IMG/VR virus record: IMGVR_UViG_3300006916_000041
Coordinates: 32,001-96,000 of that record
DNA: 64,000 nt
Source: a virus
Reading direction: 5' to 3' (one strand)
Shown here in pieces: positions 1-64,000 of the stretch. The translations under genes and the position numbers were made by a program. Below the pieces are notes generated by a model. That model worked only from the letters and a program-made list of their open reading frames with translations. It was not told the origin of the DNA and did not search any database. How positions within the stretch are numbered: the stretch's first letter is position 1; every line of letters begins with the position of its first letter.

Positions 1-764
1 CAGACTGGAATATTGACAGCATGGACGGCAATGGTCCGAGTGGTATCAACATGGATTGGAGTAAATTAAACATTTTCCAAGTTAACTTTCGTTGGTTAGG
101 TGCAGGTGAAATACGTTGGGCAGTTGAAAACCCTGACACAGGTGATATGATGTTTATACATCACGAACATTACAGCAATCGCAACACAGACGTTCACTTG
201 GACAATCCTAGTTTTAAAATTGGATATATTGCTGCAAATCTATCAGCTAACACTATAACAGACGCACATGTGTTTGGTGCAAGTATGATGGCAGCAATTG
301 AAGGACAAATTGTAGACAACAGTTATACAACCAGTGCTACTAGCGGTACAAAGACCAGTTTAAACCAAAACAATCTACACAATCTGATCAGCATTAAAAA
401 CAGCTTGATTTATCAAAGCAAAATTAACCTACGTGAACTAAAACTAAAGACATTAAGTGTGTCTAGTCAAAACAATGATCCAATTGAAATATACCTAATA
501 TTAAATGGTACACTAAACGCAACCAATGAATGGACTAAAATTGGCGATTTTAGTAGTATTATCAAAGCTACTACAACAGGTACTTATGTTTCAACAGATG
601 AACAACCATTGGTTATATTGATTAATGGTATTAATGGTACTAGTACTTTTGATCTAAGTCAATATAATGTCACACTACCGCCTAACAATGTTGTAAGTGT
701 TGCAGTACAAAGCAGTCAGACAATACAAAGTATTAATGCAAGTTTGACCTGGAGTGAAACTTAA
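1..764 (+). CDS. Probable virion structural protein, 5' truncated by window edge
   Basis: Frame open to the left edge; S/T/N-rich beta-type composition, WLGAGEIRW motif. Confidence 0.5.
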   Translation, partial: DWNIDSMDGNGPSGINMDWSKLNIFQVNFRWLGAGEIRWAVENPDTGDMMFIHHEHYSNRNTDVHLDNPSFKIGYIAANLSANTITDAHVFGASMMAAIEGQIVDNSYTTSATSGTKTSLNQNNLHNLISIKNSLIYQSKINLRELKLKTLSVSSQNNDPIEIYLILNGTLNATNEWTKIGDFSSIIKATTTGTYVSTDEQPLVILINGINGTSTFDLSQYNVTLPPNNVVSVAVQSSQTIQSINASLTWSET

Positions 765-1147
765 ACTGTTAGTAACACAATAATTAAGTAAGTTGTATAG
801 TGTAGTATTTGATCTACAGCTTGTATTTTCCAAAATAAATTTTGTTTGGTTGTTATTTTTCTATCTAATGTGTACACACGTTTGGTCCAGTCAATCACAC
901 TGTGTAGCACAAAGTCCAGCAGTGCAGCAATTATTGCCCACCACAATCCGGCAAATAACAGTGTAATCACCGCAGTTAGTGCGGCGTGATCCAAACTGTG
1001 TATCCATAGTTTACGATCTGTTAGGTTTTTCTTATCACCATATTTTGGATTGTTGAGTCTGCTTTGCAGCCACAAATCTGCTACGGCATGTTTTACAAGT
1101 AGCAAATAAAAAAATAATACATAGCTCAACGTCTTACACTCTTCCAA
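761..1147 (-). CDS. DUF3307-like membrane protein
   Basis: HAVADLWLQ, HSLDHA, HSVIDWTK, DQILH motifs with hydrophobic helices. Confidence 0.7.
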   Translation of the reverse strand: MEECKTLSYVLFFYLLLVKHAVADLWLQSRLNNPKYGDKKNLTDRKLWIHSLDHAALTAVITLLFAGLWWAIIAALLDFVLHSVIDWTKRVYTLDRKITTKQNLFWKIQAVDQILHYTTYLIIVLLTV

Positions 1148-1362
1148 ATTTCAGACGCAGGAACACGAATAAAAGGTCTATTGGTTTCGTTGGGATTAGG
1201 ATTGGCTATAGTAACCATTACACGTTTTCCTTTACGATGAGCGTTTAGTTGATTGATCATTCTACGCATTGGATAATCTGGATCATTTTTACTGCGGCTT
1301 TTCATAGGTCTGCCGACTTCACCTTTTGATACTTGTGTTGCTCTTTGTTTTTTCTTACCCAT
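1126..1362 (-). CDS. Small basic hypothetical phage protein
   Basis: ORF chained with neighbours; start MGKKK after GGAG. Confidence 0.6.
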   Translation of the reverse strand: MGKKKQRATQVSKGEVGRPMKSRSKNDPDYPMRRMINQLNAHRKGKRVMVTIANPNPNETNRPFIRVPASEIWKSVRR

Positions 1363-1567
1363 TATTATCTCCAAACATTCCAATTAGCTCTGGACCAAAG
1401 TTACCCGCAGCCCAACCTAGTGCTACAATAGCAATTACGCCCATTACAAGCCATTTCATTTTAAAATCATCTACATCCATGCGTAATGCTACTAGCTCAT
1501 TACCCAGTATACGTACACTTACTTCTAATTTACCTTTATCGTCGGCTTCTGACATTGATATCTCCAT
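1355..1567 (-). CDS. Small membrane protein
   Basis: C-terminal hydrophobic helix; downstream of a minus-strand TAAATAC box. Confidence 0.55.
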   Translation of the reverse strand: MEISMSEADDKGKLEVSVRILGNELVALRMDVDDFKMKWLVMGVIAIVALGWAAGNFGPELIGMFGDNNG

Positions 1568-1590
1568 TAACTACGTTTATTATACTAACG

Positions 1591-1608
1591 GTATTTAGCA
1601 ATAAATAC
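1591..1608. promoter_or_regulatory. Back-to-back divergent T4-like late promoters
   Basis: GTATTTA-gcaa-TAAATAC inverted repeat between divergent ORFs. Confidence 0.6.
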
Positions 1609-1614
1609 TCAACC

Positions 1615-1695
1615 ATGGAAGATCCCGAAGAAGATTGGACGAACTCATGTGATGACCCATGCGATGATGTAACACATTGGATAGGAGTAATATGA
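1615..1695 (+). CDS. 26-aa acidic peptide
   Basis: MEDPEEDWTNSCDDPCDDVTHWIGVI directly after late box, stop overlaps next start. Confidence 0.35.
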   Translation: MEDPEEDWTNSCDDPCDDVTHWIGVI

Positions 1696-1895
1696 GAATA
1701 CCAATCAAAGAGCATAAACCATGGCCTAAAAAGATATACAAATTCTTTGTTGTAAATTCAAAAGGCCAGGTGATAGAAGGCGGTCTTCCAAGCGAAGAAC
1801 ACGCACGTACTGTTATTGATTTTTTATCAGAACAAGAAGGAATGACAGATTTAACAATCGAAGTTGATTGTATGCCTGATACTAAAAGAGGTTGA
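1692..1895 (+). CDS. Hypothetical protein
   Basis: ORF with AGGAG RBS. Confidence 0.55.
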   Translation: MRIPIKEHKPWPKKIYKFFVVNSKGQVIEGGLPSEEHARTVIDFLSEQEGMTDLTIEVDCMPDTKRG

Positions 1896-1919
1896 CATGT
1901 TGTTAAAATATGCTATATT
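1892..1919 (+). promoter_or_regulatory. Sigma70-type promoter
   Basis: TTGACA-16-TATATT with TGn extension. Confidence 0.6.
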
Positions 1920-1925
1920 AGTAAT

Positions 1926-2081
1926 ATGACATATGAACAAGCATTAGAAAATTCGCAATTTAGATTGGACTACCAAGACAATTGTGATGAACGTGAAGCC
2001 TGGGGAGATCCGGTGTTAACTCGAGAAGAATATTTTGAAATATGGGATAGGAGAAATGAACCATGCGAATCTTTAAAATAA
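1926..2081 (+). CDS. Small hypothetical protein (51 aa, not in ORF track)
   Basis: ATG just after promoter, MTYEQALENSQF... Confidence 0.45.
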   Translation: MTYEQALENSQFRLDYQDNCDEREAWGDPVLTREEYFEIWDRRNEPCESLK

Positions 2082-2596
2082 TTTTTATTGCTTTTGTTGT
2101 TGGTCTGGTTGCTAGCAGTGCTTTTGCAGACAGTTATGTAACTACTGGAAAACTAGTACACAAAGAACCAATTTACACAAATGTAAATCAAAGACAACCG
2201 CAACAAGTTTGTAGAAATGTTGAAGTTCCTGTATATGGAACAGTACAAGGTGGCGGCAATGCTGTAGAAGGTGCGCTAACAGGTGCTATTATTGGCGGTA
2301 TTCTAGGCGAAGCACTTGGTGGCAAAAACGAGCGCAACGCTGGTGCTATTTTTGGTGCGATTGTAGGCGGCGATAAAGCAGCAAACGGCAATCGTCGAGT
2401 TGTCACAGGTTATCGGACAGAAAGACAGTGTACAACTGAATATGTAAACACAACAACAAGTGTTGTTAATCAATACAGACTAACATATCGTGTTAATGGA
2501 CAAGATGTTGTTTATGTTGTAAATCGTGCGCAAGGTGAAAATGCTTGGATGGGAAGTACTAAACGTTTTCGTGTGCGTTATCAAATGTTAAATTAA
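2063..2596 (+). CDS. Secreted glycine-zipper protein
   Basis: Signal peptide (SSAFA) and GALTGAIIGGILG...GAIFGAIVGG repeats. Confidence 0.75.
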   Translation: MRIFKIIFIAFVVGLVASSAFADSYVTTGKLVHKEPIYTNVNQRQPQQVCRNVEVPVYGTVQGGGNAVEGALTGAIIGGILGEALGGKNERNAGAIFGAIVGGDKAANGNRRVVTGYRTERQCTTEYVNTTTSVVNQYRLTYRVNGQDVVYVVNRAQGENAWMGSTKRFRVRYQMLN

Positions 2597-2610
2597 TCTA
2601 AGAGGTAATT

Positions 2611-3003
2611 ATGAGCATGCACTTGGTTGGTCCATACATGACCACTACAAAGTACAATCGTCGAAAAAAACCTACAAAGAACAAACGTCAGTTGGCAGCA
2701 CAAGCTGAACATGAAAAATGGTTGACAAAGATGGGTGTAAATTCAGATCAGCTAGCAGAGAAAAAGGAAAAACGAGGCAATGTTACGACAGTGGCTTTTC
2801 CTGATTACACTAGTGATAGTACAAATCGTGTTAATACTAGCGACTGCGTTCCTAGCGGAAGCACAGCCCCTAAAGAACGCAATGTGTACAGTGGAGAGCG
2901 TCAACTGCTCGGAGTAGCAACCATGCACAAAAGTAATATGGTACCTGTTTTTGCTGATAAAAAAGAAGATGCAAAAGATATTGCCAACATGAGACGTGGT
3001 TAA
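2611..3003 (+). CDS. Hypothetical phage protein
   Basis: RBS GAGG; C-terminal ATMHKSNMVPVF motif. Confidence 0.65.
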   Translation: MSMHLVGPYMTTTKYNRRKKPTKNKRQLAAQAEHEKWLTKMGVNSDQLAEKKEKRGNVTTVAFPDYTSDSTNRVNTSDCVPSGSTAPKERNVYSGERQLLGVATMHKSNMVPVFADKKEDAKDIANMRRG

Positions 3004-3156
3004 ATGCAGTGGTTTGATTATCTAGTTGTAGTATTTTTTGCATTCAATATATGGATAGGATTATTAACTTTAAACTTGATTTCTTTAGTAATTATGTGTA
3101 TAATGTGGTTACAATATGAACGTTGGAGGTCACGTGGCGATACATGGAATGATTGA
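3004..3156 (+). CDS. Small membrane protein (50 aa, not in ORF track)
   Basis: MQWFDYLVVVFFAF... fills gap between neighbours. Confidence 0.45.
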   Translation: MQWFDYLVVVFFAFNIWIGLLTLNLISLVIMCIMWLQYERWRSRGDTWND

Positions 3157-3721
3157 TTTGGAAACATTGGATACCAGTCCAAGATGCACCGTCCTCACAG
3201 TGGGCGGTGTAAAGTTTGATCCATACAGCACAAATGAACCTCACAGTGAATTTTATTTTCGTTTAGACTTAGATGAACAAGATCGTTTAGGACGCACAGT
3301 CACTGACGACACAATTGAGTGGTGGGCAAAACAGGATCCCCGAGTAAAAGAAGAAGCCTTTAGAGAAGACGACAGAGTCGGGCTGAAACACTTTCTAGAC
3401 CATTTAACCAAATGGATGGTGGGTGTCGATGTATTATGGGGACATGGATATGGTTTTGATGTTACTATTGTAGAAGATATGTATCGTCAATTGTCCACAC
3501 CAATACCTTGGAACTTTTGGCAGGTAAAAGACGGTAGAACATTTTTGAGTTTGCTGCCAAGTGATCCAAGGAAAACCATGCAACAGGATTTGCACAATGC
3601 ACTGGCTGACAGTTACTATCAAGCCAAAGCAATACAAATAGCCTACGCTAAATATGACGAGTGGACTAAACAGGGATCGACCCACTATAAACATTCCGCC
3701 CCCTCAATACAAGAGGTATAA
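3134..3721 (+). CDS. DEDD 3'-5' exonuclease (Rv2179c/ExoVIII-like)
   Basis: MIDLETL, FD, HNALADS motifs. Confidence 0.8.
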   Translation: MAIHGMIDLETLDTSPRCTVLTVGGVKFDPYSTNEPHSEFYFRLDLDEQDRLGRTVTDDTIEWWAKQDPRVKEEAFREDDRVGLKHFLDHLTKWMVGVDVLWGHGYGFDVTIVEDMYRQLSTPIPWNFWQVKDGRTFLSLLPSDPRKTMQQDLHNALADSYYQAKAIQIAYAKYDEWTKQGSTHYKHSAPSIQEV

Positions 3722-3722
3722 A

Positions 3723-4223
3723 ATGCAACCAGTAACATACAAATATGTAAGTACAAAAGAATATCACAATGCTTTCCCATGTGCGTATAGACAGTGGAAA
3801 GCTGACAGTCATTGTAATCAAATACATGGTTACTCATTTAGTATGAAGTTTTATTTTGGAACTGACACACTAGATGCTCGTAACTGGGTAGCTGATTATG
3901 GTGGACTAAGAGAACTAAAAGCTCAGATGGAAGATCAATTTGATCACACATTGTTGGTAGCAGAAGATGATCCTGAACTAGAACTGTATAAAACAATGCA
4001 AGAACGTGGCATTGCAAAACTAACAATTCTTCCACGTTTGGGTTGTGAAGGATTGGCAGATCAAATTTACAAATATGTAAATGGTGTTTATATTCCAGAT
4101 ATGTGGGGTCCGGCAGAAGCTGATCGTTTGTGGTGTTTTAAAGTAGAAGTGCGTGAAACAATCGCTAACATGGCATATCGTGAAGGCCATAGAGAATGGA
4201 ATGAAGATTTATTTGCGGAGTAA
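3723..4223 (+). CDS. queD: 6-carboxytetrahydropterin synthase / PTPS family
   Basis: CNQIHGYS, DYGGL, FDHTLL, EVRET motifs of the T-fold PTPS family. Confidence 0.8.
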   Translation: MQPVTYKYVSTKEYHNAFPCAYRQWKADSHCNQIHGYSFSMKFYFGTDTLDARNWVADYGGLRELKAQMEDQFDHTLLVAEDDPELELYKTMQERGIAKLTILPRLGCEGLADQIYKYVNGVYIPDMWGPAEADRLWCFKVEVRETIANMAYREGHREWNEDLFAE

Positions 4224-4225
4224 AT

Positions 4226-4474
4226 GTGGCAAATATTACTACAGATGATTTAGAATGGTGTGCAAATTGGGAGCAAGAAGATCGCTTCTATTGCACACTG
4301 TTTATTAGAAGCAACAGATATTCAAAGCCAAAAGGTTTTCACAAGTTACTTGAAAACCTTTTTGGAAACGAATTTGGTGGCTTTAGATATGATCAACATC
4401 GTAACGGATACGAATGTTGGTTTAAAAACAAAGAAGATATGTTAACTTTTAAGATGCTGGCAAAACATGGATGA
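4226..4474 (+). CDS. Hypothetical protein
   Basis: ORF in operon with GGAG RBS. Confidence 0.5.
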   Translation: MANITTDDLEWCANWEQEDRFYCTLFIRSNRYSKPKGFHKLLENLFGNEFGGFRYDQHRNGYECWFKNKEDMLTFKMLAKHG

Positions 4475-4772
4475 AGTCAAAGATAAAATTATTGAAAATC
4501 TAAAGCAGGTGTATGATCCTGAGATCAGTATCAATGTATACGATCTCGGATTGATATATGAAGTTGATGTAAGCAATCTTCCTAAGGTAAAAATTGTACA
4601 CACACTGACCAGTGCTTTTTGTCCAGCAGCAGATATTATTAGAAATGATATATACTATGCTGCATGTACAGTAGATGGGGTTGAAGAGTGTGATGTAGAA
4701 TGCACATTTGATCCTCCGTTTGGGCCTGACATGATGAGCGAAGACACAAAAATGATATTAGGAGTTTGGTAA
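4467..4772 (+). CDS. DUF59 / SufT-PaaD Fe-S maturation protein
   Basis: VYDPEI..N.YDLGLIY and TLTSAFCP. Confidence 0.85.
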   Translation: MDEVKDKIIENLKQVYDPEISINVYDLGLIYEVDVSNLPKVKIVHTLTSAFCPAADIIRNDIYYAACTVDGVEECDVECTFDPPFGPDMMSEDTKMILGVW

Positions 4773-5047
4773 TGGGTTGGTGGAATAAACTAGTAAGAGA
4801 TAAAAAAGCTGTGGAAGAAAATATATCCTTAGATGGCAAATTCAAAGATGCAGTAGCTACAAATCCATTAGTTATTAACGGTAATACATTACAAAATAAA
4901 AGTCTTGATAGTGTAATGGAAGATAAACTACAAAAGCGTACTAAAAATGAACTTGTGGACTTTGCACAAGAAAATTTTGGAATCGAGTTAGACAGACGAC
5001 TGACCAAACAAAACATGATTAATAGAATACTAGAGGAGAGTGAATGA
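4772..5047 (+). CDS. Hypothetical protein, C-terminal HeH-like helices
   Basis: TKNELVDFA...[12 protein letters not shown]. Confidence 0.5.
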
Positions 5048-5400
5048 CATACATTGTGAATGATGCTTGTATCAAGTGCAAGTATACAGACTGCGTAGAA
5101 GTTTGTCCAGTGGACTGTTTTTACGAAGGCGAAAACATGTTGGTTATTAAACCCAATGAATGCATTGACTGTGGTGTATGCGAACCAGAATGTCCTGCGG
5201 ATGCTATCAAGCCAGACACTAACATGACGGAAGCAGATAAATTTTGGTTAAAGATGAATACTGAATACGCAGAAAAGTGGCCTAACATTACAACCAAAAA
5301 AGATGCACTACCAGAGGCTGATGAATACAACCCTGAATTAGGATACAAAGGCGAAGTTAAGGGTAATTTTTTCAGTGGCAGATCCGGCAAAGGAGACTAG
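5044..5400 (+). CDS. fdxA: 7Fe-type ferredoxin
   Basis: [18 protein letters not shown] and [12 protein letters not shown]. Confidence 0.93.
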
Positions 5401-5432
5401 CGCCATAAATACTCCTGTAAGAGGAGAAAATT

Positions 5433-5855
5433 ATGACGCAACCAAGTCCCTATAGCTATAGGGTTAAAAGCATTGTAAAAATCATTGACGGTGACACATT
5501 TGATTGTATAATGGATTTAGGATTTGATGTGTTGCTTGAAGCAAGAGTCCGCATGGCGGGCATAGATACACCGGAGAGTAGAACTAGAGACCTAGAAGAA
5601 AAGAAGTTCGGATTACTTGCCAAAGAATGGCTAATTGCACATTTGAATGATAATATAATTATATCAACTCAACTGGACAATGAAAAAGGTAAATTTGGTA
5701 GAGTATTAGGAACAGTATGGGCAGAAGGTACTAACATCAACGAAAAAATGATCGAGGAGCATATGGCAGTAAGATATCATGGTCAAGCTAAAAGCGATGT
5801 TGAAGCGGAACATTTGCAGAATCGACAAATACTAACAGAACAAGGCAAAATATGA
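5433..5855 (+). CDS. Thermonuclease (SNase) family protein
   Basis: IDGDT, RMAGIDTPE, KFGRVLG; late box ATAAATA at 5405. Confidence 0.88.
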   Translation: MTQPSPYSYRVKSIVKIIDGDTFDCIMDLGFDVLLEARVRMAGIDTPESRTRDLEEKKFGLLAKEWLIAHLNDNIIISTQLDNEKGKFGRVLGTVWAEGTNINEKMIEEHMAVRYHGQAKSDVEAEHLQNRQILTEQGKI

Positions 5856-6157
5856 TACTAACAGTTACTGAATCAGCTAAAGACTATTTGATAAACATGA
5901 CCAAGCAACACGATAAAAAGTTTGTAAACTTGGCAGTCAAAGGCGGCGGGTGCAGTGGCTTTCAGTATGAATGGACATTTACTGATGAACCAGACGGCAC
6001 GGTGTTTGAGGACATACTAGTTCTAGACCCCATGGCTGAAATGTTTGTGTTTGGTTGTACAGTGGATTACATCAATGAATTAGGCGGTAGTTATTTGACC
6101 GTAAAGAATCCTAATGCAACTGCATCATGTGGTTGTGGGGAAAGTTTCGCAGTTTAA
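5852..6157 (+). CDS. HesB/IscA/SufA A-type Fe-S carrier
   Basis: GGGCSGFQY and NPNATASCGCGESF. Confidence 0.93.
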   Translation: MILTVTESAKDYLINMTKQHDKKFVNLAVKGGGCSGFQYEWTFTDEPDGTVFEDILVLDPMAEMFVFGCTVDYINELGGSYLTVKNPNATASCGCGESFAV

Positions 6158-6168
6158 CGGAGGCGCGA

Positions 6169-7095
6169 ATGAAAATCGTTACTGGTAGCAGTAATCAGCC
6201 TTTTGCCCAAAAGGTTGCAGAACACTGTTTTGTGGATCTCGTACCAGCAGATCTAAACAGGTTCAATGATGGAGAAATATGTGTAGAAGTAAAAGAAAAC
6301 ATCCGGGGCAAGGATGTTTTTTTAGTGAATAGCACTTGTTCTCCTGTAAATGAAAGTTTAATGGAATTGTTGATTATGATAGACACTGCAAAGCGTAGCA
6401 GTGCAAGAAGAATCACAACGGTAATTCCATATTATGGTTATGCAAGACAAGATCGTAAAAGTGCAAGTCGTACACCAATTACAGCAAAACTAGTAGCAGA
6501 CTTGCTTACTAAAGCAGGCGCTGATAGAATTCTCACAATGGATTTACATGCAGGACAGATACAAGGATTTTTTGATATTCCAGTAGATGATCTTACTAGT
6601 AGAGTAGTATTTGCTAAAGATATTGAATCTAAAATTAACAAAGAAGAAGGCTGTGTATTTGTAAGTCCAGATGCTGGCGGTGCAGTAAGAGCCCGTAAGT
6701 TTGCTGACATGTTTCACGGAGATATTGCTATTGTTGACAAACGCAGACCTCGAGCAGGTGTTGCTGAAGTTATGGCACTGATTGGAGATGTAAAAGGCAA
6801 ACATGCTATCCTAGTAGATGACATTGTTGACAGTGGAGGTACACTGTGCAAAGCAGCAGATGCAATTCTAGAAGCAGGTGCGCTCAGTGTTAGAGCATAT
6901 ATCACACATGGTGTTCTTAGCAATGGCGCTCAAAAGAAAATTGATGCAAGTAATTTACAAGAACTTGTTGTCAGTGATAGTATTCCTTATACAGGAACAA
7001 GTAAAAAAATACGTCAAGTAAGTGTTGCTCCACTGTTTGGTGAAGCAATGCGTAGAATCACAAATGAAGAAAGTGTAAGTAGTTTATTCCAATGA
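6169..7095 (+). CDS. prs: Ribose-phosphate pyrophosphokinase
   Basis: PYYGYARQDRK, DLHAGQIQGFF, SPDAGG, VDDIVDSGGT. Confidence 0.96.
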   Translation: MKIVTGSSNQPFAQKVAEHCFVDLVPADLNRFNDGEICVEVKENIRGKDVFLVNSTCSPVNESLMELLIMIDTAKRSSARRITTVIPYYGYARQDRKSASRTPITAKLVADLLTKAGADRILTMDLHAGQIQGFFDIPVDDLTSRVVFAKDIESKINKEEGCVFVSPDAGGAVRARKFADMFHGDIAIVDKRRPRAGVAEVMALIGDVKGKHAILVDDIVDSGGTLCKAADAILEAGALSVRAYITHGVLSNGAQKKIDASNLQELVVSDSIPYTGTSKKIRQVSVAPLFGEAMRRITNEESVSSLFQ

Positions 7096-7430
7096 AATAT
7101 GTTATAGATATAGATGGTACAATTTGCCAAGAAGTAATTATACCCGACAGCGGTGGTAAAAAAGATTATGCAAATCATATTCCTTACATGGATAGAATTG
7201 CTAAAGTTAATAGACTGTATGATCAAGGACACACGATCAAGTACATGACAGCACGAGGAATCAGTAGCGGCGTAGATTATCTTGATTTAACTAAAAATCA
7301 ATTGGATAAATGGGGTGCAAAATATCACGAGCTCAGTGTTGGTAAAAAAGAACATTATGATGTTTGGATTGACGACAAAGCATTTTGGAGTGAAAACTTT
7401 TTTCGTGAAACAGGAGAAACTTATGAGTAA
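7092..7430 (+). CDS. HAD-superfamily phosphatase
   Basis: DIDGTIC, TARG, IDDKA. Confidence 0.8.
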   Translation: MKYVIDIDGTICQEVIIPDSGGKKDYANHIPYMDRIAKVNRLYDQGHTIKYMTARGISSGVDYLDLTKNQLDKWGAKYHELSVGKKEHYDVWIDDKAFWSENFFRETGETYE

Positions 7431-8226
7431 TACATTTATTGCAGCAATGGATCACAGTGGTGGTAGTACAGGGGGCGTACTAGAAAGATATGGTCAAGAA
7501 TACACAGAAGAAAATAAAATGGATCTTGTGCATGCAATGCGATTGAGAATGGTTGCTAATTCAGATTTCAACAGCAATAACATCAGTCATGCTATACTTT
7601 ATAAAGATACAGTAGACAGAGGAATAGTTCCTGTACTAGAGAAAAAAGGTATTCGTGCAATACTAAAAGTTGACAGTGGTTGTGAAGAAGACGGCACACT
7701 CAAAGACTTTGATGTGGTTGATATGATACATTTTGCACACCTAAACAAGTGCGTTGGTACTAAAATGCGCAGTATTGTTAAAAGTGAAAAATATCTAGAT
7801 GATGTTCTGCATCAACAGTTTGCTATTGCACAAGACATCAGCAATAGTGGATTAATTCCAATTGTCGAACCAGAAGTTCCGATAGAGCATGAACAGAAAT
7901 CGACGCTAGAAAAGAGTTTAAAAAGAAAACTAGGAAAATACTTGAATAATTTCAACGGTAGTGTTATACTTAAATTAACACTACCTGAACAAGCAAATTT
8001 ATATCAAGATCTGCTGATGTATAACACAGTAAACAAAATTGTTGGTCTCAGCGGCGGGTACACAACTGAAGAAGCATGCAGGCGGCTGAGCCAAAACCAA
8101 GACATGACTGCTAGTTTTAGCAGAGGATTAAGCGAAGGACTACTGGTTACACAAAGTGATGACGAATTTAACGCACAACTCAGTCAAAATATAGCTGATA
8201 TTGTTGCAGCAGGAAACACACCATAA
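7423..8226 (+). CDS. Fructose-bisphosphate aldolase class I
   Basis: FIAAMDHSGGST, GTKMRS, PIVEPEV, LKLTLP, LSGGY, ASFSRGL. Confidence 0.9.
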   Translation: MSNTFIAAMDHSGGSTGGVLERYGQEYTEENKMDLVHAMRLRMVANSDFNSNNISHAILYKDTVDRGIVPVLEKKGIRAILKVDSGCEEDGTLKDFDVVDMIHFAHLNKCVGTKMRSIVKSEKYLDDVLHQQFAIAQDISNSGLIPIVEPEVPIEHEQKSTLEKSLKRKLGKYLNNFNGSVILKLTLPEQANLYQDLLMYNTVNKIVGLSGGYTTEEACRRLSQNQDMTASFSRGLSEGLLVTQSDDEFNAQLSQNIADIVAAGNTP

Positions 8227-8540
8227 TGGACACACACATAGTAAAGCAACAGCAAATGTTAGATCCTACTAGTAGGATGCCATTTTCTGATACTGATAAA
8301 AGTGTTTCCAGTAACGGTATACTTCCTTTTGCTAATAGTGAAAATATTGCTCCTCCAGTTAACAAAGAAAAAATTAGAGTAGTGGACCAAGCAACTAGAA
8401 CAGAAGTTGCTATAGACATGTTAAAAAAATGGCATGAAAAATCAGATCAAATAAAAGATATTCTTGAAGATTTAAGATTACAAGCATTTTTTAAAAAACA
8501 ACAGATACAGCAAGGTGCTGTAATAGATATAGAGGTATAA
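8226..8540 (+). CDS. Hypothetical protein
   Basis: ORF coupled to neighbours. Confidence 0.5.
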   Translation: MDTHIVKQQQMLDPTSRMPFSDTDKSVSSNGILPFANSENIAPPVNKEKIRVVDQATRTEVAIDMLKKWHEKSDQIKDILEDLRLQAFFKKQQIQQGAVIDIEV

Positions 8541-8948
8541 ATGTCACAAGTAGATTTAAACAAGTACAAAGACTTTGTAGAAAAAGTCACCAGCAGTGAA
8601 AGTAATGCATTTGGTGCATTGCATTCAAGAATGATTGCACTCAGCGACGAAGGAGTAAATCCTGCACTGCTACTCACAGCTAGTATCGGTATGGCAAGTG
8701 AAGGCGGAGAGTTCAGTGAGATTGTAAAGAAATGTACATTCCAAGGCAAGCCTATGAATGAAGACACTGTGTTTCACATGAAGCGTGAGCTTGGAGACAT
8801 TATGTGGTATTGGGTAAATGCATGTCGTGCATTGAAACTGGATCCCAATGAAGTAGTTGCGGAAAATGTACGCAAACTAGAAAGTCGTTATCCAGGCGGC
8901 AGTTTTGACGTTTATTACAGTGAAAATAGAAAAGAAGGTGATTTATGA
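8541..8948 (+). CDS. mazG: MazG-like nucleotide pyrophosphohydrolase
   Basis: SEGGEFSEIVKK, RELGDIMWY, NVRKLESRY. Confidence 0.88.
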   Translation: MSQVDLNKYKDFVEKVTSSESNAFGALHSRMIALSDEGVNPALLLTASIGMASEGGEFSEIVKKCTFQGKPMNEDTVFHMKRELGDIMWYWVNACRALKLDPNEVVAENVRKLESRYPGGSFDVYYSENRKEGDL

Positions 8949-9622
8949 TGAGTATTGAAGCTCTTAGACAACAAAAATTATACGATGAAGGCTTGCGTGA
9001 ATTCATGCTTAATATGTACAACCACACAGCGGCAGGATTGGCTGTAAGTGGAGCAGTTGCATGGTTTGTTTACAGTAGCGGACTGCTTTATCAAATGGCA
9101 GGCTCATTGTGGTTGTTTGCACTTGCTCCATTGGGTATGATTTTGTGGTATAGTTTTGCAGGACGCAATTGGAGTTATCCAACACTGAGAAACTTCTACT
9201 ATACATTTGTTATAGTCATGGGTGTAGGACTTGCTCCTATTTTTGCTGTATACACAGGTGCTAGCATTGCACAAGTGTTTTTTATTACAGCCGCAACATT
9301 TCTCAGTGCTAGTCTTTGGGGCTATACAACCAAACGAGACCTGACAGGTTTTGGACACTTCTTGCTCATGGGATTGATTGGTATCATCATTGCAATGATA
9401 GTAAACATCTTTTTAGCAAGCAGTGGATTGCAGTTTGCAATCAGTATCATTGGTGTAATTGTGTTTACAGGTTTAACTGCTTGGGACACACAAAATGCAA
9501 AAAACATTTATGTAAATCATGGTGGTGATCCACGCTACGGCATTCAGTTTGCTATTAGCTTATATCTAAACTTTATCAACTTATTCCAAATGTTGCTGCA
9601 TTTATTAGGAAATAGAGAGTAA
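8945..9622 (+). CDS. yccA: Bax inhibitor-1/YccA membrane protein
   Basis: DEGLREFML..YN, GYTTKRDL, AWDTQ, LYLNFINLF; 7 TM. Confidence 0.9.
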   Translation: MMSIEALRQQKLYDEGLREFMLNMYNHTAAGLAVSGAVAWFVYSSGLLYQMAGSLWLFALAPLGMILWYSFAGRNWSYPTLRNFYYTFVIVMGVGLAPIFAVYTGASIAQVFFITAATFLSASLWGYTTKRDLTGFGHFLLMGLIGIIIAMIVNIFLASSGLQFAISIIGVIVFTGLTAWDTQNAKNIYVNHGGDPRYGIQFAISLYLNFINLFQMLLHLLGNRE

Positions 9623-9641
9623 AGTGATTTCTAATATAAGT

Positions 9642-9673
9642 AAAAGCGTCAGGTCTAGTCCGCCTGGCGTTTT
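9642..9673 (+). terminator. Putative intrinsic terminator
   Basis: GCGTCAGG/CCTGGCGT stem followed by TTT after yccA. Confidence 0.5.
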
Positions 9674-9715
9674 ATTGTGAGCGACGGGGTAAAGCCGTCA
9701 AGCAAGGAGAAAGAA

Positions 9716-10687
9716 ATGGAACTACTCACGCTATGGAGCCTAGTAGGCTTCTTGCTGGCTGCGTATGCAGTTATAGCAAACGATTCAGTACAAACTCTCG
9801 GTACATGGATGGCATCAAACAATGAGAGATTCAATTACAAAGTATTATGGGCGGCAGCAAGTGCAGTATTGCTTGCGACCTTGTGGTATGGCTGGAGTGT
9901 AAATGGTGGCGACATCAGTTACGGACGACTAAACAGAATACCTTGGCAAGAAGTGCAATGGTATCATGCGGCAGCACCTGCTATCCTAGTAGCACTTACT
10001 AGGCTTGGTGTGCCTGTATCAACTAGCTTTTTGGTACTGAGTGTTTTTGCTAGTACATTTGTATTAGAAAAAATGCTTATGAAATCTATCATGGGCTATG
10101 GTGTTGCAGCCGCATTTGCATATGTAATTTGGTTTGCAATACACAAGTTCTTTGGACGCTGGTATGATGAAACACAACCAGTAAGCGAAGGCAATAAAAA
10201 CTTCTGGCGAGTTGCACAATGGATTGCAACTGCTGGTCTTTGGTGGACTTGGCTAAGTCATGACATGGCAAACATTGCTGTGTTCTTACCACGTGAAGTG
10301 CCTGTTGACTTAATGCTTATGGTTAGTATTGTATTTGTTGCTGGCTTGTTCTTTATGTTTAGAGAACGAGGCGGTAAAATTCAACAAATTGTACTAGAAA
10401 AACACAACACAAGATATGTACGAAGTGCAACACTGATTGACTTGTTCTATTGGTTGTGCTTGTACTTCTTCAAAGAACTAAACGATATTCCAATGAGTAC
10501 AACTTGGGTATTCGTAGGCTTGTTAGCAGGTAGAGAACTTGCTATGGCTACTTACTTCGGTAAGAAAAAAACAAAATCAATCTTTCCATTGGTTGCCAAA
10601 GACTTTGGCAAGATGATGGTTGGACTAGGTGTATCAGTGGCACTTGTATTAGCAATCCACTATATTATCTTACCTAACGGACTATAA
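9716..10687 (+). CDS. Multi-pass membrane transporter, distant PiT/PHO4-like
   Basis: Duplicated IANDSVQT/SHDMANIA and PVSTS/PMSTT motifs resembling PiT repeats. Confidence 0.6.
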   Translation: MELLTLWSLVGFLLAAYAVIANDSVQTLGTWMASNNERFNYKVLWAAASAVLLATLWYGWSVNGGDISYGRLNRIPWQEVQWYHAAAPAILVALTRLGVPVSTSFLVLSVFASTFVLEKMLMKSIMGYGVAAAFAYVIWFAIHKFFGRWYDETQPVSEGNKNFWRVAQWIATAGLWWTWLSHDMANIAVFLPREVPVDLMLMVSIVFVAGLFFMFRERGGKIQQIVLEKHNTRYVRSATLIDLFYWLCLYFFKELNDIPMSTTWVFVGLLAGRELAMATYFGKKKTKSIFPLVAKDFGKMMVGLGVSVALVLAIHYIILPNGL

Positions 10688-10694
10688 AAAACAG

Positions 10695-10723
10695 TTGACA
10701 CGGGCTTCGGCCCGTGTTATATT
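10695..10723 (+). promoter_or_regulatory. Sigma70 promoter whose spacer is a cUUCGg hairpin
   Basis: TTGACA-17-TATATT; ACACGGGC-TTCG-GCCCGTGT. Confidence 0.65.
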
Positions 10724-10728
10724 TTAGT

Positions 10729-10974
10729 ATGTTTTTAAATTTACAACACCTTACAATCGAGCAACTAATTGAAAAACAAATCGAGTTGCGACAAAAAATC
10801 TCTCAAGCACATCAACTTGGCATGTCAGGTGCTGTAGGTCAATTACAAAACACACTAGATCAAATTGGTATTGAAATTAGTGCTAAAAGCCAAATACAAT
10901 CATTGGAAAAAGAACGTGAGAAAAAAATAGAAGATGGCAAAGACCCAGACGATGATGTGTTAAATATAGGATGA
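10729..10974 (+). CDS. Hypothetical coiled-coil protein
   Basis: ORF just after promoter. Confidence 0.55.
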   Translation: MFLNLQHLTIEQLIEKQIELRQKISQAHQLGMSGAVGQLQNTLDQIGIEISAKSQIQSLEKEREKKIEDGKDPDDDVLNIG

Positions 10975-11480
10975 AGATGAATCAACTCAATGAAATAGTA
11001 GTAGATGAAAATGATCTAGTAGAAGGCATGCTGGAAGGCAAACGTGCTAGATATGTAATAACCAAAGACACTGAAAAGATAGACAGTTACAATCACTTTT
11101 GTACACTGTTCAAGTTTGACGATACTATTGATTATGAAACACCAGCCGAAACAAATGATAAGTATAGTTATAAAGATGCTAACAATTGGTGGATGCCTGA
11201 AGAATACAAAACACTGGACATAGAGCAGTATTTGTTAAACTTGATAACCACACAGAAACAACGTGAAAGAGTATATGCAGAACTTGAAGAATTTAAAAAC
11301 CGCGAAATGCTGCCAATGTTACAATTTCTAGTATACATGGTAACCGAACTAAAACAGCACAATATATTGTGGGGAGTTGGCAGAGGAAGCAGTGTTTCAA
11401 GCTACATATTGTATCTAATTGGTGTACATAAAATTGATAGTATTAAATACAATTTGGATTATAAGGAATTCCTGAGATGA
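10971..11480 (+). CDS. Stand-alone fragment of DNA polymerase III alpha (DnaE-like)
   Basis: RVYAELEEF...GVGRGSSVSSYILYLIGVHKIDSIKYNLDYKEFLR matches the GRGS region of family C polymerases. Confidence 0.8.
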   Translation: MKMNQLNEIVVDENDLVEGMLEGKRARYVITKDTEKIDSYNHFCTLFKFDDTIDYETPAETNDKYSYKDANNWWMPEEYKTLDIEQYLLNLITTQKQRERVYAELEEFKNREMLPMLQFLVYMVTELKQHNILWGVGRGSSVSSYILYLIGVHKIDSIKYNLDYKEFLR

Positions 11481-11902
11481 GTAGAAAAGTTAGAACTGCT
11501 CGAGGCATGACAATAGACATGGCTGCCCTTGCAGCAAAAAATGAAAAAGTAAAAGCAGTTGGTAATGTTCCAATGAATGCTCGCGGTGATCGTCTGAACA
11601 CAGATGGTAGTGTTAAAATGAAAGCAGAAGATGTCGCTGTGGCACATCACAATGCTAGTGTACCTCCACAACAACAACCACTAAGTGACACCAAGCCTAT
11701 TATTAAAGAAACTGCTCCCCCTCCACCATCTCCTCCACCACCTCCTGTGGTTGAAGAACCTATTGTTCCAGATTTAGAAGAACAATTTAGCCAAGAACCT
11801 GAGCCAATTAGTAAAATTACTAGAACAAGAGATGACGGAACCAAATACGTGGAAATCGAATATGATGACGGAAGTATAGAAACCGTAGAACTCGAGGAAT
11901 AA
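11477..11902 (+). CDS. Hypothetical protein with poly-Pro linker
   Basis: AVGNVPMNARGD N-terminal motif, PPPPSPPPPP. Confidence 0.6.
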   Translation: MSRKVRTARGMTIDMAALAAKNEKVKAVGNVPMNARGDRLNTDGSVKMKAEDVAVAHHNASVPPQQQPLSDTKPIIKETAPPPPSPPPPPVVEEPIVPDLEEQFSQEPEPISKITRTRDDGTKYVEIEYDDGSIETVELEE

Positions 11903-13092
11903 TGCCTAACATAGAAATTACTACGTCTCCTACGGGACGTAGTCCAGAAAAAAAATACTTTTTTGGTGACAAAACACAACATTTAGATTTAACTAGACCC
12001 AAGTACAACAAAATTGGCAATCAGTCTGATTACGATGCTTTTTACAATCAAATGTGGAGTTTGGAAAACTACGCACATGATTTAGAATTTGTTAGTGCTG
12101 GCATACGTTTTCGTGTTTGTACCAACGACGACAGACATGCACAATTCGTGCGCAACATGTTTACAGTACTACCAAAAAGCAAACCTGCAGATTTTATCAT
12201 ACTGCACAACACTGATTTAAAAATTGACGAACCTAAAATTTATGTGCATTTGGATCGCAATGAGATGTTGATTGCTGGCACTACATTTTTAGGCGAAATC
12301 AAAAAAGGTGCATTTGGTATTATTAGTTTTATATTACCTGAACAAGATATACTGCCGATGCATTGCAGTGCATTTACCTACAACGACACAACCAACTTGA
12401 TGTTTGGATTGAGTGGTACTGGTAAAACAACACTGAGCAGTGATCCCGATTACAAACTGATAGGTGACGACGAAATTGCTTGGAACGATCAAGGTATTGA
12501 AATGATCGAAACAGGTTGTTATGCTAAAAGCGAAGGCTTAACACCAGAAACACACAAAACAATATTTGATGCTGTTGAACTTGCAAGATCTCGTGATACA
12601 TTAGTAGTTGAAAATCCAGGTGCAGCAAATGCACGACTGAGCTATCCAATTGATTGTGTGGAGAATGCCTATCATGAACCACAACAGTTTGATCACCCTG
12701 ATAACATATTCTTTTTAACAATGGATGCCAAAGGAGTGTTTCCACCTGTTAGCAAAATATCAGGCGACACAGTCAGACGTTTCTTTGAAACAGGATACAC
12801 CAGTCAAATGCCAGGAACAGAAGCTGGCACTGATGAAATCAAACCACTGTTTAGTCCTTGTTACGGTTCACCTTTTATGCCAAGAGCAGTTAGTGTGTAC
12901 AGTGATCTATTGATGAAAAAAATTGAACAACACAACTGTAATGTGTATTTGATCAACACAGGTATGGATTCAAGTGGTGTTAGATATTCACTTGACTTTA
13001 CAAGAAACTGTGTTAAAACTGCTATAGACTTAGAAGTAGAAGATAATAGCCGAGATGTCTTGAAGACATTAGAACAATTAATAACGGAGTAA
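11902..13092 (+). CDS. pckA: Phosphoenolpyruvate carboxykinase (ATP), shortened
   Basis: TGRSP, GEIKKG, MHCSA, FGLSGTGKTTLS, IGDDE, GCYAK, YLINTG. Confidence 0.92.
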   Translation: MPNIEITTSPTGRSPEKKYFFGDKTQHLDLTRPKYNKIGNQSDYDAFYNQMWSLENYAHDLEFVSAGIRFRVCTNDDRHAQFVRNMFTVLPKSKPADFIILHNTDLKIDEPKIYVHLDRNEMLIAGTTFLGEIKKGAFGIISFILPEQDILPMHCSAFTYNDTTNLMFGLSGTGKTTLSSDPDYKLIGDDEIAWNDQGIEMIETGCYAKSEGLTPETHKTIFDAVELARSRDTLVVENPGAANARLSYPIDCVENAYHEPQQFDHPDNIFFLTMDAKGVFPPVSKISGDTVRRFFETGYTSQMPGTEAGTDEIKPLFSPCYGSPFMPRAVSVYSDLLMKKIEQHNCNVYLINTGMDSSGVRYSLDFTRNCVKTAIDLEVEDNSRDVLKTLEQLITE

Positions 13093-13095
13093 TTA

Positions 13096-13431
13096 ATGAG
13101 AAAAATTAGAGCAATCAGACACAGTGTACTAGGTTTTTTTGTAAATCCTCCAGGAGAAGGCCGCACAAAAGGTGGTATAATTACACTAGACGATGATGGT
13201 AAAACTGAAGGAATTAAAAGTAGATTCTTCGAAGTACACGATGTAGGCAACGACAATGCTGTAACACATGATGTTAAACCAGGCGATATTGTACTAGTAG
13301 CACATGGGCGTTGGAGTCGTGGATTTGATATTGATCACCCGGAAGGGAAAAAAATGTATAGTTTAGATCCTGAGGAAATCTTAGGAGTATGGGAAGGCGA
13401 TAAAAGCGTATTGGAGTATACAACAAGATGA
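13096..13431 (+). CDS. groES: GroES-like co-chaperonin
   Basis: TKGGIIT mobile loop, VKPGDIVL, EILG. Confidence 0.75.
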   Translation: MRKIRAIRHSVLGFFVNPPGEGRTKGGIITLDDDGKTEGIKSRFFEVHDVGNDNAVTHDVKPGDIVLVAHGRWSRGFDIDHPEGKKMYSLDPEEILGVWEGDKSVLEYTTR

Positions 13432-13655
13432 CAAATGTAATTGAATTTGACAGAAAAATAGATTTTAAAGTGTTGTTTACACTGCCAACTGGCAAAGTTT
13501 TACAACTAAACAAAACAGCTGAAGATGATTTCGATATCGAAATCAGCGGAGGAAATGGAGTTGCTTATATAAGTGCCAATGGAAAACTTATAGCTGAAAG
13601 CAGACTGCAACGAGTTTTTCCCAGTGCAGAAATTATAGAAACTACAGTGCTATGA
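13428..13655 (+). CDS. Hypothetical protein
   Basis: ATGA overlap with neighbours. Confidence 0.5.
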   Translation: MTNVIEFDRKIDFKVLFTLPTGKVLQLNKTAEDDFDIEISGGNGVAYISANGKLIAESRLQRVFPSAEIIETTVL

Positions 13656-13819
13656 GTTTTAAAGCTCATTTAGAATATATCTATCATATAACATGCAATC
13701 AGTGTAAAGGGTATTTTACATATGCAGTGATGCAAAAAAATTTTAAAATTGATAGAGGAAAATATTGGTGTCCCAAGTGTGGACAAAGTGGTAAAATAGA
13801 ATTACAAGATGAAGTTTAA
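13652..13819 (+). CDS. Zinc-ribbon protein (55 aa, not in ORF track)
   Basis: CNQC and CPKC pairs; ATGA overlap. Confidence 0.6.
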   Translation: MSFKAHLEYIYHITCNQCKGYFTYAVMQKNFKIDRGKYWCPKCGQSGKIELQDEV

Positions 13820-14402
13820 CTACGATAAATCGGTTGCTGAATTTTTCGATATCATGTATAAGAAAGAAATTTTACAACTGGTGACACTGGAAGAAGTAAG
13901 AGATGCACTACATACAAATCAATTATTGAGTAAAAATTGTGCAATACATGCATTCGAAAGCATTTACACAGAACATAATCGTGTACTATATATAGGTTCA
14001 TGGTTTGGTATATTAACAAATTGTTTACTAAAAAACTTTCCAAATATTAGTATCGACGAAATCGATATGGATATCAGATGTAGTTTAATAAGCAAAAGGC
14101 TTAATATAGATTACAACTCTAATCATTATACAGCCGACATAAACGTGTTTGATAGAATAAACAATTACGATACTGTTATTAATTTAAGTACCGAACACAT
14201 GTCAAATGATTGGTATAATAAAATTAAGCCAGGAACTCGTGTTGTAATGCAAAGTAATAATTTCGATGTTATAGGTGACCATATTAATTGTTGTGCAAGT
14301 TTACAAGATATGCAAAATAAATTTAACTTGACAGAAACTACATTTGCAGATACACTAGAACTTAACGTATATAACAGATTTACACTTGCGGGTATTAAAT
14401 GA
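13809..14402 (+). CDS. Class I SAM-dependent methyltransferase-like
   Basis: YIGSWFG motif I, EIDMD, VINLSTEHM. Confidence 0.65.
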   Translation: MKFNYDKSVAEFFDIMYKKEILQLVTLEEVRDALHTNQLLSKNCAIHAFESIYTEHNRVLYIGSWFGILTNCLLKNFPNISIDEIDMDIRCSLISKRLNIDYNSNHYTADINVFDRINNYDTVINLSTEHMSNDWYNKIKPGTRVVMQSNNFDVIGDHINCCASLQDMQNKFNLTETTFADTLELNVYNRFTLAGIK

Positions 14403-14523
14403 AACGTTTAGAAAATTACGTAGCATGGTATCGAAAACTACGCAGTCAAGGATATAGTCGGTTAGACTGTTTAAGCTGGGCAGTTTATAACAGTAAACAT
14501 TATACAATACACGGAATATATAA

Positions 14524-15489
14524 ATGATCAGTATAGGTATAAATGGATTCGGAAGAATAGGACGTTGCGTTGCCAGACACATCATGAGTGAACGCAATGA
14601 TATGCAGATTGTACAAATCAATGCCAGCGGTGGCGAAGAAACAAATATGCATTTGCTAAAATATGACACAGTTCACGGAACATATAAAGGTCCCATACAC
14701 GAGCCGATACTGTGGACAGAAGAACGAGATATAGAACAGTTAAAATGGCACGGTGTTGATGTTGTACTAGAATGCACAGGAGCATACAACAACGGGTTAA
14801 AATGTCTTAACCATACTCTTAACGGTGCTAAAAAAGTAGTAATCAGTGCTCCGGCTGCAGACGTAAAACGCACAGTTGTTTATGGTGTTAATCATCAAGA
14901 CATAACCAGTTCAGAAAACATTGTTAGTAATGCCAGTTGTACAACAAACTGTCTTGCTCCACTAGTAAAAGTATTAGATGAACAGTTTGGTATTATAAAT
15001 GGACAAATGACAACTGTACACAGTTACACAGGTGACCAAGGTACTATTGACAAACGACACAGAGACTTGTATAGAGCTAGAGCAGCAGGATCGAATATTA
15101 TACCTACCAGTACAGGTGCAGCAAAGGCACTGCAACATGTGTATCCAAAACTCAAAAACAAAATCATGGGCAGTGCTATTAGAGTACCAACACAAAATGT
15201 GAGTTGTGTGGATTTGACTGTGCAACTTGAGCAAGAAGTCAATGAAAAATTGGTCAATGAAGCAGTAGCAAGTGCTAGTAAAAATGACATGCGTGGCATT
15301 ATAGCCTATCAACCATTGCCACTGGTAAGCAGTGACTTTAACACCACAAAAGAAAGTTGTATTTTTGCACCAGAACAAACAAGAGTAGTTGACAATCATT
15401 TGGTTCGTGTACTAGCATGGTATGATAATGAATGGGCATTTAGTTGCCGCATGGCAGATGTAGCAGCACACATGATGACTTTACAATGA
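14524..15489 (+). CDS. gap: Glyceraldehyde-3-phosphate dehydrogenase
   Basis: GINGFGRIGR, SNASCTTNCLAP, IIPTSTGAAKA, WYDNEW. Confidence 0.95.
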   Translation: MISIGINGFGRIGRCVARHIMSERNDMQIVQINASGGEETNMHLLKYDTVHGTYKGPIHEPILWTEERDIEQLKWHGVDVVLECTGAYNNGLKCLNHTLNGAKKVVISAPAADVKRTVVYGVNHQDITSSENIVSNASCTTNCLAPLVKVLDEQFGIINGQMTTVHSYTGDQGTIDKRHRDLYRARAAGSNIIPTSTGAAKALQHVYPKLKNKIMGSAIRVPTQNVSCVDLTVQLEQEVNEKLVNEAVASASKNDMRGIIAYQPLPLVSSDFNTTKESCIFAPEQTRVVDNHLVRVLAWYDNEWAFSCRMADVAAHMMTLQ

Positions 15490-16649
15490 ATAAAAAATCT
15501 AAATCTAATAAAGAGTTTCAATGGATCAGTTTAACTGGATTGTTATCAGCTTGTGGTAGTAGTAAACAAGAAACTGCTACAGCTGATGTACCTAAGATAT
15601 CCGGCAACAGTGAACCTGTAGCAGTGATCCTGGACACCTTTCAAGGACCTACTACACACGGTCCTTTGGTGCTGCAAAATTTTTATGGTGAATTCTTAAA
15701 CGATCACAAAGAAGTAACTGTAATTGCAGAAGATGTAGATGTCGACAAAACACCAGATCCAATGCTAAGAGCATATCAAGATTTTGATCCTGATGTTATC
15801 AATGTAAGTTGGGGCAGTAAACGTAATACAGATTATCCGCACATGGACAATTACAACACCTACACACATGATGATGCATATTTGCAATCAAATCAAACAC
15901 TGTGGGAGAATGGGGTGACCGTTACCGCTGCCGCTGGCAATGACGGGCTACATGATGCGGCAGTAGCTACTTGGGCTAGTAGTATTTTTCCTATTGTAGT
16001 TGGTGCTTACAGTCAATATGACGGTGATATTTATGATTGGAGCAACAAAGGATCTGCTGTAGTACACTATTATGAAAATGGAGATGGTTGGGGTATAGAA
16101 GGAACCAGCTTTAGTGCTCCTAGAGTGGCGGCGCAGGTTGCATTGATCAAAAGCGAACACAATACTATCAGTGAAAGCAGTGTTAGAACTATACTGGAAA
16201 AGAACAGTGTGTATGATTTTGACAGTGGAGACTATGTGCAAAAAATAGATGAAATCACAAACACAGATCCTAGTATTGATACTCGTGTAAAAGTCGAAGC
16301 AGTGTTTGAAATATTTGAAGGTAGAAATCCCAGTCAAACAGAACTGGACAACTGGATCAATCTAGTAGACAGTGGAGATGAAACATTGGGAACTATGGCA
16401 CGTTGGTTTGCTATGAATGGTATCCAAACACAAGATGTTCCGCCCATTGAAAGAATGCAGGCGTTTTATCATTATTGGTTAGGTAGAGAAAGCCAGGACA
16501 GTGAGATAATACGAATGTTCAATGATCTTGTACAAACACAAAATTGGAATCAAACGTTTGATAACTTTTTAGAACTTGAACATGTTGACACTAGCTATAG
16601 TTTTGTGTATAATAACTACGATGTACTAGCAACTGAGGTAATAGCATAA
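15486..16649 (+). CDS. Lipoprotein S8 subtilase with DUF4214-like C-terminal repeats
   Basis: Lipobox LSAC; ILDT, THG, AAAGND, GTSFSAP; C-terminal FEGRNP..ELDNW and WLGRES. Confidence 0.75.
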   Translation: MNKKSKSNKEFQWISLTGLLSACGSSKQETATADVPKISGNSEPVAVILDTFQGPTTHGPLVLQNFYGEFLNDHKEVTVIAEDVDVDKTPDPMLRAYQDFDPDVINVSWGSKRNTDYPHMDNYNTYTHDDAYLQSNQTLWENGVTVTAAAGNDGLHDAAVATWASSIFPIVVGAYSQYDGDIYDWSNKGSAVVHYYENGDGWGIEGTSFSAPRVAAQVALIKSEHNTISESSVRTILEKNSVYDFDSGDYVQKIDEITNTDPSIDTRVKVEAVFEIFEGRNPSQTELDNWINLVDSGDETLGTMARWFAMNGIQTQDVPPIERMQAFYHYWLGRESQDSEIIRMFNDLVQTQNWNQTFDNFLELEHVDTSYSFVYNNYDVLATEVIA

Positions 16650-17563
16650 TGAAAGATATTTGGGTAGAAAAGTATCGTCCTAAAACTGTAGATGAATACG
16701 TTTTCAAAGATGAAGCACAAAAGCATCAAGTAAAAACTTGGATTGCTGATGGCGGTATTCCGCACTTGCTGTTTAGTGGTAGTGCTGGTACAGGCAAAAC
16801 TACACTGGCAAAAGTTCTTATCAATGACTTGGGTGTACAAGATGCTGATGTACTGTTAATCAACGCAAGTCGTGACAACGGTGTTGATTTGATCAGACGT
16901 AAGATTACAAACTTCAGTGAAACTATGCCTTGGGGTGATTATAAAGTTATCTTGCTTGATGAGGCTGATTATATCTCAGCAGAAGGTCAAGCGGCACTGC
17001 GTGGTGTTATGGAACAGTATCATCAAAGTGTGCGTTTTATTCTCACTTGTAATTATCCCAACAAGATTATTCCAGCACTGCATTCAAGATGTCAAGGTTT
17101 TCATATTACAAGTTTGGACACCAATGAGTTTACTGCACGTATTGCAGAGATACTAATTGAAAACAACACACAGTTTGAACTAGACACACTGGACAGTTTC
17201 GTTCGTGCAACATATCCAGACTTGCGTAAAACTATCAACAATGTGCAAATGGCAGTTGTTGATGGTGAACTAAAGCAAGCAGAGCAAAGTGATCAAGACA
17301 CAGGCTGGCGTATCAAAATGGTAGAGCTGTTCAAAGCAGGTCAAGTGCGTGAAGCTCGAAAACTTATTATTGCAAACTGTAGAACTGATGAATATGAAGA
17401 AATGTATCGTTGGTTGTATCGCAATGTAGAGTTCTTTGGCGACACAGAGGACAAGCAAGACGAAGCTGTTATTGTTATTAGAAACAGTATGGTCAAGCAC
17501 ACACAGGTTGCAGATCCAGAAATCAACTTGAGTGCTACTCTAATAGAACTTAATAACTTATAA
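16649..17563 (+). CDS. Clamp loader AAA+ subunit (RFC/gp44-like)
   Basis: WVEKYRP, GSAGTGKTT, INAS, LLDEAD, SRC. Confidence 0.93.
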   Translation: MKDIWVEKYRPKTVDEYVFKDEAQKHQVKTWIADGGIPHLLFSGSAGTGKTTLAKVLINDLGVQDADVLLINASRDNGVDLIRRKITNFSETMPWGDYKVILLDEADYISAEGQAALRGVMEQYHQSVRFILTCNYPNKIIPALHSRCQGFHITSLDTNEFTARIAEILIENNTQFELDTLDSFVRATYPDLRKTINNVQMAVVDGELKQAEQSDQDTGWRIKMVELFKAGQVREARKLIIANCRTDEYEEMYRWLYRNVEFFGDTEDKQDEAVIVIRNSMVKHTQVADPEINLSATLIELNNL

Positions 17564-17565
17564 AA

Positions 17566-18042
17566 TTACCAGCGTCCTTGGCCTTTACCAATAAGCCAAA
17601 TACCTGCTCCTAATATAGCTATAGCTATCATAGCAGCAAATAAACCTACTACCCAAGCTATGATTGCTTCTTTGCGTTCTTGTGCGGCATAAACTGCTTC
17701 TTTTTGTTCTTTGCGCATCTGTGCTTCGATAGCTACAATTTCGTCCCAGCTACTTGGTCCGTAGTATAAACTGATATAACTTCTTAGTTCTTCACGCATG
17801 TCTTGCGCTTTTTTCTTTTGTATCCAGACTTCCATAGCATTTTTTTGAACGTCTGTTCCTAGAGACTTGTACCAAGGTGGATTTTCTGCCTTCTTGTGGG
17901 CAAAATCCAAATCACTGATAGCTTTGGCCCATGAACCAAGTTGGCTGGTCATAGACTGAATATCTTTACCAGTACTGATAGCACTTTTAATTCCGTTAAA
18001 AGCCGCTGTGGCAGCACCGATTGCTGTAATCGGATCAATCAT
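17566..18042 (-). CDS. Hypothetical phage protein with C-terminal TM
   Basis: MIDPITAIGAATAAF; minus-strand TAAATAC at 18082-18089. Confidence 0.65.
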   Translation of the reverse strand: MIDPITAIGAATAAFNGIKSAISTGKDIQSMTSQLGSWAKAISDLDFAHKKAENPPWYKSLGTDVQKNAMEVWIQKKKAQDMREELRSYISLYYGPSSWDEIVAIEAQMRKEQKEAVYAAQERKEAIIAWVVGLFAAMIAIAILGAGIWLIGKGQGRW

Positions 18043-18125
18043 ATTTTTCACTCTCACTCACTAGTACAAGAAGTACTATACGTATTTAACGTAAAATCGT
18101 AAAATATTAAAGTGTAACTTAAAGA

Positions 18126-18182
18126 AAAGGTTGACAGTAAGACATCTTGATGCTATATTGTATATGTAAGTTAGAAAAGGAG
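18126..18182 (+). promoter_or_regulatory. Repeated promoter cassette copy 1
   Basis: TTGACA(18131)-17-TATATT, AAGACATCTT in spacer, ATATGTAAGTTAGAAAAGGAG leader. Confidence 0.85.
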
Positions 18183-18188
18183 TTCGCT

Positions 18189-18398
18189 ATGTGGGCAGTT
18201 GAAGCACGTAATTACGGAGAGAATCCAGACTACTTTTACATGTCAGGATTAACAGAAAAACAAGCTCGTAAGCGTCACGCTGAAATGTCAAACAGCGGCA
18301 AATGGGCTATGTGTCGTAGTTGGGATAAGGTTGCTGAATGGGAACAAGAACAAGCCAACGAACGTATTCGCAACTTTAAAGGGCCTCTGAGTGTGTAA
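18189..18398 (+). CDS. Early hypothetical protein
   Basis: First ORF after cassette, AAGGAG RBS. Confidence 0.6.
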   Translation: MWAVEARNYGENPDYFYMSGLTEKQARKRHAEMSNSGKWAMCRSWDKVAEWEQEQANERIRNFKGPLSV

Positions 18399-18424
18399 AT
18401 AAAACTATAACAGAGGAAATATCA

Positions 18425-18661
18425 ATGACAGGTAATGAACTTTTAGATATGATGGAAAAACGCTTTGACGAGGGCGATTATCCAGGTGGATTAATTTACA
18501 TGACTGGCAGACGCATTGCTGAACACTTTAAAGATAATCCCATCACAGTAGACGAAATCCAGCGCATACCAATGGTTGGCAAGAAGCGGTTGGCAGCATT
18601 TGAAGAATACTATGGTGTTACGTTAAGCAAGCCTGTATTTCGTACATCACGCAATCAATAG
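18425..18661 (+). CDS. Hypothetical protein (HhH-like IPMVGKK)
   Basis: RBS GAGG. Confidence 0.5.
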   Translation: MTGNELLDMMEKRFDEGDYPGGLIYMTGRRIAEHFKDNPITVDEIQRIPMVGKKRLAAFEEYYGVTLSKPVFRTSRNQ

Positions 18662-18669
18662 GAGACCGC

Positions 18670-18921
18670 ATGTCACAAGAAGAAGGCGTTCATGTTACAT
18701 TAGATGATCTAACTCCACAACAGGTACAAATGCTGAATAAGATTTGGAGTTATGACAGGGCTGAAGATTTACAAGCATTTAGAGACAGCCTGCCTCGATT
18801 CCGTCAACAGGAACTTGATACACTTGTTATAATGATAATAATGGAAATGGAAGGAGTCAAGGCTGAAGAAGATGTAAGCATGGCTCAAGAGATGTTGCGT
18901 GATCTTGGATACTCATGTTAG
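18670..18921 (+). CDS. Hypothetical protein
   Basis: RBS AGGAG. Confidence 0.55.
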   Translation: MSQEEGVHVTLDDLTPQQVQMLNKIWSYDRAEDLQAFRDSLPRFRQQELDTLVIMIIMEMEGVKAEEDVSMAQEMLRDLGYSC

Positions 18922-19202
18922 ACGATAATGCAGCTAAAATATTTGCTGAAAACATAAACATGATGGTGCCATGGTATCTCATGGCATCGTATGCGTACTA
19001 CAAAAAAGATGAACCTATACTCAGCGATGCGTTCTTTGACGCTATGGGCAAAACTATGTTGGAGAGATGGGATGACATTGATCATTTTCACAAGCACTTT
19101 ATTACTGTTGATGACTTACAAGCCGGAACCTATCTTGGCGACTATCCCAGTCGTGTCGAAGGTGCCCTTAAAGACCTTGTTGATAAACACAAAAAAGGTT
19201 GA
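18915..19202 (+). CDS. Protein resembling domain Ia of NAD-dependent DNA ligase
   Basis: SYAYYKKDEPILSDAFFD matches YY..D.P.ISDAEYD. Confidence 0.65.
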   Translation: MLDDNAAKIFAENINMMVPWYLMASYAYYKKDEPILSDAFFDAMGKTMLERWDDIDHFHKHFITVDDLQAGTYLGDYPSRVEGALKDLVDKHKKG

Positions 19203-19227
19203 CATCTAATAAAAAATATGCTATGTA
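19199..19227 (+). promoter_or_regulatory. Sigma70-type promoter
   Basis: AAAAAAGG-TTGACA-17-TATGTA with TGn. Confidence 0.5.
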
Positions 19228-19309
19228 ATTAATGTAAGCAATAACGTTTACGAAAACTAGGACGAGTAGGTCCGATATAGGCTGGAAGCCGCAACACAAG
19301 GAAAAGTAA

Positions 19310-20449
19310 ATGGAACTATCATACGCAACCCGTGTGAACAAAGAATATGAAACTAGTGCATCTAACTTTGTCACACTACAAGAACGATTAAACGAAGCAC
19401 TAGAAAAGGCACCATTTTTCGCTGCACAGCTAGATCAAATGGTATCCGAATTTAAACGCAAAAATTCAAAATGGAAAAAGTTTAGCGATTTACAACTGTG
19501 TAAAGCACAGATGACTGCGCTGGACAAAATCATTATTGATGCTAGTATGCAACGACAGCCTAATATGCGTCACATACTAGAAATTTTACAAAATTTCCGA
19601 GAAACAATGGTCATGGCTATCCAAGTTTATGTAAATGAGGATGGAAATTATGTGGCTTGGGATGGCCAGCACACTGCGCTAGCACTTTATATTTTAGCCA
19701 CTAAAGTATTTGGTGATCGCTTAAAGGCATGTGAAATACCAATTGTTGTGTACTGCACAAGTCAAAAACTTGAAATTCGTCGTAACTTTATTTTGTTGAA
19801 TGGCGATGCAAAACAACCACTAGACTTTATCGACACATACAAGCAAATGGTTTATGGTGTTAAAGTTGATGGTGCAACAGACCAAGAATGGGTAGACACT
19901 GCAAAGAAAAATGACTACTTCCGTGACGCAGACTTGTTTGCTACTAACAGCAAGTTTGGTGACGACGACGAAACAGGTGCATTTACATTGCTTGCAGATA
20001 CTACAATGAGCAAGAGCCTGAAAACACGTAAAAATCCAGAAGTAACTCGTATGTTTGCAGACTACTGGACTCGCTTAAATGCAAAACGTCCAGTTGATGC
20101 TAAAGAAGCAAGGCAGTTGTTTGAGTACTTTAACTTGTGCTATGAACAAGGAATTACAGTAGACGACGATTATGTAAAAGAGTTTGTAGAGTTTACCAAA
20201 GACTTCTTTGAAGCAGACTTTTCGCCTAACGGAATGTTTTGGGATAAAGTTAAAATGGCATACGAAAGCTGGTATGCAAAAGCTAACCCAGAAAGCTACA
20301 ACGATTGGGGTGTACGGGGGTTTACTACAGAGATGCGTACAGGGCTTCCGTTCTTGATTGCACAATTACGCAAAAGTACAAATCTTAAAACTCCTAATTA
20401 CACACCAAACAATGGCTTCACAGTTTCTAAAGAGGACTTGTGGGACTAA
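19310..20449 (+). CDS. ParB/Srx-superfamily (DGQH) domain protein
   Basis: MQRQPN...YVAWDGQHT...FILLN. Confidence 0.65.
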   Translation: MELSYATRVNKEYETSASNFVTLQERLNEALEKAPFFAAQLDQMVSEFKRKNSKWKKFSDLQLCKAQMTALDKIIIDASMQRQPNMRHILEILQNFRETMVMAIQVYVNEDGNYVAWDGQHTALALYILATKVFGDRLKACEIPIVVYCTSQKLEIRRNFILLNGDAKQPLDFIDTYKQMVYGVKVDGATDQEWVDTAKKNDYFRDADLFATNSKFGDDDETGAFTLLADTTMSKSLKTRKNPEVTRMFADYWTRLNAKRPVDAKEARQLFEYFNLCYEQGITVDDDYVKEFVEFTKDFFEADFSPNGMFWDKVKMAYESWYAKANPESYNDWGVRGFTTEMRTGLPFLIAQLRKSTNLKTPNYTPNNGFTVSKEDLWD

Positions 20450-20898
20450 TGGCTAAATTGTTAGACAAAAACAACCGTAAGATGAAAAGTCCGGGAATAC
20501 TACGTGAGCAATATCGACGTGGTGCTAAGTGTATGCTTGAAGATTGTGATAATGATTTGAGTATATTCGATGGACCCGGCGGAAACATTTTATGTGAAGA
20601 GCATCAACTGGAATGTGTAGAATACGGTGGCATGGGTAAACCAGAACGTCCACACACTTTCTACAGAGGTTGGGAATGTAACACTTGTGGTTATGATCCA
20701 CGTGAAGATCCTGAGATCATTTCAATTGAGGATCCATATCATCAACTGCGTGTAGCACGTGGTGTAATGCATGGAGACCATATTCACTTGAAAAGTCAGG
20801 GTGGAGCAGACACAGCAGAAAACATCAATACACTGTGCTGTCGTTGTCACATGATCAAAAGCTACAAAGAAAAAGATTATCTAGGAACAAGACAATGA
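20449..20898 (+). CDS. HNH endonuclease with zinc-binding Cys
   Basis: CNTC, DHIHLKSQGG..AENINTLCCRCH. Confidence 0.85.
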   Translation: MAKLLDKNNRKMKSPGILREQYRRGAKCMLEDCDNDLSIFDGPGGNILCEEHQLECVEYGGMGKPERPHTFYRGWECNTCGYDPREDPEIISIEDPYHQLRVARGVMHGDHIHLKSQGGADTAENINTLCCRCHMIKSYKEKDYLGTRQ

Positions 20899-21545
20899 AA
20901 ATAACACGAGTAAAAGGAATCGAAGTTGGTGATAGTTTGCCAAGTTGGATAAATTCTGATACATCACCAACTGTTATCGGAAATTACTTTCATGACAAAC
21001 TTGGTCAATTTCAAGGAGGTTATAACACAGGCAAAGGGTCTGACTTTCCTCTACTAGAACTTGAATTGAAAACCAAAAGCCAATACAAGTTGTCCAGAAA
21101 CAAAATTGTAAAAAACAATACAGATTGGACTGTTGGAACTATAACACTATCAGACTTGCTGAATCAAAGTTGGTCACAAACACACTTGTCTAAAAAAATG
21201 AAAGTTTGGTTGACTGTGGTTTATGACAAACATTATCTGAACACAGTTAAATCCAAAAATATTGTAGATTTTAGGCATTCTAGTGTACAACAAAAATTAG
21301 AACATGCCTATAATTTTGCACAACAACACATGTTATCAACTGTACAGCAAAGTCTACAAACAGGTATTGCATTAGAAAAACTGTTTAAGCCTGGAGGGTA
21401 TGACAGAATAGGATATGGCATTGTGTTTGAACGCAAAGGTGCAGAAGATATTGAAACCTTTAGTATGAGAATAACACAGAGTCATTTGCCAAAGTTGGAA
21501 AAACTTAGCAATAGTGTACAACATGCATTTTTGGAATGGAGTTGA
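20895..21545 (+). CDS. PD-(D/E)xK nuclease, MutH/Sau3AI-like
   Basis: GKGSDFPLLELELKTK then TVGTI...SW...KKMKVWL. Confidence 0.55.
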   Translation: MKITRVKGIEVGDSLPSWINSDTSPTVIGNYFHDKLGQFQGGYNTGKGSDFPLLELELKTKSQYKLSRNKIVKNNTDWTVGTITLSDLLNQSWSQTHLSKKMKVWLTVVYDKHYLNTVKSKNIVDFRHSSVQQKLEHAYNFAQQHMLSTVQQSLQTGIALEKLFKPGGYDRIGYGIVFERKGAEDIETFSMRITQSHLPKLEKLSNSVQHAFLEWS

Positions 21546-21547
21546 AT

Positions 21548-21583
21548 AAAAAAGGAGGCTGATTTCCTGGAGGTTTTCAGCCT
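21548..21583 (-). terminator. Intrinsic terminator between convergent genes
   Basis: AGGCTGA/TCAGCCT stem, T6 on minus strand. Confidence 0.6.
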
Positions 21584-21595
21584 GCTGAACTTACA

Positions 21596-21826
21596 TTACT
21601 TGCGGTTCCAAATACCCCAAAGTACCCAGATCGCAATCAAGCCCATTAGGCCTTCAGCACCCAGTGTTGCTAGCATACCGCTAACATTTGCGACTACACT
21701 AACTTCAGGGAAGAATGGGATTGCACCAAGACCTAGTACTTCTACTACGATCATAAGTGCCGCAATACTAATGCCAACTTCAGCAAGAGCACCTGCCCAA
21801 CCTTTTACTTTGTTGATAATTTCCAT
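21596..21826 (-). CDS. Small 2-TM membrane protein
   Basis: Hydrophobic, AAGGAG RBS, late box at 21872-21878. Confidence 0.7.
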   Translation of the reverse strand: MEIINKVKGWAGALAEVGISIAALMIVVEVLGLGAIPFFPEVSVVANVSGMLATLGAEGLMGLIAIWVLWGIWNRK

Positions 21827-21983
21827 TGTATCAACTCCTTGTATTATGCGTGTGTACTACACCCGCAAGTATATTTACAAAAAGTCAGCTGAAATCCGCT
21901 TATGGTAAGAGTTCATGGTGCGTTATTTTGTAGCATAAAAAACACAAAATCTATAAAAAACCGGTAAGACTTTTTGAATAGTA

Positions 21984-22508
21984 TTAAACTAATCCTAAAG
22001 ATTGACACATAGCGTGTAATTCGTGATAGTCCAATGATTCTTCACTTTTATCGAATCCGATAGATAACATCCATCGTTCTTGGTGTTCATTGATTATTGT
22101 ATGCTCAACAGTGGTGTTAAACAAATACAGTTGATTAGGTTCATACACCAGCTCATCAATCTGATGAAGATATTTGTTTATCTTATTTCCAAAATAAGTA
22201 TGTCCTTGACCTTTGATTAGCATATTAATTGCACAATCTCGTATACCATCACAGTGCCATTCATAACAAGTCCAGGGATTCATGTGAAAGACCATACCTC
22301 CCATATTACATGGAGTGTTATCTAGAATCTGTTTAATAACTGGATCTTGGTTTAATATTTCTGTAGGAATTATACCTTTGCCAAAGCCTCTTAAGGCGTT
22401 AAAGTCAAAAAAATCACTACCTGCAGATTCTATGTACTCTTGTATGGTAGACCGAATAGTAGAATGTTGATTTAATGGTTCATATGCATCTTTTATTCTA
22501 TATTTCAT
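21984..22508 (-). CDS. 2OG-Fe(II) oxygenase/cupin-like protein
   Basis: WHCD...FNTTVEH...ERWMLSI; TATAAATA at 22514-22521 (minus). Confidence 0.6.
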   Translation of the reverse strand: MKYRIKDAYEPLNQHSTIRSTIQEYIESAGSDFFDFNALRGFGKGIIPTEILNQDPVIKQILDNTPCNMGGMVFHMNPWTCYEWHCDGIRDCAINMLIKGQGHTYFGNKINKYLHQIDELVYEPNQLYLFNTTVEHTIINEHQERWMLSIGFDKSEESLDYHELHAMCQSLGLV

Positions 22509-22524
22509 AAAAATATTTATAAAA

Positions 22525-22585
22525 AACTCTTGACATTCGAGACATCTTACTTTATATTATAAGTGTAAGTTGAGAAAAACGGAGT
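22525..22585 (+). promoter_or_regulatory. Repeated promoter cassette copy 2
   Basis: TTGACA(22530)-17-TATATT, GAGACATCTT, TGTAAGTTGAGAAAA leader. Confidence 0.8.
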
Positions 22586-22592
22586 GATACTG

Positions 22593-22928
22593 ATGCAAAA
22601 AGAAATCGAAACACTGGTTCAGACTATTAAAACAGACTTTATTCGTTTTGCTACTCGCAACGGTCGTGAACCACTTAGTGGATATTTCAAAGAAAAAGTT
22701 GATAACTTTGATGATATCATAGAAGTCAAGTATGGTAACAAGTATATCAAGATCATCAAAGAAAACAGCGTTTGGGGGTTCATTGTTAACACGGACACAG
22801 ACAAAAAGTTTCGTAAAGGCGACATTCTAAAAGCCGCTGGCTGGAATGCTCCTGCTCGTAACGCTGCTCGTGGTAACATTTTTGAAAACTACAGTGTTGC
22901 CTGGACTGGACCACATTATCTTAAATAA
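22593..22928 (+). CDS. Early hypothetical phage protein
   Basis: KYIKI, GDILKAAGWNAPA, RGNIF. Confidence 0.7.
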   Translation: MQKEIETLVQTIKTDFIRFATRNGREPLSGYFKEKVDNFDDIIEVKYGNKYIKIIKENSVWGFIVNTDTDKKFRKGDILKAAGWNAPARNAARGNIFENYSVAWTGPHYLK

Positions 22929-23043
22929 GGATATGAAGAAGATGCAAGGTGAACAAGCTGTAGTGATGTGGAGAGCAATACAAGTTGGAATACTAATTGC
23001 TCCTATCATCGCTTTTATTGTTGCAATTAAAATTATTTTTTAA

Positions 23044-23095
23044 AAAAGGTTGACAATAAGACGTCTTGGTGCTACATTATATATGTAGACGGAGA
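23044..23095 (+). promoter_or_regulatory. Repeated promoter cassette copy 3
   Basis: TTGACA(23050)-17-TACATT, AAGACGTCTT. Confidence 0.85.
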
Positions 23096-23102
23096 AAACA
23101 AC

Positions 23103-23246
23103 ATGACAGCATATCAAGTTTATCTAAATCAAATGTTCGACGCAATGTCCAAAGCAGACCAGTTAAAAGCAGTTAAGCAAAGTGTTGCTAAACAATCCGC
23201 TACTACTTGGTCCGATATCGCAAAACTTGCAAAAGAGGTTCAATAA
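23103..23246 (+). CDS. Small early protein (47 aa, not in ORF track)
   Basis: GGAG RBS, MTAYQVYLNQMF... Confidence 0.55.
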   Translation: MTAYQVYLNQMFDAMSKADQLKAVKQSVAKQSATTWSDIAKLAKEVQ

Positions 23247-23449
23247 TGTTTGAAGTTGGAATGGGAATTATTCGACAGTACAGCGATTACACTGCAAAAG
23301 GTGAAATCACTTCTATACATGATGATGCAGAAGGCGAAACTCTCGTCACTGTGATGTATGACGACGGTGCTGTAAAAACCTACACTGAAAACTGTGTTGA
23401 ACAGAACTTAGGTCGCCGTATGATTGTAACTGAAGAGGTAATTTGGTAA
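23246..23449 (+). CDS. Small hypothetical protein
   Basis: TAATG coupling. Confidence 0.55.
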   Translation: MFEVGMGIIRQYSDYTAKGEITSIHDDAEGETLVTVMYDDGAVKTYTENCVEQNLGRRMIVTEEVIW

Positions 23450-23823
23450 TGTTGTACAGCGTAATTGGCGGTACTAAAAAAGAACGTGCGGTAGTTACTG
23501 AAGCACTTTGGTTTGCTAAAAAATATTGGTTGCCACGGCATCGTAAACTTGCTGTTGATGTAGAGATTACCAAGCATTTGGATGTTGATGCTGATTGCTT
23601 GGAAGGTGATGATGATCGTGAGTACGAAATCCGTGTTAAGCGTGGACTGGATTATGAAGATCTTGTTACTGCTATCTTTCATGAATTTGTACACGTTAAG
23701 CAGGATGTATTAAAACAATTTCCTATGTTTACTCCTAGTGACATTCCCTACTTTGATCGTCCTTGGGAGATTGAAGCATATGCTGAACAAGAAAAAATGT
23801 TAAAAGCCTATATAAAAGGTTGA
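23449..23823 (+). CDS. Zincin-like metallopeptidase
   Basis: HEFVH and PWEIEAY. Confidence 0.75.
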   Translation: MLYSVIGGTKKERAVVTEALWFAKKYWLPRHRKLAVDVEITKHLDVDADCLEGDDDREYEIRVKRGLDYEDLVTAIFHEFVHVKQDVLKQFPMFTPSDIPYFDRPWEIEAYAEQEKMLKAYIKG

Positions 23824-23872
23824 CAACAAGACGTCTTGATGTTATAGTGTATATGTAAGTTGAGAAAAGGAG
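23814..23872 (+). promoter_or_regulatory. Repeated promoter cassette copy 4
   Basis: TTGACA(23820)-17-TATAGT, CAAGACGTCTTG, ATATGTAAGTTGAGAAAAGGAG. Confidence 0.85.
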
Positions 23873-23877
23873 TTGTT

Positions 23878-24228
23878 ATGCAGTTAGAGTTGTTCAAAAG
23901 CGAATGGGGTGTTAATCCTGGATTTGAATATTTGGCTAATCAGTTGAATGAAATGATCCCCATGCAAGGCAAATGTGAAAATTCACGCACTGCTAATAAA
24001 CACCTTGACAAGTTTCGCAGAGCGCAAAACGTTATATACGATTTATTCAACAACGGACTAGGCAACAGACGAGGCGAATACAGACGCATGTTTGGTGAAG
24101 TTCCTCTTCCAGGTATTAGATACCAACACTATATTAGTGCAGTACGTTGGGAACAGATCGAAGACGAAGTCGAAGCAAACTTTACTCCAATCATACTAGC
24201 GGCAGCTAAAGAACAAGGATTGATATAA
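23878..24228 (+). CDS. Early hypothetical protein
   Basis: YDLFNNGLGN motif. Confidence 0.65.
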   Translation: MQLELFKSEWGVNPGFEYLANQLNEMIPMQGKCENSRTANKHLDKFRRAQNVIYDLFNNGLGNRRGEYRRMFGEVPLPGIRYQHYISAVRWEQIEDEVEANFTPIILAAAKEQGLI

Positions 24229-24542
24229 TGACACAGCTAAACAGCAATACGCAGGAATTGATCAACGCAATCGATGCAATTCGCAAAATTCAAACACAGG
24301 ATGATTTGAATACTCTTGCAAATGTTTGGAAACAGCAAATGAACTATATCGGTTCTCAAGCCAAGCGTGGTCTTAAAAAAGGTGATACCATTGAATGGTC
24401 AAGCCGCGGATATGTTCGTCAAGGTATCATTCAAAAAATGAATCGCAAGACTGTTGAAGTTGTTGATGCTGGTGCTACTCCATTTGGACGCACTGTGACA
24501 CGAGTACCAACTAGCATGATTATTGGTAAAGTGGCAGCATGA
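24228..24542 (+). CDS. Hypothetical protein with SH3/KOW-like C-terminus
   Basis: LKKGDTIEW...GIIQKMNRKTV. Confidence 0.55.
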   Translation: MTQLNSNTQELINAIDAIRKIQTQDDLNTLANVWKQQMNYIGSQAKRGLKKGDTIEWSSRGYVRQGIIQKMNRKTVEVVDAGATPFGRTVTRVPTSMIIGKVAA

Positions 24543-24799
24543 AGACACTGGACACACATCAACAACTGTTTGTGATCACCGCAGAAGAATGCGGTGAACT
24601 CACACAAGTCTGCATGAAAATACTGCGCAAGGCAACTGTTAATGATGAATGGAATAAAAAACTGCTAGAAGAAGCGGGCGATGTTTACTGCATGTTGGAT
24701 CTCATGGTTCAACATGGTTACCTAACCTGGGATGATATTGCTGACAGAGCAAATACAAAAAAGAAAAAATTGATCAAATGGAGCGATTTGATTCAATAA
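24539..24799 (+). CDS. Second MazG-like pyrophosphohydrolase
   Basis: AEECGELTQ...EEAGDV. Confidence 0.75.
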   Translation: MKTLDTHQQLFVITAEECGELTQVCMKILRKATVNDEWNKKLLEEAGDVYCMLDLMVQHGYLTWDDIADRANTKKKKLIKWSDLIQ

Positions 24800-24826
24800 A
24801 TATTTGTATATTGGAGTATTATATAC

Positions 24827-25024
24827 ATGAGCGAGCATCAAATTCATTTTGAAGAAAGCATGGAAGACGACGACTTTGGGTTGATTATCAGTAAAACTGG
24901 TGACCTCAAAGGATTGTTTGTACCCAAAGAATACGAAGAGGCTGACTATGTTCCAGAAGCAATTGTACAAATATTGAGTCAGGTTTACGGAATCACGCTA
25001 GACGACGGAGCAACTATCCATTGA
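24827..25024 (+). CDS. Small acidic hypothetical protein
   Basis: ATAAATA at 24796, GGAG RBS. Confidence 0.55.
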   Translation: MSEHQIHFEESMEDDDFGLIISKTGDLKGLFVPKEYEEADYVPEAIVQILSQVYGITLDDGATIH

Positions 25025-25111
25025 GACGAGGGCGCAAGCCAGATCCCAGAGAATATATAGAGGTCAGAATCAAACAACTGATCGATGATAGACGCAAGGC
25101 AAAAGAACCAG

Positions 25112-25139
25112 TTGACAAAGAATGGTATTTGCGTATAAT
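25112..25139 (+). promoter_or_regulatory. Sigma70 promoter
   Basis: TTGACA-16-TATAAT. Confidence 0.6.
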
Positions 25140-25190
25140 AAGTGAATTGCGTTACGTTTTAACAATCATGGACAAAAGCTAGGAGGCTTT

Positions 25191-25427
25191 ATGAATATGC
25201 AATTTTTCGAAGTTAGTCAAGCGGCTGACGAAGCAGCTCGTTTGGGTCGTTGGATGATGGATCAATGTTATAAAGTAGAAGACAACGAACTAGCAAATCG
25301 ACTGAGCAAAGTTGGAGATATGTTGGTAGAATTTGATATGCCATATGGTACTCGTTGGAATGACTTTACCAAAGATGAAAAACGCTTTGTAATTAAATGC
25401 AAAGAAATATGGGAACAACAACGATAA
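25191..25427 (+). CDS. Hypothetical protein
   Basis: AGGAGG RBS. Confidence 0.6.
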   Translation: MNMQFFEVSQAADEAARLGRWMMDQCYKVEDNELANRLSKVGDMLVEFDMPYGTRWNDFTKDEKRFVIKCKEIWEQQR

Positions 25428-25485
25428 AAAGGTTGACAATAAGACATCTTGGTGCTATATTATATATGTAAGTTAAGAAAAGAGG
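25426..25485 (+). promoter_or_regulatory. Repeated promoter cassette copy 5
   Basis: TTGACA(25433)-17-TATATT, AAGACATCTT, ATATGTAAGTTAAGAAAAGAGG. Confidence 0.85.
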
Positions 25486-25489
25486 TACT

Positions 25490-26059
25490 ATGAATAAGAA
25501 TTTGATTCTCACTGATGTCGACGGAGTATTGCTCGACTGGGAGACTGCTTTTCATGATTGGATGGAAATGAAAGGCTTTGTACGGGGTGCAATCAGCAGT
25601 TATGAAATGCACTTGGTGTACAATGAACGTAAAGATGTTGTTAAACAACTGGTAAAAGAATTCAATAGCAGTGCTTGGATGTGTTGTTTGAATCCTCTGC
25701 GGGATGCTGTGTGGGGTGTTGAACAGTTGGCTAAAAAAGGTTGGCGTTTTGGAGTTATTACCAGCTTGAGCTTGGATCCTTATGCAGGCAAACTGCGTGA
25801 AGAAAACTTGAAAAAACATTTTGGAGATGTGTTTGAATTTATACAGTGCCTAGACACTGGTGCGGACAAGGATGAAGCACTGTTACCTTACAAGGACAGC
25901 GGCTTGTACTGGATCGAAGACAAGCCTGAGAATGCAAAACTTGGCGCTGATTTTGGCCTCAACACTTTTATGCTACGGCATGAACATAACGCTACTTTTC
26001 ACTACGACGGTGTTAAAAACGTAGACAACTGGGCTCAAATTGTTAATTCAATCGATTAA
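25490..26059 (+). CDS. HAD-family 5'(3')-deoxyribonucleotidase-like
   Basis: DVDGVLLDW, ITS, WIEDK. Confidence 0.8.
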   Translation: MNKNLILTDVDGVLLDWETAFHDWMEMKGFVRGAISSYEMHLVYNERKDVVKQLVKEFNSSAWMCCLNPLRDAVWGVEQLAKKGWRFGVITSLSLDPYAGKLREENLKKHFGDVFEFIQCLDTGADKDEALLPYKDSGLYWIEDKPENAKLGADFGLNTFMLRHEHNATFHYDGVKNVDNWAQIVNSID

Positions 26060-26778
26060 CTAGCTTCGTCGTAAATTTGTAGTACGTCTGCCACAACGGG
26101 ATGTCTTTCAACGTCCCGTTTTTCAAATTGCACATGAGCAATTGTGTTAACAGTTTGTGCATTGTATTTGTTTAAAAAGTCTTTTAGACCATTGTTTGTA
26201 AATCCCCTATCATGTTGAGCAAGGTCGCCTGTTACTACTATTTTACTACCTTCACCAATTCGGGTTAACAGCATTTTAGTTTGCTCTTGAGTTGCATTTT
26301 GCATTTCATCTGCAATGATCCAACTTTGCTTAAATGTGCGTCCACGCATATACGCTAACGGTGAGATTTCAATTGTCTTGTTCTCAACCATCTGTAGTAC
26401 TTGTTTAGGGTTGTAGTATTCTTCGAGAAAGTCGAAGATTGGTCTGGTCCAGGGTTCCATTTTTTGTTTTAAGTCACCGGGCAAAAAGCCGTGTTGTTCG
26501 TCAACACTAACGGCAGGTCTGGTGATTACTAGTTTTTCTACTTCGCCATCTTCCAACTTTCTAATACCCATTTGCACAGCCATCATGGTTTTGCCTGTTC
26601 CTGCTGGACCAGTTGCAAATACTATGTGTTTGGATGCGTCATCTAGGTAATCAAGAAGATCTTCTTGATGCAAGTTGCGAGGTAGAATTTGTAGTTTCTT
26701 TCTGCGATAATCTTGCAGTTCGATCACCATTTCGTTGAATGAACCTCTCGGGTTTTGTTTTCTTGCTCTTTTAGCCAT
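26056..26778 (-). CDS. phoH: PhoH-like ATPase
   Basis: GPAGTGKT, GFLPG, YMRGRTF, DEMQN, GDLAQHD. Confidence 0.95.
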   Translation of the reverse strand: MAKRARKQNPRGSFNEMVIELQDYRRKKLQILPRNLHQEDLLDYLDDASKHIVFATGPAGTGKTMMAVQMGIRKLEDGEVEKLVITRPAVSVDEQHGFLPGDLKQKMEPWTRPIFDFLEEYYNPKQVLQMVENKTIEISPLAYMRGRTFKQSWIIADEMQNATQEQTKMLLTRIGEGSKIVVTGDLAQHDRGFTNNGLKDFLNKYNAQTVNTIAHVQFEKRDVERHPVVADVLQIYDEAS

Positions 26779-26826
26779 TTTGTTGTAAACTCCATGTTGT
26801 CTGCGAGCCCATGTTGTCTACACTAT

Positions 26827-26849
26827 TACTTATCAAGAAAGACTAAATA
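26827..26849. promoter_or_regulatory. Divergent late promoters
   Basis: ATAAGTA on minus (26827-26833) and CTAAATA on plus (26843-26849). Confidence 0.55.
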
Positions 26850-26854
26850 TACGT

Positions 26855-27391
26855 ATGAAAGAGATCGAAGAATTAAAACAAACACTGGATAACTTAATTG
26901 ATTCTAGCAGCGATTTAGATATCTTGTTGGAATTTGAAGAAGTGTTGGATAACCTAAATTTATATGCATACAAAAATTGGGAGCATGGAGAAGTTATTGC
27001 TGGTCCAGAAGTCAGCAAATATTGGATCACTGTTACAATGATGTGGCCTCGCAAACTTATGCCAGATCCTGATGGTGCATTGAGATTGACCAAAAACAAC
27101 TGTAGAGTGTTTTTTCAAAAAGATGTTTTTGTAGAACCTAAAAAAATTGTTACACCAGACGATTTAGGAGAAGTTGATCCAGAAACAGGCAAACGCAAAC
27201 CCAAACAGGTCAAACGTCCAATTTGGTTGGTGCGTATTGAAATGCCACGTCAATATGTTGATGAATTTGAATCAAGCAAAATTACTATCAACGGTCACGA
27301 CATTGACATGAGTGAAGTTGATGGAGCATATGACAGTGATTACGACAACGAACTCAATCCAGACAAACAAGACTTAGGAGTAGACCAATGA
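26855..27391 (+). CDS. Large-phage hypothetical protein
   Basis: LYAYKNW..GEVIAGP, MPDPDGALRL. Confidence 0.7.
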   Translation: MKEIEELKQTLDNLIDSSSDLDILLEFEEVLDNLNLYAYKNWEHGEVIAGPEVSKYWITVTMMWPRKLMPDPDGALRLTKNNCRVFFQKDVFVEPKKIVTPDDLGEVDPETGKRKPKQVKRPIWLVRIEMPRQYVDEFESSKITINGHDIDMSEVDGAYDSDYDNELNPDKQDLGVDQ

Positions 27392-27735
27392 CAGATTTAA
27401 ATAGAATTAAAAAATTAGCTGGTATAGAGGAACGCAAAGTAAACTTTGATCCAGATGACATGTATGATCAAGGTACGGTTAGAAAAAATGCACTAGAAGC
27501 ACTCATGGATATGTTTAACACTGCCAAAGAATACGAAGGCGAAGTTACAGACGAACAAATTGAAATCTTAGGTGGTCTTATGCAAGACATGGATAATGCA
27601 GGTATTGAACCAGAAAAATACAGTGCATTAAATGAATTGTGGAAATCAGTATCAGCTTACGGAAACGTATCAGGACTGAGCACAGTTAAGAAAGCCTATC
27701 AACAAATTAAGCAAATGGCTCCAGAGGACAAGTAA
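27388..27735 (+). CDS. Hypothetical protein, N-terminal LNRIKKLAGI motif
   Basis: ATGA overlap. Confidence 0.6.
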   Translation: MTDLNRIKKLAGIEERKVNFDPDDMYDQGTVRKNALEALMDMFNTAKEYEGEVTDEQIEILGGLMQDMDNAGIEPEKYSALNELWKSVSAYGNVSGLSTVKKAYQQIKQMAPEDK

Positions 27736-28200
27736 ATGACAGTAAAATATGGTGAAATGGTAAATTTAGTAAACAGTACTATCAGCATTGATCAGTACAA
27801 ACCTAAAATTGGAGAAGCCAACGAAACCGTAGTAGTTGCATTTGAAGTACAACAAGAACTAGCAGCCAAAGATCTCAGCAATCTAATTGAAACAGACATA
27901 GTTGAAAGTTTAGATGTTGATATCAGTCAAGGGCCTAACAACAACGGTAATTATCTAGTGTTTGTAGAGTTTGCTCGTGACAACAAATTACACAACAGAA
28001 TTATGGAAATCATAAAGTGTGTGAGTAATGTAACTGAAATTACCGAATGGCAGTATGAATATTACAAAGGCACAGGTGCAGTTGATCTTAATGAAGACAA
28101 TTTAAAAGAAACAGTTCTTGACAATCAAGAACAATATGTGTTAAAGTATGCTCAGCAAAATGAGAATCTTAACAGAGTCAAACAACTAGCAGGTCTATGA
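27736..28200 (+). CDS. Hypothetical protein, C-terminal [10 protein letters not shown] motif
   Basis: [17 protein letters not shown]. Confidence 0.65.
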
Positions 28201-28415
28201 GCAAAGAAGAAATTCTAACATTTGAAGGTAAAGTTATCGAATGCCTTCCTAATGCGTTTTTCAAAGTTGTGTTAGAAAACGAACATGTGATTACTGCAAC
28301 TATAAGTGGAAAAATTCGTAGACACAACATTAATATATTGCTCAATGACAGAGTAGATGTTGAAGTTACACCTTATGATTTGACCAAAGGAAGAATTGTA
28401 TATAGGCACAAATAA
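28197..28415 (+). CDS. infA: Translation initiation factor IF-1
   Basis: [32 protein letters not shown]. Confidence 0.96.
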
Positions 28416-28900
28416 TGTTACACAGAATTTATTTGACTATTATTTTTGTAGGAGTACTAGGAGCAGTAGGCTGGTTTGCCTACCAATACTATGTGGACAC
28501 ACAAACTAGGATTGCACAGCTAACAGCAAACAATGCTAAACTAGAAACTGCACTACAAACCACACAGACATCATTTGACACATATCGTACAAATGTACAA
28601 CAAGAAATAGAAGAGTTCAAAGCAGAATTAGTTAGACAGCAAGCATTGAATGACGAGCTTGGTGCTAACTTAAAATCAGTACAAGAAGCCAACAGAAAAA
28701 TTGCTGGCTTATTGGCAAACACAGACATAATTAAAAACAGTTTAGCAGACCCAACACTAAGTGAAAGTAAGATAAATGAACAAGTTGATTTATTCTTCGG
28801 TGCTATTGGTTGCGCTAGTGGGGGTGAGTGCATGCTCCCGGCTCCTACCAGAAAAGGAGATAGTGACAGTTCCAACAGTGGTGGAAACACCACAGATTGA
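28415..28900 (+). CDS. i-spanin (Rz-like)
   Basis: N-terminal TM, long coiled coil, C-terminal Cys; overlapped by a lipoprotein gene. Confidence 0.7.
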   Translation: MLHRIYLTIIFVGVLGAVGWFAYQYYVDTQTRIAQLTANNAKLETALQTTQTSFDTYRTNVQQEIEEFKAELVRQQALNDELGANLKSVQEANRKIAGLLANTDIIKNSLADPTLSESKINEQVDLFFGAIGCASGGECMLPAPTRKGDSDSSNSGGNTTD

Positions 28901-29159
28901 AGCTCCAACTATCCGGATAGTACCAAGACCAGACCCAATTGAAATGCGCAATGCTGATATTGTGGTTGTTACAGAAGCAAATTTAGAACAAGTAATTGCT
29001 CGTGTTAAACAAGAGCAAGGAGACTTTGTGTTGTATGCTATGACTGCACAGAGTTTTGAATCACTGGCATTGAGTTTTGAACAAATTAAAAAGTTCATCG
29101 AAGAGCAAAATGCTGTGATTGTCTATTATGAAAATGCTGTAAAACCCAAAGATGAGTGA
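28776..29159 (+). CDS. o-spanin (Rz1-like) lipoprotein
   Basis: Lipobox VSAC, Pro-rich linker, out-of-frame overlap with upstream gene. Confidence 0.7.
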   Translation: MNKLIYSSVLLVALVGVSACSRLLPEKEIVTVPTVVETPQIEAPTIRIVPRPDPIEMRNADIVVVTEANLEQVIARVKQEQGDFVLYAMTAQSFESLALSFEQIKKFIEEQNAVIVYYENAVKPKDE

Positions 29160-29937
29160 TCCTTACGCTACACTAGGCGTTGGTCGTAATAGTACTGATG
29201 CTGAAATAAAATCAGCCTATAGAAAATTAGCCAAACAACATCATCCAGACATTGGTGGTGATCAGAAAAAGTTTGCTGAAATTAGTGCAGCTTATGACAA
29301 TATCAAAGATGCACAAGCTAGACAAAACTACGAAGCACAACAGTTTGAACCACAAGGATTTGGACAATCACAAAGTTCATTTGGACACAATCCATTTGGA
29401 GATCATTTCAATGATATGTTTGAACAAGTGTTCAGACCTAGACACAATCCCAACACCAGTGTTACATTTCATGTAGAACTTGAAGATGTATACCATTGTG
29501 CAAGTAAAAATGTAAACATAAGTCAGCCAAATGGAATTAACAAACCAATAACTATAAAAATTCCCAGAGGCATCACACACGGAGATCAAGTGCGTTACCA
29601 AGCAATGGGTCCTAACGGCGGGGACTTGCTGGTAAACTTTCAAATTAAACCACACAAAGAATATAGTTTACAAGGACACAATCTTCACAAGAAGTTAAAT
29701 ATTAGTCTTAAAGAAGCATTAATTGGTTCAGAAAAACTTATAAACACTCTTGACAACAGAGGTATAAAATTACATATAAAAGCTGGAACCCAAAGTGGAA
29801 CAAAATTACGAATACCCGAAAGTGGATTACCACGTAGGAATTTGCCAAATGGAGATTTGATAATTGAAGTGAGAGTCAATATACCCAAACTCGATGAACA
29901 AGATTTAAACAAAACTCTTAAAGAAATATTACGATAA
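29152..29937 (+). CDS. DnaJ/CbpA-type co-chaperone
   Basis: J domain with HPD, G/F region, DnaJ C-terminal domain, no Zn finger. Confidence 0.9.
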   Translation: MSDPYATLGVGRNSTDAEIKSAYRKLAKQHHPDIGGDQKKFAEISAAYDNIKDAQARQNYEAQQFEPQGFGQSQSSFGHNPFGDHFNDMFEQVFRPRHNPNTSVTFHVELEDVYHCASKNVNISQPNGINKPITIKIPRGITHGDQVRYQAMGPNGGDLLVNFQIKPHKEYSLQGHNLHKKLNISLKEALIGSEKLINTLDNRGIKLHIKAGTQSGTKLRIPESGLPRRNLPNGDLIIEVRVNIPKLDEQDLNKTLKEILR

Positions 29938-29964
29938 GTATGTGTAACAAGGTATTAATAAAAC

Positions 29965-32205
29965 ATGTCTGAAAGAAAAATTGAACAAATAGTTGAACGT
30001 ACATTTAATCTTAGTAAAGATTACAAACACCAATATGTACAGGTTGAACACCTCTTGGCTATTATTTTAGATGCAGAAGAAGTAGAAGATATACTAATGG
30101 ATCTCGGAGTCGAAGCCAAAGAGATTAGTAGAGAATTGTATGCTTACTTGGAACAAGAAATAGAATCACAGTCTGAGGAAAAAGATCCTAAAAAAACAGT
30201 GATGCTGGAACGTGTTTTCAATAGGGCGTTTACTCAAGCACTGTTTAATGGAAGAAGCAATCTAGATCCCAGAGATTTGTTTATTAGTATCCTCAGTGAA
30301 AAACAAAGCCCAGCATGCTATTTGTTGAGTGTACACGGCATTACCAGAGAAAGTGTAGTACAATATCTGAGTGATCCTGAAATTCAAGAAATACCAGAAA
30401 ATGTTACAAGTAACAAACCCAGCAAACAAGAGAGATTGCTCAAAAAGTATTGTGCTAATTTAAATGAACAAGCGGTAACTGGAGAGATAGATCCTATTGT
30501 TGGCAGAGAAGAACAATTAGAAGCACTAACACAAACTATTGCTAGACGTAAAAAGAACAACGTAGTACTAGTAGGTGAAAGTGGTGTTGGTAAAACTGCT
30601 ATTGCAGAAGGATTGGCATATCTTATTAACGAAGACAGTGTGCCGGATATTATCAAGAATCACACTGTTTACAGTTTGGACATTGGTGCACTACTAGCAG
30701 GTACAAAATTCAGAGGTGACTTTGAAGAAAGATTGAAAGAAGTACTGGATATATTAGAAAGCAGAGACAATACTATATTGTTTATTGATGAAATACACAT
30801 GATCATGGGTGCAGGTAATGCAGGACAAGGTGCAATGGATGTTGCTAACTTGCTAAAACCAGCACTGCAAAAAGGCAAACTACGTTGTATTGGTTCAACA
30901 ACATATGAAGAATATAGAGAACATTTTGAAAAAGACAAGGCACTTAATAGAAGATTTTACAAAGTAGATGTGCCAGAACCTACACCAGAAGATGCAAAAC
31001 GTATTGTTGTAAACAGTATACCTGCATACGAGCTGTATCATAATATTGCATACACACAAGATGCACTGCACGGTGCAGTAGATCTCACACACCAGTACTG
31101 GCACAACAAGTTTTTGCCTGACAAAGCGTTTGATGTGTTAGATGCAGCCGCAGCAAGACAAAAACTATTACCAGCAGAACAACAAAAACCTGTGTTAGAT
31201 TTAGATGATATACGCTACGAAGTAGCACGTATGACACGTATACCTATTGATCAATTGGTGTTGACCAAAGACAGTGAGTACAAAAAAGAACAACAGATTG
31301 ATATTGAACAAGCACTGAGGGTTAAAGTGTTTGGGCAAGACGAAGCGTTAGAAAGATTGGCTGACAGCATTTACATTGCCAAAGCAGGTCTTAAAGATCC
31401 TAATAAACCAATTGGCAATTATTTGTTCACAGGTCCCACAGGCGTTGGTAAAACTGAAACTGCTAAACAGCTCAGTGAAATTATGAGCATGGAACTTGTA
31501 CGTTTTGATATGAGCGAATACCAAGAACGTCACACAGTTGCGAAACTGATTGGTGCACCTCCAGGGTATGTAGGATACGGTGAAGGCGGACAAGGCAGTG
31601 GATTGTTGATCAACAAACTAGAAGAACATCCTAACTGTATTCTACTGTTGGACGAAATTGAAAAAGCACACCCAGATGTAAGTAATGTGCTATTGCAGAT
31701 CATGGACAATGGTATGATTAGTTCAAGCGATGGTAAAACTGTTAGTGCAAGAAATGCTATTGTTATCCTTACAAGTAATTTGGGTGCTAGAGATGCAGAA
31801 AAGAATTTGATTGGATTTGGTCAAGGTAAAAATGAAAGTGCAAACGAAGAAGCTGTGAACAGTTTCTTTGCCCCTGAATTTAGAAACAGACTTGATGCAG
31901 TTGTACAGTTCAAAAAACTAAACCAAAAACTAATGTACAGTGTAACAGAAAAATTTATCAAAGAGCTGGATGCTATGCTAGAGCCTAGAAATATTGTATT
32001 GGAGTATGACCAGGAAGTGATTGAATGGTTGACTGCAAAAGGATTTACAGAAACAATGGGTGCAAGACCAATGGCAAGAGTTATAAACGAAAAAATCAAG
32101 AAACCATTAGCCAAACAAATATTGTTTGGTCAAGATGTAGACTTGGTTAAATTGAGTATACAAGAAGATGACATCAATATCCAAACAGATAAGGTCCAGA
32201 GCTGA
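29965..32205 (+). CDS. clpA: ClpA-type AAA+ chaperone
   Basis: GESGVGKT and GPTGVGKT, AGTKFRGDFEER, LIGAPPGYVG, IGF loop; ATAAGTA at 29934. Confidence 0.92.
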   Translation: MSERKIEQIVERTFNLSKDYKHQYVQVEHLLAIILDAEEVEDILMDLGVEAKEISRELYAYLEQEIESQSEEKDPKKTVMLERVFNRAFTQALFNGRSNLDPRDLFISILSEKQSPACYLLSVHGITRESVVQYLSDPEIQEIPENVTSNKPSKQERLLKKYCANLNEQAVTGEIDPIVGREEQLEALTQTIARRKKNNVVLVGESGVGKTAIAEGLAYLINEDSVPDIIKNHTVYSLDIGALLAGTKFRGDFEERLKEVLDILESRDNTILFIDEIHMIMGAGNAGQGAMDVANLLKPALQKGKLRCIGSTTYEEYREHFEKDKALNRRFYKVDVPEPTPEDAKRIVVNSIPAYELYHNIAYTQDALHGAVDLTHQYWHNKFLPDKAFDVLDAAAARQKLLPAEQQKPVLDLDDIRYEVARMTRIPIDQLVLTKDSEYKKEQQIDIEQALRVKVFGQDEALERLADSIYIAKAGLKDPNKPIGNYLFTGPTGVGKTETAKQLSEIMSMELVRFDMSEYQERHTVAKLIGAPPGYVGYGEGGQGSGLLINKLEEHPNCILLLDEIEKAHPDVSNVLLQIMDNGMISSSDGKTVSARNAIVILTSNLGARDAEKNLIGFGQGKNESANEEAVNSFFAPEFRNRLDAVVQFKKLNQKLMYSVTEKFIKELDAMLEPRNIVLEYDQEVIEWLTAKGFTETMGARPMARVINEKIKKPLAKQILFGQDVDLVKLSIQEDDINIQTDKVQS

Positions 32206-32893
32206 CTTTAAGTTAAACACCAAAGTATTTTATAAAAAACACACCTGGAGAGTTGAATTTTTTCAGCCAAAGTGGCGTGAAGCTAGTAGTGAAATCATAA
32301 AAAACTCTTGGTATAGAAATAGAAAAATATATGATTATCTAGAATATCACGAACTTGCGAGTTGGAAAGTGAGATCAGACAGTAGTTACTTTGTATACTT
32401 AACCAGACCTGACCGAATACCAGAACTGTTAGCTCAATGGGGTGAAGATGTAATCGAAATAAGAGGCCCTATCAATGATCGTCACCAAGATATCATGCTT
32501 GCTGATTTACAAGTTGTTACTAGAAAACAACTTTGGTATGGTCAATATAGATATAAAATAAGTAGTACTCAACACGGTAGCACTGATCAAGCTGTGTTTC
32601 AAGAAATGCAGGAATTTTGCGACGAAAGTTTTGAACATGGAACTTATAAAATAAACAATGTATTAAAAAGATCTAGTAAATCAGCTCAACAAAAACTGAA
32701 ACAATTGCAAGCCAACTATACCACAGCCAGCGGTTATCAAGGTAACTTGTTTTCAGCATACAGATGGATGCCTTATACTGCAACAGGCAGTATATATCTT
32801 ACCAATCATGACGATGTTGTTACACTGCATATGATGTTTAAACCTCATATTACTTCAAGTCAAAAAGTTGTCACCTTCGACGAATTAGAATAA
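32168..32893 (+). CDS. Hypothetical protein
   Basis: 241-aa ORF in operon. Confidence 0.6.
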   Translation: MTSISKQIRSRADFKLNTKVFYKKHTWRVEFFQPKWREASSEIIKNSWYRNRKIYDYLEYHELASWKVRSDSSYFVYLTRPDRIPELLAQWGEDVIEIRGPINDRHQDIMLADLQVVTRKQLWYGQYRYKISSTQHGSTDQAVFQEMQEFCDESFEHGTYKINNVLKRSSKSAQQKLKQLQANYTTASGYQGNLFSAYRWMPYTATGSIYLTNHDDVVTLHMMFKPHITSSQKVVTFDELE

Positions 32894-32917
32894 ATATATG
32901 TAGAAAGGTGATTTACT

Positions 32918-33085
32918 ATGGCAAAATTAAACGAAGACATGGTTGTTATCAAAGTCAGCGAACTGCTAAAAGATAGCGATGATGATCGAAAAATCTTGAA
33001 CCACGAAATAGTAAGTACTATTGAGGCCGCAGTACAAGAACTTGTAGGTGCTGGCAAACTAGTAGAGATTATACAAGAACAATGA
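32918..33085 (+). CDS. Small late protein (55 aa, not in ORF track)
   Basis: ATAAATA at 32890, AAGGTG RBS, MAKLNEDMVVIKVS. Confidence 0.6.
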   Translation: MAKLNEDMVVIKVSELLKDSDDDRKILNHEIVSTIEAAVQELVGAGKLVEIIQEQ

Positions 33086-33462
33086 GCGACAGTATTGAAA
33101 TATTATCACACACTGCTAGCCTAAGTTACACAGGCGATAAAGCCAAAGGCGATGGCTACTACAACACCAGCGATGGATTACACACAGTTGCATGGTATTT
33201 GACTAATTTTTTAGGTAGAATATACATGGAAGGTAGCTTGGTGACTGAACCAACCGACAGTGACTGGTTTGTAATTCCAATTGGTAGTGGAACTGATTAT
33301 AAAGAATATACAAGTCAAACAACAGTAACTGAAGCATTCAATTTTACAAACAATGCTGTTTGGGTTAGAGCTAGAGTGGACAGAAGCGCACTAGATCCTG
33401 CGCCAGGTAGCTATGATCAATCATTGCATGGAACAGTAGAAAAGGTTTTATTAAACCGCTAA
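33082..33462 (+). CDS. Probable virion protein
   Basis: KGDGYY..SDGLHTV, VWVRA; late operon. Confidence 0.55.
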   Translation: MSDSIEILSHTASLSYTGDKAKGDGYYNTSDGLHTVAWYLTNFLGRIYMEGSLVTEPTDSDWFVIPIGSGTDYKEYTSQTTVTEAFNFTNNAVWVRARVDRSALDPAPGSYDQSLHGTVEKVLLNR

Positions 33463-33483
33463 ATATTAGCGAGAGGGCAGCAC

Positions 33484-33804
33484 ATGAAGGCTAGAGAATT
33501 TACAATTAACGTTCCTATCAACATTAAAATCAATGGCGATGGAGATCCTGAGATTGATGTAGCAGGCGAAAATCCTGAGGAGCCACAACCTGGTCAAGAT
33601 GTGCTGGATCCTAATCCAGTGATGGTACCTCCACTACAGCAAAATATTGAATTGAAAAAAGCAGCCTTGGGCAAAGAAGGCGATGTCGTTGATAAAATAA
33701 CACAAGATCAGGATCAAAGTGATCCACTTGAAGATGTTGACGACGGCAAAAACAAACTAGTAGGAGTAGTGTTCGCTGGAGACGACAGCCATTTAGAGGA
33801 CTGA
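33484..33804 (+). CDS. Acidic late protein
   Basis: CTAAATA at 33459; MKAREF start, PPLQQNIELKK. Confidence 0.6.
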   Translation: MKAREFTINVPINIKINGDGDPEIDVAGENPEEPQPGQDVLDPNPVMVPPLQQNIELKKAALGKEGDVVDKITQDQDQSDPLEDVDDGKNKLVGVVFAGDDSHLED

Positions 33805-33808
33805 TCCG

Positions 33809-34471
33809 GTGCCTATTCAAAAGTTTAACACCAGTGAAAAGCGCAACATAGATGTAGCCCAGTTTGTGGGAGACAAAGATCGTTTGTTCTTTGATGTTGC
33901 AACACGTACATTCAGATTGAGTGATGGTGTTACTCCAGGTGGTCTAGTAATCAATACCAGTGGAGGAGGTGGGGGTAGTTTAACAGGTATCAATGACTAC
34001 ACAACTGGTCCTGTTATGACTCTCACTGATGTAAATGTTAATGTTGAAAACAGTTTTACCATTGAAAGTGACGAGGGGTTAAATCCTGTCAAATCCACAA
34101 GTTATGTACTTTATGGAACAACTACAAATGGTTCTCCTACAGAACTATTCAGAGATGCAAACAACACAAGAATAGCTTGTGTTAGTCAAACCACATACTT
34201 TTATGAAGCTGACATAGTTGCACGTAATGATACAACACCAGATCACGCTGCATTTAGAATAAAAGGTGCTATCGATATAACACAAGCAGGTGTAACATCA
34301 GAACTCAACACACAAAAAGAAATTATTCATGCAGGTACTAATTATCAATACGATGCAGAAGTAATAGCAGACGATACCAACGATGCTATTGTGATACGTG
34401 TTGTAGGCGAAGCAAACAATACACTACGGTGGAGTGCTATTGTAAAAGTCACTGAAGTTACCCATACATGA
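33809..34471 (+). CDS. Tail-fibre/baseplate-like structural protein
   Basis: RLSDGVTPGG N-terminal motif, Gly linker, beta-rich C-terminus. Confidence 0.6.
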   Translation: MPIQKFNTSEKRNIDVAQFVGDKDRLFFDVATRTFRLSDGVTPGGLVINTSGGGGGSLTGINDYTTGPVMTLTDVNVNVENSFTIESDEGLNPVKSTSYVLYGTTTNGSPTELFRDANNTRIACVSQTTYFYEADIVARNDTTPDHAAFRIKGAIDITQAGVTSELNTQKEIIHAGTNYQYDAEVIADDTNDAIVIRVVGEANNTLRWSAIVKVTEVTHT

Positions 34472-34528
34472 TAAATAAATGTATAAGTTCACACGATGAT
34501 GTGAGCGAGAGAAACAGGAGAAGTTAAA

Positions 34529-34795
34529 ATGGCTTTAACATCAAACGCAGCCCACAAAGCAGGCAACGGCCTAGGTAGCCGTACACAAATCATCAGCAGT
34601 GCAACTATTGCTGACCAAGCAGCTCTAGACACATTCGGCAAAGCAATTGCTGCTCTAGGACACACAATCGCAGCAGTCGACGGTGCACACGGTGGCACAA
34701 TGCACTTTGCGATCCAAGGTGGTCCACTACCAATCTCAGCAGGCGCATATGCAGGCGAAACAGTAGCAGCAGTTTGTGACTTCGAAGAAGCATAA
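34529..34795 (+). CDS. Ala-rich late (structural) protein
   Basis: ATAAATA at 34471, strong RBS, own terminator. Confidence 0.6.
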   Translation: MALTSNAAHKAGNGLGSRTQIISSATIADQAALDTFGKAIAALGHTIAAVDGAHGGTMHFAIQGGPLPISAGAYAGETVAAVCDFEEA

Positions 34796-34819
34796 GATTA
34801 GCTGATATCTTTTAAAGAG

Positions 34820-34855
34820 AAAGCCTCGCAACCAGCGGGGCTTTTTTTATAAATA
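34820..34855 (+). terminator. Intrinsic terminator fused to TATAAATA late promoter
   Basis: AAAGCCTCGC/GCGGGGCTTT stem, T-tract running into TATAAATA (34848-34855). Confidence 0.8.
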
Positions 34856-34878
34856 CTGCTAATATAAAGGAGACAGTT

Positions 34879-35211
34879 ATGGTAGCAAGAGCAGCAAATA
34901 ACTTAGTAGCATTTGGACACACCAATGGTATTGCAGCTGATATAGAAATGTTTACAATCGACGGAGGCGCAACACTAGCAAACGAAACCAATCCAGGCGA
35001 GGCAATGGACTTTATTGTCAGAGTAATTGAAGAAAAAGCAAACATTCTAGCAGTAGGTGCAGAAGACGGCGCTGGAGGATTTAGAATCATGCTACACGGT
35101 GGAAAATGGACAGCCAGTGATCTACAAACAGCAATTCAAGCACTGGGTGCAACGGTAGGCACAAACAGCTACGATGCAAGTGGTGCAACAGTAACAGATT
35201 TTACATTCTAA
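34879..35211 (+). CDS. Late structural protein
   Basis: AAGGAG RBS; LQTAIQALGATVG. Confidence 0.6.
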   Translation: MVARAANNLVAFGHTNGIAADIEMFTIDGGATLANETNPGEAMDFIVRVIEEKANILAVGAEDGAGGFRIMLHGGKWTASDLQTAIQALGATVGTNSYDASGATVTDFTF

Positions 35212-35237
35212 AAACAGAAATGTTCCCCCCAGGAAAG

Positions 35238-35273
35238 AGGGCGTACTCAGGTGCGTCCTTTTTTTTATAAATA
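35238..35273 (+). terminator. Intrinsic terminator fused to TATAAATA late promoter
   Basis: AGGGCGTAC/GTGCGTCCT stem, T8 then ATAAATA. Confidence 0.8.
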
Positions 35274-35300
35274 CTAGTGCAGACAGAGGAGTTTGAAACC

Positions 35301-35651
35301 ATGAATCAAAATAGTTTTTGGTGGTATGCACCAGAGTATTTTAGTAGATGGAGACTGTTTCCGAGGGCTTTTATAAGCATGTACATTTATTTGCTTTACG
35401 AAGTATGTACATGGTTTATGGCACTGGCTGAACCAAACAATGCACAAGCAGGACTAGTGAGTGTGGTCGTGGGTGCAGGTGCAGCTTGGTTTGGTCTTTA
35501 TGTAAACAGTACCAGTAGTAAACATGTTGAAGTGCCACAACAACAAGGTTCAATGCCCGGTAGTTCTAACTCAACTACAACTAGGGTAAATATAGATACA
35601 ACAGAAACACTAGTAGATGATGATCTACCACCACCAGTAAGAAGAATGTAA
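35301..35651 (+). CDS. 2-TM membrane protein
   Basis: RWRLFPR, VVGAGAAWFGLY. Confidence 0.65.
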   Translation: MNQNSFWWYAPEYFSRWRLFPRAFISMYIYLLYEVCTWFMALAEPNNAQAGLVSVVVGAGAAWFGLYVNSTSSKHVEVPQQQGSMPGSSNSTTTRVNIDTTETLVDDDLPPPVRRM

Positions 35652-36208
35652 TGCAAGATTTCTATATTCAACAACGTACACAAAAAACACTAAACGCTGA
35701 AGAAATTCAGCGTTGGTTCTTCACTGTGGTAATGCTAGCACCAGAAGGTGTTGTTGCAGGAGATGATGAAACTGCTGAATTTATGTTAGCAGCACAAGCA
35801 GAAGATTACATATATCGTATTCCGCTATCAAGACATCTTACCGCAGATGAAGCTGAACGTATTGTTGTTGGATATATGAGAGTTACTGAGCATGACTTTG
35901 AAATTGAAACCAGTAATGTGTATCGTGCAGACGCAGACTTCGGACATCCATTCGAAGCAGACATAACCATGGACGAAGGTGCTAGAGATGTACTACAACA
36001 ATCATATGCTAGACAAGCACACAATGAGTGGATACAGGAAATGATGGGCCAGGGATATCGTTATGGTCTTAACATGAGTGTAAACGAAAAAACACATCCA
36101 GCTATGAGACCTTATGATGACCTTCCTGAAAACTACAGAAAAATGCCTCAAATAAACGATCAACGTTTGTTAGACTACTACAGTTTAAACATCAGTAAAT
36201 TTTCTTGA
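35651..36208 (+). CDS. Protein with C-terminal RyR (ryanodine receptor repeat) domain
   Basis: AHNEW...GYRYG....KTHPAMRPYDDLPE. Confidence 0.7.
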   Translation: MQDFYIQQRTQKTLNAEEIQRWFFTVVMLAPEGVVAGDDETAEFMLAAQAEDYIYRIPLSRHLTADEAERIVVGYMRVTEHDFEIETSNVYRADADFGHPFEADITMDEGARDVLQQSYARQAHNEWIQEMMGQGYRYGLNMSVNEKTHPAMRPYDDLPENYRKMPQINDQRLLDYYSLNISKFS

Positions 36209-36233
36209 CATCTTGAATAATATACGCTATAGT
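36205..36233 (+). promoter_or_regulatory. Sigma70 promoter of UV endonuclease gene
   Basis: TTGACA-17-TATAGT; GACATCTTG overlaps the -35. Confidence 0.65.
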
Positions 36234-36265
36234 GTATAAAGTGAAATTATATGACGGAGCGTAAT

Positions 36266-37300
36266 ATGACTAGACGAATTGGATTTGCATGCAAGTACAT
36301 GCATCCTGATCAAAATCAGCCCAAGAAGATACTAGAAGAACTACAGCGTCCGTTGAACGAAAAAGCCACAACTATTACATGGCTTAACAATCAAACACAA
36401 GAAGTAGCAGAACAACGCCTGTGGGATATTATGGAACACAATGGTAAGGCTGCACTGCGTCTTGTAGAATATGTTGGAGGATTACCTCATGAATTACGAA
36501 TGGTCCGCCTTGGGTCAAATCAGCTTCCTGCTTATACTCAGCGGGACTGGAGTTATTATTGGCGCAAGCCTGATGTCAGACAAAGAGCCGAACAACTCTA
36601 TGCAAGAGTGGGTCAAGCTGCACGTGAGCTTGATGTTCGCATGTCTATGCATCCTGGCCAGTTTACTGTTCTTGCAAGTGATAGCCCTGATATTGTAAAT
36701 AGAAGTATAGAGGAGTTTGAATATCATGCGGATATCATCAGATACATGGGCTACGGTAAAACTTGGCAAGACTTCAAATGTAACGTCCACATCTCAGGTA
36801 GACAAGGTCCGCAAGGCATCAAAGACATCCTTCCAAGATTGTCTCCAGAAGCACGAAACTGTATTACTATCGAAAACGACGAAAACTCCTGGGGACTCGA
36901 CGCAAGCCTAGAGCTTGAAAAACATGTAGCATTGGTGATCGACATACATCACCATTGGGTTAAAACTGGAGAATATATTGAACCTGATGATGACAGGGTT
37001 AAGAGAATTCGTGATAGCTGGCGTGGTGTTCGCCCTAGTATGCATTATAGCATATCTAAGGAAACTTATATCACAGAACATAGACACGACACAAGGCCGT
37101 CCATGGAAGATCTCTTACAGCAAGGATACAAAAAAGCTAAACTAAGAGCACACAGCGATATGTGCTGGAATTATGCCTGTAACAATTGGGCATTGAGTTT
37201 TTGGGATGATTTTGATATCATGGTAGAAGCCAAACACAAGAACTTGGCTAGCGCACAGCTCTACAAACACTATCTTCAATTAGCACACAATCAGCACTAA
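36266..37300 (+). CDS. uvsE: UV damage endonuclease UvdE/UvsE
   Basis: RIGFAC, SMHPGQF, IENDE, DIHHHW, HYS, RAHSD, MVEAKHK. Confidence 0.92.
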   Translation: MTRRIGFACKYMHPDQNQPKKILEELQRPLNEKATTITWLNNQTQEVAEQRLWDIMEHNGKAALRLVEYVGGLPHELRMVRLGSNQLPAYTQRDWSYYWRKPDVRQRAEQLYARVGQAARELDVRMSMHPGQFTVLASDSPDIVNRSIEEFEYHADIIRYMGYGKTWQDFKCNVHISGRQGPQGIKDILPRLSPEARNCITIENDENSWGLDASLELEKHVALVIDIHHHWVKTGEYIEPDDDRVKRIRDSWRGVRPSMHYSISKETYITEHRHDTRPSMEDLLQQGYKKAKLRAHSDMCWNYACNNWALSFWDDFDIMVEAKHKNLASAQLYKHYLQLAHNQH

Positions 37301-37309
37301 ATACTAGTG

Positions 37310-37390
37310 TCCGATAGTACTCATGAGAGGACTTATGGGGTTCCCACCCCGTAGCGACTAGAACTCGCATAGGACTTCTTTTAAGGAGAA
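37310..37390 (+). ncRNA. Putative structured 5' leader
   Basis: After CTAAATA (37297): hairpins TATGGGG/CCCCGTA and GCGA/TCGC inside an outer helix, next to AAGGAG. Confidence 0.4.
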
Positions 37391-37395
37391 AACAA

Positions 37396-37836
37396 ATGGG
37401 AAGACCACTTAATAAAAGATATTTCGGAGCACCTACAGCAGGCGGTAACGAAATCAAAGTTCAGTTTAATGCAGGCTCTGGCTCAACACCAGGTTACATT
37501 GTAAAGCAAACTGGTTCAAAGCGTTTCAAAGTTTCAAACGCAGGCGGCACAGATACAGGTACTTGTTATCTAGTAGATAAAGCAAGTGCTGATTTGCTAG
37601 AAGGTGAAATGTCAATTGTTGTTGATGATAACGGCACAGCTCGTCAAGTCACAAAAATCTCAGGACGTAAAGTAACACTTGATAACGGTACTGTTACAGG
37701 TTGGGACTTCACAGGCGCTGGCGATTATGTAGCAATTGAAGAAGCTGGTACAGGTATTGGCGCAGGTGTTGACGCAATTCTTGGCACAGCAGACGATACT
37801 CTGGACGGTGCTGACGATATTGAAGGCGACGGCTAA
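37396..37836 (+). CDS. Probable virion protein
   Basis: MGRPLNKRYFG, YIVKQTGSKRF; late promoter. Confidence 0.6.
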   Translation: MGRPLNKRYFGAPTAGGNEIKVQFNAGSGSTPGYIVKQTGSKRFKVSNAGGTDTGTCYLVDKASADLLEGEMSIVVDDNGTARQVTKISGRKVTLDNGTVTGWDFTGAGDYVAIEEAGTGIGAGVDAILGTADDTLDGADDIEGDG

Positions 37837-37897
37837 CATCTTTTCTTAAACTTACACCCTTGGCTAAATACTATAAAGTATTACCAAGGGTGTTCTT

Positions 37898-38545
37898 ATG
37901 AAGATTAACGAATTTATTGAAACAAAGACTCCGGTGCAACAGGCTATCGAAGAACATGTAGCCAGAGGTGTACCGTTTAGAGAATGTATTTTCCGTCCAG
38001 GAAGTACTGCATTCAGAGAATTTTATCGCACAGTTAGAGACATGCACAGTCAAGGTTTGCTGGAGTTGGATTGGGAAGACGAAGAACTTCTCGAAACAGA
38101 TATTGGCGAATTGGTGCGTTTGAATGACGAAGTTGTTCCACTAGATGTTCCGTTTATGGAAGATATGAGTGACGAAGAAGTTGACGAATTTCACAAAGAA
38201 CTAGATAAACTCGTACACAAGCATTTAGGTCATAGTAGTGATGAAGAAGACCAGATGGATGAAGCAGAATACAATGGCAAAAAAGTAAAACTCAATTCAC
38301 CTAAAAGAGGCGGCAGCAAAAAGTTTTATGTATATGTAAAAAATCCAAAAACAGGCAGAGTAAAAAAGATCAGTTGGGGAGACACAACTGGACTAAGTGT
38401 AAAGGCCAAAGACCCAGGTAGAGTCAAAAGTTTTGTAGCAAGACACAAATGTAAACAGGCAAATGATAAAACAACTGCAAGATACTGGAGTTGCAGAACT
38501 CCACGTTACAAAAGTTTAGGCGTTAAAGGAGGCCAGTGGTGGTAA
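37898..38545 (+). CDS. Putative head-packaged modular protein
   Basis: MKINEFIE start; acidic half then basic EAEYNGKKVKLN...ARHKC...YWSC module; CTAAATA at 37864. Confidence 0.6.
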   Translation: MKINEFIETKTPVQQAIEEHVARGVPFRECIFRPGSTAFREFYRTVRDMHSQGLLELDWEDEELLETDIGELVRLNDEVVPLDVPFMEDMSDEEVDEFHKELDKLVHKHLGHSSDEEDQMDEAEYNGKKVKLNSPKRGGSKKFYVYVKNPKTGRVKKISWGDTTGLSVKAKDPGRVKSFVARHKCKQANDKTTARYWSCRTPRYKSLGVKGGQWW

Positions 38546-38811
38546 CTCCTTATACAGAAATTGTACAGGGTAGGAAAAGAACCAGAACTTTTGAAAGTTC
38601 TGTAGACGGAGAAGAATTAGTTTGGCACAGAGATAGGCAAACAAGAACAGTTAAAGTATTGGAGGGCACAGGTTGGAGATTTCAAATGGACAACCAATTG
38701 CCACAAAAATTACAACAAGGTGATGTCCTCCACATACCCAAAGAAACATATCATAGAATAATGGCTGGAGACAGCAACTTGGTAGTGGAAATAGAAGAAC
38801 ATGAAGATTAA
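38536..38811 (+). CDS. Cupin-domain protein
   Basis: WHRD...IPKETYHRI. Confidence 0.75.
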   Translation: MVVTPYTEIVQGRKRTRTFESSVDGEELVWHRDRQTRTVKVLEGTGWRFQMDNQLPQKLQQGDVLHIPKETYHRIMAGDSNLVVEIEEHED

Positions 38812-39391
38812 TCAAGTAGACGAAAAGTGGAGCGAGAAATACAAGCGTAGTATTGACTGTGACAACCCACGAGGTTTCAGTCAAAAGGCCCATTGTGCTG
38901 GACATAAAAAAGCTAATGAAGAACTTACTGACTTCAACAAAGATGAGCCAATGAAAAGCACAGTTGCAGTGCCAGGCTATGGCACTATGAATATCGATAG
39001 TTTGATGAAGAATGTGATTGATCAAACTACTAACATGCTCAAACAAATGCAACAAAGCACACAAGGCTTTAGAAATGCAGATTATGAACTAAATCGCAAT
39101 CGAGTATTACCAACTAAAATTGCTGCACTTATACAAGCATTGGATGACCTACAAGCAATACGTGCCAAAGGCGGAGCTCGCAGTCGTAACATACAACAAG
39201 AAGCTGAACAAGAACCATTGCCAGTTGATGTTAACAAAATATTTGACAACATACAAGAATTTGAAAGCAGACAATACATCACTCCTCAAGATGCAGACAA
39301 AATGCGTCGTGGTGTTCAAAGTTTGACCAGTGGTAGACAAACCATAAACAGCGAAGCTATACTGCAACTATTGACAATGGTAACAAGATGA
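38801..39391 (+). CDS. Putative head-packaged modular protein
   Basis: MKINQVDE; WSEKYKRSIDCDNPRGFSQKAHC module. Confidence 0.6.
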   Translation: MKINQVDEKWSEKYKRSIDCDNPRGFSQKAHCAGHKKANEELTDFNKDEPMKSTVAVPGYGTMNIDSLMKNVIDQTTNMLKQMQQSTQGFRNADYELNRNRVLPTKIAALIQALDDLQAIRAKGGARSRNIQQEAEQEPLPVDVNKIFDNIQEFESRQYITPQDADKMRRGVQSLTSGRQTINSEAILQLLTMVTR

Positions 39392-40860
39392 AAATCAATG
39401 AACTAACAGAAGCAGGTGTAGGCAAAATTACCAAACAGAATACCACTGTGGATGTCAAGCCAGGCGAAACTGAACGTCAAGCTGCTAAACTATTCCCTAT
39501 GAACAAAGGTGGAAAACCACAGCCGTTGCATGCAAAAGCTGCAAAAAACAGTACACCAAACAAATTGTTTAACTTGGGTTTAGCAGAAAATATCAGTGTC
39601 ACTGGCACAGAACGCAGACGCTTAGAAAGAAAAAAGGGCTTGGAAATAGGATCTCCTGAATGGTTTAAGCATTGGTTTAGTTTGCCTTATCTGAATGAAG
39701 GGTCTGAAATATTTTTAGAAGGTTATAAGTTACGATTAGAACGTGGCAAAGAGATGGATGTACTGCACATTGTAGATACAAAGTCAGGAAATCGCACAGA
39801 AGTTAGAGGCAAACCTGACTATGAACGTGCATATGATCCTCTAGATCCACTGCATCAGCTGTTGGACAAAATAGGTAAAGCAAGTAATATCAGTGATCTA
39901 ATTAACGGTGAACCAGTAGGCATTAATCCAAAACACCCAGACGGTGCAAGTGCCAAAGCAGCCGCTGATCGAGCATTTAACGAAGACATAGATGATAGAA
40001 AACAACGTATGTTTTTGGATGCCATGCTGGCAGCTATGCACAAACTAGTACAGAGCAAAGGTGACAAACAAAGTTTAGGCAGTTATGCATTTAGTATTGC
40101 CAAAAGTTTTGGATACGATCCTAGAGCGTTAATGAATTTGTACAAAGACCGTTACAATGTATCTGAGGATGTAACTGCAGGAGAATTAAATGCACTAGAA
40201 CGTGTGGTTGATCGTGCATTTGCACAAGTGGGAATCGATGTAGAGTTTACCAAACATTTTTTAGACAGAGCCAATGACAAGCGCAACGGTGAACCTATTA
40301 CAGTAAAAGAACTAGCACAACTGTTCAGCAAAGAAATACGCACTTGGGGCAAGCCAATTGCGCAAATGGGTCCAGACACCGAAGCCGTAATGAAAGATTT
40401 AGAAACAGACATTAATATTCCGTTTGTGTTGCGTTGGAATGGCAAAGAACTAGAAATGATTGCCAAAACTGTGATGCGTAAAAAGAACTTTCGCACCACT
40501 AACAAAGAGTTTCCTGTTGAAAACACACCAGGTACTTTGCTACACAAAATAAACTGGGGCGGTCAAAACAAACCACAGCAACCAAAACAAAATACTCAAC
40601 AACAACCCAAATCAAAGCCTAGGAACAGATACGACAAATTGGTTAACTGGTATAAAGAGTTGTTTAATGAAATAAGGTTAGAAGAAAACTTTGCTGATGG
40701 TAAAGTAAAAGGTAAAAGCAGACCAGGGCGTGTAAAACGTTCAGGTGCTAGTTGTGATGGTAGTGTTAGTGAACTAAGACGCAAAGCAAAAAATAGCAGT
40801 GGTGAGAAACAAAAAATGTATCACTGGTGTGCTAATATGAAATCGGGTAAAAAGAAATGA
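39388..40860 (+). CDS. Putative head-packaged modular protein
   Basis: MKINELTE; several modules separated by LxE sites; basic Cys module at C-terminus. Confidence 0.6.
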   Translation: MKINELTEAGVGKITKQNTTVDVKPGETERQAAKLFPMNKGGKPQPLHAKAAKNSTPNKLFNLGLAENISVTGTERRRLERKKGLEIGSPEWFKHWFSLPYLNEGSEIFLEGYKLRLERGKEMDVLHIVDTKSGNRTEVRGKPDYERAYDPLDPLHQLLDKIGKASNISDLINGEPVGINPKHPDGASAKAAADRAFNEDIDDRKQRMFLDAMLAAMHKLVQSKGDKQSLGSYAFSIAKSFGYDPRALMNLYKDRYNVSEDVTAGELNALERVVDRAFAQVGIDVEFTKHFLDRANDKRNGEPITVKELAQLFSKEIRTWGKPIAQMGPDTEAVMKDLETDINIPFVLRWNGKELEMIAKTVMRKKNFRTTNKEFPVENTPGTLLHKINWGGQNKPQQPKQNTQQQPKSKPRNRYDKLVNWYKELFNEIRLEENFADGKVKGKSRPGRVKRSGASCDGSVSELRRKAKNSSGEKQKMYHWCANMKSGKKK

Positions 40861-41438
40861 GACTACAAGAACTGTTTAACATTAATTTAACTGAACAAAC
40901 TGGCTCATTTATTGCATACCACGGCTCTGGTGCCAACTTTGATAACTTTTTAAGAACCAAAGCGCATTCCGGCGAAGGCGGAGCAGCGTTTGGATCTGGT
41001 ATATATATTTCAAAAAATCCTGAAGTAGGTAAATTCTATCAAAAGTTAAGCAACAGCGATACTGCAACACTGTATAAAATAAAAGTTAATATTGACACAA
41101 ATAAGATTTTAAGATGGGACCGTCCGTTTTCACAACAACCAAAGTTTATTCAAGATGTTTTAAGTACGATTGACTATGATGGTTCTAAAGGAACAGAAGC
41201 AAGATATTATTATCATTATCTGAGAGCATCTTATGGATCAGGTGGAATATCCGGACCAATGGAAAGCGAACAAGCCACAAAATATTTAGAAGACCAAGGT
41301 ATCCAAGCAATATATTTCGTAGGTGATAGAAAGTATAAAGGACCTGGGCGTGATCAATCTCAAAACTTTGTTGTTTTTGATCCAAGTTTAATTACTATAC
41401 TTAACAAGTATGATACCAATGGTAATGAAATAAAATAA
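40857..41438 (+). CDS. ADP-ribosyltransferase-fold (ART-PolyVal-like) protein
   Basis: YHGSGANFDNF, GEG..AFGSGIYIS, NFVVFDP; MRLQELF start. Confidence 0.6.
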   Translation: MRLQELFNINLTEQTGSFIAYHGSGANFDNFLRTKAHSGEGGAAFGSGIYISKNPEVGKFYQKLSNSDTATLYKIKVNIDTNKILRWDRPFSQQPKFIQDVLSTIDYDGSKGTEARYYYHYLRASYGSGGISGPMESEQATKYLEDQGIQAIYFVGDRKYKGPGRDQSQNFVVFDPSLITILNKYDTNGNEIK

Positions 41439-41467
41439 TTGACACTTGTTATTAAATAATATATACT
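41439..41467 (+). promoter_or_regulatory. Sigma70 promoter
   Basis: TTGACA-17-TATACT. Confidence 0.6.
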
Positions 41468-41489
41468 TCATAAAAACACATAGGTTAAA

Positions 41490-42371
41490 ATGAAAATAGC
41501 AGTACTATTAACTGGGCAACCAAGAAATCTTGAACAAGGTGCCCATTGGTTTAAAAATCATGTATTTCCCAAAGACTGCGGATTGGACGTAGATTACTTC
41601 TGTTATTTTTGGGATGACGGTGATCCAAATTTACAATCACGTATTGAAAACACATACAATCCTGTCAGATATCACACACAAAGTTTTGAAAAAACAATTG
41701 ATAACTTTATTGATCGAGTACAAGATCAAAATTCAAAGTTAGATAATTGGGATTTTGTTCCTGAGGAACGTCAGCAATCAAATCTATTCAGATTAGAGAA
41801 AAAATATATTAGTAAATATTCAAAAAATATATGGGGTCAATTTCTTTGTTCACAAAAAATAACTAACATGGTTGGTAATTTAGATCATTACGATATTGTT
41901 ATCAGAACCAGAAGCGATGTTGCATTTAAAAACATGGAAATTAATTATTGGAAAAAAGCATTTGAAAACATATATCGAAATCCAATATTCAATGACAAAG
42001 TATTTACTCCTTGGTTATATATAGAAAGCGGTATTCCTCTGTTTGCAGATTTTGCATTCATAAGCAAGCCAGATGTTTGGTACAAATTTAATTCAAATAT
42101 AGACGAATATTGTCTAAATCTTGCTACAATTCATAAACAATTATGGTACGAACTAGAAGTAAGTGAATTTTATCATCATCCTCATTGGATATGGAACAAA
42201 ATGGCTATGTACAGCAAAACAAATATGCTCAGTTTTAGTGTTACTTGGCCTATGCCTTGGGATTGTAAATTGATTAGATATCCTGAAAAGTTAGAAGATT
42301 TGTCTTGGGAACACATAGCACAACAACATGAAAAGTATGAAATAGAAAATCCTTATAAACCTAGTAATTAA
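41490..42371 (+). CDS. Putative glycosyltransferase-like protein
   Basis: MKIAVLLTGQPR, DYFCYFW, YDIVIRTRSD. Confidence 0.5.
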   Translation: MKIAVLLTGQPRNLEQGAHWFKNHVFPKDCGLDVDYFCYFWDDGDPNLQSRIENTYNPVRYHTQSFEKTIDNFIDRVQDQNSKLDNWDFVPEERQQSNLFRLEKKYISKYSKNIWGQFLCSQKITNMVGNLDHYDIVIRTRSDVAFKNMEINYWKKAFENIYRNPIFNDKVFTPWLYIESGIPLFADFAFISKPDVWYKFNSNIDEYCLNLATIHKQLWYELEVSEFYHHPHWIWNKMAMYSKTNMLSFSVTWPMPWDCKLIRYPEKLEDLSWEHIAQQHEKYEIENPYKPSN

Positions 42372-43438
42372 TAAAAATTAAATTTTCCAACAGTATAATA
42401 TTGACTACGTTTATTGAAATTTTCTAAACTATCTTTCATACTACTGTGTTTTTTAGTTTGAAAATTTCTAGCGTACAAGTGATCAAAATGATCTTGAGGT
42501 CTAATATTAAAATTATTAGGAATAGTTTCAGGAAAACGTATAATATTACTTTGAATTCTGTCAGTTAAATGAATTGGTGTGTTGATATTTTTTATACTTT
42601 TAAAGAAATGTGTGTGTTGCCCACCTGGCGGTGTTTTCATATCAGTGATATAATCATGAAAAAATGTTTTGTTTAGTTTTTCTACAGTGGAAAGTGAACA
42701 TATCCACCATCCATCATGTAAACTCACAAGTGCATCAGGATTAGCAGTGTTTATATCATATGGCAAGTCTTGCTGCCATTCTAAACCTTCCCATGCTAGT
42801 TCTGTATAAAATGCTTGTTGATTTGCACATTGTTTAATTGCATTCATAATCTTATCGTTGTGCGTTACTAAGTCTGCTATTACATCGTATCTCCATTTGA
42901 TACAAGCTGCATAATTCATATTGGCATGATGGACCATTTCACAACTTTGAGCCGTAGAATATGCTTGAGAAGCTGTGTGTACATATCTACACCACCACAC
43001 ATGATAGTGCCACCATTTGTCAAATCCATCTTGTGGATTATCGCAATTGTTCAAAAACCAATCAGCATGTAATTCTTTATTAGCAATATTATGTTTAACT
43101 AATTCTGCACTACTTTTTGTCCAATCATCGTGTGCTATATGATCATAATAGTCTACAAAATTCCAATACAAATTTTTAAAAGGATTGATTCTATGATACT
43201 TGGGTTTGAATATGCTGAGAGCATAATCAATACTACCAGCATTTTCCCACGGAACACATATACGTGTTTTATGATAATCTATAGTATAGGGATAAAGATC
43301 CTCAGGTGACCAAAAATGACAGTAGTAATCTATTTGCAGATTGTTTCTTTCTGCAAACATGTCAAACATTTGTTTTATATACGGAAGTGTCTCTGTTTTA
43401 TCAATGACGAGACCCGTCAGCATTACAGCTATTTTCAT
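42368..43438 (-). CDS. Paralogue of the preceding protein
   Basis: MKIAVMLTG, DYYCHFW, YAACIKWRYD; ATAAGTA box at 43459-43465 (minus). Confidence 0.5.
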   Translation of the reverse strand: MKIAVMLTGLVIDKTETLPYIKQMFDMFAERNNLQIDYYCHFWSPEDLYPYTIDYHKTRICVPWENAGSIDYALSIFKPKYHRINPFKNLYWNFVDYYDHIAHDDWTKSSAELVKHNIANKELHADWFLNNCDNPQDGFDKWWHYHVWWCRYVHTASQAYSTAQSCEMVHHANMNYAACIKWRYDVIADLVTHNDKIMNAIKQCANQQAFYTELAWEGLEWQQDLPYDINTANPDALVSLHDGWWICSLSTVEKLNKTFFHDYITDMKTPPGGQHTHFFKSIKNINTPIHLTDRIQSNIIRFPETIPNNFNIRPQDHFDHLYARNFQTKKHSSMKDSLENFNKRSQYYTVGKFNFY

Positions 43439-43492
43439 TGTAACCTCATTAGCAAAAATACTTATCACTTTTAAAATTACATAAATAAGTAT

Positions 43493-43681
43493 ATGAAGGT
43501 ACATGAGATCATAAGAGAAACAACCACTGCAGGGTCTATTGCAACAGTTGCACAGCCCTTGGGTAAAATGCAAAGACGTAAAAAAGATTCAATCTTTGCT
43601 GGTAAAAAAACAAAAGCTGATGCTGACGAGCAACAGTTAAATGATCAAGTGACCAATACAATGATCCGGAGAAACCCATGA
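43493..43681 (+). CDS. Small late protein
   Basis: MKVHEIIRETTTAGSIATV; ATAAATA at 43481. Confidence 0.6.
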   Translation: MKVHEIIRETTTAGSIATVAQPLGKMQRRKKDSIFAGKKTKADADEQQLNDQVTNTMIRRNP

Positions 43682-44358
43682 GATTGGAAAAAATAAGCAC
43701 AGTAAAAGAAGTTGCCAAACCACGTGTGGTAAAAGAAGGCAGAGAGTACAAAGTGTTAGATGTCAATGGAGTAGAACGCAAAGTGTTTGAAGACATTGAC
43801 CTGGCAAAACTTTGGAAGAAAAAACACATGCCTGAACTACAAGAAGGCACAGAACCAGTTGTATACACCAGCGAACTAATGGAAGGTGTACTAGATGCAA
43901 CTGACGAAGATGGATGGATGGCCAAAAGTCAACTGTATAGACTCAGCAAGTATGCAATTGAACTACACGGTATGATTGGTGATACAGACAACTTAGAACC
44001 TTGGGTACAAGCTAAAATTACAAAAGCCAGTGACTACTTGGGCGCAGTAAAGCATTATATGGAATATCTAGCAGTCAACGACTATCCAGAAGTTACTGTA
44101 GTAGACGACATGCCCGAAAGTGCAATGGAAAGACTTGAAGAAGCCCAAGAAGAAGGCATGATAATATATGTTGGAGATCAAAAGTTTGAATATTACGACT
44201 ATACACTAGAAGATGCAATGCGTATAGTTGACGAGTATGCTGACGAAATGGACGGCGAACCATATGAAGTATACAATGCAGACGGTAAATTAGTTTCAAG
44301 TGGTACGATGAGAAGTGGTGCATTCCACGAACCTGGAATTGAAGAAGAGGAAATCTAA
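43678..44358 (+). CDS. Putative head-packaged modular protein
   Basis: MAKSQLY...LEPWVQAKITKASDYL module. Confidence 0.6.
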   Translation: MRLEKISTVKEVAKPRVVKEGREYKVLDVNGVERKVFEDIDLAKLWKKKHMPELQEGTEPVVYTSELMEGVLDATDEDGWMAKSQLYRLSKYAIELHGMIGDTDNLEPWVQAKITKASDYLGAVKHYMEYLAVNDYPEVTVVDDMPESAMERLEEAQEEGMIIYVGDQKFEYYDYTLEDAMRIVDEYADEMDGEPYEVYNADGKLVSSGTMRSGAFHEPGIEEEEI

Positions 44359-47300
44359 ATGCGTTTAGAGGATTTATTTGAAGCAAACCCTGCACTAAAA
44401 GTGTCGGGTTCAGTTGTGGGAGGTAAAAGTCCTGTTGTTTTGGGTACTGAATTCTTTGATATGGCAAAGAAACAAGGTGCTACTCCAAAACAAGCCAGCA
44501 ATGTAATCGAGTTGTTTCAAAAAAATAATCCTCAATTCCGCGGTCCAAAAATGACGCAGTTCATGCAACAGTTCTTTACGAACAATCCAGATGTATTCAA
44601 AACTGCTAACGATAATGTAAAATTAGCCACTGGCAGTGGCGGCGCAGGCAAAGTCAAAGGCAAAATTAAACCTTCAGGCTGGTCAAAACTGTTAGGTTTA
44701 GCTGGTAGAGTTGTTGGCGGAGCTGCGATGATGATTTTTGGCAACCCAACGACTGCGGCAGACGCCACACTTTCCGACGAAGATCGTCAAGCAATGGAAA
44801 TTGCTGATAAAATGATGCAGTCACTTGCAGCAAGTGATCCTCAAGCACTCATAGATATGATAGATGATGAATATAAAAATGCGGATAAAGATGATGTACA
44901 ATTTGTAGATCCAAGAACACATCCTTACTATACAGATGCACAAAAGCGTGTTGCTGACACTCAAAAAATGCTAGACCTAGAACCAATAGGCGGCGGTATA
45001 CCTCAACCATCAGCACAAACAGATGCGCCAACACTTGCACAACCAGAAATTAAACCAGAAGAATTACCCAAATCAGAACCTATAACAACGCCCAAGTTTC
45101 CAGGTATTCCTGTGCTTCCTGATCTACCTGGACCTGAGTCACCTCTGGAGATTCCAGAACCTGCTCCGAGTGTAGCACCAACTGCACCAAAGCAGCCTGA
45201 GCCAACTCAAGATCCACAAGATGCACCCGATGCTCCTACGAGAGATACACCTGTTGAAATACCAACAACTACTCCAACAAAACCAGAAGTTGATCCAGGT
45301 AAAGAACAAGAACCAACTGTTGATCCAGATGCTCCTTTACCCAAAGGACCAGTAGTAAATCCAGACGCTCCTGGTCAACCCAAAGGACCAGTAACTGATC
45401 CAGAGAAACTTCCAGATGCACCAAAAGTATTAGATAAACCTGTAACAACCCGAGCTCCAAGTACACTTACTGTACCGGGTCCTGCTCCTCGTGTGAAGAC
45501 AGATATCGGAACTACTCAACCACCCAGAGGCGGCAAAGGCAAAGAGAAAACACGCAAGAGAATACGTTTTGGTTTACCTGATTTAACGAAAAAACAAAGA
45601 GATTACACACTGAGTCCATTCACTCCTTTACCAATGCCAGATCCTATGAAACTTGCAAGATACAAAAGTTTCGGTGAGAGTGTTGAAGAGCGTGAAATGA
45701 CCAAAGCTGAAAAAGCCAAAGAAACACGTTTAAAGAAAAAATATGATGACAGCGGTATGAAAGCTGCAATGAAAAAACAATATGGTAAAGACTGGGAAAC
45801 AGTTTACTATGCTACAATTAGGAAACAAGCCATGGAAGAAGGATATCAAATCTTACCACCAATCGACAGAGATCGTTATGATGAAATACAGGGCATGGAA
45901 GGCCCAATGATAACTCGCAGTGGAAAAGTAGTGTACTATGATCCACAAGAAGGAGCATACTACGACAGAGACACAGACATGTATCTCACATATGATGAAT
46001 GGAAAGAACTAGACAAAGCACCACACACAGCAGAAGCAGTAAAACCAAAGGATGATCCTTATTCAGAACCAGGTAGACCTGGAGGTAAAAATCAAGACAA
46101 AGGCAAAAAATCTCCTAGCCTTCCAACAGCTATCCGTAGCTATCTCAAAGGCGGTGAACGCAGTTTGGGAATGCCTGATCCAATGAATATTCATGCAAGA
46201 TTAAACGCAAGTGTTGAACAACGTGCTAATGCACTGTTTGACAGAGCACTAGCAGAGTTTGAATTCAATCCTCGTGCTGGACACATGGATCAACCAAGTC
46301 ATCCACAAAACAAAGGTTTAACAGATCCAAGAAAATCAAGTCCTCGTCCAAGACTACGTCCTGAACCTGAAATTGATCTTTCACCTGATGCAGAAGCACC
46401 TGATCAGGTACACGTTAAAAAGTCAAGTGCGCCAGCCAGCAGCCCACGTCCGAGACTGCGTCCAAAGGATGTAGAGATGAAAGCTGCAATCGATGCTGCG
46501 GTACGTCAGGCAATGGGGGAAGAAAGCGTAAACGAATGGGGCGGTGATGATCAATACCAAGCAGTTGAAGGATTCATTGAAAACGCTCTTAGTATTTTTG
46601 ATGAAATGCTAGACAACGGAGTAGATGAACTTCGTGCTAGAGCAGAAGCACACGACTATCTCAAAGGAGAACTAGGCGACTTAGGTGTTACTCACGGTGA
46701 TATGGAAAGTAAACAGTATCACAGCGAATTGGAAAAAGAAATAGTACAAATCATGAATCGTCGTGACAAAGGAATGCGTGAAGGACACAGTCCACACAAA
46801 AAAGGTACAGCAAAATATAAAGCACACATGGCAGCAATGCATGCTGGTATGAACGAAGGCAAGTACGGCAAGAAGAAAAAGAAGAAAAAATATAACGAAG
46901 CTGACGATGAGTCATCATATGGTTGGGACGATGCTGCTATTGCGGCAGGCGCTTTAGGTTCTGCATATGCTACAGGTAAAATAGCAAACAGAACTCCAAA
47001 GCCACTTACACCTATGCAACAGTTGAAAAAAGACCAAAAGGCTGCAAGACAAGCACAAAAGCAACTGGATAGACAAAATCGAAAACTAGCCAAGAGCAAC
47101 ATGAGCGTAGCACAAAGCAATGACAAGATCGTTCGATTGAAACAAAAGTATCCTAATTTAGGAAACCAAAACATCAAAGCTGTGCCAAACAAAGCAACAA
47201 AATTAGGAAAAGCAGCCAAATTTGGAAAAGCTGCACTTGGAAAACTAGCATGGCCAGTAGCACTTGGTATGACAGCATACGATGCAGCTCGTGGTTATCG

Positions 47301-47691
47301 TGCAGATCCCAATGCTAGCTTTGCACAAAAAATTCGAAATGCAGGCAATACAGCACTAGACGGTGCAACATTTGGATTGTACGGAAAAGATGCTACTCAA
47401 GAGTCACTACAAGCACAAGGATTTACTGTGCAAGATCTTCAAGAAAAAGTAGATCAATTTATTCTAGTAAAAGAAAATGTTGATACACTGAGAAAAATTG
47501 TAGCTGATAAGAGTGTAATGCCAGTCAAGTTCGAAGATGGTACTATGAAAGTAGACATGACCACAGCTAGTATTTTCTTACAAGCATTCGACAAAATGCG
47601 TGAAGACAATCAAGCCAAAGTAGCTGAAATGATGAGAACCAAAAAAGGATTCCTAAGGGTAATGGATATTATCTACGGAGCAATGAAATGA
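44359..47691 (+). CDS. 1110-aa modular low-complexity late protein
   Basis: MRLEDLFEA start, Pro-rich repeats, basic modules, poly-Lys. Confidence 0.7.
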   Translation: MRLEDLFEANPALKVSGSVVGGKSPVVLGTEFFDMAKKQGATPKQASNVIELFQKNNPQFRGPKMTQFMQQFFTNNPDVFKTANDNVKLATGSGGAGKVKGKIKPSGWSKLLGLAGRVVGGAAMMIFGNPTTAADATLSDEDRQAMEIADKMMQSLAASDPQALIDMIDDEYKNADKDDVQFVDPRTHPYYTDAQKRVADTQKMLDLEPIGGGIPQPSAQTDAPTLAQPEIKPEELPKSEPITTPKFPGIPVLPDLPGPESPLEIPEPAPSVAPTAPKQPEPTQDPQDAPDAPTRDTPVEIPTTTPTKPEVDPGKEQEPTVDPDAPLPKGPVVNPDAPGQPKGPVTDPEKLPDAPKVLDKPVTTRAPSTLTVPGPAPRVKTDIGTTQPPRGGKGKEKTRKRIRFGLPDLTKKQRDYTLSPFTPLPMPDPMKLARYKSFGESVEEREMTKAEKAKETRLKKKYDDSGMKAAMKKQYGKDWETVYYATIRKQAMEEGYQILPPIDRDRYDEIQGMEGPMITRSGKVVYYDPQEGAYYDRDTDMYLTYDEWKELDKAPHTAEAVKPKDDPYSEPGRPGGKNQDKGKKSPSLPTAIRSYLKGGERSLGMPDPMNIHARLNASVEQRANALFDRALAEFEFNPRAGHMDQPSHPQNKGLTDPRKSSPRPRLRPEPEIDLSPDAEAPDQVHVKKSSAPASSPRPRLRPKDVEMKAAIDAAVRQAMGEESVNEWGGDDQYQAVEGFIENALSIFDEMLDNGVDELRARAEAHDYLKGELGDLGVTHGDMESKQYHSELEKEIVQIMNRRDKGMREGHSPHKKGTAKYKAHMAAMHAGMNEGKYGKKKKKKKYNEADDESSYGWDDAAIAAGALGSAYATGKIANRTPKPLTPMQQLKKDQKAARQAQKQLDRQNRKLAKSNMSVAQSNDKIVRLKQKYPNLGNQNIKAVPNKATKLGKAAKFGKAALGKLAWPVALGMTAYDAARGYRADPNASFAQKIRNAGNTALDGATFGLYGKDATQESLQAQGFTVQDLQEKVDQFILVKENVDTLRKIVADKSVMPVKFEDGTMKVDMTTASIFLQAFDKMREDNQAKVAEMMRTKKGFLRVMDIIYGAMK

Positions 47692-47879
47692 GACTGGATG
47701 AGCTCAAATCAACACCTTTAACTGAAGAACAATTTGATGAAGCAGCAGGCAAAAAAGACGCTTGCTATTACAAAGTTAAAAGTCGTTACAAAGTATGGCC
47801 CAGTGCATATGCAAGTGGCGCACTGGTAAAGTGTCGCAAAGTAGGTGCTAAGAACTGGGGCAACAAGAGTAAAAAGTAA
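47688..47879 (+). CDS. Small basic Cys-containing protein
   Basis: MRLDEL; DACYYKVKSRYKVWPSAYASGALVKCRK. Confidence 0.7.
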   Translation: MRLDELKSTPLTEEQFDEAAGKKDACYYKVKSRYKVWPSAYASGALVKCRKVGAKNWGNKSKK

Positions 47880-48517
47880 TGTTGGTTAATGACATCATAT
47901 TAGAATCATATTATGATTTTGTTAAAGATGACAATGTTGAAGATATCATTGATCATGCAAAATCCACTGGACGCACTCATAATAATCCAATTTATATTGA
48001 TTATAGTGTTAAAAATAATCCTAAATATGATATGATTTCACTATCAGTTATGGCATATAAACCAGAAGCACCAGATCAACTAGTAAAACAAGCAGATGAA
48101 GACGGATGGTATGTTGAACTTCGTGCAATTTTTATCAAAAATCGCAATTATCAATCAAGTGAAAAATTGAATGCTAATCAGTTTCAGCGAATGATGGATA
48201 AACTTAATGCTGCGGACAATGTTGAACGTATTGAAGAAAATTTACGTGCTTGGTTTGGTAAAGGTAAAAAGGGCGGTGCTGGCGGTGGTGGCTGGGATCG
48301 TTACAACACCAAAGGTGAACGTATTGGTAAATGTGGCGATGCTAAAAAAGGTGAAGGCAAACCTAAATGTCTAAGTAAAAGTAGAGCTGCAAGTTTAAGA
48401 GCTAAAGGTGGCAAAAAAGCAATTGCTGCCGCTGTACGTAAAAAGAGAAGAGAAGATCCGAATAAGAATCGCAGAGGTAAAGCTAAAAACGTAAGCAACA
48501 CAACACGCAAATCATAA
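47879..48517 (+). CDS. Modular protein with basic C-terminal domain
   Basis: MLVNDIILE; EENLRAWFGKG...KPKCLS. Confidence 0.65.
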   Translation: MLVNDIILESYYDFVKDDNVEDIIDHAKSTGRTHNNPIYIDYSVKNNPKYDMISLSVMAYKPEAPDQLVKQADEDGWYVELRAIFIKNRNYQSSEKLNANQFQRMMDKLNAADNVERIEENLRAWFGKGKKGGAGGGGWDRYNTKGERIGKCGDAKKGEGKPKCLSKSRAASLRAKGGKKAIAAAVRKKRREDPNKNRRGKAKNVSNTTRKS

Positions 48518-48527
48518 AGGAGAAGCA

Positions 48528-48713
48528 ATGACACTTACACTTAACACAAAATGTAAAACCTGTGGACACGAGTGTCACTGCCATAAACAAGATTGCGATA
48601 AATGTATAAATGATGTTTGTACCAAATGTGTGTGCGATAATGCTGTGGGACTAGAAACTGATGCTCGTAAGTGGGCTTGGGAAGACAGCGGAGTCGAACA
48701 AGGCTTCAATTAA
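48528..48713 (+). CDS. Cys/His-rich small protein (metallothionein-like)
   Basis: CKTCGHECHCHKQDCDKCINDVCTKCVC; AAGGAG RBS. Confidence 0.6.
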   Translation: MTLTLNTKCKTCGHECHCHKQDCDKCINDVCTKCVCDNAVGLETDARKWAWEDSGVEQGFN

Positions 48714-49306
48714 TGCACCCAGAAGAAATAGTTTGGCAAACAACTGCTCCTGAAGATTTGTGGATATTTGATAAACTAATACTATCAAGATATCTTGGTT
48801 ATACATGTGGTCCAACAGGAACCAGTGTTCCTACACCCGGATACTATATTGTGCGTCCTTGTGTAAACGCATTTGGACTAGGATTAAACGCACAAAAACA
48901 CTATATACAAGACACAACAGACTATCTAACACCTGGTCATTTTTGGTGTGAGTGGTTTGAAGGAGATCATATCAGTGTTGACTATCTAAACGGACAACAA
49001 GTACTAGCAGTACAAGGATTTAAACCACCAGGAACATTTACACGGTGGGACCGCTGGGTAAGAGTAGATACTCAGATACCTTTACCTCCAATACTAGATT
49101 ATATAAAAATCAAATATGATAAAATAAACTGTGAATTTATTGGTGATAAATTAATAGAAGTTCATTTGCGTCACAACAGCGATTTTCCACATGGTCGCAA
49201 CGAATATATTCCTGTGTGGCAGGGCATGAATGAAACACCTCCAAAAGGCTACGAATATATACAAGATCCTGATGTTCATGGCAGAATTGGAGCGTGGGTA
49301 AAATAA
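48713..49306 (+). CDS. ATP-grasp-like protein
   Basis: YIVRP..N..GLG, WCEWFEGDHISVDY, NCEFIGDKLIEVHLR. Confidence 0.5.
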   Translation: MHPEEIVWQTTAPEDLWIFDKLILSRYLGYTCGPTGTSVPTPGYYIVRPCVNAFGLGLNAQKHYIQDTTDYLTPGHFWCEWFEGDHISVDYLNGQQVLAVQGFKPPGTFTRWDRWVRVDTQIPLPPILDYIKIKYDKINCEFIGDKLIEVHLRHNSDFPHGRNEYIPVWQGMNETPPKGYEYIQDPDVHGRIGAWVK

Positions 49307-49334
49307 ATACGTATACAAAAAGGGAGTATTCATT

Positions 49335-50177
49335 ATGAGTACATTTGAATTTGAATTCACAGAAGATCAAGTGCAAGAACTGCTAAAAGGTAATGGCGAA
49401 TACGCAGAGTGGTTTGAAGCAATGGAAGAGATACTTCCATACTATGATATTACAACTGTTGATAGAGTAGCAGGCTTTATAGCACAGTGCGCTCATGAAA
49501 GCAACAACTTTAGAGTTACACAAGAGAACTTGAACTACAGTGCAAAAGGATTGAATGCTGTATTTCCCAAGTACTTTGTAAGAGCCGGAAGAGATGCAAA
49601 TGCCTATCACAGACAACCAGAAAAGATTGCAAACGTAGTGTATGCAAACCGCATGGACAATGGTGACGAAGCCAGTGGCGACGGATGGCGCTTTCGCGGT
49701 AGAGGAGTTATTCAACTTACTGGTAGACACAACTATACCAAGTTTGGAGAGACACTGGGCTACACAGCAGAACAAGCAATCAAATATCTCAAAACCAAGA
49801 AAGGTGCATTGGAAAGTGCATGTTGGTTTTGGAAAACAAATGGTCTAAACAAATGGGCTGACAAACAAGATGTTGTTGGCATGACCAAACGTATCAATGG
49901 CGGAACTATTGGACTAGAAGATCGCAAGAAGCACTACAAGCATGCACTAGAAGTATTGGGCGGCAGTTGGAGCCCACCACCTTTTACACACAGTACAGTG
50001 AAAAAAGGCAGCAAAGGTGAAACTGTAAAAGCAGTACAAAAAGCACTTGGTATTAGTGCAGATGGTGACTTTGGTCCAGGAACAGAAGCCGCTGTAATAG
50101 CATGGCAAAAAAGTAGAGGTTTGGTACCAGATGGTATCGTAGGAAAAGCTACACTTGCCGCAATGGGAATAAAATAA
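49335..50177 (+). CDS. GH19 endolysin with C-terminal peptidoglycan-binding domain
   Basis: AQCAHES, FRGRGVIQLTGRHNY, INGG; ADGDFGPGTEAAV..WQ...PDGIVG. Confidence 0.92.
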   Translation: MSTFEFEFTEDQVQELLKGNGEYAEWFEAMEEILPYYDITTVDRVAGFIAQCAHESNNFRVTQENLNYSAKGLNAVFPKYFVRAGRDANAYHRQPEKIANVVYANRMDNGDEASGDGWRFRGRGVIQLTGRHNYTKFGETLGYTAEQAIKYLKTKKGALESACWFWKTNGLNKWADKQDVVGMTKRINGGTIGLEDRKKHYKHALEVLGGSWSPPPFTHSTVKKGSKGETVKAVQKALGISADGDFGPGTEAAVIAWQKSRGLVPDGIVGKATLAAMGIK

Positions 50178-50332
50178 TGAATTGGATTACAAGTAGATTA
50201 ACAGAACGCACTACCTGGGATGGGCTAGTGCTGATAGCCGCAGGTGTAGCGATGATTGTTGTGCCTGTTGGAATAATTGGACTAGGCTGTATTGCATACG
50301 GCGCATGGACAATTTGGAAAAAGGAAGACTAA
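50177..50332 (+). CDS. Small 2-TM protein, holin candidate (not in ORF track)
   Basis: MNWITSRLTERTTWDGLVLIAAG...WTIWKKED, coupled to endolysin. Confidence 0.55.
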   Translation: MNWITSRLTERTTWDGLVLIAAGVAMIVVPVGIIGLGCIAYGAWTIWKKED

Positions 50333-50410
50333 TGGCAAAATCTTGGGCGCAAAAGAAAAAAGAAAACTTAAAGCAGTCATCAAAGTACGGCGAAAAAGGC
50401 AAGTAATAGT

Positions 50411-50695
50411 ATGTGGGAAATGATCGAGCGCATGGCCACAGACAGATTGTGGATTTATACTGCACTGGCAGGTAGTGCGTTTGGTGCTATATTTGTAGCA
50501 TACATGAGTAGCACACGCATTGGTTTATGGTTTTACAGCAAAGTAGACAAATGCGTGGACTATCTTGTTGAACGTTGGGGCTGGACATGGTTACAACAAC
50601 CAGAAGATGCCTGGCGCCAACGCTATCCTAAGATCACTGCAAAAATTGACCAATTAGAAAAAAGAATTGAAAAGATAGAGAAGAAAAATGTTTAG
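50411..50695 (+). CDS. Membrane protein
   Basis: N-terminal TM, C-terminal coiled coil. Confidence 0.55.
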   Translation: MWEMIERMATDRLWIYTALAGSAFGAIFVAYMSSTRIGLWFYSKVDKCVDYLVERWGWTWLQQPEDAWRQRYPKITAKIDQLEKRIEKIEKKNV

Positions 50696-51161
50696 TTTTG
50701 ATATTGAAAATATAACCAAAGGTATAGGTGCTATTACAGCAACACTTGCGCTTATAGGTGGCGGCTACACACTGTGGGATAAGCTAGAATCAAAAGAAAT
50801 TTTAGCCTGGGCACCAGAACATTTCAGTGTGACAGATGCACCTGTTGACGGAACTTTTGATGTAATTGTTGCTCGTGAAAAGTACAGAGATGATTGCAGT
50901 GTTGAAGGTTTTACACTTGAGGTAAAAGACAGCAAGTTTATGGTACACAAGGCAATACCCAGCATAGCAAAATTTTCAGGACCTGCAAGTGATAAGATAG
51001 ACAAGTTTGGATTTTCTTTTACAATAGACAAAGAACACATAGATATGATACCTCCAGGCACTGCAACTTTACTTGCACACATAAATTATCAATGTCCCGA
51101 AGGACCAGTGGTTGTAAATTATCCAGATCATCCGAATTTAAAATTTACAATCACTGATTAA
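50688..51161 (+). CDS. Membrane-anchored periplasmic protein
   Basis: N-terminal TM then beta domain with two Cys. Confidence 0.55.
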   Translation: MFSFDIENITKGIGAITATLALIGGGYTLWDKLESKEILAWAPEHFSVTDAPVDGTFDVIVAREKYRDDCSVEGFTLEVKDSKFMVHKAIPSIAKFSGPASDKIDKFGFSFTIDKEHIDMIPPGTATLLAHINYQCPEGPVVVNYPDHPNLKFTITD

Positions 51162-51536
51162 ATGTGGCAGAGATTTCGTAAATGGCTAAACATAGATCAC
51201 ATTGTGGATTTAGCTGTAGACCTGGCTTTAATTTTATTTGACGTAATCACAAGCCCGATACTAATAGTAATGCGCTTGCTCAGATGGAGCATAGGCAAGT
51301 ACATGCTAGATGGTGTTAAGAACAAAATTAAAAAACTCATACACTGGCTACAAACCAAACCCTGGTGGGTCAGTGTCATTGTTGCTCCTATTGCACTGAT
51401 TGTAACTTTTTATACACTGGTTGCTTTATGGCTAGCCAGTGCGGTGTTCGATCCGCAACTGTGGACAGAAGACGAATTACCCAGCGATGATGTAATTATC
51501 CAAGAACATCTAAAAAACATTGACAACTCTGAATAA
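51162..51536 (+). CDS. Membrane protein
   Basis: Two hydrophobic segments. Confidence 0.55.
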   Translation: MWQRFRKWLNIDHIVDLAVDLALILFDVITSPILIVMRLLRWSIGKYMLDGVKNKIKKLIHWLQTKPWWVSVIVAPIALIVTFYTLVALWLASAVFDPQLWTEDELPSDDVIIQEHLKNIDNSE

Positions 51537-51548
51537 TTAATATAGTAT
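51520..51548 (+). promoter_or_regulatory. Sigma70 promoter of replication operon
   Basis: TTGACA-17-TAGTAT. Confidence 0.55.
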
Positions 51549-51573
51549 GTAACAAATACAAAAGGAGAAACGT

Positions 51574-51834
51574 ATGCCAATACGCAGCTTTAGCGATAGC
51601 GAAATTAATAAACTTAAACAACTTGTAAGCGAAGGCATTCAAGTCACAGGTGAAGTAGAAACACTCAAAGAAGGTCTCAGAGACACAGTAAAAGCCATTG
51701 CAGAAGAAATGGATATGAAACCAGCAGTGCTAAACAAAGCCATTAGAATTGCATACAAAAATGAATTTGCTAATGTACAAGACAGTTTTAATGCAGTTGA
51801 AGAAGTACTTCAAGCAGTAGGTAGAGACAATTAA
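51574..51834 (+). CDS. T4 DsbA-like dsDNA-binding protein
   Basis: Helical 86 aa, LKEGLRDTVKAIAEE...LNKAIRIAYK. Confidence 0.6.
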   Translation: MPIRSFSDSEINKLKQLVSEGIQVTGEVETLKEGLRDTVKAIAEEMDMKPAVLNKAIRIAYKNEFANVQDSFNAVEEVLQAVGRDN

Positions 51835-52538
51835 TGCTTGACTTAACAGTCATTGAAGTACAACATTATACAGACAAACTATTTAGAATAAGAACCGAAC
51901 GACCTCGCAGTTATAGATTTACTGCGGGCGAGTTTGTTATGATCAGTACTGTTGATGATGATACACCTAATAGAGCATACAGTATTACCAGTGGACCTTA
52001 TGACGACTACTTGGAGTTTTACAGTATCAAAGTACAAGACGGTCCATTAACCAGTCGACTACAACATGTGAGTGTGGGAGACAAAATACTAGTGGGAGAA
52101 AAACCCACCGGAACGCTGATACTTGCTAATCTGGAATTAGGTGGGCATTTGGTAATGATGGCTAGTGGTACAGGTATTGCACCTTTTATTAGTTTGTTGC
52201 GTGAACCAGAAACATATGACTTATTTGAAAACATCACTGTAACATGGACTACTAGAACACATTCAGAACAAGACTGCTACAGAGACTTTCTCAACGAAAT
52301 GCCCATTGAGTATATCAGCACAGTTACACAAGAACCTGCTGAACTGCAAGGACGCATTCAAAAGTTTATGGCAGACGGAACAGTTAAGATTGACAATCCT
52401 GAATATCAGCGTATAATGTTATGTGGAAGTATAGCATTCAACAACGACTTAAAAGAACACTTCGCTGCACTAGGGTTCAGTGAAGGCAACAAAAAAACAC
52501 AAGGTACGTTTGTGCAAGAAAGGGCATTTGTTAGTTAA
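51834..52538 (+). CDS. fpr: Ferredoxin-NADP+ reductase
   Basis: RAYSI, GPLTSRL, GTGIAPF, MLCGS, ERAF. Confidence 0.92.
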   Translation: MLDLTVIEVQHYTDKLFRIRTERPRSYRFTAGEFVMISTVDDDTPNRAYSITSGPYDDYLEFYSIKVQDGPLTSRLQHVSVGDKILVGEKPTGTLILANLELGGHLVMMASGTGIAPFISLLREPETYDLFENITVTWTTRTHSEQDCYRDFLNEMPIEYISTVTQEPAELQGRIQKFMADGTVKIDNPEYQRIMLCGSIAFNNDLKEHFAALGFSEGNKKTQGTFVQERAFVS

Positions 52539-55237
52539 TGTATGTAGACGCACTCATTGATAGAGACAAAGATATTATTCACGTTGTAGAACGTGTAAAT
52601 GGTAGACGAGAGTTCAGGGAATATCCTGCACGTTACTTGTTCTATTACAAAGACAGTCGCGGCAGTTTCGAAAGTATCTTTGGTGACAAACTACAACGTG
52701 TGGTCACTACTAGCGGTAAACAGTTCAAAAAAGAAAAGAAACTGTACAGCAATCAACGGTTGTTTGAAAGTGATGTCAACCCAGTATTTAGATGTTTGGC
52801 TGACAACTATTTGGGAGCGGATACTCCTAAACTACAACAAGCATTTTTCGATATCGAGGTTGACTTTGACAAAGACAAAGGCTTTGCAGATCCTAGTGAC
52901 CCATTCAATCCAGTAACCGCAGTTAGTGTACACTTGGATTGGATTGGCAAAACTATTTGTCTGGTTTGTAAACCCAAAACACTAACACGAGCAGATGCAC
53001 AACTTATTGTAGACAGGTTTGAGGATACTATTCTCATGGACACAGAAGATGAACTGCTGGATACATTCTTGCAGTTGATTGATGATGCAGATGTAATGAG
53101 TGGATGGAACAGTGAAGGCTTTGATATTCCTTACTTGGTGAATCGCATAGCAAGAGTTCTTGGCAAAGAACACACAAGACGTTTTTGTTTGTGGGGCAAA
53201 TATCCCAACAGACGAGAGTTTGAACGCTATGGCAAAGCACAAGAAACATTTGACACAGTGGGTAGACTGCATTTGGATTACATGGAACTGTATCGCAAGT
53301 ATACATATCATGAAATGCACAGTTATAGTTTGGATGCTATTGGCGAATATGAACTTGGCGAACGCAAAACAGAATATGAAGGCACACTGGATCAGCTTTA
53401 CAACAACGACTTTGAAACGTTTATTCAATACTCCAGACAAGACGTTGACTTGCTGGTACGTATGGACAAGAAGCTACAGTTTATTGATCTTGCAAACGTT
53501 ATTGCACATGACAACACAGTTCTTGTGCAAACAACCATGGGTGCGGTTGCTGTTACAGATCAAGCTATTCTCAACGAAGCACACAGTAGAGGACTTATTG
53601 TTCCTGACAAGCAACATGACAAAACACAAAAGCACTATCCACAAGCATGTACAGCGGCTGGTGCATATGTTGCTACGCCTAAGAAAGGCTTTCATGAATG
53701 GATTGGCAGTATGGACTTGAACAGTCTGTATCCAAGTATTTTGCGCAGTTTGAACATGAGTACAGAAACTATTGTTGGTCAAATTAGACACACACTGACT
53801 GTGCCAATGCTAGCAGAACACAAATGGGAAGTTGCAAAAGCGTGGGAAGGCAAATTTGCTTGTCGAGAATATGAACTTGTTATTGCTAAAGATGACGAGA
53901 CACTGCTATATATTGACTTTGAAAATGGCGAGGAACTGCAAGGCACAGGTGCTGAACTGTATCAAATTATCTTTGAAAGTGGGCAACCTTGGGTGCTTAC
54001 TAGTAATGGTACAATACTAGATCAAAGTAGAAAAGGCATCATTCCAGGCTTGCTAGAACGCTGGTATGCAGAACGTAAAGTACTGCAAAAGAACATGCGT
54101 GAGAATCAAGCGGCAGGTAACATTGAAGAAACTGCTTATTGGGACAAAAGGCAGTTGGTGAAAAAAATTAACTTGAACAGTTTGTATGGTGCGTTACTTA
54201 ACCCAGGCAGTAGATTCAATGATCCACGCATGGGACAAAGTACAACACTAACTGGTAGATGTATTGCAAGACACATGGGCGCCAAAGTAAATGAACTGTT
54301 TACAGGCGAATACAATCATGTGGGTCCTGCAATTATCTATGGTGATACAGACAGTGTGTACTTTAGTGCATATCCTATTTTTCGAGAACAAATTGAAAGC
54401 GGTGAGTTTGCTTGGGACAAAGACAAAGTCACTGAACTGTATGAAACTGTGTGTGAACAAGCCAATGAGACATTCCCTGATTACATGGCTAGAGCGCACA
54501 ACGTATTGGATCGCAAGCAAGGTGAAATTATTGCAGCGGCACGTGAAGTTAGTGCAACTGCTGGTATATACATCACAAAGAAACGCTATGCAATCCTAGT
54601 GTATGACAATGAAGGTCACAGAGAAGATAAAGATGATAAGCCAGGCAAGATCAAAGCAATGGGCCTGGACCTCAAAAGGTCAGACACTCCTGCGTTTATG
54701 CAAGACTTCTTGAATGAACTGTTACTCAAAACACTAACAGGTACAAGCGAAGAAGAGATTATTGAACGCATTATCGAGTTTCGTAGTGAGTTTAGAAACA
54801 TGCCAGCTTGGCTCAAAGGTACACCCAAACGTGTGAACAAACTTACACACTACTACAACAGTGAATATATGTTAGATCCTAAAACAGGAGATGAAGTATA
54901 CAAAGGCAAAGCAAACATGCCAGGTCACGTTAGAGCGGCTATCAACTACAATAGAATGCGTAGAATGAATGGTGACCGTTACAGCATGGAAATCATGGAT
55001 GGTATGAAGACCATTGTGTGCAAACTAAAACCAAATCCGTTGGGCTTTACTAGTATTGGTTATCCCACAGATGAAACTCGTTTGCCAGAATGGTACAAAG
55101 AACTTCCATTTGATACTGACACAATGGAAGAAGGTATTATTACAAAGAAGATTGAAAACTTGTTGGGTGTTATGAATTGGGACTTAACAAAAGCAGAGGA
55201 CAAAACTACATTTGATAGTTTGTTTGATTTTACTTAG
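52538..55237 (+). CDS. DNA polymerase family B
   Basis: FDIEV (ExoI), DLNSLYPS, KINLNSLYG, YGDTDS. Confidence 0.97.
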   Translation: MYVDALIDRDKDIIHVVERVNGRREFREYPARYLFYYKDSRGSFESIFGDKLQRVVTTSGKQFKKEKKLYSNQRLFESDVNPVFRCLADNYLGADTPKLQQAFFDIEVDFDKDKGFADPSDPFNPVTAVSVHLDWIGKTICLVCKPKTLTRADAQLIVDRFEDTILMDTEDELLDTFLQLIDDADVMSGWNSEGFDIPYLVNRIARVLGKEHTRRFCLWGKYPNRREFERYGKAQETFDTVGRLHLDYMELYRKYTYHEMHSYSLDAIGEYELGERKTEYEGTLDQLYNNDFETFIQYSRQDVDLLVRMDKKLQFIDLANVIAHDNTVLVQTTMGAVAVTDQAILNEAHSRGLIVPDKQHDKTQKHYPQACTAAGAYVATPKKGFHEWIGSMDLNSLYPSILRSLNMSTETIVGQIRHTLTVPMLAEHKWEVAKAWEGKFACREYELVIAKDDETLLYIDFENGEELQGTGAELYQIIFESGQPWVLTSNGTILDQSRKGIIPGLLERWYAERKVLQKNMRENQAAGNIEETAYWDKRQLVKKINLNSLYGALLNPGSRFNDPRMGQSTTLTGRCIARHMGAKVNELFTGEYNHVGPAIIYGDTDSVYFSAYPIFREQIESGEFAWDKDKVTELYETVCEQANETFPDYMARAHNVLDRKQGEIIAAAREVSATAGIYITKKRYAILVYDNEGHREDKDDKPGKIKAMGLDLKRSDTPAFMQDFLNELLLKTLTGTSEEEIIERIIEFRSEFRNMPAWLKGTPKRVNKLTHYYNSEYMLDPKTGDEVYKGKANMPGHVRAAINYNRMRRMNGDRYSMEIMDGMKTIVCKLKPNPLGFTSIGYPTDETRLPEWYKELPFDTDTMEEGIITKKIENLLGVMNWDLTKAEDKTTFDSLFDFT

Positions 55238-55246
55238 GAAATACTG

Positions 55247-55501
55247 ATGAACAATTTATATTTAGGACCGTTCACTATTACCTTGTTTGGTATAATGGTA
55301 TTTTCAACAGTATTTGTTTACCTTTTATTAGGAGACAAAGAAGAACAAAGAGATATAACCATGCATAGGACCTTAGTTAATATATTGTGTCTTGGTTGGT
55401 TTACAGTTGGACTACTAATGGGTGTACAAACATTTACCTGGGATACAATAGTTAGCTGCGAACCGCACTGGCTTTTTCCAAAGTTTTGTAGCAATGACTA
55501 A
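55247..55501 (+). CDS. Small membrane protein
   Basis: Two hydrophobic segments. Confidence 0.5.
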   Translation: MNNLYLGPFTITLFGIMVFSTVFVYLLLGDKEEQRDITMHRTLVNILCLGWFTVGLLMGVQTFTWDTIVSCEPHWLFPKFCSND

Positions 55502-55730
55502 GTTAGACTTACACGGAAAACATGTACACGAGGCATGGAAACTGGTTGACAGATTCCTCAGCGACTGTTATTATAAAAATATTAAACGCTGTGAAATTAT
55601 TTGTGGGCAAGGTATGATACGTAACGAAATGGAAACTTGGCTCCACCTAAATACTTTTGTACGAGAATACAGGTTTAACACTCGTACACAAGGTAGCTAT
55701 ACAGTAAACCTAAGGAAAAGGAAAAAATAA
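55494..55730 (+). CDS. Smr domain protein
   Basis: KLDLHG..V.EA, IICGQG. Confidence 0.8.
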   Translation: MTKLDLHGKHVHEAWKLVDRFLSDCYYKNIKRCEIICGQGMIRNEMETWLHLNTFVREYRFNTRTQGSYTVNLRKRKK

Positions 55731-56461
55731 TGCGAGATTATCTTAAAGATATTGTGCAACACACACATGGACTTGGATTCATTGACCAAGCAAAAGTTGT
55801 TAACGAAGATGGTACAACTAACTTAGAAGCTATGGACGATGATCGCACTGTGATTGTGCAAGCAAAGTTCAAAGAGCAAGTACCAGGCTTAGATGGCACA
55901 TTTGGTTTGCCCAATCTCAGCAAACTAAACGTTCTTCTAAACATTGAAGAATACAAAGAAAATGCAAACATCACTGTGAATACACAAGATCGCAATGGTG
56001 AAACTGTTCCATTTGGATTGCATTTTGAAAATGCAAACGGCGACTTTAAAAATGACTATCGCTTTATGAGCAAAGAAGTTGTTGAAGAAAAACTAAAAAG
56101 CGTTAAGTTCAAAGGCGTGAATTGGGATATTACTATGGCACCCAACAGCGCAAGCATTGCACGTTTTAAAATGCAAGCACAAGCCAACAGTGAAGAAACT
56201 GTTTTTGTTGCAAAAACTGAAGGCAATGATCTAAAGTTTTTCTTTGGTGATAGCAGTACACACGCAGGTAACTTTGTGTTTGCGGCAGGCGTTGAAGGTC
56301 AGTTGAACACCGGTTGGAGTTGGCCCGTAGCACAAGTATTGAGCATTCTCAACTTGCCTGGTGATATCACTATGAAGTTTAGTGATGCAGGTGCAGCAAT
56401 GATTACAGTAGACAGTGGTATGGCAACTTATGACTATATCCTGCCAGCACAGAGTAAGTAA
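55730..56461 (+). CDS. Sliding clamp (gp45/PCNA-like)
   Basis: 243 aa next to PolB; FGLPNLSKL, YDYILPA C-terminus. Confidence 0.65.
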   Translation: MRDYLKDIVQHTHGLGFIDQAKVVNEDGTTNLEAMDDDRTVIVQAKFKEQVPGLDGTFGLPNLSKLNVLLNIEEYKENANITVNTQDRNGETVPFGLHFENANGDFKNDYRFMSKEVVEEKLKSVKFKGVNWDITMAPNSASIARFKMQAQANSEETVFVAKTEGNDLKFFFGDSSTHAGNFVFAAGVEGQLNTGWSWPVAQVLSILNLPGDITMKFSDAGAAMITVDSGMATYDYILPAQSK

Positions 56462-58035
56462 TGATCCATAATGAACACACAGACTTAACAAGTACACAGG
56501 ACGACTTTGCTGTATTCTTGCCAGCACTGAGTACTTTCTACGCTCTATTTGTAGGGCGACAGCGGCGAGGCTTAGAACCATTAGATGAAAACAAGAAAGG
56601 TAGTGGGGAACCATATATCCCACTCGAGCGAATCCCCTCGCACCTCACCCATGGCGTAGAAAGTATCAACTGGCTTGCAAAGGAAGGCTTGTTTAGATAC
56701 AAGTGGAGTTTGCACAGTGCAGGACACGCAAGTCTTGATTTACAAAAAGACATGTACAGAGAAAGTCAGTACAGAGAGCGTGACAGAGAATACAGTTGGC
56801 TACTAGGCGACAGTGGAGGCTTCCAAATTGGTAAAGGCAAGTGGGAAGGTGACTGGCGCAAAGGTAGCGGCTGTCCTCAAGCACAAAAGAAACGTGATGG
56901 TGTTCTAAGATGGATGGATGCCTTTATGGACTATGGTATGATCTTGGATATTCCAGCCTGGGTTGCACGTAGTCCAGAAGGTGCGGCTGCAAGTAAAATC
57001 AGCAGTTATCAAGAAGCAGTAGAAGGCACACAAGAAAACAACGAATATTTTATCAAGCATCGTAATGGTAATTGTAAATTTTTGAATGTACTGCAAGGTG
57101 AAAACTTTGCACAAGCTGATGACTGGTACAATCAAATGAAACACTTTTGCGATCCCAAGCAGTATCCAGATGCACACTTTAATGGATGGGCTATGGGTGG
57201 GCAAAACATGTGTGACATTGAACTAGCACTCAAGCGATTAGTTGAACTAAGGCATGATGGATTGCTTGAAGAAGGACTACATGATGTTATGCACTTCTTG
57301 GGTACAAGTAAACTAGAGTGGGCATTGGTACTTACAGCAATACAGCGTGGTGTTCGCAAGTATCACAATCCTAAATTTACTGTAACATTTGATTGTGCAA
57401 GTCCTTTCTTGTGTACAGCAAACGGACAATTTTACACAAACTGGCGTTTGGATCAAGACAGCAAATGGAGTTACATGATGCAAGACGCTCCAGATGACAA
57501 AGCATATAAAAACAGTACAATGACATTTGATGACATGTGTACACAAATGTATCCAGAATTTCAAAGTAGTCCAATGAGCAAAGGACTTATGTTAAACGAC
57601 ATTTGTTATTATGCTCCAGGTGATAAAAATAGAATGGGTACCGAAACAGCTACAAGTTGGGATAGTTTTGCATATGCACTTATGATGAATCATAATGTTT
57701 GGACACACATTAAAAGTGTACAAGAAGCAAATCGTGCATTTGACCAAGGTCAGTATCCTAGTATGATGGTAGATACTAGCTTGGACAAAGTTGAAGTAGC
57801 TGATGTAGTTATGAGAGTTTTCGAAGAAAGCGACAAAGGAAAAGCCTTGCAAATTATCGAAGATCATCGTAAACTATGGATGAAAGTAATTGGCACTAGA
57901 GGACATGTTGGTAGAAAAACTATTAATGCCAGTGCGCAACTAGAAGCACACTTTGAAGGTGTTGAGTTTGCTGGTGCTAAAGAAAAAAGAGAGAAACCTC
58001 AATTAACGAGTAACTTTAATGCACTCTTTGACTAA
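56461..58035 (+). CDS. dpdA: TGT-family guanine transglycosylase (DpdA-like)
   Basis: GDSGGFQ, ILDIP, NVLQG, GWAMGG, HFLGT, TFDCASP. Confidence 0.8.
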   Translation: MIHNEHTDLTSTQDDFAVFLPALSTFYALFVGRQRRGLEPLDENKKGSGEPYIPLERIPSHLTHGVESINWLAKEGLFRYKWSLHSAGHASLDLQKDMYRESQYRERDREYSWLLGDSGGFQIGKGKWEGDWRKGSGCPQAQKKRDGVLRWMDAFMDYGMILDIPAWVARSPEGAAASKISSYQEAVEGTQENNEYFIKHRNGNCKFLNVLQGENFAQADDWYNQMKHFCDPKQYPDAHFNGWAMGGQNMCDIELALKRLVELRHDGLLEEGLHDVMHFLGTSKLEWALVLTAIQRGVRKYHNPKFTVTFDCASPFLCTANGQFYTNWRLDQDSKWSYMMQDAPDDKAYKNSTMTFDDMCTQMYPEFQSSPMSKGLMLNDICYYAPGDKNRMGTETATSWDSFAYALMMNHNVWTHIKSVQEANRAFDQGQYPSMMVDTSLDKVEVADVVMRVFEESDKGKALQIIEDHRKLWMKVIGTRGHVGRKTINASAQLEAHFEGVEFAGAKEKREKPQLTSNFNALFD

Positions 58036-58888
58036 AGCATTGATTGTAGGCACTGGCTTTGGCAGTCTCTACAAACAAATATACCAAGACATGAATGTTG
58101 CTGTAACCACAGTGGACATTGCAGATCCCAATGCCGACTATAAGCATGTGTATCAAGCACTGCAACAAGGTCTAGTGCATTGGGATGTATGTCACATTAC
58201 AACTCCAAACTACACACACTATCCACTAGCAGACCTTTGTGCAAACTTTTGTGACATTGTATTTGTTGAAAAGCCTGGTGTAGATGATCCAGAGCTTTGG
58301 GAAGAACTGTTGACAGATCATCCCAATACACGTATTATGATGACCAAAAACAATCAATACAGAGACAATGTACATCAAATACGTGAAGCAGCAAGTCAAG
58401 GTCAAGTGCGTATCAATTGGATCAATGACAACAGAGTACCCAAGCCAGGCAGTTGGTTTACTACAAAAAAACTAGCATTTGGTGGTGTGAGCAGAGACTT
58501 GATGCCACACTTGTTGAGCTGGGTACAAGTATTAGAACCAGACTGGTTGCATATGAAACCCAAGTTCAGTCGCTGTGATCAGAAATGGACATTACAACAT
58601 TTGACAGGAAGTGATTATGGTGCTATAAATTATAAAGGCACATATGATGTAGATGATATGTGTTACATTGATCTTGGTAGATACAATCTACACGCAGATT
58701 GGCGCAGCGGCACAGGAGACGACATTGCTATACACACAGACAAAGTTAGTTTTCAACTAGGACTATGTCCTGAAAGTGCATACGAAGCAATGATACGTAT
58801 TGCACACGAGAACCTAAATAATGATGAGTTTTGGAACAAGCAAAAGGACATGGATCTATGGATTCACCGGATCTTAAACAACCTGTAA
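58019..58888 (+). CDS. Gfo/Idh/MocA family oxidoreductase
   Basis: VGTGFG, ITTPNYTH, VEKP, GGVSRDLMPH. Confidence 0.85.
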   Translation: MHSLTKALIVGTGFGSLYKQIYQDMNVAVTTVDIADPNADYKHVYQALQQGLVHWDVCHITTPNYTHYPLADLCANFCDIVFVEKPGVDDPELWEELLTDHPNTRIMMTKNNQYRDNVHQIREAASQGQVRINWINDNRVPKPGSWFTTKKLAFGGVSRDLMPHLLSWVQVLEPDWLHMKPKFSRCDQKWTLQHLTGSDYGAINYKGTYDVDDMCYIDLGRYNLHADWRSGTGDDIAIHTDKVSFQLGLCPESAYEAMIRIAHENLNNDEFWNKQKDMDLWIHRILNNL

Positions 58889-59775
58889 GACAGTTAGTAA
58901 CCAGAGGCAATGGTGTATTCATCGAACAAGACTATTTGGTGCCCATGTTACTCAAAGATGAAATACGTGTTCGTGCAATAATGACAGGTGTTTGTCGCAG
59001 TGACATTGACATGATGACAGGTGACTTTACACTATTGCCCACAGAAATGCATGGACACGAAGGCTTGGGTCAAGTAATTGCAGTAGGCAATGATGTTGAT
59101 GATTGCGGAATTGGCGATTATGTTGCTACCAGAGGCGAGCCTGCATATGCAGATATTTACAATTGCAAGAAAGGCACATACTGTGTAGTTCCAGAAGCAC
59201 ATCCAGATTATATAATTGAACCTGTAGCATGTGCAGTTAACATGGAGTTGGTTTGTCAACAAGAACTTACGCAACGAGATGGCGGTAGAATGCTGATTAT
59301 TGGCACAGGATTTCTTGCTAGAGTATTTCACCAAACTGTAATAGAACAAGGATACGATTATCAAATTGATGTAATAGGCAAAAGCAATGCTGATTATTGG
59401 GGCACGGAAATGCTGGTTGACGGCAGCTATGCAAAGTATGACGTAGTAGTAGATCTCAAAGGTGAAGACAAAATTAAGTTTGTTAAAGTTAACCCTAATG
59501 CACTTGTGATAATGGCTAGTGCGCCGCACAGAGAATATAATTTTCCTCTCGAAGATTGGCTGTGGAATAATGTTACAATCAAAATGCCAAGTCCGAGAGC
59601 AGAAACATTTCACAGTGCTATGAAACTAGCAACACGCATGGTAGCTCAAGGAAAGATAGAGCTTGACAATGTATGGACACGTGAGTATAATAGAGAAACA
59701 AATTGGCAACAAGCATTCAGTGATGCACTAACTAGACCTGAAGGCTACAATAGAGGTTATATCAAATGGGATTAG
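58858..59775 (+). CDS. Zn-dependent medium-chain (polyol-type) dehydrogenase
   Basis: GVCRSD, GHEGLG, IEPVAC, GTGFLA; no structural-Zn Cys cluster. Confidence 0.85.
   Translation: MDSPDLKQPVRQLVTRGNGVFIEQDYLVPMLLKDEIRVRAIMTGVCRSDIDMMTGDFTLLPTEMHGHEGLGQVIAVGNDVDDCGIGDYVATRGEPAYADIYNCKKGTYCVVPEAHPDYIIEPVACAVNMELVCQQELTQRDGGRMLIIGTGFLARVFHQTVIEQGYDYQIDVIGKSNADYWGTEMLVDGSYAKYDVVVDLKGEDKIKFVKVNPNALVIMASAPHREYNFPLEDWLWNNVTIKMPSPRAETFHSAMKLATRMVAQGKIELDNVWTREYNRETNWQQAFSDALTRPEGYNRGYIKWD
59663..59691 (+). promoter_or_regulatory. Consensus sigma70 promoter inside CDS
   Basis: TTGACA-17-TATAAT, 75 nt before next ORF. Confidence 0.6.
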
Positions 59776-60278
59776 ACACAGACGAACGTCAGGACGTAGT
59801 TTATTTTATTGGCACAGAAGTTGAACGCACAGCAATGTATGGAGAAAAAACTCTGTTTGTGGTTGGTATTCAGCCTTGGGAAGATATCCAAAAACGTGCA
59901 GACGAACATGGCATTCGACATTTATATTTTGGTACCAGTCAAAGTTTTCATCCTAAAAACGATGAGGACTATGATATGTGGGAATCTATGATCAAACCTT
60001 TACTTAAACTAGGATACTGGTGTACATTAGACTTCGGTGTAGAGTATGCATCGGATGTACTTGAATGTGGGTTTGACGAACATGATAACTACATTAGTAT
60101 GATAAGTGTTAAACTTCCATACATTAAACAATTCAACTATAATGCAACACTTAAATTAGATGACACAACATGGGGTAAAAGCAATCCAGGCGTATGGTGC
60201 CACAGTGTGCATGACTTAATGGATCGCTCGGTTTACACAGACTGGCGAGACTATGTTGGTGATACGGTAATCGAATGA
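59766..60278 (+). CDS. Hypothetical protein in modification cluster
   Basis: EVERT...TLFVVG, HLYFG, KLDD....NPGVWCH. Confidence 0.65.
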   Translation: MGLDTDERQDVVYFIGTEVERTAMYGEKTLFVVGIQPWEDIQKRADEHGIRHLYFGTSQSFHPKNDEDYDMWESMIKPLLKLGYWCTLDFGVEYASDVLECGFDEHDNYISMISVKLPYIKQFNYNATLKLDDTTWGKSNPGVWCHSVHDLMDRSVYTDWRDYVGDTVIE

Positions 60279-60715
60279 ACGGAAATAAACGAATAGGATT
60301 TACATGTAGCACATTTGATTTGTTACATGCAGGACATATTGCTATGCTCAGAGAAGCCAAAGAGCATTGTGATTATCTTATTGTAGGGTTACAAACAGAT
60401 CCTACAATTGATAGACCAGATACAAAAAACAAACCTGTGCAAAGTTTAGTAGAACGCTACACACAATTATCAGGTGTAAAGTATGTGGATGAAATTATTC
60501 CTTATCAAACTGAACAAGATTTAGAAGATATACTAGCCATGTATCATATAACAGTAAGAGTTCTTGGTGAAGAATATCGTGAAAAGGAATTTACAGGCAA
60601 AGATGTTTGCCGCAAGCGTGGTATTGAATTATATTTTAACAAAAGAGATCATAGATTTAGTACTACAGATCTAAGGGAAAGAGTAAGTAATGAGCCCCGT
60701 GGAAAACCGCATTAA
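60275..60715 (+). CDS. TagD-like cytidylyltransferase (HxGH)
   Basis: FDLLHAGH, LIVGL, VDEIIPY, STT. Confidence 0.88.
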   Translation: MNGNKRIGFTCSTFDLLHAGHIAMLREAKEHCDYLIVGLQTDPTIDRPDTKNKPVQSLVERYTQLSGVKYVDEIIPYQTEQDLEDILAMYHITVRVLGEEYREKEFTGKDVCRKRGIELYFNKRDHRFSTTDLRERVSNEPRGKPH

Positions 60716-60866
60716 TAAACTTGTAAAAGAGCACAGAATGCTTGACACAGAAATAAAACGACTATACAATACAACAAATAGCGAAAAAACATTAAAAGCT
60801 ATGAAACAACGCAAACTCAAACTTAAAGATGAGATAACTAAACTCAAAGGAGATACAAATGGTTAA
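60690..60866 (+). CDS. YdcH/DUF465-like coiled coil (not in ORF track)
   Basis: EHRMLDTEI...KQRKLKLKDEI. Confidence 0.65.
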   Translation: MSPVENRINKLVKEHRMLDTEIKRLYNTTNSEKTLKAMKQRKLKLKDEITKLKGDTNG

Positions 60867-61086
60867 AAAAATTCGTGTATTAGACGAGCCAGTACAAGAA
60901 GTTTCAGAAGAAGTAACTTTGGAAACTATGCATGAACTGGCAAAGACCATGGATTGGAAGCTGTGGGAAATACTGCAAATTATGCAACGATTTGAAAAGA
61001 AAATCAGTGTGCTAGATGGTGCTGGTATACCAGATGAAGAAGTCAGTTCTAAACAATCGACAAAACCCAAAGTTGTTAAAAAATAA
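60859..61086 (+). CDS. Hypothetical protein
   Basis: MDWKLWE motif, AAGGAG RBS. Confidence 0.55.
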   Translation: MVKKIRVLDEPVQEVSEEVTLETMHELAKTMDWKLWEILQIMQRFEKKISVLDGAGIPDEEVSSKQSTKPKVVKK

Positions 61087-61550
61087 TGTTAGATCGAGTC
61101 GAACCAGAACGCTATTATGAATGGATGCTCTGGAAGATGAGACAGGAAGATGCAAAAATGCAAAAATTAAAAAAAACTAGTAGCATGATTTGGGTTACAT
61201 TTCGCAAAGAAGGTTTACACAAATATCCTGCGGCACTAGATGATCCGAAGCTAGCTACAGGCGGGGCAGATGATGTTAGCTTTTTAGGCTATATTCATAG
61301 ACACATGTTTCACTTTAAAGTTGCAATTGAGGTGTTTCATGATGATCGTGATATTGAATTTATACAATTTAAACGTTGGTTAGAGAATCTATATGCAGAG
61401 GGTACACTGCAATTAGATTTTAAAAGCTGTGAGATGATCTGCGATGATCTTGCAGAAAGTATTAACAACAAGTACCCGGGAAGAAAACTTAACATCACTG
61501 TCAGTGAAGATGGTGAAAACGGCGCAACCATTGAATACGAGGTATCATAA
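61086..61550 (+). CDS. QueD-paralogue T-fold protein, DpdL-like
   Basis: LGYIHRHMF, DRDIEF, SCEMI, VSEDGENGA. Confidence 0.65.
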   Translation: MLDRVEPERYYEWMLWKMRQEDAKMQKLKKTSSMIWVTFRKEGLHKYPAALDDPKLATGGADDVSFLGYIHRHMFHFKVAIEVFHDDRDIEFIQFKRWLENLYAEGTLQLDFKSCEMICDDLAESINNKYPGRKLNITVSEDGENGATIEYEVS

Positions 61551-61552
61551 TT

Positions 61553-61858
61553 ATGCGACAACACCGTATTAGTATTAACGATATTAAATACGATCTCATC
61601 AAGATCATCGAACCCCACGATGGTCGTTTGGAAACCAAAGAATCAGGTGGGGCAAAAGTTGAAAAACTTTTTGATTCTTATCTCAGAGATTTGCGCAGAG
61701 CTGGAATGATTCAACACTATGATATTGAAGTTACCCAGCGTCCTACAGCATTTACCTATGACGTAAGTGTTAAAGTAAATGCTGACAGAAGTCCTAAAAA
61801 ACTTAAAATACACGTTGGTGTATTTACACAACCTTGGACACAAAAGTCAGCAGCATGA
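61553..61858 (+). CDS. Hypothetical protein
   Basis: ORF in operon. Confidence 0.55.
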   Translation: MRQHRISINDIKYDLIKIIEPHDGRLETKESGGAKVEKLFDSYLRDLRRAGMIQHYDIEVTQRPTAFTYDVSVKVNADRSPKKLKIHVGVFTQPWTQKSAA

Positions 61859-62955
61859 CAGTCTATATTATAGATATCGAGGCTGTTGACACACGCTACA
61901 CTGCACAGTGGAAGGAACATCTTCCCGAGCAGTTGCGCAACCGCACTGATGATGTAGTTGTTATCAGCGGCGGGGAAACGCCTCAGGCTACTACGCCTGG
62001 GGCATTTCTTAATTTTGGAGGCACTAATGTATACAAATCTAATCAACTTGAGCAATTGGGTAGACTGTTCTGTGAAGGGAAAATTAACGATGGCGATTAT
62101 TTCCTTTACACTGATGCTTGGAATCCTACTGTTATTCAGTTACGATACATGGCTAGCCTTCTTGGCACAGATATTACTATCGGTGGCATGTGGCATGCCG
62201 GTAGCTATGATCCTCAAGACTTTCTTGGACGACTAATCGGCGATGCAGCATGGGTAAGACATGCTGAGAAAAGCATGTTCTGGTGCTATGATCACAACTA
62301 CTTTGCAACAGAGTTTCATTTAAACTTGTTTGCTGAGAACTTGCTAAACTACAAAGGTATGTTTGGTATGACAGCGGCAGAGACACTCAAAGACAGCAAT
62401 GATAATATTGTTATCACAGGATGGCCCATGGAGTATATGCAGGACATATTGCTTCCATATAAAAACATGGAAAAGCGTAACACAGTAGTATTTCCGCACA
62501 GACTAGCACCTGAGAAACAACTGGATATTTTTAAAGATTTGGCAACACAGTTACCAGAATACGAATTCATAGTTTGTCAGGAACAACAATTGACAAAAAA
62601 TGAATACCATAATATACTTGGTGAAGCTAAGGTAGTGTTTAGTGCTAACTTGCAAGAAACACTGGGTATTAGCGCATATGAAGGTGCGTTAGTAGGAGCC
62701 ATTCCTATGATGCCTAATAGACTCAGCTATACAGAAATGTATGATGACGAATTCAAGTATCCAAGTGAATGGACAGAAAGTTGGGATAGTTATCAAAAGA
62801 ACAAAACCAAGATTGTCCAAAAGTTAAAAAATTACATGGAAAATCACAATAATTATCACAACATGTTAAATACAGAGTCAGCACGTTTGACACAGAATTT
62901 TTTCAGTGGCAATCGTATGTATGACACAATAACACAAAGTGACACACCACTATAA
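61855..62955 (+). CDS. GT-B (GT4-like) glycosyltransferase
   Basis: FPHRLAPEK and ETLGISAYE (Ex7E), PNRLSYTEM. Confidence 0.85.
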   Translation: MTVYIIDIEAVDTRYTAQWKEHLPEQLRNRTDDVVVISGGETPQATTPGAFLNFGGTNVYKSNQLEQLGRLFCEGKINDGDYFLYTDAWNPTVIQLRYMASLLGTDITIGGMWHAGSYDPQDFLGRLIGDAAWVRHAEKSMFWCYDHNYFATEFHLNLFAENLLNYKGMFGMTAAETLKDSNDNIVITGWPMEYMQDILLPYKNMEKRNTVVFPHRLAPEKQLDIFKDLATQLPEYEFIVCQEQQLTKNEYHNILGEAKVVFSANLQETLGISAYEGALVGAIPMMPNRLSYTEMYDDEFKYPSEWTESWDSYQKNKTKIVQKLKNYMENHNNYHNMLNTESARLTQNFFSGNRMYDTITQSDTPL

Positions 62956-62968
62956 CTCGGAGCAATTA

Positions 62969-63652
62969 ATGGAAAAATCAAAAGAACTAAAGGCACGCCT
63001 TGACGATGCAGGCATTCGTTATTGGGCGGGCGATAATATCTCCTCAGTAATGCAACCAGGAGACAAAGAAGAACTTATCGAAGAACTTACAGATAAGTTT
63101 GAAGCAGTACTAGACAGTTTAGTAATCGACAGACACACTGACCCAAACAGTATGGATACTGGTCGTAGACTTGCTAAAATGTATGTTAAAGAACTGATGG
63201 CAGGACGTTATGATCCAATGCCCAATGCAACAGCATTTCCCAATCACACAAATGACAGGTACACAGGTATGCTAGTGGTTCGCAGTGAACTTGTTAGTAT
63301 GTGCAGTCATCACCATCAACCAGTAAAAGGAGTTGCGTATATAGGACTTATCGCAGCAGACACACTTATTGGGTTGAGCAAGTATACTCGTATTGCACAG
63401 TGGTGTGCAAGACGTGGTACATTGCAAGAAGAACTTGCAATGGACATTGCCCGCGAAATTATGAAAGCAACGGGCAGTGAAGATGTTGGCGTATATATCC
63501 AAGCAACACATGGTTGTTGTGAAAATAGAGGTATTATGGCAACTAGTAGTTTAACACAAACCACTGTACTCAAAGGCGCTTTTAACAGCGACATGGGTAC
63601 TAAAAAAGAATTTATGGACAATATTAAACTACAACAAGAATATACACGATAA
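62969..63652 (+). CDS. folE: GTP cyclohydrolase I
   Basis: SMCSHHHQP, GLSKYTR, LQEEL, HGCCENRG. Confidence 0.93.
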   Translation: MEKSKELKARLDDAGIRYWAGDNISSVMQPGDKEELIEELTDKFEAVLDSLVIDRHTDPNSMDTGRRLAKMYVKELMAGRYDPMPNATAFPNHTNDRYTGMLVVRSELVSMCSHHHQPVKGVAYIGLIAADTLIGLSKYTRIAQWCARRGTLQEELAMDIAREIMKATGSEDVGVYIQATHGCCENRGIMATSSLTQTTVLKGAFNSDMGTKKEFMDNIKLQQEYTR

Positions 63653-63702
63653 CGTGTAGGCAGAGTCGATCCTGCCTTAACACCCTCGAAAAGGAAAAGA
63701 CA

Positions 63703-64000
63703 TTGAAACTATTTAAATTACTTACTGCCGCTTTAGTAGCGGCTGGTCTCTTTGTTTCTCCTGCAGCGTCGAAAGATAAAGTGAAAGTAGGTTTTATCTA
63801 CGTGGGACCAATTGGTGACCACGGCTGGACTTACCGACATGATATTGGACGTCAACAAGTAGAAGAAGCATACGGAGATCGTGTTGAAACAACTTATATC
63901 GAATCAGTACCAGAAGGTGCAGATGCTGAACGTGTACTAACACAAATGGCTCTGCAAGGACATGACATTATTTTTGCTACTTCATTTGGATATATGGATG
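63703..64000 (+). CDS. BMP-family ABC substrate-binding protein, 3' truncated (not in ORF track)
   Basis: TTG start; MKLFKLL...KVGFIYVGPIGDHGWTYRHDIGR...ESVPEGADAERV...IFATSFGYMD. Confidence 0.88.
   Translation, partial: MKLFKLLTAALVAAGLFVSPAASKDKVKVGFIYVGPIGDHGWTYRHDIGRQQVEEAYGDRVETTYIESVPEGADAERVLTQMALQGHDIIFATSFGYMD

Follow-up and report, generated by a model that had tools for sequence, protein, structure and literature searches.

A DpdL-branch 7-deazaguanine DNA-modification module in a phage genome includes a GT4 glycosyltransferase and may specify a glycosylated base

Introduction

FolE, QueD and QueE convert GTP to 7-carboxy-7-deazaguanine (CDG) in well-known steps. The DNA of Cellulophaga phage phiST carries 2'-deoxy-7-deazaguanosine (dDG), and in this system DpdL has been proposed to decarboxylate CDG to 7-deazaguanine (Cui, Hutinet et al., NAR 2023, PMC10516641). 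When dpdL and dpdA of phage ACP17 were placed alone in E. coli no dDG was formed, and the authors suspected that further enzymes were missing (PMC10516641). The DNA of a third phage, PA5oct, is known only to be resistant to restriction enzymes whose sites contain G (PMC12191111).

Attachment of sugars to phage DNA bases is known from T4-type glucosyl-hmC and from arabinosyl-5-hydroxycytosine, where phage-encoded sugar activation adjoins the DNA glycosyltransferase (PMC13326640). In both types a phage GT-B enzyme attaches the sugar to a non-canonical base made beforehand, sugar activation is often phage-encoded, and the sugars vary by lineage. These bases are pyrimidines that are synthesised as nucleotides and offer a hydroxyl as acceptor, whereas the system considered here is predicted from its genes to use a purine analogue inserted by base exchange. 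Glycosylated 7-deazaguanines do occur outside DNA, in huimycin and dapiramicin (HuiG). The mannosyl- and galactosyl-queuosines of tRNA (manQ and galQ) are made by QTMAN and QTGAL. Huimycin and manQ/galQ show that 7-deazaguanine derivatives can serve as glycosyltransferase acceptors. Our literature search found no paper on glycosylated deazaguanine in DNA, in agreement with an earlier, sequence-only reading of the present locus, which had proposed this modification as new to phage DNA.

Here we analyse that locus in a window of 64,000 nucleotides (positions 32,001 to 96,000 of the IMG/VR virus record IMGVR_UViG_3300006916_000041) from a giant phage known without cultivation. Most of a 7-deazaguanine DNA-modification module of the DpdL branch lies there, with a glycosyltransferase and genes of sugar-activating type embedded in it.

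Results

Organisation of the locus

Positions 56461–63652 of the window are occupied by a run of plus-strand open reading frames (Table 1), the ends of which agree with the coordinates given earlier. Adjoining frames share 4 to 58 nt or are separated by a few bases, the sole larger gap being the 143 nt between the cytidylyltransferase gene and the 75-aa ORF. Identities were drawn from Pfam or NCBIfam matches, profiles, motifs or predicted folds, and on these grounds all eight genes that the sequence-only reading had named in the run are present, as is the QueD that it had placed at 3723. The run also contains two ORFs, of 75 and 101 aa, that were absent from its list. The module is surrounded by replication genes, not structural ones. 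Downstream of folE, the PnrA/Bmp-like gene (full ORF at genome positions 95703–96794) opens a 7-kb lineage-specific insert that separates FolE from QueE.

Table 1. Genes of the module and its surroundings in the window
Feature	Coordinates	Strand	Evidence and remarks
QueD (6-carboxytetrahydropterin synthase)	3654..4223	+	PF01242 (PTPS) 56.9 bits (cut-off 22.4); TIGR03367 E 4e-10; outside main run
Family B DNA polymerase	52538..55237	+	DNA_pol_B 115.6 bits; context gene
Divergent DpdA-like DNA guanine transglycosylase (predicted), 524 aa	56461..58035	+	Predicted TGT fold; LGDSGGFQ motif
Gfo/Idh/MocA oxidoreductase	58019..58888	+	Profile versus PDB: DgpA 6e-11; accessory, some sublineages only
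Zn-dependent MDR dehydrogenase/reductase	58831..59775	+	ADH_N 39.9 bits; zinc-ligand motifs; accessory
170-aa protein without family	59766..60278	+	Near-core module member
Cytidylyl/adenylyl-transferase, TagD/ECT/RfaE-domain-II family	60275..60715	+	CTP_transf_like 58.3 bits
75-aa ORF, function not assigned	60859..61086	+	Present in closest relatives only
DpdL, QueD-like T-fold paralogue	61086..61550	+	LxxxHRHxF signature; homology to named DpdL
101-aa ORF, function not assigned	61553..61858	+	Present in closest relatives only
GT4-type GT-B glycosyltransferase	61834..62955	+	Predicted fold; EX7E; core partner of DpdL and DpdA
FolE, GTP cyclohydrolase I	62939..63652	+	PF01227 130.7 bits; NF006824 E 8e-41
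PnrA/Bmp-like nucleoside-binding protein, gene start	63703..64000, continues past window	+	PF02608 172.8 bits on full ORF

Deazaguanine synthesis and the DpdL branch

A divergent QueE is encoded at genome positions 103010–103903, 7 kb past the end of the window, and is followed by SAM synthetase (MetK). Together with FolE, QueD (53% identical to that of ACP17), DpdL and the TGT-fold DpdA, this bears out the earlier assignment of the locus to 7-deazaguanine DNA modification. The wider search for queE, queC and queF that had been recommended thus recovered the first of these but, in a genome that is about 48% complete, no convincing QueC or QueF; the sole ORF similar to QueC encodes 186 aa, covers just the C-terminal end of that protein and lies 26 kb beyond the window.

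The protein read previously as a QueD paralogue is one, and is specifically DpdL, a branch that the sequence-only reading had overlooked. It carries the signature LxxxHRHxF (L67-GYI-H71-R-H73-M-F75) where QueD has CxxxHGH, and this signature is kept across 14 aligned sequences that include those of phiST and ACP17. The window protein is 58% identical to ACP17 DpdL (E 8e-39) and 31% identical to phiST DpdL (E 7e-8, tblastn), and matches phrog_17812 (E 1e-34).

A divergent DpdA-like transglycosylase with a polymerase-like tail

The AlphaFold model of the 524-aa protein (pLDDT 85.8) found only TGT entries among its best 50 Foldseek matches (probability 1.0) and superimposes on tRNA-guanine transglycosylase with a VIA Z score of 18.6 (rmsd 4.6 Å, 309 of 361 residues aligned). 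At the sequence level, comparison with the Pfam TGT model PF01702 gave nothing even at E 10, no other Pfam or PDB sequence was matched, and the family profile likewise found no PDB sequence. Because the TGT fold is thus combined with the lack of any TGT sequence-model match, we place the protein in a divergent DpdA-like subfamily, outside DpdA1 to DpdA4.

Residues D117 (in LGDSGGFQ), D163 and D311-C312 (in TFDC) are invariant across 23 family members. We take D117 and D311 to correspond, at the level of motifs, to Asp102 (DSGGFQ) and the nucleophile Asp280 (FDC) of TGT in Z. mobilis numbering. The CxCxxC motif of the TGT zinc site is missing from the conserved columns, where the only cysteines and histidines are C312, C382, H411 and H416. 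There is no detectable sequence similarity to the ACP17-type DpdA (hhalign E 0.07), and the catalytic-Asp motifs of the two proteins align in hhalign. FolE, DpdL and QueE are encoded near the gene both here and in relatives, and Vibrio phage 2.275.O has QueF, QueC and Gat-QueC near its DpdA-like gene. The protein is, as judged from its modelled fold, a divergent DpdA-like transglycosylase, for which base exchange in DNA is predicted.

Its C-terminus consists of a disordered linker followed by the terminal peptide SNFNALFD, which resembles the C-terminal peptide TTFDSLFDFT of the DNA polymerase; among 549 ORFs the motif is confined to these two proteins. The two tails co-vary in other phages, reading LDDLFE and LDELFE in ACP17, and NNTDLFDW and NNNDLFGW in Vibrio phage 2.275.O, and in PA5oct the LFD motif of DpdA is retained and followed by an acidic extension. 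In 67 loci the polymerase gene keeps its place upstream of DpdA. Since the DpdA-like tail copies that of the polymerase, the protein is probably recruited to the polymerase's partner and acts at the replication fork on newly made DNA. No clamp gene was found in the available half of the genome.

The glycosyltransferase is a divergent member of GT4

The model of the glycosyltransferase (pLDDT 81) has a GT-B fold of two Rossmann domains and aligns best with 7qsg (Z 21.6, rmsd 3.3 Å, 308 residues), with BshA, MshA and PimB' close behind. The GT4 criterion, EX7E with a phosphate-binding Arg/Lys pair in the C-terminal domain, is represented by E275-x7-E283, R223 and K228, which are invariant in 20 sequences. 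The window protein scores 16.4 bits against Pfam Glycos_transf_1, below the gathering cut-off of 26.4, and 12 of the 20 family members match this model at E 0.1 or better (best 4e-4). The family is divergent within GT4. Identity with QTMAN/GTDC1 was considered and rejected, the QTMAN N-terminal domain PF12038 having no match at E 10 in the whole record; the FPHR..PEK stretch is the general GT4 nucleotide-binding motif.

The enzyme has a strongly acidic composition (pI 4.9, net charge about −19) and no polymerase-like docking peptide, and for these reasons may act on the free base. Structurally it stands nearest to GT4 enzymes whose acceptors are small molecules, and matches of this type include BshA, MshA, LmbT and BH4 glucosyltransferase (Z 18.2 for the last, rank 39 by Z). 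These properties lend no support to the earlier proposal that the sugar is attached after the base has been inserted.

Conservation of the module

The system of phiST shares FolE, QueD, QueE, a DpdL with LxxxHRHxF, an inserter of the TGT superfamily and a replication-gene neighbourhood with the window, and also has no convincing QueC. It differs in its short DpdA3 (259 aa), as against 524 aa in the window, and has neither the 170-aa protein nor GT4, which in the window is embedded in the module together with sugar-activating genes; loci with a phiST-type DpdA3 have no glycosyltransferase. ACP17 encodes, in one run, QueD, FolE, a homologue of the 170-aa protein, a DpdA, a glycosyltransferase (40% identical), DpdL (58%) and QueE, but its DpdA is from another clade, while PA5oct has a DpdA-like protein (29%), glycosyltransferase (49%) and DpdL (57%), followed by QueE. 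Unlike the window, neither contains the Gfo/MDR/cytidylyltransferase set within the stretches examined.

Synteny was surveyed in two sets, 67 loci found with DpdA and 80 metagenomic loci found with DpdL. DpdA, the 170-aa gene, DpdL, the glycosyltransferase and FolE are retained in the former; in the latter the glycosyltransferase lies beside DpdL and a long DpdA in 71 loci and the window-type DpdA is present in 75. Long matches to the glycosyltransferase, covering at least 77% of the query, came from 18 phage records, each of which encodes DpdL next to it. The glycosyltransferase, DpdL and DpdA are neighbours again in bacterial chromosomes and in no fewer than seven groups of cultured phages that belong to different families, and their reading frames often overlap. 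The glycosyltransferase gene adjoins dpdL and dpdA in PA5oct, ACP17 (where the genes overlap or abut), BUDD, BCSR5 and BUCT-ZZ01, in Phosso it adjoins dpdL with both apart from dpdA, and in Magnetospirillum chromosomes the trio lies next to a CoiA-like nuclease gene. An XGPRT-like phosphoribosyltransferase is common in modules of this kind. The co-occurrence with dpdA on which the sequence-only reading relied thus extends, for the glycosyltransferase, to unrelated phage lineages and bacterial islands, but fails for Gfo and MDR, which occur together in only 10 of the 80 DpdL loci.

Variable sugar-donor genes and the 170-aa protein

As a single sequence the Gfo/Idh/MocA protein matches Pfam weakly (E 1e-3, under the cut-off). 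A profile of 13 homologues retrieved about 40 PDB entries of Gfo/Idh/MocA-type dehydrogenases in addition to DgpA, with homology in both the N-terminal NAD domain and the C-terminal one; the protein is closest to glycoside or sugar 3-dehydrogenases. The MDR gene, which always accompanies Gfo, encodes the zinc-ligand motifs GVCRSD, HGHE and EPVAC as well as GTGFLA. Assignment of the cytidylyltransferase rests on PF01467 (58.3 bits, cut-off 21) and on the HxGH and RxxxSTT motifs of the family, here HAGH at residues 18–21 and RFSTT at 126–130. Its best PDB matches are ethanolamine-phosphate cytidylyltransferase (ECT, 1e-20) and TagD (5e-15), it matches phrog_7878 at E 2e-36, and it reaches no equivalog cut-off; it probably makes an NDP derivative of a sugar- or alcohol-phosphate.

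In sister loci the cytidylyltransferase gene is found at other positions, and the place of this group is taken by PMM and an epimerase, by a UDP-sugar dehydrogenase with an ATP-grasp protein and an aminotransferase, or by a kinase and sulfotransferase-like pair. Gfo, MDR and the cytidylyltransferase lie outside the core of the system, and we infer that they fit a variable sugar-donor gene set. The earlier suggestion that they build an activated sugar is compatible with such a set, whereas their standing as a fixed part of the system is not upheld.

The 170-aa protein belongs to no family in any library searched. At least 7996 related clusters exist, and none of the 120 listed has a functional name or Pfam domain. 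Of the 80 DpdL loci, 66 have its gene, and ACP17 encodes a homologue (E 4.5e-25).

Discussion

The association of the glycosyltransferase with DpdL and DpdA, with variable sugar genes around them, makes a glycosylated deazaguanine a serious reading of the module. In the pathway that we envisage, DpdL would convert CDG further, by decarboxylation to 7-deazaguanine if the literature proposal holds, and the divergent TGT-fold DpdA would put this base into phage DNA in exchange for guanine. The tail peptide would direct DpdA to the polymerase's partner, which in T4-like systems is the sliding clamp, and so to newly made DNA, while the XGPRT-like phosphoribosyltransferase would probably salvage the released guanine. 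Gfo, MDR and the cytidylyltransferase, or other sets in sister phages, would make a lineage-specific activated sugar, which the GT4 enzyme would add to the deazaguanine either as a free base before insertion or on DNA, and the resulting glycosyl-deazaguanine would block restriction. We consider the case for a GT4-made glycosyl-deazaguanine in phage DNA, as predicted from these genes, to be evenly balanced.

In favour of this reading, a canonical ThyA is encoded in the genome fragment, so that no hydroxymethyl-pyrimidine acceptor is in sight; the resistance of PA5oct DNA to restriction enzymes with G in their sites and the failure of dpdL and dpdA alone in E. coli also count for it. The difficulty lies in the acceptor. 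The known product of the DpdL branch, dDG, offers no obvious point of attachment for a sugar. As 7-deazaguanine is without a hydroxyl, the candidates are N2, the C7 carbon, the CDG carboxyl or another DpdL product. This want of a handle favours a plainer alternative, in which the DNA carries dDG as in phiST and the glycosyltransferase serves a small molecule in the pathway, such as a transient glycosylated intermediate needed by DpdL or the long DpdA, or by-product handling. The acidity of the enzyme, its missing docking tail and its likeness to BshA, MshA, LmbT and BH4 glucosyltransferase point the same way, as does the failure of ACP17 dpdL and dpdA in E. coli in the absence of the glycosyltransferase encoded between them. 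However, phiST produces dDG without this enzyme, and aminotransferase, ATP-grasp and sulfotransferase-like genes that vary by lineage are characteristic of an exposed end-product decoration subject to diversifying selection, as opposed to a transient intermediate. We regard plain dDG as rather unlikely, if a real contender.

A glycosyltransferase and sugar-nucleotide genes acting on virion proteins or the host envelope, and placed here through shared expression timing, would account for the mobility of Gfo, MDR and the cytidylyltransferase within the lineage, and the 17 radical-SAM matches elsewhere in the genome can be read as heavy investment in glycan chemistry. Such a role is nonetheless improbable given the repeated adjacency of the glycosyltransferase, DpdL and DpdA in cultured phages and bacterial chromosomes, the presence of DpdL in every phage record with a long glycosyltransferase match, and a setting among replication genes. 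It also counts against the main reading that a 50-kb radical-SAM island in the same genome could draw on activated sugars as well. Least probable by far is that FolE, the PTPS-like enzyme and the glycosyltransferase make a glycosylated pterin comparable to cyanobacterial biopterin glucosides, with no DNA base involved: T-fold proteins bind pterins and the structural matches of the glycosyltransferase include BH4 glucosyltransferases, but these are not the top ones, and the module conserves QueE as well as a TGT-fold enzyme whose docking tail resembles that of the polymerase.

If a glycosyl-deazaguanine is indeed made, phages with this module would carry a sugar-bearing purine in their DNA, a modification for which we found no published precedent, and the prediction is open to testing in phages already cultured.

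Gene run downstream of the phage DNA polymerase

The IMG/VR record of this virus, a jumbo phage whose plus strand carries nearly all genes, spans 172,409 bp and is about 48% complete by estimate. Around the polymerase, gene order is collinear with Pseudomonas phage PA5oct: a family B DNA polymerase is followed by a 243-aa protein (a virion protein in PA5oct) and then by the 524-aa protein; a megablast comparison of the region with cultured phages gave zero matches. The genes listed in the sequence-only reading at 56461-63652 agree exactly with our ORFs, and the canonical QueD that it placed near 3723 was located. A small Smr-domain protein, encoded after the DNA polymerase and before the conserved 243-aa gene, is kept in closer relatives only. 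A perfect sigma-70 consensus (TTGACA, 17 nt, TATAAT) lies inside the MDR gene at its 3′ end, a short way upstream of where the 170-aa gene starts; promoter-like sites in the region number 38 against 26 ± 5 expected, and scanning the region for promoters and terminators gave nothing decisive.

Coordinates of the features discussed. Positions are those of the window (bases 32001-96000 of the record) unless prefixed by C1 (whole virus record) or by the handle of a fetched locus (L-numbers).
Feature	Coordinates	Strand	Remarks
QueD	3654-4223		canonical
Smr-domain protein	55494-55730		78 aa; 51.7 bits
DpdA-like protein	56461-58035	+	524 aa
Gfo/Idh/MocA oxidoreductase	58019-58888		
MDR dehydrogenase	58831-59775		ADH_N domain 39.9 bits, above Pfam cut-off; zinc-ligand motifs GVCRSD, HGHE, EPVAC
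Sigma-70 consensus	59663-59691		
170-aa protein	59766-60278		
Cytidylyltransferase	60275-60715		Pfam 58.3 bits, above cut-off; motifs HAGH and RFSTT
DpdL	61086-61550	+	
Glycosyltransferase (GT)	61834-62955	+	
FolE	62939-63652	+	Pfam 130.7 bits, above cut-off
Divergent QueE	C1:103010-103903		
S-adenosylmethionine synthetase	C1:103975-105063 (L090:8376-9464)		full length
PP-loop protein	C1:122093-123183 (L002:1138-2228)		186 aa
Radical-SAM domain matches	C1:123000-162000	-	27-66 kb beyond window end
Vibrio phage 2.275.O gp469	L016:10732-11844		370 aa
Vibrio phage Bakedbeans gp176	L174:5218-6369		383 aa
Sister phage, APS-kinase-like and sulfotransferase-like pair	L064:16923-18361		between DpdL and GT
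Magnetospirillum aberrantis SpK island	L196:5173-10902		424-kb contig

A DpdA-like protein with a polymerase-like tail

The 524-aa protein was identified by fold search alone, as neither the single sequence nor the family profile had matches in Pfam, PHROGs, NCBIfam or PDB sequences. When it was modelled with 22 metagenomic homologues (pLDDT 85.8), tRNA-guanine transglycosylases (TGT) were the sole matches (Foldseek probability 1.0; VIA Z 18.6, rmsd 4.6 Å over 309 aligned residues). Invariant positions of the family include LGD117SGGFQ, D163 and TFD311C, and we read D117, D163 and D311-C312 as equivalents of Asp102, Asp156 and the Asp280-Cys281 nucleophile motif of TGT; no CxCxxC zinc motif was seen among the conserved columns. 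Profile comparison with the DpdA of phage ACP17 was weak (E 0.07), although the motifs nevertheless align. Given this weak match and the lack of any sequence-level match, the modelled protein is best regarded as a divergent DpdA-like subfamily. The same type is present in cultured phages of the PA5oct group, in Sinorhizobium phage Phosso and in Vibrio phage 2.275.O, where its gene adjoins QueF, QueC and Gat-QueC. In this last, preQ1-type module, gp469 occupies the place of the GT directly after the DpdA-like gene and was not detected by the GT profile.

The DpdA-like protein finishes in a 45-residue stretch of predicted disorder whose last residues, SNFNALFD, resemble the polymerase C-terminus TFDSLFDFT; among the 549 ORFs (≥60 aa) of the record, these two alone carry the motif C-terminally. 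The tails co-vary in ACP17 (polymerase PSLDDLFE, DpdA TTLDELFE) and in Vibrio phage 2.275.O (NNTDLFDW and NNNDLFGW, respectively), and similar peptides terminate the DpdA proteins of BUDD and BUCT-ZZ01. The polymerases of T4 and RB69 bind the gp45 clamp through their tails and, by analogy, we infer that these DpdA enzymes are probably recruited to the replisome. Models of gp45-type clamps (PF09116 and PF02916) had no match in this half genome. The GT is very acidic and has no polymerase-like tail; a docking peptide on it was rejected, since its conserved NFFSGxxLY sits within a predicted helix, away from the C-terminus.

DpdL and the deazaguanine pathway

DpdL is defined by the change of the QueD motif CxxxHGH to LxxxHRHxF and has been proposed as the decarboxylase of 7-carboxy-7-deazaguanine that gives the 2′-deoxy-7-deazaguanosine (dDG) found in phiST (Cui, Hutinet et al., PMC10516641). 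The gene that had been taken for a QueD paralogue is present, but its product is DpdL, with the signature L67-GYI-HRH-M-F75 and 58% and 31% identity to the DpdL proteins of ACP17 and phiST, respectively. BLASTP detected no similarity between this protein and QueD, and the link between the two is based on the published motif. Beyond the window we found a divergent QueE, 30% identical to PA5oct QueE and with sub-threshold matches to five QueE models; the S-adenosylmethionine synthetase encoded directly 3′ of it is the probable source of SAM for the radical-SAM reaction. In the 48% of the genome represented, neither QueC nor QueF was convincingly found, and the pathway is thus best read as that of the DpdL branch.

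A PP-loop protein that matches the C-terminal end only of QueC (34.5 bits) is probably not a working QueC. The next gene encodes an Asp/Asn β-hydroxylase-like protein at the edge of a radical-SAM island with seventeen domain matches over about 40 kb. In Vibrio phage Bakedbeans, DpdL forms the C-terminal 120 residues of gp176, whose 260-aa N-terminal part matched nothing among the sequences compared; this may be a natural fusion pointing to a DpdL partner.

A glycosyltransferase linked to DpdL and DpdA in phages and bacteria

The GT model (pLDDT 81) has a GT-B fold nearest to GT4 retaining enzymes (Z 21.6, rmsd 3.3 Å, 308 residues aligned), followed by BshA, MshA, PimB′, LmbT and the BH4 glucosyltransferase; the DNA arabinosyltransferase of phage HY126 is among the matches too. 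E275-x7-E283, R223 and K228 are invariant, so the enzyme looks catalytically active. A QTMAN-like identity was rejected because the QTMAN N-terminal domain (PF12038) gave no match, as was a hydroxymethyl-pyrimidine acceptor, since the sole homologue of thymidylate synthase in the genome fragment is a canonical ThyA (PFNIASY).

With the DpdA-like protein as query, 67 IMG/VR loci were recovered, and their conserved set comprises polymerase, 243-aa protein, DpdA, 170-aa protein, DpdL, GT and FolE. A survey based on DpdL returned at least 594 IMG/VR loci; among the best 80 examined, the GT lies just after DpdL in 71, this DpdA type is present in 75 and the 170-aa gene in 66, and the GT is absent from all three phiST-type DpdA3 loci. 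Checked for synteny with dpdA in relatives, as the sequence-only reading proposed, the GT stays with the locus; in the 67 loci, Gfo and MDR are confined to some sublineages and the cytidylyltransferase lies at a different place. DpdL is encoded in all 18 cultured-phage records with a long GT match (≥77% of the query). The genes are adjacent in PA5oct, ACP17, BUDD, BCSR5 and BUCT-ZZ01; in ACP17, which also has a 170-aa homologue, DpdA, GT, DpdL and QueE overlap or abut, and in Phosso the GT adjoins DpdL, both far from DpdA. The phiST group, D479, RHph_I1_18, Ahp1 and Bakedbeans have DpdL but lack this GT.

Two bacterial chromosomes, those of Magnetospirillum aberrantis SpK and M. sulfuroxidans J10, also carry GT, DpdL, the same DpdA type and QueD. 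The SpK island follows a HEPN_LA2681 gene and two genes of a two-component pair, and encodes a CoiA-like nuclease (519 aa), GT, DpdL, a 536-aa DpdA that lacks the polymerase-like tail of the phages, and QueD. It looks like a defence island, with a restriction-modification-like use of the module in a culturable bacterium.

The 170-aa protein could be assigned to no family by Pfam on 23 members or by profile against PDB, and two ESM Atlas look-ups gave top scores of 0.89 and 0.78, under trust level; a profile search of 5.8 billion proteins found thousands of relatives, unnamed among the 120 listed.

Putative sugar-activation genes vary between lineages

The nearest solved relatives of the cytidylyltransferase are ethanolamine-phosphate and glycerol-3-phosphate cytidylyltransferases, and in PHROGs and NCBIfam it leans towards the heptose-1-phosphate adenylyltransferase domain, reaching no equivalog cut-off. 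The Gfo/Idh/MocA protein, weak as a single sequence, matches the glycoside 3-oxidase DgpA (6e-11) and dozens of other members as a 13-homologue profile. Sister phages carry other genes in the same place: an SDR epimerase/dehydratase, UDP-sugar dehydrogenase, PurT-like ATP-grasp and DegT aminotransferase in one (L033), phosphomannomutase, SDR and nucleotidyltransferase in a second (L036), and in a third (L064) an APS-kinase-like P-loop protein with a weak sulfotransferase-like protein, which hints at a sulfated decoration. This pattern would fit a transferase that stays constant while the donor pathways supplying it change with the lineage, as in the arabinosylated 5-hydroxycytosine systems (PMC13326640).

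The 7 kb between FolE and QueE encode a PnrA-like protein, three 2OG oxygenases, two phosphoribosyltransferases, a thymidine kinase and a truncated NDP-sugar dehydrogenase. The XGPRT-like phosphoribosyltransferase, in 85 of 147 related loci, is the sole widespread gene of this interval. The three 2OG-Fe(II) oxygenases were rejected as core makers of a hydroxyl handle; they occur in 7, 0 and 1 of the 147 loci and are passengers.

Candidate products of the module

The computational analysis establishes what the genes are and that a GT4 enzyme has a dedicated linkage with DpdL and DpdA; that the sugar ends up on deazaguanine in DNA is what we infer. We give a glycosylated deazaguanine in DNA about an even chance. 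It is favoured by the tight, repeated linkage of the GT to DpdL and DpdA, by its absence from the only system with plain dDG as product and by the diversifying sugar genes, as well as by the uncharacterised G modification in PA5oct (PMC12191111) and the failed two-gene reconstitution of dDG (PMC10516641), in which the GT or the 170-aa protein may have been the factor that was lacking. Counted against it are the small-molecule-like character of the GT and the lack of an obvious acceptor atom in dDG. That the DNA contains plain dDG and the GT works on a pathway intermediate is unlikely on balance, and non-DNA targets of the GT or a pterin glycoside take up the remaining probability.

In its full form, the glycosylated-base reading is tentative, its chance put at a little short of even: a sugar-bearing 7-deazaguanine would be present in the DNA of these phages (PA5oct, ACP17, Phosso, BUDD, BCSR5 and BUCT-ZZ01 included) and in some Magnetospirillum chromosomes, installed by a clamp-docked base exchanger behind the replication fork. 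The sugar would differ by lineage through swappable donor gene sets, giving polyol or heptose-like, uronic amide, amino or sulfated sugars. The tail shared with the polymerase suggests a route by which a post-replicative base exchanger could achieve full replacement.

To our knowledge, every sugar on natural DNA is attached to a pyrimidine (hmC, 5-hydroxyC, hmU and base J), and the DNA deazaguanines we know of all have small groups at C7. Literature searches on DpdA, DpdL, DpdA3 to DpdA6, and deazaguanine with glycosyltransferase turned up neither such a base nor this gene pairing. If true, this would make glycosyl-deazaguanine the first purine analogue to be found glycosylated in any genome, a new base class uniting the themes of DNA glycosylation and deazaguanine. 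It would matter for the evasion of restriction and CRISPR, for sensing by type IV and END-type defences and for artefacts in sequencing. Marine viromes carry the module very commonly: IMG/VR has at least 594 DpdL loci, and the 170-aa partner accounts for at least 7996 protein clusters. The module is also present in PA5oct, a therapeutic candidate phage with a modified G.
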